In this document: positions 1-33,768 of the stretch, in pieces
How the letters are laid out: every line of letters starts with the position of its first letter
How positions within the stretch are numbered: the stretch's first letter is position 1
Source of the DNA: an uncultured Candidatus Saccharibacteria bacterium
GTDB lineage: Bacteria; Patescibacteriota; Saccharimonadia; Saccharimonadales; Saccharimonadaceae
DNA length: 33,768 nt
Assembly (NCBI GenBank): GCA_945916045.1
Contig: CAMEGH010000001.1
Span: 1-33,768, forward strand
Direction of reading: 5' to 3'
Translations under genes and position numbers: made by a program
The notes under the pieces: model-generated
What the model was told of the DNA's origin: nothing
The model's input: only the letters and a program-made list of their open reading frames with translations
Database searches by the model: none

Positions 1-237
1 ATTCGTGTGCCGGGCGAGAGCGACGGTATTGTTGGCAAACCAGGCACAGATTTGCATGTGCCGTACTACACTATTAGTATGGTAGTAGGGACGCAATCTG
101 GCGATGAATTGATTGAAGCAATTACTGCTGGTGGCCAATCGTGCAAAGCGCCGAGCGAAAGTGAATTTACCGATAGCGAATACTGTGCTGTAAATAAAAT
201 TGAATTTGTGGCGCGCAGCGGGGCGCCAGGGTTGTAG
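1..237 (+). CDS. 3' end of a hypothetical protein, 5'-truncated by the window edge; possibly pilus-associated
   Basis: Frame 1 is open from nt 1 to TAG at 235-237. It ends 3 nt before the PilX-like gene. No recognisable motif. Confidence 0.4.
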   Translation: MRVPGESDGIVGKPGTDLHVPYYTISMVVGTQSGDELIEAITAGGQSCKAPSESEFTDSEYCAVNKIEFVARSGAPGL

Positions 238-240
238 CGT

Positions 241-1500
241 ATGATACAGAAAGGAGTGGGCGTGAAGCAAAAGATACGAAGCGGAGCCGAAGGGGCGGTA
301 TCATTGTTTGTAGTTATATTTACGTCGATTTTGCTAACAGGAATAACGGTTGGGTTTACGATTTTAATGTTGTCGGATCAAGAACGTTCGATCGACAACG
401 ACTTGGCGCAGAGTGCGCTCGATTCTGCCGAGGCAGGAGTGGAAGACGCCAAGCGTGTATTGGCACAGCTGGCGGATTGCCAAGAAAAGGGTTTGATTAA
501 TAGCAGTAATCGAAGTCCGCGCAATCCACTATGTGATCGCATCGCACAAGCGGTGAGTGCTGGTGAATGTGATACGATTTCTGTCGCAATGGGCGAAGGG
601 AGTGCAGCAGAGCGCAAGATTGCACAAACCGAAGGTGACCATCAGCTCGACCAAGCCTATACCTGCGTTACGATCAACCCAGACACCGATACGTTTGTGG
701 GGCAAATTAGCAACGAAGCCGACATGCAGGTGATTCCGCTACGCGCTTCGGCGGCGTTTGATACGGTAGAAATTAGCTGGATCGACCGTACTGATATTTC
801 GGGTGATATTGATTTTTCACCTGAACTAAAAGGCGACACGATCTCGCTCCCTGATCGTGCTGAATGGGAAGAGCGGGGCGCGGGTGATATTCTGCGTGTT
901 GGAAAAATGATATACGACGACGAGGCGATGAACCTGCAACAGATGGATGAGCAGCTGCGAACAGTATTTTTGTACAGCAGCTTGGTGGGCGGAACGATTG
1001 ACTTAACGGACGCTTCGGTGGATGGGCATACGCCAATTTCGCCCGGGGAGTTGCCAGAGGCGGGCGGTACGCCAAATCGGCCAGTATCGGCGCAGTGTGA
1101 TGACCGAAAAGAGCGAGGCTATTTGTGTAAAACGGTTATTAAAGTGAAGGATATCGTAGATGATAGGTTGGTGGATTTAACGCTGGCATCGGTATATCGC
1201 CAGACGAGTTTTAGTATTGCATTAAAGGACAGTACCGACCCAGAAAAAGATATTCAATTCCGTGGCGTGCAACCAGAAATTGATTCAACCGGGCGCGCTA
1301 ATAATGTGTTCCGGCGCGTGGTGTCGCGAGTAGAAGCGCGTGGCGGCAGTGTGCCATTTCCGCGTGCGGCCGTAGCGACAGATGGTAGTTTGTGTAAAAA
1401 CTTTACCGTTACCGATGACCCGGCGGATTATAACGAAGGAGGCGAAAGCGGTACGACAGGTTCTGGGTGTTACAATTTGCAAGGTGGTGGTGCTTTTTAG
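241..1500 (+). CDS. PilX-N-like type IV pilus minor pilin / pseudopilin-like protein
   Basis: 419 aa. One N-terminal hydrophobic helix (AVSLFVVIFTSILLTGITVGFTILML) is followed by ...ERSIDNDLAQSALDSAEAGVEDAK, the PilX_N/TadG-like pattern. The rest is a Cys-containing extracellular domain. Confidence 0.5.
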   Translation: MIQKGVGVKQKIRSGAEGAVSLFVVIFTSILLTGITVGFTILMLSDQERSIDNDLAQSALDSAEAGVEDAKRVLAQLADCQEKGLINSSNRSPRNPLCDRIAQAVSAGECDTISVAMGEGSAAERKIAQTEGDHQLDQAYTCVTINPDTDTFVGQISNEADMQVIPLRASAAFDTVEISWIDRTDISGDIDFSPELKGDTISLPDRAEWEERGAGDILRVGKMIYDDEAMNLQQMDEQLRTVFLYSSLVGGTIDLTDASVDGHTPISPGELPEAGGTPNRPVSAQCDDRKERGYLCKTVIKVKDIVDDRLVDLTLASVYRQTSFSIALKDSTDPEKDIQFRGVQPEIDSTGRANNVFRRVVSRVEARGGSVPFPRAAVATDGSLCKNFTVTDDPADYNEGGESGTTGSGCYNLQGGGAF

Positions 1501-1526
1501 GAATAGTGCGTTTGTAGTAAAGAATA

Positions 1527-1555
1527 AAAACCTCCCGAACTGGGAGGTTTTCTGT
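1527..1555. terminator. bidirectional intrinsic terminator between convergent genes
   Basis: Stem aacctccc / gggaggtt with loop gaact, an A-run upstream and a T-run downstream. Confidence 0.75.
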
Positions 1556-1574
1556 ATATTATAACGAGTATAAA

Positions 1575-2507
1575 CTACCGACTATGAAACTTATCGTGCA
1601 CTTCTTTCAAATGCTCGTCGGTAACGTGCGTGTACACCTGCGTGGTGCTGATGTCGCTGTGGCCGAGCATGTTTTGCACACTACGGATATCGGCGCCGTT
1701 CATTAGCAGATCGGTGGCAAAACTGTGGCGCATGGTGTGCGGACTGACGTGTTTGGTAATGCCGGCAAGTTTGGCGTATTTGCTGACCATTCGCTGCACG
1801 CTGCGCGGCGTAATCCGGCGGAAATCGCCATCGGTCGAAGTTGCTTGCACATTGCGGCTATAGCTAATAAACAGCGGCACTAAGCTATCGGTGCGTACGG
1901 CCAAATAATTTTCTACGTGTTCGGCGGCGGCTTCGCTAATAAACACTGGGCGGTCTTTTTGGCCTTTTCCGCGTACCATAAATTCGCGGCGTTTGGTGTT
2001 TACGTGGTCGCGGTCCAGCCCGACCAATTCGCTGACGCGCAGCCCGCTCGAAAAGAGTAGCTCAATAATCGCTCGGTCACGCAGTCCGGCGTCGTCATCT
2101 GTTTTAATCTCGCTAATTAGGCGCTCAATTTCATCCACGTGCAAAAAGGTTACTTGCTTGCGGTGCGTTTTTGGCAGCTCAATTTTGTTGGGCGGCAGCG
2201 ACGTAATATCGCGCTTGGAAAGATACTGCAAAAACCCGCGCAGGGCAATCAGGTGGTAACTTTGCGTCATGACGCCTAGTTTTTCGCCGTTGGCGTTTTC
2301 GTACCGGTTCAGCCACAAACGATATTTGCGGATGGTTTCGGTGGTGATTTCATCAACCGTAATATGGCCGACAAAATCATTAAAACGCTGCATATAATGC
2401 GTGTAATTTTCGGCAGTGCGCGTGCTGCGTCCCCCTTCGACTTCAATCGATTCGGCAAAGTCGTAAATCAGGTCGGGCAAAAAGTATTTTTGTTTCTCTT
2501 TTGTCAT
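1575..2507 (-). CDS. tyrosine site-specific recombinase, XerC/XerD family
   Basis: Motifs [23 protein letters not shown] and [14 protein letters not shown] give the R..HxxR..H..Y catalytic signature. Start moved to the internal ATG (MTKEKQKYF) at 2507; the longer ORF overlaps the ndk start. Confidence 0.85.
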
Positions 2508-2582
2508 GCTTTTAGTGTAGCATGTTTTGCGGCCTCTGGTGGTGTGGTAAAATAAAGAGAGTAATCTAAGAAGGAGACACCT

Positions 2583-3095
2583 GTGGCGCAAGCAAATCAC
2601 GTCGAAAAAACACTAGTACTTTTTAAACCAGATGCCGTACAGCGCGGAATTGTAGGCGAGATTTTGACTCGTTTTGAACGCGTTGGCCTGAAGATTGTTG
2701 GCACAAAAATGATCTTCCCAGACCGCGACCACTACTACGCACACTACGAATCAATCGGCAAAATGGTAACTCGCCGCGGCGACGGCGCGTTTCAGGTAAC
2801 GCTCGATTTTATGGGGCAGGGCCCAGTGATCGCCATGGTATTTGAAGGCGTTGAAGCAGTTGGTTTGGTGCGCAAAATGGTAGGCGGTACCGAACCAAAA
2901 TCAGCTGACCCAGGCACAATCCGCGGCGACTTTAGTCACATGAGCTTTGAATACGCAGACGGCAAAAAGAAGGGAATTCCAAACTTGATGCACGCCAGCG
3001 GCGACCCAGAAGAAGCCGAGCAAGAAATTGCACACTGGTTTAGCGACGACGAAATCTATAGCTACGAAATTGCTCACGAACGATTTTTGCGCTAA
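2583..3095 (+). CDS. ndk: nucleoside-diphosphate kinase
   Basis: EKTLVLFKPDAVQRGIVGEILTRFERVGLKIVG, GTIRGDF and NLMHASGD match NDK. GTG start follows an AAGGAG SD 7 nt upstream. Confidence 0.9.
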   Translation: MAQANHVEKTLVLFKPDAVQRGIVGEILTRFERVGLKIVGTKMIFPDRDHYYAHYESIGKMVTRRGDGAFQVTLDFMGQGPVIAMVFEGVEAVGLVRKMVGGTEPKSADPGTIRGDFSHMSFEYADGKKKGIPNLMHASGDPEEAEQEIAHWFSDDEIYSYEIAHERFLR

Positions 3096-3128
3096 GTTGC
3101 ACCTAGTCTGCGCAAAACCCGCGCACGC

Positions 3129-3158
3129 AAAACCTCCTCGCCAACAGAGGAGGTTTTT
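3129..3158 (+). terminator. intrinsic terminator after ndk
   Basis: Stem aacctcctc / gaggaggtt followed by TTT. A TATAAT at 3161-3166 follows and could drive the tRNA. Confidence 0.8.
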
Positions 3159-3177
3159 GCTATAATGCAAAGTACTC

Positions 3178-3254
3178 GCCTCGATAGCTCAACTGGATAG
3201 AGCAGTTCCGTCCTAAGGAAAAGGTTGTAGGTTCGACTCCTACTCGGGGTACCA
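3178..3254 (+). tRNA. tRNA-Arg(CCT)
   Basis: Hand-folded cloverleaf: acceptor gcctcga/tcggggt, D-stem gctc/gagc, anticodon loop gtCCTaa, T-arm gtagg-ttcgact-cctac, encoded CCA. Confidence 0.8.
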
Positions 3255-3324
3255 GGTAAAGCGCGGCGCGCTGGGTTTTACCTGGATGTGCCCAACCGCT
3301 TGCGTATGTAGTATAATACTATTA

Positions 3325-3873
3325 ATGTCACGCAACGACGATTACGAATCAGAAAAAGCCTTCGAAGGCCAGCGCGATGGCGAAGAGGTGATTGCGGTAT
3401 TTCACCGCCATATTATTGCCATGCGCAAGGGGTTTTTGGGCTTGCTGATTCCGCTGGCGCTCACGTCGATTCCGCCGCTTATTTGGCAGTCAAACTTGGA
3501 ATTATTTTTACTGCCGATTGGCGGGTTGCTTATTGGCTTGCTGATTTTTGCGTACCACTTTATTATTTGGCGTTACACGGTGTTTGTGTTGACCGATCAG
3601 CGCCTGCGCCAAATCACGCAAAACGGCTTTTTTGGCACCGATGTGGTCGAGCTAAAGCTATCAAAAATCCATAACATAAGCTATAATATACCAGGATTTA
3701 GTGGAGAGATTTTTGGGTTTGGCACGATTGTAATTCAAACCTACGTGGGCGATTTGGTGATTAATTTAGTCGAACGCCCAGAGAAAATCTACAATCTGCT
3801 ACAAGACGCCGTCGAAGCGGTTGAACAAGAGCGAGGAGCGAATGAAGAAGTTGACATCGAAACTGAAGCGTAA
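3325..3873 (+). CDS. membrane protein with bacterial PH (bPH_2 / YdbS-YdbT-like) domain
   Basis: Two TM helices are followed by YTVFVLTDQRLRQI...VVELKLSKIHNISY...IVIQTY. Start taken at the ATG 7 nt downstream of TATAAT (3312-3317). Confidence 0.65.
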   Translation: MSRNDDYESEKAFEGQRDGEEVIAVFHRHIIAMRKGFLGLLIPLALTSIPPLIWQSNLELFLLPIGGLLIGLLIFAYHFIIWRYTVFVLTDQRLRQITQNGFFGTDVVELKLSKIHNISYNIPGFSGEIFGFGTIVIQTYVGDLVINLVERPEKIYNLLQDAVEAVEQERGANEEVDIETEA

Positions 3874-4930
3874 TAAGCCGGCCAAAAAGCCTGAGCGAAT
3901 TACTAACGCGACCGTTGCGGAGCACCGTGAGCGGATTTTGGCAGGTGCGCGCAAATTTGCGTATCCGATTCAGTATACGCGCCAGCAATTGGTGTTAATT
4001 GCGACCGGCATTGGGTTGGCGGTGGTGCTGCTGTTTGTGGCGTTTAGCTGGTACCAATTGTACCGCGCGCAAACGACAGGGCAGTTTTTTTACCGAATTA
4101 CGCAATTGGTACCGTTGCCGGTGGCCAAGGTGGACGACGAGTTGGTTCGATATAGCGATTATCTGTTAGAATATCGCAGCAATGAAACGTACCTCACGAC
4201 CGTAGAAAACATCGACAAAAACAGCAAAGAAGATGGCGTGCAAGAGCAGTTTGATTATATTCGCGTGCAAGCAATGCAAAAAGCGGTGGCCAATACGTAC
4301 GCGCAAAAAATTGCTAACGAGCGGGGAATTGAAATTACCGACGACCAAGTAACAGCCGCGATTGAACGCACGCGCCGGGTGAATTCATCGCAAGAAATTA
4401 GCGAAGCGGCGTACAACCGCACGCTCGAGCAATATTATGGCCAATCACCAGATGAAGGCCGCTACGTGATGAAGCAAAGTTTGCTGCGCCAAGAAGTGTC
4501 ATACGCGATTGATGAGCGCGCCCAAAGCGTGGCCGATGCGGTAGAAAAGCGCATTAGTGCGGCAAATGGCGATAGCGCCGTGGATTTTGAAAAATTGGCG
4601 GCAGATATGCAAGGCGAATATGCCGAAGTGCAACAAGCGACCTCTGGCTGGGTGCGCGAAAATAACCCGGATGGCGGCATCGCGGCGGCGGCTGCGGCGC
4701 TCGACAAAGGGCAGGTGGCTGGGCCGATTAAGCCATTTAGTGGTGACGGGTACTACTTCATCCAGCTGATTGATCGCAATCAAAACGGCGAAATTAACTA
4801 CGCGCACATTAAAGTGCCGCTGCTGGTATTTGCCGAACAAGTTGCTGCGTTGCAACAAGACGGCAAAATTGAACACTACATTGCTATGCCCGATGTTCAG
4901 CCGCAATTGCAATCTGACGACGAAAACTAA
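3842..4930 (+). CDS. membrane-anchored SurA-N / PpiC-like chaperone (peptidyl-prolyl isomerase family)
   Basis: Basic N-terminus, one TM helix, a long helical SurA_N-like region, and a C-terminal ...KGQVAGPIKPFSGDGYYFIQLIDRN rotamase-like remnant. GGAG SD lies before the ATG at 3842. Overlaps the upstream gene by 32 nt. Confidence 0.5.
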   Translation: MKKLTSKLKRNKPAKKPERITNATVAEHRERILAGARKFAYPIQYTRQQLVLIATGIGLAVVLLFVAFSWYQLYRAQTTGQFFYRITQLVPLPVAKVDDELVRYSDYLLEYRSNETYLTTVENIDKNSKEDGVQEQFDYIRVQAMQKAVANTYAQKIANERGIEITDDQVTAAIERTRRVNSSQEISEAAYNRTLEQYYGQSPDEGRYVMKQSLLRQEVSYAIDERAQSVADAVEKRISAANGDSAVDFEKLAADMQGEYAEVQQATSGWVRENNPDGGIAAAAAALDKGQVAGPIKPFSGDGYYFIQLIDRNQNGEINYAHIKVPLLVFAEQVAALQQDGKIEHYIAMPDVQPQLQSDDEN

Positions 4931-4948
4931 CGAATTATAGGAGGAGTT

Positions 4949-5554
4949 ATGCACACTCTACCAACTTTAGCGTACCAGTACGACGCGCTGGCGCCGCATA
5001 TTAGCGAAGAAATTATGCGCTTGCACCATGCCAAGCACCACCAAACATATGTGGACAAACTCAATGCTGCGCTGGAAGATGCGCCAGAAGACATTGCGGC
5101 ATTGCCGTTAGAAACGTTGCTTGCGCGCCTTGAAGACGTGCCAGAAAAAGTCCGTACGGCAGTGCGTAACAATGGCGGCGGGCATTATAATCATTCGCTT
5201 TTTTGGAATTGTATGACGCCAGGCGGCAGCGAACTTGTGGGTGATTTGCGCGCTGGGCTGGAAGAAAAATACGGCACCATCGATGCGTTTAAAGAGGCAT
5301 TTACTGCTAGAGCAACGGGCTTGTTTGGCAGTGGCTGGGTGTGGCTGATGCCAGACTTTTCGCTGCAAACGTCGCCAAACCAAGATTCGCCAGTGATGGA
5401 TGGCGAACCGGCGCCAATTTTAGGGCTTGATGTGTGGGAGCACGCCTACTATTTGGATTACAAAAATGTGCGCCCCGACTACATCGCTGCGTGGTGGCAG
5501 GTGGTTGACTGGGCGGCGGTCGCAAGCCGGTATGCGGCAGGCGAGCGCGGCTAG
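4949..5554 (+). CDS. sodA: Fe/Mn-family superoxide dismutase
   Basis: LPTLAYQYDALAPHISEEIMRLHHAKHHQTYV and DVWEHAYYLDYKN match the family. AGGAGG SD upstream. Metal specificity was not determined. Confidence 0.9.
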   Translation: MHTLPTLAYQYDALAPHISEEIMRLHHAKHHQTYVDKLNAALEDAPEDIAALPLETLLARLEDVPEKVRTAVRNNGGGHYNHSLFWNCMTPGGSELVGDLRAGLEEKYGTIDAFKEAFTARATGLFGSGWVWLMPDFSLQTSPNQDSPVMDGEPAPILGLDVWEHAYYLDYKNVRPDYIAAWWQVVDWAAVASRYAAGERG

Positions 5555-5558
5555 CCGG

Positions 5559-7502
5559 TTAGTGTTTTATTCGTAGCTCGGTACCTTGTTCGGCGTTGTC
5601 ATATGTGGCAGCGCCGTTTTCGTTGGGCGACGCTAGGTTGTCGTCGGCTGGGCCGTAATCCGCAATGGTATTGTACGGTTCATCGATAGGCTCAGGCGTG
5701 TCTGCAAATGGCTGGTTTTGATCGTAGGCTTGCGGCTGGACTGCGGCAGGATCGGCGTAATCCGGCTGCTGATAGGGCGCAGTGGCGTAGTCGTTTTCTG
5801 GGTAGCTTGGCGGCATGTAGGTGTTCGGGTCGTACGCGGCCGGAGCTTGGTCGTAAGGGTGGCTGTATTCTGGCGCAGGCGGTGTATAGCCTGGTTGGTT
5901 GTAGTTTTGCGTCGGTGTTGTTTGGCTTGCTGGCGCTGCAAGCATGTCGTAGGCTTCGGCTTCGTAGCTTGATGCGTTCATTTCGTTAGACGGTTGCGTG
6001 CTGTAGGATTCGTTACTGCTACTGGTGCTGGCTACGTACTCTTCGCCCGCAGCTGGCGGCGTAAAGCCGTCATCAATCACAATTGGACTGTAGCCTTGCG
6101 CTGCTTGCTCTTGCTGTTTTTTGCGGCGAACGCGAACAATAATGAGCCAGAATACGGCTAGTAAGCCAAGAATACCGCCAATAATTCCCATAACAATCCC
6201 AGTTGTTGAGCCGCCGCCAGAACCGCCGGCTGACTCAGTCATGTTGAAGGTGAACTCTTGTGTATCGGGCACACCGCCGTTTTCAAATTCAAGTGCGTCG
6301 ACCGTTACTTCTTCTTCTGCGGCGCTATTGCCGCGCTCAACAGAGATAGTGTAAGTACCTTCTTTTAGTTCGAAGGTGCCTTCACCAGTACTGTTTGTAG
6401 TGTACGCGCCTTCGTGGCCGCTGACAGAAATTGTTGCGTTGGCAGCTGGTATGTCATTTTGTAGAACAGTAACTTTTACTGGGTAACCTTTGGTAGTGAA
6501 CGAACCTTCGTAGGTGTCGCTAAAGGCACCGGCACCTTTTTTGTCGGTAGAGATTTTATAAAAATAGGTGGTTCCCGGGAGTAGATCTTCCATCTCAATA
6601 CTGTATGAAGGGAAGCTTTGTGGATTGTCATCGTCGGCGTCGTAGGTAGAAACGTCTGCCTCATTCGAGAGGTCGCTTTCTGATGTTCCGTACGTAAATG
6701 TACTAGTGCCGGGGTGATTTGTTTCCCATGAAAGTTCGGCATTATCGTACAAAAAACTTGTTCGGATATTGCTAATGACCAGCGCCGGATTGGTGTTGTC
6801 GAGTTCTTCTTCGTCCTCTGGTTCTTCTTCAACGCGCGCAGCGGCATCGGGCGGCGTGCTGGTTCTGGAAGGGGTCGGTGTCGGTGTGGTTGGCCGTGAC
6901 GGCGTAGGAGTCGGCCGCGGCTGTGGACGTGGCTGTGGCTGGGGTTGTGGTTGCGGCCGTGGCGGCGGGTTGGGTGCGGGTGGTGTCGGCGGTGTTGGCG
7001 GCGGGTTGGGTGCGGGTGGTGTCGGTGGCGCAGGCGGGCTGTTGACGGTAATAACGCTCGAGCCGGATGTTGCATTAGCTCCGTTTACGGTACCAGAAGG
7101 GGTGATAGTAGTGCGTCCGGATTTTAGCGCACGGAATGTCACCGTGAAAGCAAGCAGGTTGTTGCCGACAGGTCCAGACCCAAATACGCCGGTATTATGG
7201 TAGAAATGAATTGCACCCGGGGAGGAGTTCGTCGGAGAGGTGTTGCCGTATCTGCTGCCTGCATTAGTCATGCGCACAATCGAAAGGGCAGAGGCGTCGA
7301 ACCGTGTCATGATGTTCGTGACCGATCCTTGTGCCGGGGCGTTTACACGCACTTGCACATCAAAAACATTGCCACGCGTAATGCTTCGATTGGTCGGCGA
7401 CATATGCACGCGCGAGCTGGATTGCGCTTGTAGCGGAATTGCAAAGCACAGAAACGCCACGAGTGCGACGACGACCGGAACGAGAAATTTAAGGTGTTTC
7501 AT
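5559..7502 (-). CDS. type-I membrane surface protein, paralog A: signal peptide, cohesin-like domain, Pro-rich linker, FN3-like domain, CarboxypepD_reg-like domain, TM helix, Tyr/Pro/Gln-rich cytoplasmic tail
   Basis: Start set at MKHLKFLVPVVVALVAF...LQAQ (signal peptide). Cohesin-like pattern VFDVQVRV...FDASALSIV...LLAFTVTFRALKSG. PAPPTPPAPNPPP linker. ELSWETN...TTYFYKIS (FN3-like). KVTVLQND...GTFELKEGTYTISV. TM helix IVMGIIGGILGLLAVFWLIIV followed by RRKKQ. Confidence 0.7.
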   Translation of the reverse strand: MKHLKFLVPVVVALVAFLCFAIPLQAQSSSRVHMSPTNRSITRGNVFDVQVRVNAPAQGSVTNIMTRFDASALSIVRMTNAGSRYGNTSPTNSSPGAIHFYHNTGVFGSGPVGNNLLAFTVTFRALKSGRTTITPSGTVNGANATSGSSVITVNSPPAPPTPPAPNPPPTPPTPPAPNPPPRPQPQPQPQPRPQPRPTPTPSRPTTPTPTPSRTSTPPDAAARVEEEPEDEEELDNTNPALVISNIRTSFLYDNAELSWETNHPGTSTFTYGTSESDLSNEADVSTYDADDDNPQSFPSYSIEMEDLLPGTTYFYKISTDKKGAGAFSDTYEGSFTTKGYPVKVTVLQNDIPAANATISVSGHEGAYTTNSTGEGTFELKEGTYTISVERGNSAAEEEVTVDALEFENGGVPDTQEFTFNMTESAGGSGGGSTTGIVMGIIGGILGLLAVFWLIIVRVRRKKQQEQAAQGYSPIVIDDGFTPPAAGEEYVASTSSSNESYSTQPSNEMNASSYEAEAYDMLAAPASQTTPTQNYNQPGYTPPAPEYSHPYDQAPAAYDPNTYMPPSYPENDYATAPYQQPDYADPAAVQPQAYDQNQPFADTPEPIDEPYNTIADYGPADDNLASPNENGAATYDNAEQGTELRIKH

Positions 7503-7556
7503 GGTGCGTTTCTTTTTATTTATTGTTGATGTTGCTGCTGGTTTCATGCGTAGGTG

Positions 7557-9563
7557 TTACGGGGTAGGGGGTCGTTCTTCGGCGGAGGGTTCGCTGGGTT
7601 CTTCGTGTTGAATGTGGAACGTATCGGCCGGCTCGGCGTAGGATAGTTCTTCTGGTTGTTGTGGTGCTTCTGGCTCTACCTCAGCTGGCATTGTCTCTGT
7701 GTAGTCATCAGCAGGTGGTGTATCAGCTGGTTGCTGCGGCGTTTCGTACGCATTTGTATCGACAGCTTGCGGCTGCGCTTCGTATTCTACACCAGTAGCT
7801 TGCTGCGGATAGTCGTAGGTTGCGGCAGCAGGTTCGTTTGGCTGTTCGGCGGGTGTGGCAGTGGGTGCGTATTGGTCGTACGTAGGCTGCTCGTAGGCTG
7901 TTTGTGCGGCTGCCTCTGGCGTTTCGGCTTGATCGTACTCTGTTTGAGGCTGCTCTGGTGTTGGCGATTGTACGTACGATTGATTGTACGGTGTGTCTTG
8001 TGGTGCGAATTGCTGTTGCTCATCGGCTGCAGGAGTCGGCTGATCCCAGGCGGCAGCCGCGGCGGCTTGCTCGGGGGAGTAGGTGGTATTTTCAACTGCC
8101 GTCGCATCGTACTCGGTTGGCGCTGGCAGCACCGAAGGCGTTTCGGCCGCTGGGGGCGTGTTGTCATCTTCAATAACCACCGCATCGTAACCAAAGCTAT
8201 TCTGCGTTTTTTGCTTTTTGCGCCGCACAAGGAAAATCAGCAACCACAGCAAGCCAAGCAGGCCGACCGTGCCAACAATTCCGCCAATAATCCACAGCGT
8301 CGTATTATTTGACTCCGGTGTTTCAATCATATTGAGGGTAAATTCTTGCGTATCCGGCACGCCGCCGCTTTCAAATTCAAGCGCTTCAATAGTAAGCTCT
8401 TCCTCGGTGGTCATGTCGTCTTTTTCGATCACGATAGTATAGGTGCCCTCGGCAAGTTCGAATGAACCGACGCCGTTTTCGTCAGTTTCGTACGAACCGT
8501 CGTGGTCATGAAGCGTGATGGTGGCGCCTTCAAGCGGCTGTTCGTTGTGCTGCACCGTAAGGGTGACTGGGTATCCTTTTGTCGTGAACGAACCGGTATA
8601 CTCATCGTCATACTCATTGTCGCCGGTTTTGTCGGCTGAAACGGCGTAATGGTAGGTGACGCCAGGGCGTAGCGAATCAAGCTCAACGGTATATACCGGG
8701 AAGCTATCGTCGTCATCTTCATCCGCATTATCTTTTGTGACGTCTACTTCGTTTGAAAGGTCGTCTTCTGACGTTCCGTAGTGGAACGTACTGGTAGCAT
8801 TGTGGTTTGTTTCCCACGAAAGTTCGGCCGTGTCGTACAGTAATGTTGTACGAATATTACTAATGGTAAGTTCCGGATCAGCAGCGTCAAGTTCTTCTTC
8901 TGCTTCTATCTCTTCGACCGGTTCTTCCTTTTCTTCAGGAGGTGCTGGCGCAGGCGTCGGTGCAGGGGTCGGCTGCGGTCGTGGAGCCGGCGCTGGTGTT
9001 GGCGCTGGCCGCGGCGGTGGCGGAGGTGGTGTTGGCGTTGGTGGCGGAGTTGGCCGCGGAGGAGGTGGAGGATTGTTGATGTTGAATGTCCCCGGACTTG
9101 AAGCTGCCGGGCTGCCAACGCCTAATATACCCGTGCCAACGTGTCCTGTAGGGGTGACTACTGCGCGACCTGCTTTGACTGCACGGAACGTTATAGTAAA
9201 GGCAAGTTTGTTCGAGCCTCGTATGCCAAGCCTTGCTGCTTCGTATTCAATCACTCCTGGTCGAGGATTCCGTAGTGTGGAAATATTCCCAGGGGAATTG
9301 CTCCCGATATCAGAGTTTTCTGCCGAAAGACTTTGGATGGACAGTAGCGCAGGGTCGTAGGAGACTTGTATCTTGCTGCGTCGACCATATCCATTTATGT
9401 CTGCTCGCACGTGCGCCTCAAATGTAGTGCCTGGCGTCATGGTGCGTGTTGCTGGTGTAATAAAAAGCCGCCCGCCACTTGACTGCGCCTGTACCGGAAC
9501 AGAGAAATACAAAAACGTTACAAGCGCGACGACAAACGGTAGGAGTAGTTTTATATATTTCAT
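7557..9563 (-). CDS. type-I membrane surface protein, paralog B (same architecture as 5559-7502)
   Basis: Collinear with paralog A, sharing blocks ISNIRT.LLYD.AELSWETNH, GSFTTKGYPV, EGTYTI and ALEFE.GGVPDTQEFT.NM. Signal peptide MKYIKLLLPFVVALVTFLYFSVPVQAQ. Confidence 0.7.
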   Translation of the reverse strand: MKYIKLLLPFVVALVTFLYFSVPVQAQSSGGRLFITPATRTMTPGTTFEAHVRADINGYGRRSKIQVSYDPALLSIQSLSAENSDIGSNSPGNISTLRNPRPGVIEYEAARLGIRGSNKLAFTITFRAVKAGRAVVTPTGHVGTGILGVGSPAASSPGTFNINNPPPPPRPTPPPTPTPPPPPPRPAPTPAPAPRPQPTPAPTPAPAPPEEKEEPVEEIEAEEELDAADPELTISNIRTTLLYDTAELSWETNHNATSTFHYGTSEDDLSNEVDVTKDNADEDDDDSFPVYTVELDSLRPGVTYHYAVSADKTGDNEYDDEYTGSFTTKGYPVTLTVQHNEQPLEGATITLHDHDGSYETDENGVGSFELAEGTYTIVIEKDDMTTEEELTIEALEFESGGVPDTQEFTLNMIETPESNNTTLWIIGGIVGTVGLLGLLWLLIFLVRRKKQKTQNSFGYDAVVIEDDNTPPAAETPSVLPAPTEYDATAVENTTYSPEQAAAAAAWDQPTPAADEQQQFAPQDTPYNQSYVQSPTPEQPQTEYDQAETPEAAAQTAYEQPTYDQYAPTATPAEQPNEPAAATYDYPQQATGVEYEAQPQAVDTNAYETPQQPADTPPADDYTETMPAEVEPEAPQQPEELSYAEPADTFHIQHEEPSEPSAEERPPTP

Positions 9564-9617
9564 GGTATTTTTGTATCTTTTTTAGAGTACTTTCAGTATA
9601 GCATAAGCGCCGGCGAA

Positions 9618-9650
9618 ATAACAAAAATCACCCAAAAATATGAGTGATTT
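9618..9650 (-). terminator. putative terminator downstream of tRNA-Asp
   Basis: 7-bp stem aaatcac/gtgattt (9625-9631 / 9644-9650) with a 12-nt loop, followed on the minus strand by a T-rich run. Confidence 0.45.
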
Positions 9651-9668
9651 TATAGTAAAATTCTTACG

Positions 9669-9746
9669 TGGCGCGCCCGACCGGATTCGAACCGGCGATC
9701 TCCTCCGTGACAGGGAGGCGTGATAGACCAACTTCACTACGAGCGC
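9669..9746 (-). tRNA. tRNA-Asp(GTC)
   Basis: Reverse complement folds as GCGCTCG-TA-GTGA..TCAC-G-CCTCC-ctGTCac-GGAGG-AGATC-GCCGG-TTCGAAT-CCGGT-CGGGCGC-G-CCA. Confidence 0.9.
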
Positions 9747-9844
9747 AAACTGTTATTTCGTAAAGAACTCCTAAGATAATAGCAAATATAATCAACCCTT
9801 GCAAGTGGCAATTCTATGCTATAATAAAATACGTGAAAGAGCGT

Positions 9845-9920
9845 GCCGTTATAGCTCAGTTGGTAGAGCGGCGCTTTCGTAAAGCGTAGGTCTCCGGTTC
9901 AAATCCGGATAACGGCTCCA
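9845..9920 (+). tRNA. tRNA-Thr(CGT)
   Basis: GCCGTTA-TA-GCTC..GAGC-G-GCGCT-ttCGTaa-AGCGT-AGGTC-TCCGG-TTCAAAT-CCGGA-TAACGGC-T-CCA. The discriminator is U73. Confidence 0.9.
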
Positions 9921-9944
9921 CGCAAAATACACGAACTTATTAGT

Positions 9945-10322
9945 ATGAAAATAGCAATGTATCCCGCAATTCAGGCAATTTTGAAGGACCGCGTGGCGCT
10001 CGCCGGGCTGGTCGCGTTGCTGTTGGCGAGTTTGGCCGCAGCAATCATTTTGGCGTCGCGCATTCAGCCAAGCGAACTACAGGTGAGTGTGCAATATACG
10101 TCGTTTGGCGGCGAAAATATTTACCGTTCGCAGTGGTTTTACATAGCGGCATTTGCGGCGTTTGGCGTGATGATGGCGCTGCTACATAGCGCAATTTTTG
10201 TAAAAATATATTCGCTTAAGGGTCGCGACATCGCGCTGCTTTTTGGCGCGGCATCGGTGGCTGTTTTGGTGATTGCGGTGCCATTATTGTATCGAATTCT
10301 TGGGGTCGCGTCGTTGACGTAA
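9945..10322 (+). CDS. small integral membrane protein (hypothetical)
   Basis: 125 aa with about 4 hydrophobic helices. Lies directly upstream of, and is probably co-transcribed with, the GT2 gene. Confidence 0.6.
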   Translation: MKIAMYPAIQAILKDRVALAGLVALLLASLAAAIILASRIQPSELQVSVQYTSFGGENIYRSQWFYIAAFAAFGVMMALLHSAIFVKIYSLKGRDIALLFGAASVAVLVIAVPLLYRILGVASLT

Positions 10323-10344
10323 AGGTGTAGAACATAGTTAATTT

Positions 10345-12051
10345 ATGAGTCAATCAATCGAAATTCCACTCGGCAAGCGAACCAAGCAGTATCGCTTTTT
10401 TGAAATGTTACCGGGGATATTGAGCTACGGCATGTTACTGCTTTTGCCAATTTTGGCGTGGTGGAACGCGATTGCTGCAAGCGTGTATTTGCTGCTGTTT
10501 ATTTTTACTATGTTGGTGCGCGCGGTGGCGATTGGGTTTCACACGATTCGTGGCTACAAACGTTTGGTGGCGGCGCAAAAAGTTGATTGGTCGGATCGTT
10601 TGAACGATTTGGCAGATCCATCAGCCGCGTTATCGCGCTGGAAAGATGTCGATCCGCAAGCGTTTGGCAAAAAATACCACGTGCGCAATTTGACTACTGC
10701 AGCCGCTCACCCAGAAAATTTCCCAAAACCTGCCGAGCTACGCCACATTGTTATTATGGCGGCGTATAACGAAAGCCGCGAAGTAATCGAGCCGACCATT
10801 AAATCGCTTTTGGCAACCACATTGCCAAACGAGCAGCTTGTGGTGGTGTTTGCCTACGAAGAGCGCGGCGGCAAAGATATCGCCAAAACCGCGCAGTATT
10901 TGGCGGATACGTACGGCAGCAAATTTGGCGGATTTTACCCTGTTATGCACCCTAAAGACATGCCAAATGAAGTGGTCGGAAAAGGTGGAAATATTTCGTA
11001 CGCCGGCGAGCAAATCGCCAAAATTTTGCGCGAACAGGGCGAAGATTTTAGCAAATATATCGTGACCTCGCTCGACGCTGACAACCGTCCGCATCCGGCA
11101 TATTTTGATTACGTTTCGTACGAATATATCGTGCACGAAAACCGTAAACACTTGTCGTATCAGCCAATTTCGCTGTTTATGAACAATATTTGGGACGTGC
11201 CGGCGCCAATGCGCGTGATTGCAACGGGTAATTCGTTTTGGAATATTATTAGCGCAGTGCGGCCGGATCGATTGCGCAATTTTGCGTCGCACTCGCAGCC
11301 GCTTGATGCGCTGGCAGAAATGGATTTTTGGAGCCGCCGTACAATTGTTGAAGATGGCCACCAATATTGGCGCAGCTATTTCCACTTTAAAGGCGATTAC
11401 GCTGTGGCGCCGGTGTACGTGCCGATTTATCAAGACGCCGTGTTGTCGGAAACGTACGGCAAAACCTTGGTCGCGCAGTTTAAACAATTGCGTCGCTGGG
11501 CGTACGGCGCATCAGACGTAGCGTACGTGGCGAGCCATATTTTTACCAAAAAGCGCCAAGTGCCGCTGGTAGAATCGCTCGTGAAGTTTTGGGATTTGCT
11601 CGAAGGGCACGTGACACTCGGGATTATGGCGATTTTCATCACGTTTGGCGGGTGGATCCCGCTGCTTATTAACCCCGAATCTGCCCGCAGTATTAGCGCG
11701 CATCAATTGCCAGTAGTGGTGAGCGTGCTGATGCAAGTGGCGATGATCGGGTTGTTGATTTCGATCTTTCTTTCGTTCAAATCGCTGCCTGCGCGCCCGG
11801 AACGCTACAAACGCTCGCGTAATATTTTGATGTTGTTGCAGTGGGTGTTGATGCCGGTGACCTCTGTGGTATACAGCGCGGCTTCGGCGCTCAACGCGCA
11901 AGGCCATTTGCTGTTTGGTAAATATCTCGACAAATTTGACGTTACTGAAAAAGCCACCGTCAAAGAGATTAAACAGGCGCAAAAAGCCAAGGCTAAGCAG
12001 CGTCGTTGGTGGCAGTGGTGGAAGGGCGGCCGCGGCGGCGCACAGAAGTAA
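10345..12051 (+). CDS. membrane-embedded family-2 glycosyltransferase (processive, cellulose/chitin-synthase-like)
   Basis: N- and C-terminal TM bundles flank a GT-A domain with IVIMAAYNES, SLDADNRP (DxD), VEDGHQY and FKQLRRWAYG (Q(Q/R)xRW). Confidence 0.75.
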   Translation: MSQSIEIPLGKRTKQYRFFEMLPGILSYGMLLLLPILAWWNAIAASVYLLLFIFTMLVRAVAIGFHTIRGYKRLVAAQKVDWSDRLNDLADPSAALSRWKDVDPQAFGKKYHVRNLTTAAAHPENFPKPAELRHIVIMAAYNESREVIEPTIKSLLATTLPNEQLVVVFAYEERGGKDIAKTAQYLADTYGSKFGGFYPVMHPKDMPNEVVGKGGNISYAGEQIAKILREQGEDFSKYIVTSLDADNRPHPAYFDYVSYEYIVHENRKHLSYQPISLFMNNIWDVPAPMRVIATGNSFWNIISAVRPDRLRNFASHSQPLDALAEMDFWSRRTIVEDGHQYWRSYFHFKGDYAVAPVYVPIYQDAVLSETYGKTLVAQFKQLRRWAYGASDVAYVASHIFTKKRQVPLVESLVKFWDLLEGHVTLGIMAIFITFGGWIPLLINPESARSISAHQLPVVVSVLMQVAMIGLLISIFLSFKSLPARPERYKRSRNILMLLQWVLMPVTSVVYSAASALNAQGHLLFGKYLDKFDVTEKATVKEIKQAQKAKAKQRRWWQWWKGGRGGAQK

Positions 12052-12520
12052 TCAGGCCGTGCTGCATGGCGTATTGCATGCTGGTGAGTTCGTCGAACCG
12101 CTTTAACACGGCGTGTGTGGTGTGTAAAATCTCTTGCGCCGAGACCCGAAGATGAATCGGGTCTTTTTTGTTGGGCGTGCTGTTTTTGGCGGCGATTGTT
12201 AGGAGCTTGATTTCGACGGTCGATGCCAGCGAAAAGCTGTCGTATTCGGCTTGTTGTTGGTTGTGCTGGGCGGCGCGCGCAATGCTCAGGGTCAGCTTGC
12301 CGATGTTAAAGGTTTCTTCGGTGGGTTTGGTGTGTTTGGCGCCGGTCCCAACTAGGCGGCGCCTGGTAACGATCAAATCGTCGCTGGCGGGGCGTTCGTA
12401 GGTGGTAAAAATCGTTTCACACTGCGGGCATTGGCGCCGGCGCCACACTTGTGGCTGCTTTTTGTGCGGGCGCGAATTGGCGACGCGGGTTTTCGTGTGG
12501 AAACAATATATACAAATCAT
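11993..12520 (-). CDS. nrdR: NrdR-like transcriptional repressor (zinc ribbon + ATP-cone-like)
   Basis: MICIYCFHTKTRVANSR...RRRQCPQCETIFTTYERP is the NrdR CxxC..CxxC ribbon. The C-terminal half is divergent and extended. Its 3' end overlaps the GT2 gene by 59 nt. Confidence 0.75.
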   Translation of the reverse strand: MICIYCFHTKTRVANSRPHKKQPQVWRRRQCPQCETIFTTYERPASDDLIVTRRRLVGTGAKHTKPTEETFNIGKLTLSIARAAQHNQQQAEYDSFSLASTVEIKLLTIAAKNSTPNKKDPIHLRVSAQEILHTTHAVLKRFDELTSMQYAMQHGLITSVRRRGRPSTTATNDAA

Positions 12521-12535
12521 GTCTATATATTGACA
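12520..12535. promoter_or_regulatory. NrdR-box-like palindrome overlapping the nrdR start and its -10 element
   Basis: tgtCtAtATaTtGaca is a 7/8 palindrome. On the minus strand its central 10 nt, CaAtATaTaG, fit the published NrdR box core CwAtATaTwG. Confidence 0.4.
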
Positions 12536-12671
12536 TAAAGCTATTAAAAATACCAGTGGAAAAGCTTGTGGTTTTTGTGGAAAGGGTAGTAACGCGCCCG
12601 TACGTTGCGGTAAGGTGCACCTCCTGACTAGTGTTTTGGCGGCTAAAAATGGCGGTTTGGCACCGTAATTC

Positions 12672-12711
12672 CCTAAAGAAAAACCACCAGGCAGAAAGGG
12701 GAACCTGGTGG
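12672..12711 (-). terminator. intrinsic terminator of the small ORF transcript
   Basis: 8-bp stem ccaccagg/cctggtgg (12684-12691 / 12704-12711), followed on the minus strand by TTTTTCTTT. Confidence 0.7.
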
Positions 12712-12737
12712 AAAAGCTCGTTTAAATATGAACGCAG

Positions 12738-12854
12738 CTATTTTTTGTATTGTTCACGAACTTCGGCAATCGACATGTCGTATTCGAATGTCAGTTGAAA
12801 GCGCTCTAGTTCGGAAGGCTTCACTGTTTGTTTTACGTGTTTTGTATCAGCCAT
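12738..12854 (-). CDS. 38-aa small protein (hypothetical)
   Basis: ATG..TAG reads MADTKHVKQTVKPSELERFQLTFEYDMSIAEVREQYKK. It is below the ORF-track cutoff. It is bracketed by a consensus promoter 6 nt upstream and a terminator 26 nt downstream. Confidence 0.4.
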   Translation of the reverse strand: MADTKHVKQTVKPSELERFQLTFEYDMSIAEVREQYKK

Positions 12855-12860
12855 GTTTCT

Positions 12861-12889
12861 AATATAGCATAAGCATTATAAAATGTCAA
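12861..12889 (-). promoter_or_regulatory. sigma70-type promoter (TTGACA-17-TATATT), predicted leaderless
   Basis: Minus strand reads ttgaca-ttttataatgcttatgc-tatatt-agaaac-ATG. Confidence 0.6.
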
Positions 12890-12999
12890 CAGCTTTGTTT
12901 TGCAAATTTATATCACAATGTGCATAAACAGAGGTAAAATTGCATTATTTTTTTGTGGAAAACTTTTTGCGCAAAATGTGGAATTACACAAAAATTGGC

Positions 13000-13036
13000 G
13001 CGAAAAGGAAAAGCACCCGCTCGGGGGAGGGGTGCT
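13000..13036 (-). terminator. intrinsic terminator after the 13055-13507 gene
   Basis: Stem agcaccc/gggtgct (13012-13018 / 13030-13036), followed on the minus strand by TTTTCCTTTT. Confidence 0.7.
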
Positions 13037-13054
13037 GTTCACGAGTCGTTCCGG

Positions 13055-13507
13055 TTAGGTGGAATCGTTGGGCCGTTGTGCATGGTGGCCGGCTGTGGCC
13101 CGGGTGTCACTGGGCGCAGTGGTCGCATGCGTTGCCGTAGCGTTGATGATGCGGTGCGCTTCGGTCTCGCGGTACACGACAAGGTGGCAAAGCACCGGTA
13201 GCAAAGTGCCAACAGCGAAGAGCGTGGCAACAATCAGGCCGAAGTGATCGACGCTGATCATGCCGGAAAGCAGGCCGCTCAAGGCTATGAGCGCAAATGC
13301 ACCTGCCGACAGGCCGACGGCAATGACGATTCTTACGAAATCGTCGTACCAATCTTGCCGATATGCGCTCACCTTATCTTCGTCGGTGGCGTCGGCAGGG
13401 AGCAGCGCCTGTCTGCTGGGCGCTCCGCTAAAAAGCCAGTCGTAGATAAAAGCAGCGGCCAGGATCAGGCCGACACTGTAAAGAACGAGCGTCTCGAGTA
13501 TGGACAT
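13055..13507 (-). CDS. integral membrane protein (hypothetical)
   Basis: Start set at MSILETLVLYSVG, preceded by AGGAGG. The longer ORF would run through tRNA-Val. 3-4 TM helices and a Thr/Ala-rich C-terminus. Confidence 0.65.
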   Translation of the reverse strand: MSILETLVLYSVGLILAAAFIYDWLFSGAPSRQALLPADATDEDKVSAYRQDWYDDFVRIVIAVGLSAGAFALIALSGLLSGMISVDHFGLIVATLFAVGTLLPVLCHLVVYRETEAHRIINATATHATTAPSDTRATAGHHAQRPNDST

Positions 13508-13666
13508 GGTAAGCCTCCTAATTGGAAAGGAACGGTGAACAGTAGTATAATAGCATATTTTGTGAATATCGCAAAGCAGAAGCAATATAGCAACAGAGTT
13601 GAGAAGTGTAATAGTGCGATTTTTGTACAAGAAAAAAAAGACTGCCACGAAGCAATCTTCTTTATT

Positions 13667-13743
13667 TGGTGGACGATAGAGGACTCGAACCTCTGACCCC
13701 CACAACGTCAATGTGGTGCTCTAGCCAACTGAGCTAATCGTCC
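13667..13743 (-). tRNA. tRNA-Val(GAC)
   Basis: Reverse complement folds as GGACGAT-TA-GCTC..GAGC-A-CCACA-ttGACgt-TGTGG-GGGTC-AGAGG-TTCGAGT-CCTCT-ATCGTCC-A-CCA. Confidence 0.9.
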
Positions 13744-13851
13744 ATGGCTTCCGGGCGTATCATTCATGAACCGTCCGTAACTTCATTAATAGTAGCAAAC
13801 AGGGGCGAAGATTGCAACGGGCGCGCCGTAAACGTGTGCTATACTCAAACC

Positions 13852-14331
13852 ATGAAAACCCTCATTCTCTACACCACCAAACACGGCTTTACGCAGCAGT
13901 GCGTTGAATATCTTGCGCAGCAGTTGCCACAAGGGGTGACAGCGGTGGATATTGGAAAAGATACCGATGTTGATGTTGCTAAATTCGACCAAGTGATTAT
14001 GGGTGGTTCGGTGTACATGATGAAGATGAGTCGCCAGTTGAAGCAGTTTGCTCGGCAAAATGCGGCTGTTTTGGCGCAAAAACAGTTGGCGTTGTTTGTT
14101 TGCTGTATGACGCCGGATTCGGCGGATAGTTTTATGCAGGAATGCTTCCCGCAAGAAGTGTATGAGGCGGCAAAGCTACGAGTGAATTTTGGCGGCGCGC
14201 TTAACGCTGAAAAGTTAAACTTGCTAGAACGAACGGTAACGGGCGTGGCCACCGCTGGGCGCAGCGATAAGGCGCAGGGTGTATTGTGGGAAAATGTTGA
14301 TGCGGTGGTTGCGTTGATGAGCGTGGAGTAG
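13852..14331 (+). CDS. flavodoxin-domain protein (HemG/flavodoxin-like)
   Basis: MKTLILYTTKHGFTQQCVEYLA...VIMGGSVYMMK...LALFVCC matches short flavodoxin-like proteins. The start lies 6 nt downstream of the extended -10 TGcTATACT. Confidence 0.7.
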   Translation: MKTLILYTTKHGFTQQCVEYLAQQLPQGVTAVDIGKDTDVDVAKFDQVIMGGSVYMMKMSRQLKQFARQNAAVLAQKQLALFVCCMTPDSADSFMQECFPQEVYEAAKLRVNFGGALNAEKLNLLERTVTGVATAGRSDKAQGVLWENVDAVVALMSVE

Positions 14332-14344
14332 CGAGGTATCAACT

Positions 14345-14374
14345 AAAACGCCCAGAGGAGGGGCGTTTTCATTT
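14345..14374 (+). terminator. intrinsic terminator after the flavodoxin gene
   Basis: Stem aaaacgccc/gggcgtttt with a 7-nt loop. Confidence 0.8.
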
Positions 14375-14399
14375 GCAAAAAACAGGGGTAATGCGCTAA

Positions 14400-14578
14400 A
14401 ATAAAACCAAGCAACGACGCGGCCTAACCATCCGCCGAGCTTCGCCAGGCGTAGGAGTGTGCGATAACACTGCTTCACAAGTAAAAGTCCGGTGGAACCG
14501 TCTGCAAAACACAGACCCGAGACATGCGATAAATGGATTGAATATATATTAAATCTATTCGTCGCATGTTTTTCTTTT
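14400..14578 (+). promoter_or_regulatory. T-box-like leader / transcription attenuator of thrS
   Basis: AAAAGUCCGGUGGAACCGUC (14483-14502) resembles the T-box sequence AAnnAGGGUGGUACCGCG. A 17-position hairpin (14523-14539 / 14552-14568; 1 mismatch, 2 GU) plus TTTTTCTTTT ends about 30 nt before the thrS ATG. Stem I and the specifier loop were not resolved. Confidence 0.45.
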
Positions 14579-14608
14579 ATCTATTACACTAATCAAAAGG
14601 AGCAATCT

Positions 14609-16420
14609 ATGGACGATCAACAACTTTACGCCATGCGTCACAGCTTGGCGCACATTACTGCAGCGGCGGTGCAGCGCATTTGGCCAGCGGCAAAATTTGG
14701 CATTGGCCCAGTGGTAGAGAATGGGTTTTATTACGATATCGACCTAGGTGATACCAGCATTAGCGAACAGAATTTTGGCAAGATCGAAAAAACTATGCGC
14801 CGTATTATTGCCGAAAAGCAAGAATTTGTGTGCGAAAAGTGCCCGATTGACGAAGCGATCGCCTGGGCGGAAGAGGCAGGCCAGCCATATAAAGCAGAAT
14901 TGCTCAACGATTTGAAGCGCGCCGGCACAACTGTCGCGAAAGACCTTGATGCGAGCGAAATGGGCACGATTGCTGAGGCTGGCGCAGCGCTGGATGAAGT
15001 ATCGTTTTACACGAACGGCACATTTAAGGATTTGTGTCGCGGCCCGCACGTGGCAACTACCAAAGAGGTGGGCGCCTTTAAGCTCATGCGCGTAGCTGGT
15101 GCCTACTGGCGTGGGAACGAAAAGAACCCGCAAATGCAGCGGCTGTATGGTGTGGCGTTTGCGACACAAGAAGAGCTGGATGTATATCTTGAACGGCTTG
15201 AGCTTGCCAAGCAGCGCGACCACCGCAAACTTGGCAAGGAGCTTGATCTATATACGACGTCGCAGCTGGTTGGCGTTGGTTTGCCGATGTTTACGCCACG
15301 CGGCACGGTGCTGCGCGATATTGTGGCGCAATATTCAAACCAATTACGCCAAGCGCACGGTTTCCAAAAAGTATGGACGCCGCACATTACTAAAAAAGAT
15401 TTGTACGAAGCCAGTGGCCACTGGGCGAAGTTTGGCGAAGAGCTGTTTTTGGTGCAAAGCCAAGAAACCAGCGACGAAATGGCGTTAAAGCCAATGAACT
15501 GCCCGCATCATACGCAGATTTTTGCGTCGCAGCCACGTAGTTACCGCGATATGCCAGTGCGCTATCTTGAAACAACGACGGATTACCGTGATGAAAAGAC
15601 GGGTGAGTTGGGCGGATTGAACCGTGTGCGCTCGCTGACGCAAGATGACAGCCACGTATTTGCGCGGCCGGATCAAATCGAGCAAGAAATTAACGGGTTG
15701 CTAGCGGCAGCGCGTGAACTGTATGGCACGATTGGGATGCCGTTGCGTGTACGTCTCAGCTACCGCGATGAGAGCGATGGTTACCTTGGTGAGCCAGCAT
15801 TGTGGCAATCTGCACAACAACAACTGAAAGCGGCGGTGGAAGCGAATGAGCTCGACTTCTTCGAAGAAGAGGGTGAAGCGGCGTTTTATGGCCCAAAAAT
15901 CGACTTTATGGCGACGGATGCAATTGGCCGCGAACACCAAGTAGCCACTGTGCAGCTCGACTTTGTGCAGCCAGAACGCTTCGGCTTGGAATACACGGCG
16001 GATGATAGTTCGAAACAACGGCCGGTGATGATTCACTGTGCGCTGCTTGGCTCGATCGAGCGATTTTTGAGCGTCTTTATTGAACATACGGGCGGCTGGT
16101 TTCCGCTGTGGGCAGCTCCAGAACAAGTGCGTATTTTAACCATCAACGACACGGTGCTGGACTATGTTGAAGAAATAACATCGATTTTATCAGAGGTAGT
16201 GCTAATGCAGCCAGTTAAATATAACGAAGTACGATTTACAACAGACGGCCGCAACGAATCGCTAGGCAAGAAAATTCGCGAAGCCACCGCTGCAAAAATC
16301 CCTGTGCAATTGATTGTTGGGCCAAAGGATAAAGAAGCTCGCGAAGTCAGCGTGCGCACGCAGGCGGGCGAAGAAAAGGTGGCGCTCGAACAGCTAGCGG
16401 AGTATTTGAAGGGGCTGTAA
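14609..16420 (+). CDS. thrS: threonine--tRNA ligase (short form lacking the N-terminal TGS domain)
   Basis: MRHSLAHITAAAV (editing-domain HxxxH), DHRKLGKELDLY, class II motifs and a C-terminal anticodon-binding domain. AAAGGAG SD lies before the ATG at 14609. Confidence 0.92.
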   Translation: MDDQQLYAMRHSLAHITAAAVQRIWPAAKFGIGPVVENGFYYDIDLGDTSISEQNFGKIEKTMRRIIAEKQEFVCEKCPIDEAIAWAEEAGQPYKAELLNDLKRAGTTVAKDLDASEMGTIAEAGAALDEVSFYTNGTFKDLCRGPHVATTKEVGAFKLMRVAGAYWRGNEKNPQMQRLYGVAFATQEELDVYLERLELAKQRDHRKLGKELDLYTTSQLVGVGLPMFTPRGTVLRDIVAQYSNQLRQAHGFQKVWTPHITKKDLYEASGHWAKFGEELFLVQSQETSDEMALKPMNCPHHTQIFASQPRSYRDMPVRYLETTTDYRDEKTGELGGLNRVRSLTQDDSHVFARPDQIEQEINGLLAAARELYGTIGMPLRVRLSYRDESDGYLGEPALWQSAQQQLKAAVEANELDFFEEEGEAAFYGPKIDFMATDAIGREHQVATVQLDFVQPERFGLEYTADDSSKQRPVMIHCALLGSIERFLSVFIEHTGGWFPLWAAPEQVRILTINDTVLDYVEEITSILSEVVLMQPVKYNEVRFTTDGRNESLGKKIREATAAKIPVQLIVGPKDKEAREVSVRTQAGEEKVALEQLAEYLKGL

Positions 16421-16421
16421 C

Positions 16422-16787
16422 ATGCACGACCCATTTGACGACGGGCTTGCTGCTGAACCAGCTGCACGTAAGGCGGGTGAGCGTGATTTGCGCGAAAAGG
16501 TCTACGCTTTGATGGCGGAACTACCCAACGACAAAGTCACGACCTATGGCGACTTGGCAGCGCTGGCTGGCCACCCCAGAGCGGCGCGAATCGTGGGCGG
16601 CATTGCGCACACTGGCCCGACCGATTTGCCGTGGCACCGGTTGGTGAATGCCCAGGGTGGGCTAGCGGTGGGCTTTCCTGGTGGGCAGGATGTGCAGCGT
16701 CAGCTACTTTCCCAGGACGGCATCGATTGTGATGAGCAATGGCGTGTAAAAGAATTTGCGGAGCGACGATGGTATTCGAATCGGTAG
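16422..16787 (+). CDS. alkyltransferase-like (ATL) protein, MGMT DNA-binding fold without the active-site Cys
   Basis: VTTYGDLAALAGHPRAARIVGGIA...LPWHRLVN carries PWHR in place of the MGMT PCHR motif. The ATG lies 1 nt after the thrS stop. Confidence 0.75.
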   Translation: MHDPFDDGLAAEPAARKAGERDLREKVYALMAELPNDKVTTYGDLAALAGHPRAARIVGGIAHTGPTDLPWHRLVNAQGGLAVGFPGGQDVQRQLLSQDGIDCDEQWRVKEFAERRWYSNR

Positions 16788-17662
16788 ATCAGAAGTTGCC
16801 GTTGGTCGTGATCGCTGGGCCAACCGCTAGTGGCAAAACGGCGCTGGCAATTACACTCGCCCAGCAATTCGGTGGCGAGATTATTTGTGCCGATAGTCGC
16901 ACCATTTACAAAGATATGGATATTGGCACGGCCAAGCCGAGCGTAGAAGAGCAGGCTGGCGTGCCGCATTGGGGGTTGAATATTGTAGCGCCGGGTGAAG
17001 CTTTCTCTGTAGCAGATTTTAAACGATACGCAGTAGCAAAAATTGCAGAAATTCGTGCGCGCGGCAGGGTGCCGTTTTTGGTTGGCGGTACGGGGTTGTA
17101 TATTGATGCGGTGGTATTTGACTTTGCCTTTGGCGCGCAGGCAAACGAAGCAATGCGCCGCAAATTTGAAGCCATGACGCTTTCTGATTTGCATAATTAT
17201 TGCACTAAAAACAACATTATTTTGCCCGAAAATAGCCAAAACAAACGCTACGTTATTCGCGCCATTGAACAAAAAAGCATAAGCACCTCTAGAAATACAG
17301 CACCCATTCCGCATACGCTTATTGTTGGAATTGCAACAGAACGGCACATGCTCCGAACAAGAATCGAGCACAGAGCTGAACAATTATTTGCCAACGGTGT
17401 TGTAGAAGAGGCAAAAATGTTGGGCGAAAAATATGGCTGGGAAAGCGAAGCGATGACCGGAAATATCTATCCACTCATTCAGCAATATCTTGCAGGCGAT
17501 ATAACAAAGGCTGAACTGAAAGCACAAAATACCATCCGCGATTGGCGCTTGGCAAAACGGCAGCTCACGTGGTTTCGACGAAATCCACATATGTTATGGG
17601 CGACGCTAGAAGATGCTGAACACTATTTGTCACAAAAACTCGCGCCCCTGGCCCGTATGTGA
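16769..17662 (+). CDS. miaA: tRNA dimethylallyltransferase
   Basis: LVVIAGPTASGKTALAI...ICADSRTIYKDMDIGTAKPS...PFLVGGTGLY. Start at MVFESV is assumed; it overlaps the ATL gene by 19 nt. Confidence 0.88.
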   Translation: MVFESVDQKLPLVVIAGPTASGKTALAITLAQQFGGEIICADSRTIYKDMDIGTAKPSVEEQAGVPHWGLNIVAPGEAFSVADFKRYAVAKIAEIRARGRVPFLVGGTGLYIDAVVFDFAFGAQANEAMRRKFEAMTLSDLHNYCTKNNIILPENSQNKRYVIRAIEQKSISTSRNTAPIPHTLIVGIATERHMLRTRIEHRAEQLFANGVVEEAKMLGEKYGWESEAMTGNIYPLIQQYLAGDITKAELKAQNTIRDWRLAKRQLTWFRRNPHMLWATLEDAEHYLSQKLAPLARM

Positions 17663-17699
17663 TACAATACGTACAAAGGGATAGGTAAGAGACAAACAT

Positions 17700-18299
17700 A
17701 TGATTGACGCATTATTCGGTTCAAAAACAAGAGTAAAACTCCTGCATTTATTTATGAATAACCCAGGAAAGTCGTTTTACGTGCGCGAAATTACGCGCTT
17801 GATTGACGAACAAATTAATTCGGTCCGCCGGGAACTTGCAAACATGCTGAAGGTCGGCATTATTACCAGTGATAGCGCCGATAACAAGCTGTATTACGAG
17901 GTAAACCAACGGTACGAATTTTATGTGCCATTACGGGCAATCTTCTCAGATCAAAAAATGGCCATGCCAGCAGAAGCAGCTTCGGTTGAAAAAGACGATT
18001 GGCGCGCCGAGGTAAAAGGTTTGCCGCATTTGCGTGCTGCGATTACCGCAGGCGTGCTGCAAAAAGGTTCAACCAGCGATGTCGATTTGCTACTTGTTGG
18101 CAATCCGCCAGCTGCTAAGGTAAAATCAGCAGTGAAGCGCATCGAAGAGCACGAAGGGCGTGAAATTAACTACACGACCATGAAGTTTGAGGAATTTTAC
18201 TACCGCCTAAGTGTGCGCGACCGGTTTATTACCGAAATTATCAACGGAAAACATTCTGTACTGGTGGATACTGAACAGTTACTGACAAATCAGAAATAG
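17700..18299 (+). CDS. winged-helix DNA-binding protein with C-terminal minimal nucleotidyltransferase-like domain
   Basis: The N-terminus KTRVKLLHLFMNNPGKSFYVREITRLIDEQINSVRRELANMLKVGII is ArsR-like wHTH. The C-terminus has GSTSDVDLLLVG (a GS..DxD NTase-like motif). Confidence 0.6.
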   Translation: MIDALFGSKTRVKLLHLFMNNPGKSFYVREITRLIDEQINSVRRELANMLKVGIITSDSADNKLYYEVNQRYEFYVPLRAIFSDQKMAMPAEAASVEKDDWRAEVKGLPHLRAAITAGVLQKGSTSDVDLLLVGNPPAAKVKSAVKRIEEHEGREINYTTMKFEEFYYRLSVRDRFITEIINGKHSVLVDTEQLLTNQK

Positions 18300-18309
18300 G
18301 AGAAATGCG

Positions 18310-18948
18310 ATGTTTGATATTGAATGTAAAGGTGGAAACGCTGTAGTAATTACAGCAAAAGGTGAGCAGCTTATCTTTGACCCGAAACTCTCGGTGGCAG
18401 GATTGCCAGATTTGAAGGTAAAAGATGCTGTGGTGGTTGCAACAGAAGATCGTTTGCTACATGCGGGCGAGGGCGAAAAACTCGTTATTAACGGGCCGGG
18501 TGAATACGAAGTTGGCGCGTTTTCGATTAAAGGCGTCGCAGCGCAACGCCATATTGATACCGAAGCCGATGAAAAACGCTCAACCATTTACCGCGTAGAA
18601 ATTGGTGATATTAAGATTGCTGTGCTTGGTAATGTTGCGCCAAAACTCACCGACGCGCAGCTTGAAGCGCTTGGCGTGGTAGATATTTTGATCGTGCCTG
18701 TGGGTGGCGGTGGCTACACGCTTGATGCGACCAGCGCCGTAGCGGCCACGCGTCAGGTTGAACCAAAGGTGGTGATTCCGGTGCATTTTGCCGATAAAGA
18801 TATGAAATACGAAGTGCCGCAAGATGAACTAGAAACGTTTAACCACGAGCTGAGCGCGCCAGTAGAAATCACTGCCAAATACAAGGTAAAATCTGCCGCA
18901 AGCTTGCCGGCAAACCTGACGATGGTAGGGGTGACGCGCACGTCATAG
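18310..18948 (+). CDS. MBL-fold-like protein (Lactamase_B_2/3-like); canonical HxHxDH motif not seen
   Basis: KIAVLGNV...VDILIVPVGGGGYTLDA..A....PKVVIPVHF resembles the UPF0173/MBL family. AGGAG SD upstream. Confidence 0.45.
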   Translation: MFDIECKGGNAVVITAKGEQLIFDPKLSVAGLPDLKVKDAVVVATEDRLLHAGEGEKLVINGPGEYEVGAFSIKGVAAQRHIDTEADEKRSTIYRVEIGDIKIAVLGNVAPKLTDAQLEALGVVDILIVPVGGGGYTLDATSAVAATRQVEPKVVIPVHFADKDMKYEVPQDELETFNHELSAPVEITAKYKVKSAASLPANLTMVGVTRTS

Positions 18949-19024
18949 TGCGCGGCTAGGGGCCTTGCAGGAATTTGCAGGGCCACGCTTACACTTTTTG
19001 TCACGAACCAAAGAACGCCACACA

Positions 19025-19061
19025 CAAAAAATCCGCCCTCATAACAGGGGCGGATATTTTG
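19025..19061. terminator. bidirectional intrinsic terminator between convergent genes
   Basis: 8-bp stem atccgccc/gggcggat (19031-19038 / 19048-19055), A-run upstream and T-run downstream. Confidence 0.75.
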
Positions 19062-19071
19062 TAGTTGCGCC

Positions 19072-19293
19072 TTAGGCTTCTACGGTCGCCTTGCCGCTCT
19101 TCGGAAGGATGCCCTTCTTTTTGAGTGTGCGGATTGCTTGCGTGCTAAGGGTCATGGTGACCTTTTGGCCATCAACTACGAAGGTTTTCTTCTGTAGATT
19201 TGGCTTAAAGACGCGCTTTGTGCGGCGCAAGCTGAAGCTTACGTTGTGGCCGTGTTGGGCGCGCTTGCCAGTTAAATCACATCGAGATGCCAT
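19072..19293 (-). CDS. rpmB: 50S ribosomal protein L28
   Basis: MASRCDLTGKRAQHGHNVSFSLRRTKRVFKPNLQKK is the canonical L28 N-terminus. Confidence 0.93.
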   Translation of the reverse strand: MASRCDLTGKRAQHGHNVSFSLRRTKRVFKPNLQKKTFVVDGQKVTMTLSTQAIRTLKKKGILPKSGKATVEA

Positions 19294-19403
19294 TGTTTTA
19301 CTTCCACTTCTTTTATTAATTAATCAATCCGTACCATTGTAACGGTTTTAGCGGGTTTCGTCAAGCTTTCGTGCTGCGCAGCTTAGCGTGGTATACTAGA
19401 GGA

Positions 19404-20039
19404 ATGGGAATTGACGTCATACATCTTATTACCGTTTTGGGAATTATTTTGGTTTCAATGACGCTGCACGAAGCGATGCATGCGTTTATGAGCTATTGGC
19501 TTGGGGATGATACGGCTAAGGCGCAGGGGCGATTGACGCTAAATCCGCTCAAACACATCGACCCGTTTATGACGATTTTGCTGCCGCTACTACTGGCAAT
19601 TGCTGGCGGTCCGATTTTTGGTGGCGCTAAACCAGTGCCGTTCAATCCACACCGTGTAAAATACGATGAGTGGGGTGCGGCGTTGGTAGCGCTAGCCGGC
19701 CCGCTGACAAACTTTATTATCGCTTTTTTGCTATTTGGCATTATGGCGGTGTTTAATTTGTCGCCGCTAGAAGGGGTTGGCTCGGTAATGATGCTGGCGA
19801 TTGCAGTTAACCTCGGGTTCTTTGTGTTTAATATGTTGCCGATTCCGCCGCTAGACGGATCGCGCGTATTGTACGCGTTGGCGCCAGAATTTGTGCGCCG
19901 CGGCATGGAAATGATCGAGCAATTTGGTATTATTCTGGTGTTTGCGATTGTGCTACTTTCGGGCGGTATGATTGGCCAAATTATGGGCACAGGCATCGAC
20001 GCAATTTTGCAGCTGTTTATCGCGATATTTCGCGTTTAG
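19404..20039 (+). CDS. site-2 protease family (peptidase M50) membrane metalloprotease
   Basis: HEAMHAF (HExxH) and NMLPIPPLDGSRVL motifs within multiple TM helices. Start taken 6 nt downstream of TGgTATACT. A GTG at 19371 is an alternative start. Confidence 0.85.
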   Translation: MGIDVIHLITVLGIILVSMTLHEAMHAFMSYWLGDDTAKAQGRLTLNPLKHIDPFMTILLPLLLAIAGGPIFGGAKPVPFNPHRVKYDEWGAALVALAGPLTNFIIAFLLFGIMAVFNLSPLEGVGSVMMLAIAVNLGFFVFNMLPIPPLDGSRVLYALAPEFVRRGMEMIEQFGIILVFAIVLLSGGMIGQIMGTGIDAILQLFIAIFRV

Positions 20040-20063
20040 TGCGCGTTTCGTGTATAATAAGAA

Positions 20064-20260
20064 GTGTCCCGATGAGACGCATATGATTTTCCTAACATCA
20101 TATGATAGGGCGTTCAATATTCTGGATTTCCGTGGAAGTCCTATGAGAACACCCACCTTGCAACTACGCGGGGAATATCTAGTGTCGAAATCGGGACACC
20201 TTGCATTTTGCAAGATTGAACGAGTTTTTTAATGGGAGCGCCGTAGTGATAGGGCGTTTT
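20064..20260 (+). ncRNA. candidate structured RNA (unclassified riboswitch-like leader or sRNA) with downstream terminator-like hairpins
   Basis: TATAAT at 20053-20058. A perfect 9-bp closing helix (20064-20072 / 20191-20199) encloses about 118 nt, for a ~136-nt element. Inside are a perfect 8-bp hairpin (20080-20087 / 20097-20104), a 6-bp hairpin (20124-20129 / 20136-20141) and a 6-bp long-range pairing (20117-20122 / 20173-20178). Hairpins followed by T-runs lie at about 20199-20230 and 20236-20262. Confidence 0.35.
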
Positions 20261-20309
20261 TGTATTTTTAATAAAAATAATGAAATAACAAACACAGAAA
20301 GACACGCAA

Positions 20310-21209
20310 ATGAAACAGCGAACCGGAGTAAAAGCATTAGTGCGCAGGGGTGGGCAAACGCTTTTGTTGCGCCGTGCGCACGGGCGAGCCTCGATTATGG
20401 GGCAGTTCGAAATTCCGGGCGGCAAAATTGGTTACGGCGAGCAGCCAGAGGACGCTTTGCGCCGCTACCTGGAAAAAGACACGGGCATGCGCGCCACCAC
20501 CGTGCAGCTGTTTGACGTGTTTTCGTATATCGATGCAGATGATCGCAACACGCAGTATGTATATATTGTGTATCTGGTGAACGTGGAAGATGCGACTGTT
20601 TCGTTAAGCGGGCGCTACGATAAAGCGATTTGGCAAAGCCGGTCAAAAATACAACATCGCGACATTACTGAATCGTCCAAACTGTTGCTAGGAATTAGCG
20701 AGCAAAAAGTTGTTACAGATGAAGAAGGCGATGAAACGATCGTTATTGATGACAAAAAAGCAACAGAATATCAATATATTTTGTATTCAGATGGCGGATC
20801 GCGCGGCAATCCTGGGCATTCGGCAGCGGCGTATATTATTGAAAGCCCGGAGGGCGAAATCGTGGAACGAGGCGGGCGCTATTTGGGAATTACCACCAGT
20901 GCGCAGGCAGAATATCACGGCTTGTTGCTTGGTTTGGAACGCGCGCTAGAACTTGGCATTAAAAAAGTAGAATACCGTTTGGATAGTATGATGGTGGTGA
21001 ACCAAATGAAGGGAATTTACACCATTAAAAACCGGGAATTATGGCCGATCAACGAGCGAATTGTTGATTTGCTGACAGAATTTGAAGACGTGCAATTTAC
21101 GCACGTGCGCCGCGAATTCAACACCTTGGCAGACGGTGAAGTAAACCGGATTCTAGATGAGCAGCAGCAAAAGCGCGAAACGACCGAACCGCCATCTGAG
21201 GAATTTTAA
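20310..21209 (+). CDS. fusion protein: Nudix-like domain (degenerate Nudix box) + RNase HI domain
   Basis: The N-terminal GGKIGYGEQPEDALRRYLEKDTGM aligns with the Nudix box Gx5Ex7REUxEExGU. The C-terminus has ILYSDGGSRGNPG, AEYHGLLLGLE, YRLDSMMVVNQM and NTLADGEVN (RNase H DEDD). Confidence 0.75.
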   Translation: MKQRTGVKALVRRGGQTLLLRRAHGRASIMGQFEIPGGKIGYGEQPEDALRRYLEKDTGMRATTVQLFDVFSYIDADDRNTQYVYIVYLVNVEDATVSLSGRYDKAIWQSRSKIQHRDITESSKLLLGISEQKVVTDEEGDETIVIDDKKATEYQYILYSDGGSRGNPGHSAAAYIIESPEGEIVERGGRYLGITTSAQAEYHGLLLGLERALELGIKKVEYRLDSMMVVNQMKGIYTIKNRELWPINERIVDLLTEFEDVQFTHVRREFNTLADGEVNRILDEQQQKRETTEPPSEEF

Positions 21210-21255
21210 ATAGCGCAGCGTTTCATACAATTCCCGCAATAATGCTATAATATGG

Positions 21256-21702
21256 GCAGGCAGTGCACTAGATGATCGCTTGCGTTCTAATTTTAGGTAA
21301 CGTAAGAGGAAAGTCCGGGCAGCGTAGAACAAGATAGTTGCTAACGGCAACCGGGGGCGACCCTAGGGAAAGTGCCACAGAAACAAAACCGCCTCGCCAA
21401 AAGCCAGTGCTGCAAGGTCGTTTACGGCTCGGCAGTTACTGAGAGGTAAGGGTGAAAAGAGTGCCGTGCTTTTTCGGCGCGGGGCGAACTGTCTTCTCGT
21501 TTTTTGTGAAGGCAAGCGCCGGGTAAGAGCCCACAGCGACGCATGGTGACATGCGAAGGAGGTAAACCCTGTCTGCTGCAAGGAGGTGCTGGCGCATTGG
21601 CTGTTCGCCAGTCGGCATCGTTATCCGCTTGATCCGCTCGGCAATGGGCGGGCTAGATAGATGATCATCCACGACAGAACCCGGCTTACCGGTGCAGTGC
21701 CA
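21256..21702 (+). ncRNA. rnpB: RNase P RNA (bacterial type A-like)
   Basis: GAGGAAAGTCCGGGC (about 21307-21321), AGGGAAAGTGCCACAGAAA, GGTAAGGGTGAAAAGAGTGC and ACAGAACCCGGCTTAC (21674-21689). P1 pairs ggcagtgcac with gtgcagtgcc. TATAAT at 21246-21251. Ends are approximate. Confidence 0.9.
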
Positions 21703-21704
21703 AC

Positions 21705-21740
21705 AAAAAACACCCCCGTAAGGGAGGTGTTTTTTGTTTT
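21705..21740. terminator. bidirectional terminator shared by rnpB (+) and rplT (-)
   Basis: Stem aacaccccc / ggg(a)ggtgtt with a GTAA loop, flanked by an A-run and a T-run. Confidence 0.7.
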
Positions 21741-21792
21741 GCGGCGCATTTTGTTGCGCAAATAAAGTGGGGGGACGAACCCTCCTGATACT

Positions 21793-22134
21793 TTATTTTG
21801 CAGCTTTGGCGACTGCTTCAAACGCTTTTGGTTCGTTTGCGGCAAGTTCTGCCAAGATTTTGCGGTCAACTTCGACGTTGGCTTTTTTCAAACCAGCCAT
21901 CAATTTGCTGTAGGTTGTGCCGTTCAGGCGCGCCGCGGCGTTGATGCGGGTGATCCATAGGCCACGCAAATCACGCTTTTTGTTGCGGCGGTCGCGGTAT
22001 GAATACTGCAACGCGCGGATAACTGCTTGCTTGGCAAGGCGGAAACTGCGGGTGCGGTTGTGTTGCATACCCTTGGCAGCTTTGAGAATCTTTTTGTGCT
22101 TCGCTCGTGCGGCAACTCCTCGTTTTACTCGCAT
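21793..22134 (-). CDS. rplT: 50S ribosomal protein L20
   Basis: [22 protein letters not shown]...[24 protein letters not shown]. Confidence 0.95.
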
Positions 22135-22331
22135 TATTTCACTCCTAGTGCTGATTTAACATTTTTCTTCATGCCACCAGTTACTTTCGCAACAGTGTTG
22201 ATGGCGCGTTTGCGGCGTTTGCTCTTCTTGGCAAGCATGTGTCCGCCGAAGGCGCGTTGGCGGGTAACTTTACCAGTTGAGGTAAGCTTTACACGCTTTG
22301 ACGTACCTTTGTGGGTCTTTAGCTTTGGCAT
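22134..22331 (-). CDS. rpmI: 50S ribosomal protein L35
   Basis: [27 protein letters not shown] stop/start overlaps occur at both ends. Confidence 0.95.
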
Positions 22332-22837
22332 TATTTACTCCTTACGGTTATGCTCAGATTGCGACCAGCCATCTGAGGTTTCTGTTCAACTACTGCATCT
22401 TCTTCAAGCATGGCAATAATACGTTCGATAAGTTCGAATCCGAGTTCCTTGTGCGCCATCTCGCGACCGCGGAAGAAAATCATGATTTTTACTTTGTTGC
22501 CGTTTTCAAGGAACTTGCGGATTTTTCGCAGCTTGATTTCAAGGTCGTTCTGGCCGATCTTGAGCCCAAGTCGCATCTGCTTCAGCTCGCTTGTTTTTGC
22601 CTTTTTGCGGTTCTTCTGTAGCTCTTTCATCTTTTGGTACTGGTATTTACCCCAGTCGATGATTTTTGCCACAGGAGGCGCAGCATTAGGCGATATTTCT
22701 ACGAGATCGACTCCTGCTTCGTCGGCAAGGCGCTGGGCCTCTGTATACGACATGATGCCGAGTTGTTCTCCGTCTGTACCGATAACGCGTAGTTCCTTTG
22801 CTCGGATCTGCCCGTTAACGCGAACTGATTTACTAAT
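22331..22837 (-). CDS. infC: translation initiation factor IF-3, ATT start codon
   Basis: The ORF-track ATG is internal. The in-frame upstream translation (I)[29 protein letters not shown] is the conserved IF3 N-terminus. ATT at 22835-22837 lies 8 nt after AAGGAG, and an in-frame TAA lies 5 codons further up. Confidence 0.9.
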
Positions 22838-22990
22838 CGCTGTAGCTCCTTCTTAAAGTTAACAGAGTAGTTGAAATTACTCGCATACTATAATATCAAA
22901 TTCTATAGAGAAGTACAAGGGGTGACGGAGGATTTTGCTGGCGCGTTTGTTGCGCGGTGACTTGCTGGCGCAAATGAGGTGCAATTTTGG

Positions 22991-24517
22991 TTACTGCTGG
23001 GCAATTTGCTGGCGATATTGGAGCGCTTCGGAAAGGTGCTGCGGTTCGATGGTGGGGCTGTTTTCAAGATCGGCAATGGTGCGGGCGACTTTGATAGTTT
23101 TGAAATAGCTGCGGGCGCTGAGCTGTAATTTTTCGCTGGCAAGATTAAGGATGTGTTCAGCTTTGGGCGAAAGCTGGGTGAGTTCGGCGATATTTTTACT
23201 GGCTAGTGAACTGTTGTATTTATTATTGTTTTGGTATCTGTTACGTTGATTTTGCGTGGCGGTGTGAATTACTTTTTTAGCAGTAGAGTGTTGCGTTTGT
23301 TGCAACGTGCTTATGCTTTGAAGAAACTTGTTGCTCGGTACGCGCGCCACGTTTATGACTAAATCAATGCGATCTAACAGTGGTCCCGAGAGGCGCTTTT
23401 GATATTGTAAGATGTGGTTATTACTACAGCTGCATTCTTTGCTTTCGTCGCCAAAATAGCCGCATGGGCAGGGGTTCATGGTAGCCACAAGCATGAAATC
23501 GGCTGGGTACGAAACGTGTCCATGGGCGCGCGTGATCGAAATAGTATTGTCTTCAAGCGGCTGGCGGAGTGATTCTAAAACGGAGCGCGGATATTCAGGA
23601 ATTTCGTCCAAAAACAACACGCCGTGGTGGGCTAAACTAATTTCGCCCGGGCGCGGTTTGGCGCCGCCGCCGATCAGCGACGTGCGACTGGCGGTGTGGT
23701 GCGGCGAGCGAAACGGGCGAGTGGTAATGATATTTTCGGTAGCCTCACCAGCTAGGCTGTGGAGCTTGGTGACGGCGATTTTTTCGGTATTGGTGAGCTC
23801 TGGCAAAAGATGCAGCAAGGTTTTGGCGAGCAACGTTTTGCCGCTACCGGGTGGCCCGTTGAGCAGGATATTATGGCGCCCGGCCACGGCAATCGTGAGG
23901 GCGCGTTTGGCTTGCTCTTGGCCAGAAATATCGTCGAGCGTGGTGTGAGCAGCTAATTCGTCGTCTTGGCTGGGCGCTTGCTCGTCTGCCAGGAAACTGA
24001 TGTGTTTTTCACCTTTCAAAACAAGAAATAACTCTTTAAGCGAGCTAATTGGCAGAAGCTCAATGCCTTCAACCAGCTGCGCTTGTGCAATATTTTGTGG
24101 TGGCAAATACAATGTTTTGATGCCATTATCGCGCGCGGTTTCGGCCATATTAATAATGCCGCGCACCGGCCGCACAGAGCCATCAAGCGCGAGTTCGCCT
24201 ACGAACGCACGATTATCTAATTGCGCTTGTTTTAGCTGGCCGCTGATGCACAAAATACTGAGTGCGATCGCGATATCGTAATGCGTGCCGTCCTTCGGAA
24301 GTTCGGCGGGTGCCAGGTTTATGGTAAGTTTGCGCGCCGGAAATTCCAGTAAAGAATTGGTAATAGCACTACGCACGCGCTCTTTGGCTTCATCGATCGC
24401 CTTATTACCCATGCCGACAATCTGTAAGGAAGGGAGCCCCTGCTTGGCATCGCTTTCAACCTCTACGAGTGCCCCCGAGAAGCCAGTTGGTGCGATACAA
24501 GTCACTTTGGCTACCAT
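22991..24517 (-). CDS. comM: YifB/ComM-family Mg-chelatase-like AAA+ ATPase
   Basis: MVAKVTCIAPTGFSGALVEVE..., GPPGSGKT, FLDEIPEY and the CPCGYFGD...C.C zinc motif. Start moved to the ATG at 24517; the longer ORF would overlap ssrA. Confidence 0.9.
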   Translation of the reverse strand: MVAKVTCIAPTGFSGALVEVESDAKQGLPSLQIVGMGNKAIDEAKERVRSAITNSLLEFPARKLTINLAPAELPKDGTHYDIAIALSILCISGQLKQAQLDNRAFVGELALDGSVRPVRGIINMAETARDNGIKTLYLPPQNIAQAQLVEGIELLPISSLKELFLVLKGEKHISFLADEQAPSQDDELAAHTTLDDISGQEQAKRALTIAVAGRHNILLNGPPGSGKTLLAKTLLHLLPELTNTEKIAVTKLHSLAGEATENIITTRPFRSPHHTASRTSLIGGGAKPRPGEISLAHHGVLFLDEIPEYPRSVLESLRQPLEDNTISITRAHGHVSYPADFMLVATMNPCPCGYFGDESKECSCSNNHILQYQKRLSGPLLDRIDLVINVARVPSNKFLQSISTLQQTQHSTAKKVIHTATQNQRNRYQNNNKYNSSLASKNIAELTQLSPKAEHILNLASEKLQLSARSYFKTIKVARTIADLENSPTIEPQHLSEALQYRQQIAQQ

Positions 24518-24593
24518 AATACCCCTTAGTATGGCAAAGCGCTTTCGTTTGCGCAAGCAGTTTATGGGCAAAATGTGGTATACTATAAGGTAT

Positions 24594-25000
24594 GGGGCTG
24601 ATATAGCTTTCGACAATTGGACTTTAACAGAATATTCTGCAGATCGAACATGCACGATACGCATAATTTTAATTGCAAAATCAAACGTTGCAAACGCATT
24701 TGCTAGCCTAAAGAGCGCTTTCGCTGCTCCAAAGATGGCTTTTGCGCCAATCGCTGCCTAGTTTAGCGATCATTCTGTCTTAGCTACGCAACAGTGCTAA
24801 GCGGAGTGTTATACTTTTTGTTGCTTGCTGCGCGGGCAGGAAGCGGCTCCCGTGCGGGACTTTTTCCGCGTAACCGCCGCGTTTATTTTTGACTTATTTT
24901 ATAGAACGCGGTGGTTATAAAACATCTAAACGAGTCTATGTCTGTAGAGGAATATTTTGTTACCGGTTGGACCGGGGGGCAGTACCCCGCAGCTCCACCA
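24594..25000 (+). ncRNA. ssrA: tmRNA (transfer-messenger RNA)
   Basis: 5' GGGGCTGAT..TTTCGAC and 3' GGACCGGGG-GGCAGTA-CCCCG-CAGCTCC-ACCA. E. coli has GGACGCGGG-UUCAACU-CCCGC-CAGCUCC-ACCA; G3:U70 is preserved. The tag frame runs from GCA at 24675 to TAG at 24759-24761 and reads AKSNVANAFASLKSAFAAPKMAFAPIAA. Extended -10 TGgTATACT at 24576-24584. Confidence 0.9.
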
Positions 25001-25010
25001 TACTGTATGT

Positions 25011-25040
25011 AAAGCGCCTTATTGTGAGGCGTTTTTGTTT
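25011..25040 (+). terminator. intrinsic terminator after ssrA
   Basis: Stem aaagcgcct/aggcgtttt with a 7-nt loop, then TTGTTTT. Confidence 0.75.
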
Positions 25041-25133
25041 TGGCTTGAATATGGAACGTGAATGGATGACGGAACGCTGTGCTGCGATGGATAAGTGCCG
25101 GGCGCTGTAGGTTGCAGGAGGGGTAAAATCCCG

Positions 25134-25240
25134 GAAAATAAAAACAACCGCCTGCGAGGAACGGTTGTTTTTGTGTGGAGTTTTTTGAAGAGTATTCTGT
25201 TTATTTTTGAGTTCCTGGATAATTTTTTTATTCAAGAACT
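25134..25240 (-). ncRNA. candidate ~105-nt sRNA (promoter-to-terminator unit)
   Basis: Begins about 7 nt downstream of a perfect TTGACA-17-TATTAT promoter. It has an internal 8-bp hairpin agttcttg/caggaact. It ends at the terminator aacaaccg/cggttgtt (25143-25150 / 25162-25169) plus TTTTTATTTT. The only ORF (TTG start) reads through the terminator. Confidence 0.4.
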
Positions 25241-25246
25241 ACCCCT

Positions 25247-25275
25247 ATAATATGATGTCAAAGCGCTTGTGTCAA
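25247..25275 (-). promoter_or_regulatory. consensus sigma70 promoter (TTGACA-17-TATTAT)
   Basis: Minus strand reads ttgaca-caagcgctttgacatca-tattat. Confidence 0.55.
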
Positions 25276-26297
25276 CGATTTTGCAAAAGTTTTTTATCTT
25301 TTTTGTTTTAGCCTGTGGAAAACCCATATCTAGTGGTATCGACACAAAATCAACACTATGTAAATAGGGTGCGGGCGAACAATGATTGTAGCGCGTGGAA
25401 TTTGGGTGTTTGTAGGGTGGTGTAGTGTAGGTTGGGTGTTTTGTGAATGGAGGGTAGATGTTTGTTTTTGACGACGCGGGGATTATGTGGGTGTGGCGAC
25501 TGAGTGGGTAATTCTTGTGTGGTTGTGGTTGGCGGCAAAATTGTTACGTTGTTGACTTAAAAGTGCCTGCCGTAGATCTTTGCATCCACTATGTGCCGCA
25601 CATAGCGATGCAATGCGAGTACGCGTTTGCAGCGCAGGTTGGTTTTGTAGCAATATGAAGATTTGTAGCGCGTAGCGCAAAAAACCGCCGCGGCAAAGTT
25701 CGGTGCTTAATCGTCAAATTGGCGGGCGGAAATAATTTTGCGCCGCGTGTTGTTTTTTGCGGGTGGGAAAACAGCAAAAATAATACGCCGCAAAAATGGT
25801 GAGGCAAAATGTGCATGGCGTATGGCAGTTTTCGTAAAGACTTTTTTGCGTCTAATTTTTAACGTGCGGGGCAGCTACGCAAAAATCTTTGCTGTAGAAA
25901 GCGTGTGGGTTCGCGCGCAAAATAGCGATAAGTGTAATGCGCACGGCTGGCGCAAAAACAGTATTTCGTTGTAAATAAAGCATATGCTTTTTGGCGCAAA
26001 ATGTCAAAGGGAAAAAAGTAAATAAGTAATGTACGGGCAAAATAGCTCCAGCAGAGTAGGGTACTGTGGCGCTTTGCTGCATAAAAAAAGGGGGTGCAAT
26101 TACGCCACCCGCTCGCGTAAAAACAAGCACGTACACGGCAAAAAACCACAAATTTGACCGTCCTGGCGCAAATAAGTGCTCAATTAATATAATTATTTAC
26201 AACGTTATAATCACCACAACATATATAAAATAACAGAGGTACAAAAACGATGTAGAGAATAACTATTTTATTTACAACAATAAAAGCATAAAAAGTA

Positions 26298-26326
26298 TTG
26301 ACAAAAAGCGTAAGCCTTGCTATTAT
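26298..26326 (+). promoter_or_regulatory. consensus sigma70 promoter (TTGACA-17-TATTAT)
   Basis: ttgaca-aaaagcgtaagccttgc-tattat in an AT-rich context. The next credible CDS start is about 480 nt downstream. Confidence 0.6.
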
Positions 26327-26814
26327 GGGTACAAGCTTTTAGAAAAACAAACAAAAGCAAAAAACCTTAACAATCTGGCATATGTCGAAAACGATCTCGC
26401 AGCTCACATCACGTATGGTGTAGTTTGACGAAAAGTTGGCAGCTTCAATGACGATGCGCGGCTACGGCGACGGGTAAATCTTTTACTTTTTGTTGCTATG
26501 GTTACAACGCTTGTTTATTGGTGTTGCCGATGCTCCGTCAAATTTATTTGATGTTTGAGCGCACGGTATGCAAGTACCGATTGCACCTAGTTAATCCCTG
26601 TTTTACAAAAACAAGCAGTGTGACTACTAGGTGTGATCTGGGAACGGTCCGTAAGTTTAGATATGCTCGAACTTTGTTCGAGCGGTCAGTCGCCTTTGAG
26701 TAGTGATTGAGCCGTTTTGTCGCCCGCCCTTTTAATTGTTTTACAGCGGTGGTTGCCGGCAGGGGTTCGCAAAGTCACTACTCAGGCACCATAATCTTTA
26801 GTATACTACTGCTT

Positions 26815-27201
26815 ATGGTACAAAAAATTATTGGTATTGTTGGAATTGTCGCCGCAGGATTGCTGGTGTATATTTTGAACGCTACCACGCCTACCGAAGC
26901 CGGTGCTCTTGGGGTGTTGGCTGTTTTTTTATTGTCGTATATTCTGTTGGCCGCCGCGCTGACCTTTTTTATTTTTTGGCTGTACCGAGTGGTGATTCGC
27001 GTGTTTTGGAGTGATAAGCCAGATACCGGCCGGCAGCATTTTACATTGAAAAAATCCTATTATTATTCATCTGTGTTGGCGCTTGGGCCGGTGATGATGG
27101 TGAGTTTGCGATCAGTCGGGCAGGACGGCTGGGTGCAATATGGCTTGATGCTTTTCTTGCTGTTTTTGGGGTGCGTTTACGTATCGCGCCAAGCCTCGTA
27201 A
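26815..27201 (+). CDS. small integral membrane protein (hypothetical), first gene of the T4CP-like cluster
   Basis: MVQKIIGIVGIVAAGLLVYIL... with 3-4 TM helices. The ATG lies 7 nt downstream of TATACT (26802-26807). Confidence 0.6.
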   Translation: MVQKIIGIVGIVAAGLLVYILNATTPTEAGALGVLAVFLLSYILLAAALTFFIFWLYRVVIRVFWSDKPDTGRQHFTLKKSYYYSSVLALGPVMMVSLRSVGQDGWVQYGLMLFLLFLGCVYVSRQAS

Positions 27202-27243
27202 AAGAGGTGCTTTTTTGTGTACGCTTATGCTATAATGGCAGGT

Positions 27244-27687
27244 ATGCAGCCAGAGTTTTCACCACAGGCACGAGGCGGAGAGGCGCCGCCAAATCAATAC
27301 GGCCAAGGGTACGAAGTACCGCCTAATTTTGCATTGCCAGAAATGGCCCCTGGGCAGAATTTTGAAGCGCCACTGCAATCGCCTGAACAGGCGATGGAAC
27401 GCAGTCCGATTGAGCTTGCGCCGCAGCCACCGCAAATGTTGCCGCAGCAGCCGATGCCAATGACGCCGGCGCCGCTGCCAGCCACACCGCAACCACAGGT
27501 GGAAGTGGGCAATCCAGTTGCCGCAAACGACGACGACACGATCGAAAAAGAATGGGTTGATCGCGCAAAACAGGTGATTATTCAAACACGTGACGACCCG
27601 CGCGCTCGTGAAAAGGCAATCGGCGCGTTGCAGCGAGATTATTTAATGAAACGGTATGGCAAGGAACTTGGCGCGACAAACGACTAG
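27244..27687 (+). CDS. hypothetical protein: Pro/Gln-rich disordered N-terminus plus a conserved-looking helical C-terminal domain
   Basis: MQPEFSPQ...PQPPQMLPQQPMPMTPAPLP..., then TIEKEWVDRAKQVIIQTRDDPRAREKAIGALQRDYLMKRYGKELG. The ATG lies 7 nt downstream of TGcTATAAT (27228-27236). Confidence 0.55.
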   Translation: MQPEFSPQARGGEAPPNQYGQGYEVPPNFALPEMAPGQNFEAPLQSPEQAMERSPIELAPQPPQMLPQQPMPMTPAPLPATPQPQVEVGNPVAANDDDTIEKEWVDRAKQVIIQTRDDPRAREKAIGALQRDYLMKRYGKELGATND

Positions 27688-27696
27688 GGTGGAACA

Positions 27697-30600
27697 ATGA
27701 TTGGCGTAATTGTAGCAGTATTCTTTATTATCGTAATCCTGATTGTGGCAGGCGGGCTTATTTATTATGCTTACCAGGGAACGCTGCGCGAGGCAAAAAA
27801 TTACGAACGTGGCTTAAAAATGGTGCCAATGTTGATTCATTTGCCGCCGCCAAGCGACGACCTTGAGACAGGCGGGCGTGATGCGCGCGATGTGACCGAG
27901 GAGCTTTTGAGCCAAGCGCAAGTGATGTATAACATTATTGCCAGTACGTCGCTAAAAGGGTTTAAGCACCGTATTTATGGCCAACGCCACGTATCGTTTG
28001 AGCTTGTCGCTAAAAATGGACTCATTTATTATTACGCGGTGGTGCCAATTGTGTTGGTAGATACTGTGAAGCAGGCGATTGCGGCGGCGTATCCGTCGGC
28101 GCGGCTAGAAGAGGTCGAAGAGCATACAATTTTTGCTGAAGGCGGGCGCATGACGGGCATAATTGGTGGCGAATTTACGCTGCAAAAAAGCCACGCCTAC
28201 CCAATTGCAACGTATCAAGAATCGAAACGAGATGCTTCGCGTGCGCTGCTTAATGCGCTTTCGACCGCAACGACGAAGGACGGCATCGGCATTCAATTTT
28301 TAATACGCCCGGCGCAAGAAGGCTGGGTAAAATCGTCGCTTGATACGGTAGAGCGCATCAAAAAGGATCGTGCCACGGGTAAATCGTCAGGCTCGGTTAT
28401 TGGCAAACACGGTATGCGCGGCGTGGCCGAAGTATTGTGGAAACCACCAAACGCGGAAAATTACCAAGAAGAGCACAATGTTGATACGCAACTAACCGCG
28501 CTTGAGCAGCAGTCGATTGATGCGATTGAAGAAAAAACTCGCTATCCGGGCTACGAAACGCTGATTCGCGTGGTGGTTTCTTCTGACACTGCAATGCGCT
28601 CACAAACGCTCATGAAAAACGTCGTGGCGTCGTTTTCGCTGTTTGATTCACCAAGCTATAACGGCTTTAAATTTATTCCCACGCGCAATGTTGACGATTT
28701 GGTAACGTCCTACATTTTCCGCTTTTTCCCGCAATCGGTAAAGACGAATATTCTTAATTCTGTAGAATTGGCGACGCTTTTCCACTTGCCAGATCAAAAG
28801 AATATTCCAACCGCGCAGGTGAAGCGCCAAATGAGCAAGCAGGTTGACGGCCCAACCGAGCCAATGGATAGCGGATTTTTGCTTGGCTATAACGAATTCC
28901 GTGGCCTGAAAAAGCCAATTCGCCTGAGCGACAACGATCGCCGCCGCCATTTGTATATGATTGGGCAAACTGGTACTGGTAAGTCAAAATTCCTTGAAAA
29001 TTTGGCCTTCCAAGATATGTTGGACGGGCGCGGGTTTGCGTTTATTGATCCGCACGGCGACTCTGCCGAGGTGTTGATGGGCGCGGTGCCAAAAGAGCGC
29101 GTCGAAGACATTATTTACTTTAATCCATCCGACATGGACAACCCAATCGGGCTCAATATGTTTGAATTTAACACGCCCGACCAAAAGGACTTTTTGGTCC
29201 AGGAGGCAATCGGGATGTTGTACGGATTGTACGACCCGGGCCACACCGGTATTATTGGGCCGCGTTTGGAGCATATTTTCCGTAACGCGGCGCTGCTATT
29301 GATGTCCGACCCGGCAGGCGGCACGTTTATCGATATTCCAAAGCTGTTGGTCGACCAAGAATTTATGAAGAGCAAGCTAAAATATGTGACCGACCCGACC
29401 GTGCTCGAATTTTGGACAAAAGAATGGCCGGCCTCGCAAAAATCAAGCGAAGCGGGTGAATTGGTGAGCTGGGTGGTTTCCAAATTTGGGCCGTTCCTTT
29501 CCAACGACGCCATGCGCAATATTATTGGCCAAACTAAATCTGGCTTTAATTTGCGCGACATTATGGACAACAAAAAAATCCTTATCGTCAATCTTTCAAA
29601 GGGTAAAATGGGCGAATTGAATTCTAAGTTGCTTGGTATTATCTTTGTGATGAAGTTCCAAGCGGCAGCCATGGGGCGCGCCGATATGCCAGAAGACGAG
29701 CGCGAAGATTTTAGCTTGTATGTCGACGAGTTCCAGAACTTTATGACCGAAAGTTTTGAGTCGATTTTGTCGGAAGCGCGAAAATACCGTTTGAGTTTGG
29801 TGCTTGCGAACCAGTTTATGACGCAGCTAACCGATAAGATCCGCGAGGCGATTATCGGAAACGTCGGTACGGTGATTAGCGGTCGTATTGGTATTACCGA
29901 CGCCGAAATGCTGGTGAAGAAGTTTGAGCCGGTGTTTAGCGCGGAAGATATGACAAAAATGCCGAACTTCCAGGGAATCGCCAGCGTGATGATTAATAAC
30001 ACGCCGTCTGCGCCGTTTAGCATGTCGTTTACGCCACCGCTTGCGAAGTCGCAAGAGAAGATTGCGGCTGCAATGAAGCGGCTTGCTGCCACGAAATATG
30101 GCCGCCCGCGTGCAGAAGTTGAGGCAGAGATTAAGAAGCGTATTGCCGCGAATGTCGGGCAGCCAGGTGCGCGACCAGCGGGTGTGGCTCCGGGCGGTGC
30201 GCCAAAGAAGCCGGGTAGTTCGTCGTTCTTGGATGACTGGTTGGCGAAACGGCAACAATCGGGTGGCGCGCGACCAGGGGTGATTAAGCAGCCGACTAGT
30301 GCTCCGCAACAACGACCGGCTGGGCCCGGGCCGCAATCTCAATCCCTGCAGCCAATGCCGCAACAAGCACCGCAGCCGCTCACGGGTGCACCGGGCGGAA
30401 TGCAGCAACCAGCGCCGCAATCTATGGCGCCACCACAAATGGCTGCACCGGCGCAATCGCAACCGATGGCAGGTGCTGCACCAGCTCAGGCGCAACAGCA
30501 GCCAATGCAATCATCGGCGTCGGGCCAGTTTGGCGAACAGCCTGTGCAGGCTCCACAGCAGCAGTTTGGCGGGCAGTCGCCGCAGCCGCAATCACAAACG

Positions 30601-30768
30601 CAACCAGTAGCCGCACCGGCGCAATTTGCGCCCCAGCAGTCAGAAAACGGCTCGTTTGGCGCACCAGCTCAAACTGCGCCAATGCCACAAACTCCGCCGG
30701 TAGCACCGCCGCAAACGAGCGCTCCGGTGCCAACGCCTACTGAAGATGGCATTTTGCGCCTGCGTTAG
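27697..30768 (+). CDS. type IV coupling protein-like (TraD/TraG/VirD4-family) P-loop ATPase with N-terminal TM anchor and a ~200-aa Gln/Pro/Ala-rich tail
   Basis: N-terminal TM helix IGVIVAVFFIIVILIVAGGLIYYA. Walker A HLYMIGQTGTGKSKFL followed by FAFIDPHGD. Walker B FSLYVDEFQNF. SEARKYRLSLVLANQFMTQL. The C-terminus is low-complexity PQQAPQP... Confidence 0.75.
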   Translation: MIGVIVAVFFIIVILIVAGGLIYYAYQGTLREAKNYERGLKMVPMLIHLPPPSDDLETGGRDARDVTEELLSQAQVMYNIIASTSLKGFKHRIYGQRHVSFELVAKNGLIYYYAVVPIVLVDTVKQAIAAAYPSARLEEVEEHTIFAEGGRMTGIIGGEFTLQKSHAYPIATYQESKRDASRALLNALSTATTKDGIGIQFLIRPAQEGWVKSSLDTVERIKKDRATGKSSGSVIGKHGMRGVAEVLWKPPNAENYQEEHNVDTQLTALEQQSIDAIEEKTRYPGYETLIRVVVSSDTAMRSQTLMKNVVASFSLFDSPSYNGFKFIPTRNVDDLVTSYIFRFFPQSVKTNILNSVELATLFHLPDQKNIPTAQVKRQMSKQVDGPTEPMDSGFLLGYNEFRGLKKPIRLSDNDRRRHLYMIGQTGTGKSKFLENLAFQDMLDGRGFAFIDPHGDSAEVLMGAVPKERVEDIIYFNPSDMDNPIGLNMFEFNTPDQKDFLVQEAIGMLYGLYDPGHTGIIGPRLEHIFRNAALLLMSDPAGGTFIDIPKLLVDQEFMKSKLKYVTDPTVLEFWTKEWPASQKSSEAGELVSWVVSKFGPFLSNDAMRNIIGQTKSGFNLRDIMDNKKILIVNLSKGKMGELNSKLLGIIFVMKFQAAAMGRADMPEDEREDFSLYVDEFQNFMTESFESILSEARKYRLSLVLANQFMTQLTDKIREAIIGNVGTVISGRIGITDAEMLVKKFEPVFSAEDMTKMPNFQGIASVMINNTPSAPFSMSFTPPLAKSQEKIAAAMKRLAATKYGRPRAEVEAEIKKRIAANVGQPGARPAGVAPGGAPKKPGSSSFLDDWLAKRQQSGGARPGVIKQPTSAPQQRPAGPGPQSQSLQPMPQQAPQPLTGAPGGMQQPAPQSMAPPQMAAPAQSQPMAGAAPAQAQQQPMQSSASGQFGEQPVQAPQQQFGGQSPQPQSQTQPVAAPAQFAPQQSENGSFGAPAQTAPMPQTPPVAPPQTSAPVPTPTEDGILRLR

Positions 30769-30816
30769 AAGCTTGCGCTGCGCTTTACGCCTTGCGCAAG
30801 AGGTAAACAATAGTAC

Positions 30817-30853
30817 AAAACACCCGCCCTTAGCTACTAAGGGAGGGTGTTTT
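30817..30853. terminator. bidirectional terminator between convergent genes
   Basis: Hairpin of 16 positions with 15 paired, aaacacccgcccttag / ctaagggagggtgttt, with a 3-nt loop. Confidence 0.7.
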
Positions 30854-30942
30854 AGGTGATAGGCAGAGCTTTTTTGCGCACAGCGCAGGCAATTTGCGGC
30901 GCAACCCTAGCGTTATATGTGCGCAGCGTAGTTTTTTGGCTA

Positions 30943-31287
30943 CTATCCGCGACGTGGCTTTTTCAAAATATAGCTAAACGCCCCGATAACGCCGAGCACC
31001 CAGCCGATAAGAAATCCGGCAAATCCTTCAAACCCAGAAAGGGGATAGCCGGTGTATTTGGCGATTGTGTAAAAAAGCGCGAGCGAGCAAATCATGCCAA
31101 TAATGCCGCCGAGCAACGGGAGTGGACGGGCGATTGTGAGGCCTATCGCTTCGATCGCTGTGTCGAGGTAACGCACATGCAGCAGTTTACTGAAGGCTTT
31201 TTGCGCAGGATTCATATGGCTGTGGGCTTGTTCCATGACGCGCGCAAATGCAGCGGTACGGTTGAGGGCTGGTTTTTTCTGGCTCAT
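30943..31287 (-). CDS. small integral membrane protein (hypothetical)
   Basis: 114 aa: a cytoplasmic N-terminus, then 2-3 TM helices (LPLLGGIIGMICSLALFYTI, GFAGFLIGWVLGVIGAFSYIL). Overlaps the upstream gene by 4 nt (ATGA). Confidence 0.55.
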   Translation of the reverse strand: MSQKKPALNRTAAFARVMEQAHSHMNPAQKAFSKLLHVRYLDTAIEAIGLTIARPLPLLGGIIGMICSLALFYTIAKYTGYPLSGFEGFAGFLIGWVLGVIGAFSYILKKPRRG

Positions 31288-32471
31288 AATAAGGCTCCTT
31301 CGTTGGCGTCGCGCCGAATTAGGCGAATTTCTTCTTTATATTGCAACGACCGCACGTAATAAAACAGGATTGTCGCAAATAGCAGTGCACTAAGGGCGAT
31401 GACGGTGTTATTTTGCACATTTGGTAGTTCGCGCGAGGCAGTTTCGACCGTTTTTGTGAGCGGGCACGCAACTGGTGTAAATAGGCTTTCGCCAAAACTG
31501 CTGCGCATGAGGCAGTCAAACGAATGCGGATTGCTTTGGCCTTGTGCGGTGGCAGGCAAATGCGGTTTTAGGCGTGCCGAAAAGCGTTTTTGCACCGTTT
31601 CGCCAGCCGGGAGCTCAAGGTTTGGCCACGTAATGAGGCCATTTTCTGGGTTGAATTGACCGTCTTTTGCGTCAACAGCGTCGGCGTATTCTTGAATGTC
31701 AGCCACGTCGTGTGTAATGGTTGTAGCGATAGTATCTTCGGTTGGATTTTCGACGGTGAGCGTATAGGTGAGGCGATCTGAGGGTTGGGCGGTTGCATCG
31801 GCGGCATTTTGCGTGTCGTTATGAACAGTGACGCTGCGAATAAGATCAGTTTCTGTAGCAAGATAGCGCAAATCTGGCAGCGAGGAAAGTAACACCGAGC
31901 CGGAATCCGTCAAAATGGCAAAATTGCCAAGCGCGTGCGATGTACCTGTGAGTGCGTCGTGCGTTTGCTGCTTGTACGGCAGCGCGGCTTGCGCAGGATT
32001 GAGGTAGAGCGTGCGCGGCGTTTCCTGGCTGGCGGTGTGGTAGGGCAGCGCTTTGGTGTCATTGGTGGCGGCAAACGGGCGGTCGCTCGCAAGATACGCG
32101 CCGTCAAGATCGCGATATGCAATAGTGGCGGGGTTTAGCGCGCGAATTTCTTCATGGGTAATACCGAGCGCTGAAAGTTTATCGTTAAAAAACGCCGTAT
32201 TGCGGTTGTACGCGCGCAAGGTGTTTTCAAGATTTTGCGTGCCGCCGTAGACCAAATCGTATCTGCTAGCGGTGTTATTTGATTCGGGCGGATACGCTAG
32301 TACCAGTACCTGCAGGACGATTGCCGGAATCAACAAAAACGCACTCAAACGGCGCAATTTTTCTTCGCGCTTGAGTTCTTTTGCATAGAGTGCCACCTCG
32401 CCAATCGATGTTGGGCTTAGTGCCAAATCCGTAATATATTTGCGAAACATGTTCGTTTTATGCCGCCTCAC
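31284..32471 (-). CDS. bitopic membrane protein with DUF11/CARDB-like beta-sandwich domain (hypothetical)
   Basis: TM helices near both termini. DRLTYTLTVENPTEDTIATTITHDV...GLITWPNLELPAGETVQKRFSARL matches the conserved-repeat (DUF11) pattern. The start is ambiguous: GTG at 32471 or ATG at 32450. Confidence 0.6.
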   Translation of the reverse strand: MRRHKTNMFRKYITDLALSPTSIGEVALYAKELKREEKLRRLSAFLLIPAIVLQVLVLAYPPESNNTASRYDLVYGGTQNLENTLRAYNRNTAFFNDKLSALGITHEEIRALNPATIAYRDLDGAYLASDRPFAATNDTKALPYHTASQETPRTLYLNPAQAALPYKQQTHDALTGTSHALGNFAILTDSGSVLLSSLPDLRYLATETDLIRSVTVHNDTQNAADATAQPSDRLTYTLTVENPTEDTIATTITHDVADIQEYADAVDAKDGQFNPENGLITWPNLELPAGETVQKRFSARLKPHLPATAQGQSNPHSFDCLMRSSFGESLFTPVACPLTKTVETASRELPNVQNNTVIALSALLFATILFYYVRSLQYKEEIRLIRRDANEGALL

Positions 32472-32528
32472 CCCTTATCGTTCTTGTGCTTAAGTATAGC
32501 ACAAATTGCGCGCGAGCGGCAATAATGC

Positions 32529-32557
32529 TTGAGCATTCAGAGGTAATTGGGTATACT
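32529..32557 (+). promoter_or_regulatory. putative gyrB promoter (TTGAGC-17-TATACT)
   Basis: ttgagc-attcagaggtaattggg-tatact lies about 45 nt upstream of the gyrB ATG, with a GAGGGAAGG SD between. Confidence 0.5.
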
Positions 32558-32602
32558 AAAAGGGTATACAGCTGAAAATTCTAGAGACAGTGAGGGAAGG
32601 TA

Positions 32603-33768
32603 ATGGCTAAACAAACAAAAGCCGAATCGTATGACGGTTCACAAATTCAAGTGCTTGAGGGCCTTGAACCGGTGCGTAAGCGCCCGGGAATGTATATTGG
32701 GAGCACAGGATATGACGGTGTTCACCACTTAATTAAAGAAATCGCCGACAACTCGATCGACGAAGCGATCGCAGGGCACGCCACAAAGGTGGATGTGCGT
32801 ATTTTGGAAGATGGCGGCATTACGATCACCGATGACGGCCGTGGTATTCCGGTTGATAAACACGCCAAAACGGGCTTGAGTACGCTTGAAACAGTGCTAA
32901 CCGTACTGCACGCCGGTGGTAAATTTGGTGGCGGTGGCTACAAAGTTTCATCTGGTTTGCACGGTGTTGGTTCGAGCGTGGTAAACGCGCTTTCAACCAA
33001 AATGATCGCCGAAGTCGTACGCGACGGGCAATTGCACCGCGTAGAATTCCAACAAGGTGGCATTGCTGCGCCGCTCAAAAAAGTCGGCAAAACCGATCGC
33101 CCAACCGGCACGACCATTACGTTTTACCCCGACCCAACCATTTTTAAAGAAACGGTTACTTTTGACTACAAATGGGTGGTGAATTATTTGCGCCACCAAG
33201 CGTATCTGACGAAAGGTGTATTTACATCGGTCTTTGATGAGCGTACCAAAGAACGCCAGGCGTTTTACTTTGATGGCGGGATTAAGAGCTACGTTAAGCA
33301 TTTGAATATCGGCAAAGATGTGCTTTCGAGCGATATTTTCTACGTTGAAAAGCAGGTCGAAGATTGCGAAGTCGAAGTGGCGATTCAGTACAACGACACG
33401 TACGTTGAAAACGTGAAGCCATTTGCCAACAACGTGTTGACCCCTGATGGCGGAACGCACTTGGTAGGCTTCCGTACGGCGATGACGCGTGTGATTAACG
33501 ATTACGCCCGCAAAAATAGCTTGCTGAAGGAAAAAGACGACAACCTAAGTGGCGACGATGTGCGCGAAGGTTTGACGGCTGCAATTTTGGTGAAATTGCC
33601 AGATCCACAGTTTGAAGGCCAAACTAAAAACAAGCTCGGCAATCCAGAAATGCGCCGTTACGTTGAGCAAGTGATGAACGAATACTTTAGCTACTATCTG
33701 GAAGAAAATCCAGATGTCGCCAAGAAGATTATCGGCAAAGCGGTACTCGCAGCGCGTGCGCGTAAAGC
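32603..33768 (+). CDS. gyrB: DNA gyrase subunit B (5' part; runs off the window end)
   Basis: Absent from the ORF track because it has no stop in the window. ATG at 32603 translates to MAKQTKAESYDGSQIQVLEGLEPVRKRPGMYIGSTG...HHLIKEIADNSIDEA...LHGVGSSVVNALS. Confidence 0.95.
   Translation, partial: MAKQTKAESYDGSQIQVLEGLEPVRKRPGMYIGSTGYDGVHHLIKEIADNSIDEAIAGHATKVDVRILEDGGITITDDGRGIPVDKHAKTGLSTLETVLTVLHAGGKFGGGGYKVSSGLHGVGSSVVNALSTKMIAEVVRDGQLHRVEFQQGGIAAPLKKVGKTDRPTGTTITFYPDPTIFKETVTFDYKWVVNYLRHQAYLTKGVFTSVFDERTKERQAFYFDGGIKSYVKHLNIGKDVLSSDIFYVEKQVEDCEVEVAIQYNDTYVENVKPFANNVLTPDGGTHLVGFRTAMTRVINDYARKNSLLKEKDDNLSGDDVREGLTAAILVKLPDPQFEGQTKNKLGNPEMRRYVEQVMNEYFSYYLEENPDVAKKIIGKAVLAARARK

What the first reader, a model, noticed from the sequence alone, without database searches (positions are those of the whole stretch)
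25001..26814. 1.8-kb ORF-free but signal-dense locus immediately 3' of ssrA
**Seen:**
- Elsewhere in the window, spacers between genes are mostly under 150 bp.
- Between the tmRNA terminator and the next credible CDS (26815) there are about 1.8 kb in which no ORF exceeds 99 aa. None of these ORFs has an SD, a leaderless-type promoter or a recognisable motif.
- The stretch nevertheless carries two textbook TTGACA-17-TATTAT promoters (25247-25275 minus strand, 26298-26326 plus strand).
- It also has at least three intrinsic terminators (25011-25040, 25134-25175, and a minus-strand gggtg/caccc hairpin plus T7 at about 26075-26112).
- It contains a strongly strand-skewed G+T tract, repeated 11-12-mers and many perfect hairpins.

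**Established:** tmRNA 3' ends are classical integration sites for islands and prophages.

**Inference:** this is either a cluster of novel non-coding RNA genes or long leaders, or a decayed integrated element. No integrase and no duplicated ssrA 3' end were found.
Basis: partly seen in the sequence, partly recalled or inferred. Interest (0 to 1): 0.7.

Follow-up and report, generated by a model that had tools for sequence, protein, structure and literature searches.

The report
Two conserved RNA genes beside ssrA
The gene-free 1.8 kb after the tmRNA gene of this Saccharibacteria (TM7) genome holds two conserved, previously undescribed RNA genes: a ~105-nt small RNA and a ~460-nt highly folded RNA at the head of the type IV secretion-like operon, with about 0.8 kb of freely drifting spacer DNA between them.

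Summary
25001-26814 has no ORF above 99 aa, both 11/12 promoters are there, and it is by far the largest gap in the window.

The signals fall into three classes.

1. **Left flank, 25128-25360.** A minus-strand small RNA gene with promoter, 5' hairpin, conserved ACUCCAC stretch and terminator. A covariance model finds one copy in each of 41 Saccharibacteria loci, always next to ssrA. It is 95.5% paired, with 10 of 22 pairs compensatory.

2. **Right flank, 26185-26800.** A conserved operator-like region and promoter lead into a ~460-nt multi-helix RNA. It lies directly upstream of a leaderless membrane-protein/T4CP operon. Its 3' domain is 95.3% paired, with 30 of 34 pairs compensatory. It evolves about 7-fold slower than 4-fold degenerate sites. 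Rfam 15 has no match for it.

3. **Centre, 25361-26184.** This part holds the G+T tract, the GCAAAA repeats and the minus-strand terminator. It has no counterpart even in genus-level relatives, and the equivalent spacer in a relative pair evolves near the neutral rate. Its GC skew matches the local skew at silent sites.

There is no integrase, no att repeat, no protein remnant and no phage or plasmid similarity. The "decayed element" reading does not. Function is inferred, not shown.

The parts
24594..25000 (+). tmRNA (ssrA), the left anchor of the locus
   Evidence: Rfam RF00023, 85.3 bits, E 6e-32. ARAGORN missed it.
25011..25040 (+). Intrinsic terminator of ssrA. Its sequence is not conserved in relatives.
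   Evidence: Terminator scan. Fold -12.5 kcal/mol, z -2.7. The alignment shows a hairpin plus T run here in most relatives, built from unrelated sequence.
25133..25240 (-). Candidate small RNA of ~105 nt. It has a 5' hairpin (GUUCUUG/CAGGAAC with an A-rich loop), an A-rich linker, a conserved single-stranded AAAACUCCACA, and a terminator hairpin (25172-25140) with a conserved CUCGCAG loop.
   Evidence: Model R2 hit at 25128-25246, 115.9 bits. There is one hit in each of 41 Saccharibacteria loci, always next to ssrA. The structure is 95.5% paired, 10/22 pairs have changes on both sides, and 0/500 shuffles reach it. Fold z -3.8.
25247..25275 (-). Sigma-70-type promoter of the small RNA (TTGACA-17-TATTAT), followed by a G-rich discriminator AGGGGT
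   Evidence: 11/12 match. Both hexamers and their spacing are conserved in 49 aligned relatives.
25276..25360 (.). Conserved region upstream of the small-RNA promoter. It includes a DnaA-box-like TGTGGAAAA at 25314-25322, which reads as the perfect box TGTGGATAA in about 10 relatives.
   Evidence: 84% identity to genus-level relatives up to 25360. Alignment. This is the only DnaA-box-like site in the locus.
25361..26184 (.). Lineage-specific spacer. It holds the G+T tract (about 25380-25540), the GCAAAA-rich stretch (25530-26170), a minus-strand promoter-like site (26007-25979) and a hairpin plus U7 (26112-26075).
   Evidence: No DNA or protein similarity to any relative. In L182 vs L183 the equivalent spacer diverges 3.7%, against 5.4% at 4-fold sites. 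GC skew is 0.28, against 0.27 at 4-fold sites of the flanking genes. No Pfam or PHROG hits.
26185..26297 (.). Conserved AT-rich control region upstream of the large-RNA promoter. It carries two TTATTTACAAC boxes (26193-26213 and 26268-26288); the distal one reads as the palindrome ACAACGTTGT in relatives.
   Evidence: Direct repeat D5 / D3. Motifs are conserved at fixed distances in about 30 relatives. 77% identity to genus-level relatives from 26185 onwards.
26298..26326 (+). Sigma-70-type promoter of the large RNA (TTGACA-17-TATTAT with a TG extension)
   Evidence: 11/12 match. TTGAC and TGnTAnnnT are nearly invariant in 29 relatives.
26333..26794 (+). Large structured RNA of ~460 nt. It starts with a conserved A-rich 5' tail (AAGCUUUUAGAAAAACAAACAAAAGCAAAA, 26333-26380). 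The 5' domain (about 26420-26575) has helices P1/P2 (26435-26443 with 26522-26530), P2b, and the P3 hairpin (26536-26553). The 3' domain (26583-26794) has helices at 26579-26591/26626-26638, 26598-26603/26613-26618, 26665-26672/26676-26683 and 26698-26706/26775-26783, plus an invariant GGUCAG (26684-26689).
   Evidence: Alignment A1 gives 55 predicted pairs, 38 compensatory. The 3' domain gives 34 pairs, 26 compensatory. Model R1 scores 145 bits at 26583-26794, with one hit per locus. Alignment A4 is 95.3% paired, 30/34 pairs compensatory, 0/500 shuffles, and at most 48% paired when slid. 5' domain. MFE z -4.4. No variable site in 26385-26814 among 11 strains. No Rfam hit at E<=10. No conserved ORF.
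26802..26814 (+). -10 box TATACT (26802-26807) plus 7 nt, placing the transcription start on the A of ATG 26815. This is a leaderless promoter for the operon.
   Evidence: TGnTA(T/C)(A/G)NT followed by 5-9 nt and ATG is conserved in nearly all of about 70 relatives.
26815..27201 (+). First gene of the type IV secretion-like operon: a 128-aa membrane protein, followed by a 156-aa protein (27217-27687) and a T4CP-like ATPase (27697-30768). This is the right anchor of the locus.
   Evidence: tblastn start positions in 77 loci. Pfam TraG-D_C, T4SS-DNA_transf and TrwB hits. DUF8128 on the identical protein.

Best explanation
The 1.8-kb ORF-free interval is an ancestral non-coding locus of Saccharibacteria. 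It is not an insertion. It holds two divergently transcribed RNA genes, each with about 90-110 bp of conserved upstream control DNA. About 0.8 kb of essentially unconstrained DNA lies between them.

**(1) Small RNA, minus strand (shown: anatomy and conservation).**
- It is transcribed from 25275-25247 towards ssrA.
- It ends at a bidirectional terminator hairpin that in some relatives also terminates ssrA.
- Inferred: it acts in trans by base pairing, through the invariant single-stranded ACUCCAC stretch, which is complementary to GUGGAG(U), a Shine-Dalgarno-like sequence.

**(2) Large RNA, plus strand (shown: promoter, structure, conservation, position).**
- It runs from about 26333 to about 26794, starting from promoter 26298-26326.
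- That promoter lies downstream of TACAAC / ACAACGTTGT operator-like boxes.
- The RNA folds into at least nine helices.
- It always ends 15-70 nt before the start codon of the membrane-protein/T4CP operon, on the same strand, with no strong terminator.
- That operon has its own conserved leaderless promoter.
- Inferred, about 55%: it is a regulatory RNA dedicated to the secretion operon. Regulated transcription through the structured RNA would run into, and so modulate, the leaderless promoter and operon mRNA by interference or attenuation at the last long helix plus pyrimidine-rich tail.
- The alternative is listed as a rival: a free-standing structured RNA or RNP component that merely keeps this address.

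**(3) Centre, 25361-26184.** This is drifting spacer. Its G+T richness is the local replication-strand mutational skew showing through at unconstrained sites. Its GCAAAA repeats, hairpins and terminator-like site are species-specific.
For: **Synteny**
- RNase P - ComM - ssrA - small RNA - spacer - large RNA - membrane protein - T4CP is found in genome and metagenome relatives down to 60% ComM identity.

**Small RNA**
- Promoter, hairpins and motifs are conserved at 75-83% identity, higher than tmRNA at 60-70%.
- One hit per locus in 41/41 Saccharibacteria loci, none in the 22 other loci searched (21 non-Saccharibacteria controls and L007).
- It stays next to ssrA even where the module is inverted (L003, L005).

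**Large RNA**
- Hits are specific to Saccharibacteria and sit at the syntenic site, including weak hits in distant members.
- Between L182 and L183 it diverges 0.79%, against 5.4% at 4-fold sites.
- There are zero variable sites in 430 bp among 11 strains.
- No conserved ORF.
- The operator-like boxes are conserved.
- The leaderless -10 is conserved.

**Spacer**
- No similarity even at genus level, with sharp boundaries at 25360 and 26185.
- Near-neutral rate.
- Skew equals the silent-site skew.
- Its length ranges from 81 to about 1700 bp. It holds a HAD hydrolase or an Ldh_2 gene in a few relatives.

**Not in known RNA libraries or literature**
- No Rfam 15 match.
- A TM7x transcriptome paper states there are no validated small RNAs in that organism (bioRxiv 10.1101/2022.03.25.485537).
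- The T4SS cluster is essential in Southlakia epibionticum (PMC10633639).
Against: - No transcript data were available. Transcript ends are inferred from promoter geometry and hairpins.
- Alignment A4 was fitted to the model's structure, which inflates pair counts. The MAFFT-only alignments show the same covariation.
- The shuffle control ignores phylogeny.
- The large RNA lacks a canonical terminator, so an independent RNA and a leader cannot be told apart.
- In the window the operon's start codon has no Shine-Dalgarno sequence. A long-leader mRNA would therefore translate the first gene poorly, which argues against a simple 5'-UTR role.
- No target was found for the small RNA's seed in the window.
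- A spacer that persists with a modal length of about 690 bp in a roughly 1-Mb genome is not explained by neutrality alone.
Confidence: 0.8

Rival explanations
1. The large RNA is a free-standing, trans-acting structured RNA. It could be a ribonucleoprotein component or a ribozyme-like RNA, in the way OLE, ROOL, GOLLD or raiA are orphan large RNAs. On this reading its position before the secretion operon is conserved synteny, not regulation.
For: - It has its own strong, operator-equipped promoter.
- The operon downstream has an independent leaderless promoter.
- Its size, number of helices and degree of constraint exceed typical leaders.
- The window's start codon lacks a Shine-Dalgarno sequence for translation from a long leader.
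Against: - There is no intrinsic terminator between the last helix and the operon.
- Same strand and near-fixed distance to the start codon in more than 40 loci, with no case of separation.
Confidence: 0.35
2. The interval is the remnant of an island or prophage that integrated into the 3' end of ssrA and then decayed.
For: - ssrA 3' ends are classical integration sites (established knowledge).
- The centre is species-specific and variable in length.
- Contigs of one relative species break at its right edge in three assemblies.
Against: - No integrase or any protein remnant in six frames.
- No second copy of the ssrA 3' end.
- No phage or plasmid similarity.
- The variable part does not abut ssrA. 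It lies between two conserved RNA genes.
- The flanks and overall architecture are ancestral.
- The composition matches the host's silent-site skew.
Confidence: 0.03
3. The conserved blocks encode unannotated small proteins rather than RNAs.
For: Short ORFs exist, for example 26518-26703 (61 aa) and 25095-25250 (51 aa). tblastn of their translations hits relatives.
Against: - The tblastn hits occur in several frames and on both strands of the same DNA.
- The longest ORF in the large RNA differs in frame, position, start codon and length (25-95 aa) among 28 relatives.
- Substitutions are compensatory across helices.
- Hairpins are rebuilt from unrelated sequence.
- No gene caller placed a consistent gene here in any of the strain-level or genus-level assemblies; only three unrelated short calls (60-85 aa) appear, differing between assemblies of the same species.
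Confidence: 0.04
4. The locus is a DNA-level element rather than a set of RNA genes. Candidates are a replication origin or other protein-binding array (DnaA box, AT-rich stretch, GCAAAA iterons) or a degenerate CRISPR-like array.
For: - A DnaA-box-like site at 25314-25322 is a perfect box in about 10 relatives.
- There is an AT-rich stretch at 26170-26300.
- GCAAAA is enriched 8-fold.
Against: - GC skew is positive across the whole window, with no switch.
- There is only one DnaA-box-like site in the locus, and boxes are not enriched in the window.
- The GCAAAA enrichment is absent from genus-level relatives, and its spacing is irregular.
- No tandem or regularly spaced repeats.
Confidence: 0.03

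Closest known systems
Orphan large structured bacterial ncRNAs (OLE, ROOL, GOLLD, raiA, HEARO)
   Same: - Several hundred nucleotides long, with many covarying helices and invariant single-stranded stretches.
- No coding potential and a restricted phylogenetic range.
- Found by comparative analysis of an unusually long intergenic region.
- GOLLD and ROOL often lie next to tRNA genes, as this locus lies next to ssrA (own knowledge).
   Different: - No sequence or structure match to any of them, or to any other of the 4227 Rfam 15 models, even at E<=10.
- Confined, as far as tested, to Saccharibacteria.
- Always placed head-to-tail before one particular operon, without a terminator.
Long structured 5' leaders and RNA-controlled promoters of Gram-positive conjugation/T4SS operons (for example the prgQ leader and Anti-Q of pCF10)
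   Same: - An RNA of several hundred nucleotides precedes a type IV secretion gene cluster.
- The promoter is controlled by an operator.
- A small RNA gene is transcribed from the opposite strand nearby (own knowledge of pCF10; not tested here).
   Different: - Chromosomal and ancestral, not plasmid-borne.
- The small RNA here does not overlap the large RNA, and no conserved complementarity between them was seen on inspection (no tool comparison was run).
- The operon has its own leaderless promoter.
- No sequence similarity to plasmids.
Intrinsic-terminator-ended trans-acting small RNAs with a C/U-rich seed that masks Shine-Dalgarno sequences (for example RsaE/RoxS-type)
   Same: - About 100 nt, with its own sigma-70-type promoter.
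- A 5' hairpin, an unpaired pyrimidine-rich conserved motif (ACUCCAC) and a Rho-independent terminator.
   Different: - No homology to any Rfam small RNA.
- The terminator loop CUCGCAG is itself invariant, which ordinary terminators are not.
- Linkage to ssrA is fixed.
- No target identified.
ssrA-targeting genomic islands and prophages
   Same: The position immediately 3' of ssrA, and a species-specific segment of variable length.
   Different: - All defining marks are absent: integrase, att duplication, cargo genes and foreign composition.
- The variable segment is separated from ssrA by a conserved small-RNA gene.

Membership tests
ssrA-integrated island / prophage remnant | Tyrosine or serine integrase gene (or a recognisable pseudogene) next to ssrA | tested here: not met
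   Six-frame pieces of 25001-26830 have no protein-level match in 160 related loci. There are no Pfam or PHROG hits at E<=1 apart from noise. The only recombinase in the window is 22 kb away, at 1575-2600.
ssrA-integrated island / prophage remnant | Direct repeat of the ssrA 3' end (attL/attR) bounding the element | tested here: not met
   The last 19 nt of ssrA occur once in the window at up to 3 mismatches. No long direct repeats lie downstream.
ssrA-integrated island / prophage remnant | Absent from the same site in related genomes, with foreign composition | tested here: not met
   The flanking RNA genes and a spacer are present in nearly all relatives. The spacer's GC skew of 0.28 equals the silent-site skew of the neighbouring genes, 0.27.
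Any described RNA family (Rfam 15, 4227 models, including OLE, ROOL, GOLLD, raiA, HEARO, 6S, SRP, riboswitches, T-box) | Covariance-model score at or above the family's gathering threshold | tested here: not met
   Only tmRNA scores in this part of the window. At E<=10 the interval gives only chance-level hits, at most 24 bits against thresholds of 55-104.
Structured non-coding RNA (generic) | Base pairs maintained by compensatory substitutions across relatives, beyond shuffled and slid controls | tested here: met
   Small RNA: 95.5% paired, 10/22 pairs compensatory, 0/500 shuffles. Large RNA: 95.3% paired, 30/34 pairs compensatory, 0/500 shuffles, at most 48% paired when slid. The same signal appears on structure-blind MAFFT alignments.
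Structured non-coding RNA (generic) | Evidence of transcription (promoter, defined ends, detected transcript) | tested here: inconclusive
   Promoters are conserved at consensus quality, and the small RNA has a terminator. No expression data could be consulted. The 3' end of the large RNA is undefined.
Cis-regulatory leader / riboswitch | Lies in the 5' UTR of the regulated gene on the same strand, with an expression platform (terminator/antiterminator or masking of the ribosome-binding site) | tested here: inconclusive
   The same strand and adjacency hold in more than 40 loci. No alternative-pairing platform was identified. The gene has a conserved leaderless promoter of its own, and the window has no Shine-Dalgarno sequence.
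Chromosomal replication origin (oriC) | Cluster of DnaA boxes, an AT-rich unwinding element and a GC-skew sign change | tested here: not met
   There is one DnaA-box-like site in the locus, and the window count equals the chance expectation. GC skew is positive throughout the window.
CRISPR or other regular repeat array | Regularly spaced direct repeats | tested here: not met
   No tandem array. Repeat families are 10-26 nt long with irregular spacing.

The most novel reading that the evidence does not exclude
The ~460-nt RNA is a new class of large structured RNA with a direct mechanistic role in the unusual, essential type IV secretion-like machine of Saccharibacteria. It might be a scaffold, a ligand- or protein-sensing switch, or a transported substrate, rather than an ordinary leader. 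The ssrA-linked small RNA would then be a second phylum-specific riboregulator. Together they would be the first functional non-housekeeping RNAs defined in the Patescibacteria (CPR).
Probability: 0.2. Interest if true: 0.85.

Novelty: new variant of a known kind. Interest (0 to 1): 0.62.

Why it matters
Saccharibacteria are obligate epibionts with genomes of about 1 Mb and almost no intergenic space. A TM7x transcriptome paper notes that no small RNA has been validated in that organism.

Two strongly constrained RNA genes have now been found in the largest non-coding gap of this genome piece. One of them is a large multi-helix RNA at the head of the gene cluster that Tn-seq found essential for epibiotic growth in Southlakia (PMC10633639). 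This gives a concrete and testable handle on how these organisms control their host-interaction machinery.

Large structured bacterial RNAs of unknown function are few. Each new class has been of interest to RNA biologists.

The result also gives a practical caution. Half of the "signals" in such a gap can be mutational skew and drift.

Tried and rejected
- **Replication origin.** Prompted by the DnaA-box-like site and the AT-rich stretch. Rejected by uniform positive GC skew and no box cluster.
- **dnaA/dnaN guess.** My guess that ORFs 241-1500 and 3821-4930 were dnaA and dnaN was wrong.
- **Pseudogene of genes found in relatives' spacers.** HAD hydrolase occurs in L090, L091 and L105, and Ldh_2 in L092. 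tblastn finds no remnant in the window or other loci.
- **Protein remnants in general.** Searched by six-frame tblastn, Pfam and PHROGs. Nothing found.
- **Phage or plasmid DNA similarity.** None.
- **Exact 16-mer GGAGCGGTCAGTTGCC in viral contigs.** Five hits, but none matches the RNA model, so they are chance matches.
- **Targets for the small RNA's seed (GTGGAGT) in the window.** Only its own antisense and one site inside a gene, which equals chance.
- **14-mer shared by the large RNA's 5' tail and 32609-32622.** It is the start of gyrB (codons for AKQTK), so it is a coincidence.
- **GCAAAA repeats as binding sites.** The enrichment is real. It is absent from the equivalent spacer of the genus-level relatives, and the spacing is irregular.
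- **One model for the whole large RNA.** Not possible, because the alignment has 464 columns and the limit is 400. The 3' domain was modelled, and the 5' domain was analysed separately.
- **Literature.** Searches found no description of these RNAs.
Full report
**Where we are.** The window is a piece of a Saccharibacteria (TM7) chromosome.
- Rfam finds RNase P RNA at 21260-21704 and tmRNA at 24594-25000. ARAGORN misses the tmRNA.
- ComM lies at 22991-24517 on the minus strand.
- After the gap come a 128-aa membrane protein (26815-27201), a 156-aa protein, and a 1023-aa T4CP-like ATPase.
- The closest genomes are Saccharimonadales MAGs.

- No ORF above 99 aa lies in 25001-26814.
- Both 11/12 promoters are present.
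- The ssrA terminator is confirmed, and so is the perfect 11-nt-arm hairpin at 25140-25172.
- The G+T skew is confirmed, as are the short repeats.
- The gap is the largest in the window by a factor of about 3.
- The minus-strand hairpin plus U7 at 26075-26112 exists, but it is no more stable than shuffles.

**Comparative anatomy.** I collected the following loci:
- six Saccharibacteria loci through ComM;
- 80 through the T4CP;
- ten strain-level loci (99.7% identical) through the membrane protein;
- genus-level loci.

Sensitive blastn divides the interval sharply:
- 24523-25360 is conserved, at 84% in genus-level relatives. Its core, 25135-25300, keeps 75-83% identity even where tmRNA has dropped to 60-70%.
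- 26185-27291 is also conserved (77%).
- 25361-26184 matches nothing, in DNA or in any reading frame.

**Left flank: a small RNA gene.**
- A 49-sequence alignment shows a minus-strand TTGACA-17-TATAAT promoter.
- Downstream come a G-rich discriminator, a 5' hairpin, an A-rich linker, an invariant AAAACUCCACA, and a terminator hairpin whose loop CUCGCAG is invariant while its stem covaries.
- On a 26-sequence alignment the proposed structure is 95.5% paired, with 10 of 22 pairs changed on both sides. None of 500 shuffles reaches it, and slid controls pair at 39-48%.
- The window copy folds with z = -3.8.
- A covariance model finds exactly one copy in each of 41 Saccharibacteria loci and none in 22 control loci.
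- The copy is always beside ssrA. It is usually convergent. In L003 it is inverted together with ssrA, and in L005 it is on the same strand as ssrA.
- About 40 nt upstream of the -35 there is a DnaA-box-like TGTGGAAAA, which is a perfect TGTGGATAA in about ten relatives.

**Right flank: a large structured RNA.**
- A 29-sequence alignment from the promoter to the start codon shows a nearly invariant promoter.
- It also shows a conserved A-rich 5' tail beginning AAGCUUUU at the predicted start, and about 400 nt full of compensatory changes.
- RNAalifold predicts 55 pairs, 38 of them compensatory. The 3' domain alone gives 34 pairs, 26 compensatory.
- A model of the 3' domain hits the window at 26583-26794 (145 bits).
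- It gives one hit in every T4CP-linked locus with enough upstream sequence. It gives weak hits in L005 and L002 and none in non-Saccharibacteria controls, including other CPR lineages.
- With filters off, the best hits in the distant L002, L001 and L004 all lie at the syntenic spot.
- On the 41-sequence model alignment, 95.3% of cells pair and 30 of 34 pairs are compensatory. The covariation score is 0.56 against 0.23 in shuffles (0/500), and slid versions pair at 28-48%.
- In the 5' domain, P1/P2 have 8 of 12 compensatory pairs. Two further hairpins are rebuilt from unrelated sequence in nearly every relative.
- The window RNA folds with z = -4.4.
- No ORF is conserved.
- Rfam 15 gives nothing, even at E<=10.

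**Control DNA and the operon promoter.**
- Upstream of the large RNA's promoter, TACAAC boxes are conserved at fixed distances. The distal box forms the palindrome ACAACGTTGT. In the window they form the 21-nt repeat at 26193 and 26268. I read them as an operator.
- Immediately before the operon's ATG, nearly all relatives keep TGnTATAGT followed by 5-9 nt. In the window this is TATACT-7 nt-ATG.
- That is the geometry of a leaderless promoter. The operon can therefore be transcribed independently of the large RNA.
- No intrinsic terminator separates the two. The last helix is followed by a pyrimidine-rich CUCUCUU-type tail in most relatives.

**Rates.**
- Between two 98%-identical relatives (L182, L183), 4-fold degenerate sites differ at 5.4% (40/745).
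- In the same pair the spacer differs at 3.7% (33/891), the large-RNA region at 0.79% (5/632), tmRNA at 1.3% and the small-RNA region at 1.5%.
- Among 11 strain-level sequences, no site varies in 26385-26814. Nine of the 14 variable sites of the interval lie in the spacer.

**The centre.**
- Its GC skew (0.28 here, 0.30-0.35 in relatives) equals the skew at 4-fold sites of both flanking genes (0.27).
- The G+T tract is therefore what unconstrained leading-strand DNA looks like in this genome.
- GCAAAA enrichment is absent from the equivalent spacer of the genus-level relatives.
- Spacer length ranges from 81 to about 1700 bp, with a mode near 690 bp.
- A HAD hydrolase gene (L090, L091, L105) or an Ldh_2 gene (L092) sits there in some relatives.
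- No Pfam or PHROG signal, no phage or plasmid similarity, and no att-like repeat were found.
- Why a spacer persists at all is not explained.

**Interpretation.**
- Shown: two constrained, structured, promoter-equipped non-coding elements and a drifting spacer.
- Inferred: the small RNA is a trans-acting base-pairing RNA using ACUCCAC.
- Inferred: the large RNA regulates the secretion operon in cis or at the locus (about 55%), or is a free-standing structured RNA (about 35%).
- The integrated-element, small-protein and origin readings are each at or below 5%.
- Literature searches found no prior description. A TM7x study states that no small RNAs are validated. The T4SS cluster is essential in Southlakia.

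**Verdict.** The finding is real and worthwhile. The locus contains two candidate new RNA families, one of them large. Function remains untested. About half of the listed signals are drift.

Noticed in passing
window 24594-25000: ARAGORN does not report the tmRNA that Rfam scores at 85 bits. The gene is long (407 nt) with an insertion after the tag region, so tRNA/tmRNA-based annotation of such genomes can miss ssrA.
   Followed up: partly
window 25314-25322 (and relatives L097, L098, L100, L101, L107, L110, L111, L116, L117, L121): A DnaA-box-like TGTGGAAAA lies about 40 nt upstream of the small RNA's -35. In about ten relatives it is the perfect box TGTGGATAA. This may mean DnaA acts as a transcription factor here. 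It is not an origin.
   Followed up: partly
window 26802-26815 and about 70 related loci: The first gene of the secretion operon has a conserved extended -10 (TGnTATAGT) placed 5-9 nt before the ATG. This indicates a leaderless mRNA.
   Followed up: partly
L179, L180, L181 (equivalent to window ~26180-26240): Three independent assemblies of one relative species, one of them a 71.6-kb contig, all end at the right edge of the spacer. This suggests population heterogeneity or repeats in that species' spacer.
   Followed up: no
contig table (for example ERZ761580.1, ERZ761607.1, Ga0207671_10000003, Ga0157369_10000003, Ga0265297_10000009): Several genome-sized contigs (0.5-1.07 Mb) from different metagenomes end only about 8-13 kb downstream of the T4CP gene. 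This points to a recurrent assembly break, from a repeat or hypervariable region, just beyond the window's right end.
   Followed up: no
L090 3633-4271 (-), L091, L105; L092 3370-4356 (+): In a few relatives the spacer between the two RNA genes carries an intact HAD-family hydrolase or a malate/L-lactate dehydrogenase (Ldh_2) gene. The spacer is therefore a site of gene gain or loss.
   Followed up: yes
window 25530-26170: GCAAAA, mostly as (G/C)GCAAAA, occurs 11 times on the plus strand, about 8-fold above the rest of the window. It is absent from the equivalent spacer of the genus-level relatives, and its cause is unknown.
   Followed up: partly
window 1575-2600 (-) and tRNA-Arg 3178-3254: A tyrosine recombinase (Phage_integrase plus SAM-like N-terminal domain) lies near a tRNA-Arg gene. 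It is possibly XerC/D or an integrase. It is 22 kb from ssrA and unrelated to the finding.
   Followed up: no
window 32604-33768: gyrB starts at 32604 ([33 protein letters not shown]...) and runs off the window end, so the ORF listing does not show it.
   Followed up: no
window 21260-21704: The RNase P RNA (class A) is 445 nt against a 367-position model, with two sizeable insertions.
   Followed up: no
window 12520-13055, 18948-19371, 21704-22027, 32471-32603: Other gaps of 130-530 bp have no ORF of 90 aa or more. They were not examined for RNAs or small genes.
   Followed up: no
L145/L146 2301-2922: In one lineage about 620 bp are inserted between ssrA and the small RNA gene. This is the only case seen where the two are not directly adjacent.
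   Followed up: no

What the first reader, a model, noticed from the sequence alone, without database searches (positions are those of the whole stretch)
26298..26814. Consensus promoter feeding a ~480-nt ORF-less, hairpin-rich RNA upstream of the T4CP-like cluster
**Seen:**
- A perfect TTGACA-17nt-TATTAT predicts a transcription start near 26333.
- From there to the next gene start (26815) only trivial ORFs occur: 13 aa, 9 aa, and a 61-aa TTG-start ORF without an SD.
- The transcript would contain a 5-bp hairpin at 26564-26579.
- It would contain an 8-bp stem cacctagt/actaggtg (26584-26591 / 26626-26633).
- It would contain a perfect 8-bp hairpin gctcgaac-ttt-gttcgagc (26665-26683).
- A 9+3-bp long-range helix gagtagtga/tcactactc (26698-26706 / 26775-26783) closes a ~90-nt domain. 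That domain ends just before the -10 element of the downstream leaderless gene.

**Inference:** a large structured ncRNA, or a regulatory leader controlling the membrane-protein / T4CP-like operon.
Basis: partly seen in the sequence, partly recalled or inferred. Interest (0 to 1): 0.62.

Follow-up and report, generated by a model that had tools for sequence, protein, structure and literature searches.

The report
New large structured RNA of Saccharibacteria
The ORF-less stretch is a real, expressed, roughly 460-nt many-helix RNA gene found across Saccharibacteria (TM7) relatives of this genome, always next to a small membrane-protein gene; it matches no Rfam family, and its job is still unknown.

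Summary

They are much more than chance:
- About 100 Saccharibacteria loci carry the same element at the same place.
- Sequence conservation begins exactly at the predicted start, A26333.
- No ORF is conserved.
- On a plain MAFFT alignment of 41 homologues, 47 predicted pairs are 94% paired, against 30-46% when the partners are slid.
- There are 357 compensatory cells, against 35-64 when slid.
- G·U outnumbers A·C by 194 to 26, so the structure belongs to the + strand RNA.

Metatranscriptome contigs cover this RNA but not the 1.3 kb upstream of it. In several runs they also miss the neighbouring genes. No Rfam 15 family matches at E<=10, here or in six homologues.

The downstream 4-TM gene has its own TGnTAnnnT box 6-8 nt before its ATG, so it is leaderless. 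One deep lineage has a short RNA form that ends in an intrinsic terminator. The RNA is therefore a gene of its own, not only a leader.

Three more distant lineages lack both the RNA and the membrane gene at this locus.

Best guess, inferred only: the RNA forms a complex with the adjacent membrane protein, as OLE RNA does with OapA. It is not an OLE homologue.

The parts
26298..26326 (+). Sigma-70-type promoter: -35 TTGACA (26298-303), 17-nt spacer, TG (26318-19), -10 TATTAT (26321-26)
   Evidence: scores it 11 of 12 with TG. The -35 and TGnTAnnnT are conserved in the alignment of 72 relatives, while the 6 nt between the -10 and the start are not.
26333..26795 (+). The structured RNA, about 460 nt. 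The 5' end is inferred from the promoter and from where conservation begins. The 3' end is approximate, just after the conserved CUCAGGC tail.
   Evidence: RNA contigs.
26333..26375 (+). Near-invariant A-rich 5' segment AAGCUUUUAGAAAAACAAACAAAAGCAAAAAACCUUAACAAU. It can form a 5'-terminal GCUUUU/AAAAGC hairpin.
   Evidence: 85-97% identical in nearly all loci. It occurs once in the window, and once per locus in the 35 loci that carry the exact 19-mer.
26376..26423 (+). Variable linker with no conserved small ORF
   Evidence: In about 17 of 40 lineages, but not in this window, it carries CUGACCGC, which is complementary to the invariant GCGGUCAG.
26425..26541 (+). P1 (26425-30 / 26536-41) and P2 (26436-48 / 26518-30). 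They enclose a variable insert at 26449-26517.
   Evidence: helix 1 is 91% paired and helix 2 is 95% paired, with 8 of 11 pairs showing changes on both sides.
26563..26652 (+). Middle domain: P4 (26563-77 / 26642-52, weaker support), P5 (26581-91 / 26626-36) and P5a (26598-603 / 26613-17). Invariant AGUACC, GUUAAUCC and GGAAC.
   Evidence: helix 3 has 9 of 9 pairs with changes on both sides..
26664..26690 (+). P6 hairpin (26664-72 / 26676-84) followed by the invariant GCGGUCAG
   Evidence: The top mutual-information pairs fall here.
26692..26787 (+). P7 closing helix (26692-708 / 26773-87) around P8 (about 26719-28 / 26746-63)
   Evidence: Model R1 of this domain finds exactly one copy in the window, at 26661-26792.
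26802..26817 (+). -10 box TATACT (26802-07), 7 nt, then ATG 26815: separate leaderless promoter of the next gene
   Evidence: most of 50 relatives have TAnnnT, usually 6-8 nt before the ATG, and half of all 50 carry TG in front of it.
26815..27201 (+). Co-inherited 128-aa protein with four membrane helices. Candidate partner of the RNA (inferred).
   Evidence: It is absent together with the RNA in L201, L204 and L206.

Best explanation
**What it is (shown).** This is a separate gene for a conserved RNA of about 460 nt with many helices. It belongs to the Saccharibacteria lineages whose T4CP-like protein is at least 56% identical to this one. It is transcribed from its own near-consensus promoter, starting at A26333.

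**Layout (shown).**
- An invariant single-stranded A-rich 5' segment.
- A core of eight or nine covarying helices (P1-P8).
- Variable peripheral inserts.

**How it most likely works (inferred).** It acts as a stable folded RNA, not as a message. It probably forms an RNA-protein complex at the membrane with the small four-helix membrane protein encoded directly downstream. The two are gained and lost together. This is the way OLE RNA works with OapA.

Transcription also runs on into the membrane-protein / T4CP-like operon, so a second, cis role is possible.
For: **Distribution**
- The element sits at the same place in every locus with enough upstream DNA, among 80 genome loci found through the T4CP-like protein.
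- It is also present in about 20 metagenome loci found through the RNA's own 5' motif. Each of these is followed by the membrane gene.

**Noncoding and structured**
- No ORF is conserved.
- 94% of cells are paired, against 30-46% when the partners are slid.
- 37 of 47 pairs show changes on both sides.
- 0 of 500 shuffles reach the observed values.
- G·U 194 against A·C 26.

**Start site**
- Conservation starts exactly at the predicted start.

**RNA evidence**
- Run X24 covers 26450-27129 and the genes downstream, but nothing in 25002-26337.
- In this stretch, runs X25 and X26 hold only tmRNA and this RNA.
- In four runs laid on Nanosynbacter locus L063, the RNA region is the only sizeable stretch of 5 kb that is covered.

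**A gene of its own**
- The next gene has its own leaderless -10 box.
- L203 has a roughly 240-nt short form that ends in an intrinsic terminator, followed by TATAAT and the ATG.

**Link to the membrane protein**
- The RNA and the membrane gene are both absent from L201, L204 and L206, which keep the T4CP-like gene and gyrB.
- The protein folds as a confident four-helix membrane bundle, with a basic loop between helices 2 and 3.

**OLE precedent**
- PMC12265935.
Against: **No direct evidence for the partnership.**
- Nothing shows that the RNA and the protein bind each other.
- Gene order is very stable in Saccharibacteria, so adjacency is weak evidence.
- The basic loop is variable in sequence, and the positive-inside rule alone could explain it.
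- The protein shows no OapA/CNNM likeness by Pfam or Foldseek.

**Abundance is modest in one run.** In X24 the RNA contig has depth 14, only 2-3 times that of the downstream mRNAs and 100 times below tmRNA.

**Read-through is real.**
- RNA contigs cross into the membrane gene.
- Four species have an SD sequence instead of a -10 box.

**Limits of the data.**
- The 5' and 3' ends are not mapped, because only assembled contigs were available.
Confidence: 0.4

Rival explanations
1. It is a long structured 5' leader acting in cis. The fold senses a ligand or binds a protein, and so sets how much transcription from the strong upstream promoter continues into the membrane-protein / PQ-protein / T4CP-like operon. 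It could also act by occluding the downstream promoter.
For: - It lies upstream of the same gene in every RNA-bearing locus examined.
- An RNA contig spans 26450-27129 without a break, and the operon is transcribed while 25002-26337 is silent.
- Four species (L022, L038, L043, L046) have a strong SD sequence instead of the -10 box, so there the gene must be read from an upstream transcript.
- L203 has the classic order of promoter, fold, terminator, gene.
Against: - Most of 50 relatives place a TAnnnT box 6-8 nt before an ATG that has no SD. Transcripts from the upstream promoter could therefore hardly translate that gene.
- No terminator or SD-masking helix is conserved at the 3' end.
- About 460 nt with eight or nine helices is far beyond known riboswitch leaders.
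- The nucleotides are better conserved than the downstream protein, which is only 26-73% identical.
- In several runs only the RNA part is seen.
Confidence: 0.3
2. It is a housekeeping RNA acting in trans whose partners are encoded elsewhere, for example one bound to RNA polymerase, the ribosome or an RNase, like 6S or Ms1. Its place next to the membrane gene would then be only conserved gene order.
For: - It lies in a cluster of housekeeping RNA genes: RNase P RNA at 21260-21704 and tmRNA at 24594-25000.
- tmRNA lies upstream in all homologous loci tested.
- It has a near-consensus promoter.
- It is present in every locus whose T4CP-like protein is at least 56% identical.
Against: - It is missing, together with the membrane gene, from three more distant lineages at this locus.
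- It matches no 6S, Ms1 or SRP model at E<=10.
- Its branched fold is unlike the rod with a central bubble of 6S RNA.
Confidence: 0.2
3. It is not an RNA but a DNA element (a transfer origin next to the T4CP-like gene, or a replication or regulatory region), or a decayed gene, or a chance fold.
For: - It lies next to a T4CP-like gene and a few kb from gyrB.
- It is rich in hairpins.
- The - strand of several homologues also folds well.
Against: - G·U outnumbers A·C by 194 to 26 in the pairs, which fits one strand only.
- It is present in RNA libraries while the adjacent spacer is not.
- The promoter is conserved and conservation begins at the start site.
- Covariation runs through long-range helices.
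- No ORF is conserved.
- The cluster is a core gene set of the class, and none of the window proteins scanned against Pfam is a relaxase.
Confidence: 0.03

Closest known systems
OLE RNA with OapA (ornate, large, extremophilic RNA of Bacillota)
   Same: - A large, many-helix, highly conserved noncoding RNA.
- The gene immediately downstream encodes a small protein with four membrane helices and positive charges on the cytoplasmic side (PMC12265935).
- It is co-transcribed with neighbouring genes.
- Its function cannot be read from the sequence.
   Different: - No match to the OLE model or any other Rfam model at E<=10.
- About 460 nt against about 600 nt.
- Found in a different phylum (Patescibacteria/CPR).
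- The membrane protein has no OapA/CNNM (DUF21) signal in Pfam or Foldseek.
- Binding and membrane localisation are untested.
Other large bacterial RNAs of unknown or recently found function (raiA, ROOL, GOLLD, HEARO/omega RNA)
   Same: Similar size class, ornate covarying structure, restriction to certain lineages, and high expression in some cases.
   Different: - No covariance-model match to any of them.
- No IscB or TnpB gene adjacent among the neighbours scanned.
- It is fixed at one chromosomal locus, as a single copy in the 34-kb window and in each fetched locus.
Riboswitch or protein-binding 5' leaders
   Same: It sits between a promoter and the first gene of an operon. In L203 an intrinsic terminator follows the fold.
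   Different: - It is several times larger.
- No conserved expression platform exists.
- The next gene has its own leaderless promoter in most species.

Membership tests
OLE RNA (Rfam family) | Matches the OLE covariance model (conserved sequence and structure) | tested here: not met
   cmscan against all 4227 Rfam 15 families gave no hit in the RNA at E<=10, in the window or in six diverse homologous loci. The one overlapping hit was a minus-strand VrrA match at E 8.8.
OLE RNA (Rfam family) | The gene immediately downstream encodes OapA, a four-helix membrane protein related to the CNNM/DUF21 transmembrane region | tested here: not met
   A small four-helix membrane protein is indeed encoded downstream. 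However, Pfam gives only sub-threshold PIG-Y and DUF4271 hits, and Foldseek against the PDB gives nothing below E=1. This is a likeness of arrangement, not of descent.
OLE RNA (Rfam family) | The RNA binds the membrane protein and localises to the membrane | not testable with these tools
   Needs binding assays, or co-expression with imaging.
Riboswitch / cis-regulatory leader | An expression platform: a conserved terminator/antiterminator, or a helix that masks the ribosome-binding site of the regulated gene | tested here: inconclusive
   None is conserved in the main family. L203 alone has a terminator after the RNA. Four species have an SD sequence in place of the -10 box.
Riboswitch / cis-regulatory leader | Matches a known aptamer or leader family | tested here: not met
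   No Rfam match.
6S RNA / Ms1 (RNA polymerase-binding RNAs) | Matches the family model; a rod-like hairpin with a large central bubble | tested here: not met
   No Rfam match at E<=10. The consensus fold is branched, with two long-range closing helices.
SRP RNA, tmRNA, RNase P RNA | Matches the family model | tested here: not met
   tmRNA and RNase P RNA are found elsewhere in the window. No SRP match occurs in the region.
Transfer origin (oriT) or other DNA hairpin element | Pairing that is equally good on both strands, no need for transcription, and a relaxase nearby | tested here: not met
   G·U 194 against A·C 26. The element is transcribed. None of the nine window proteins scanned against Pfam is a relaxase.

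The most novel reading that the evidence does not exclude
The RNA is the nucleic-acid subunit of a membrane-anchored complex peculiar to these ultra-small epibiotic bacteria. The four-helix protein would hold it at the membrane. It would work with the orphan T4CP-like (DUF8128) ATPase encoded two genes downstream, either as a cofactor or as cargo passed towards the host cell.
Probability: 0.07. Interest if true: 0.95.

Novelty: new variant of a known kind. Interest (0 to 1): 0.78.

Why it matters
**Rarity.** Large, highly structured bacterial RNAs are few. RNase P RNA and tmRNA have long-known functions, while most others (OLE, GOLLD, ROOL, raiA) were characterised only recently or remain without a known function. 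Each of these has opened new biology.

**Setting.** This one lies in Saccharibacteria, whose genomes are small. Keeping 460 nt of noncoding sequence, better conserved than the protein next to it, argues for an important role.

**Tractability.** It sits at the head of a cluster with an orphan T4CP-like ATPase. The literature says that this ATPase may have been taken over for an unknown function (PMC12102498). Cultured, genetically tractable strains now exist, so the RNA can be tested directly.

**Annotation.** It gives a new RNA family for annotating this group. Rfam 15 has no family for it, and the held literature showed no description.

Tried and rejected
**Searches that found nothing**
- Rfam at gathering and at E<=10, on the window and on homologues: no family.
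- Coding potential: no conserved ORF or leader peptide.
- Mutual information for pseudoknots: the top pairs are the nested helices only. The rest looks like phylogenetic noise.
- Literature: nothing in the held library on structured RNAs of Saccharibacteria.
- Earlier notes of this scan added only context.

**Ideas that held only in part**
- A pairing between the linker motif CUGACCGC and the invariant GCGGUCAG holds in about 17 of 40 lineages. It does not hold in this window or in Nanosynbacter, so it is not a family feature.

**Ideas that failed**
- OapA-like fold of the membrane protein: the AlphaFold2 model is confident (pLDDT 88), but Foldseek gives no match below E=1.
- Runs X18 and X30-X32 turned out to look like DNA. 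They say nothing on transcript ends.
- The metagenome scan with the 5' 19-mer mostly hit coding DNA. Many of these hits look like lepA coding for KLLEKQK, judged by eye. About 20 of the 120 hits were the RNA.

**Not possible**
No whole-genome search for SRP or 6S RNA, or for displaced copies, could be done.

Full report
**Setting**

The window comes from a Saccharibacteria (TM7) genome. The 1023-aa T4CP-like protein at 27697-30768 has thousands of close relatives, and every one that carries a name is labelled Candidatus Saccharibacteria or Saccharimonadales.

The window also holds RNase P RNA (21260-21704) and tmRNA (24594-25000). The finding lies at the 3' end of a 1.8-kb ORF-poor gap that follows tmRNA.

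**Check of the observation**

- *Promoter.* TTGACA lies at 26298-26303, followed by a 17-nt spacer and TATTAT at 26321-26326, with TG at 26318-19. It is the best-scoring promoter-like site of the region.
- *ORFs.* Only trivial ORFs lie between 26333 and 26814.
The 5-bp hairpin is one base off, and comparison does not support it.
- *Folding.* The + strand of 26333-26814 folds with z = -4.77 and the - strand with z = -0.87. Ten diverse homologues all give + strand z <= -4.6.

**Conservation**

I fetched 80 genome loci through the T4CP-like protein.

- *Conserved blocks.* BLAST of 25001-26814 against these loci shows two blocks conserved across the class. One is on the minus strand at 25135-25297. 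The other begins at the -10 box and covers 26333-26374.
- *Position.* In almost every locus the second block lies 360-580 nt upstream of the homologue of the 128-aa membrane protein. The loci where the anchor search failed also carry the element, or are cut off by a contig end.
- *Pattern.* The alignment of 72 distinct sequences shows invariant -35 and TGnTAnnnT boxes. Six variable bases follow, and then near-invariant sequence starts exactly at A26333. After that, conserved blocks alternate with variable inserts as far as about 26790.
- *Coding.* No ORF is conserved in position or frame. No short ORF follows the 5' segment.

**Structure**

RNAalifold on a plain MAFFT alignment of 41 sequences (<90% identical; A1) predicts 47 pairs in six helices. 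Counting these pairs gives the following:

| Measure | Observed | Partners slid by 1-3 columns |
|---|---|---|
| Cells paired | 94% | 30-46% |
| Cells with changes on both sides | 357 | 35-64 |
| Pairs with changes on both sides | 37 of 47 | 13-18 |

None of 500 shuffles reached any observed measure. The alignment was not fitted to the structure.

In the paired cells G·U occurs 194 times and A·C 26 times. The structure therefore belongs to the + strand transcript and not to duplex DNA or the other strand.

Helices in window coordinates:

| Helix | 5' strand | 3' strand | Note |
|---|---|---|---|
| P1 | 26425-30 | 26536-41 | |
| P2 | 26436-48 | 26518-30 | |
| P3 | 26531-34 | 26558-61 | |
| P4 | 26563-77 | 26642-52 | weaker support |
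| P5 | 26581-91 | 26626-36 | |
| P5a | 26598-603 | 26613-17 | |
| P6 | 26664-72 | 26676-84 | |
| P7 | 26692-708 | 26773-87 | |
| P8 | about 26719-28 | about 26746-63 | |

A covariance model of the P6-P8 domain finds exactly one copy in the window, and one in each RNA-bearing locus it was run on, short-form L203 excepted.

**Known families**

cmscan against all 4227 Rfam 15 families gives nothing for this RNA at E<=10, in the window or in six diverse homologous loci. tmRNA is found in each of those loci. The held literature has nothing on structured RNAs of Saccharibacteria.

**Expression**

Only assembled contigs were available, so they show presence and not transcript ends.

- *Run X24 (metatranscriptome).* It covers tmRNA (depth 1444), 26450-27129 (depth 14) and the downstream genes (depth 4-9). 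It covers nothing in 25002-26337.
- *Runs X25 and X26.* Within the 5-kb stretch they hold only tmRNA and pieces of this RNA.
- *Nanosynbacter locus L063.* In four independent runs the RNA region (2779-3190) is the only sizeable stretch of 5 kb that is covered.
- *What this means.* The region upstream of the predicted start is silent. The RNA is present, often above the level of the neighbouring mRNAs. Some transcripts run on into the next gene.
- *Caveat.* These runs were picked because they hold words of the RNA, so they cannot give absolute abundance.

**Leader or gene?**

- *Own promoter of the next gene.* Most of 50 distinct relatives have a TAnnnT hexamer just before the membrane gene's ATG. 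In 34 of them it lies 6-8 nt upstream, and 25 of the 50 have TG in front of it. Usually no SD sequence is present. The hexamer varies as a -10 box does: TATAGT, TATGAT, TATACT, TACAAT, TATAAT. That gene therefore has its own promoter and a leaderless message. A transcript from 26333 could hardly translate it.
- *Exceptions.* Four species have GGAGG-type SD sequences instead. There the gene must be read from an upstream transcript.
- *Short form with a terminator.* In locus L203 (T4CP-like protein 58% identical) the RNA is a short form of about 240 nt. It keeps the 5' motif, the P1/P2 core and the P7/P8 domain. It ends in a clear intrinsic terminator, followed by TATAAT and the ATG of the membrane gene.

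Together these points favour a separate RNA gene with leaky read-through.

**Link to the neighbours**

- *Unbiased sample.* A metagenome scan with the RNA's own 5' 19-mer gave about 20 true hits. In each one the membrane gene follows, and then the PQ-rich protein and the T4CP-like gene where the contig allows. The remaining hits were coding DNA, many of them apparently lepA.
- *Deeper lineages with the pair.* L208 and L209 (60% and 56% identity) keep a divergent RNA plus a leaderless membrane gene.
- *Deeper lineages without the pair.* L201, L204 and L206 (43-53% identity) keep the order small protein, DUF8128 T4CP-like gene, gyrB. They have neither the RNA nor the membrane gene at this locus, and no room for them.

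The RNA and the membrane gene thus behave as one module placed in front of an older gene pair.

**The membrane protein**

It has four confident helices (pLDDT 88), conserved TP..GPLG and YY.SS motifs, and a basic but variable loop between helices 2 and 3. It matches no Pfam family above the curated threshold and no solved fold.

**Mechanism**

*Shown:* a conserved, structured, transcribed noncoding RNA with its own promoter.

*Inferred:* it works as a folded RNA together with the adjacent membrane protein, as OLE RNA does with OapA. In that system the most common gene immediately downstream encodes a four-helix membrane protein with a positive cytoplasmic face, which binds the RNA and brings it to the membrane (PMC12265935).

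Membership in the OLE family was tested and is not met. The likeness is one of arrangement only.

The T4CP-like gene of Patescibacteria usually lies far from virB4. In strain ML1 it was not essential for epibiotic growth, and it may have been taken over for another function (PMC12102498). This leaves room for a link with the RNA, but nothing here shows one.

*My odds:*

| Reading | Odds |
|---|---|
| Real structured RNA gene | about 0.95 |
| Partnership with the membrane protein | about 0.4 |
| cis leader | about 0.3 |
| Unrelated housekeeping RNA | about 0.2 |
| DNA element or chance | about 0.03 |

**Limits**

- The ends of the transcript are not mapped.
- P4 and P8 are less certain than the other helices.
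- E-values from model R1 are rough.

Noticed in passing
window 25135-25297 (minus strand): A block of about 150 nt is conserved at 70-89% identity in nearly all Saccharibacteria loci. It carries a perfect TTGACA-17-TATTAT promoter on the minus strand and an intrinsic terminator. It looks like a second conserved small RNA gene. It has no Rfam match apart from weak STnc240 noise.
   Followed up: partly
window 25360-26185: The ORF-poor spacer between that block and the RNA promoter is not conserved even in the closest relative, L005, whose RNA region is 80% identical. It is rich in GCAAAA / CTGGCGCAAA words. No RNA contig covered it in run X24.
   Followed up: partly
loci L011, L012, L014, L021, L025, L026, L040 and others, linker after the 5' motif: About 17 of 40 lineages carry CUGACCGC in the otherwise variable linker. 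It is complementary to the invariant GCGGUCAG after P6, so it may form a lineage-specific long-range pairing. It is absent in this window and in Nanosynbacter.
   Followed up: yes
window 26449-26517 and homologous inserts: In most lineages the insert enclosed by P2 holds a hairpin followed by a conserved ACGCACCUUU. The window's own clade (L005, L003, L004) lacks this motif.
   Followed up: no
L013:2947-3124 and L019:2858-3033: Two species have an extra insert of about 45 nt inside the P7/P8 domain. This shows that the peripheral parts of the RNA tolerate expansion.
   Followed up: no
window 26802-26817 and homologues: The 128-aa membrane-protein gene appears to be leaderless in most Saccharibacteria, with an extended -10 box 6-8 nt before the ATG. 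Four species have switched to a GGAGG ribosome-binding site.
   Followed up: yes
proteins P0126-P0134; locus L206: Some relatives of the T4CP-like (DUF8128) protein are giants of 1400-2000 aa. Across distant lineages the gene stays a few genes or fewer from gyrB.
   Followed up: no
L203:2604-2996: In the lineage with the short RNA form, the membrane protein has a shorter loop between helices 2 and 3 and an extra basic N-terminal tail. This could be co-change of the RNA and the protein, but it rests on one case.
   Followed up: no
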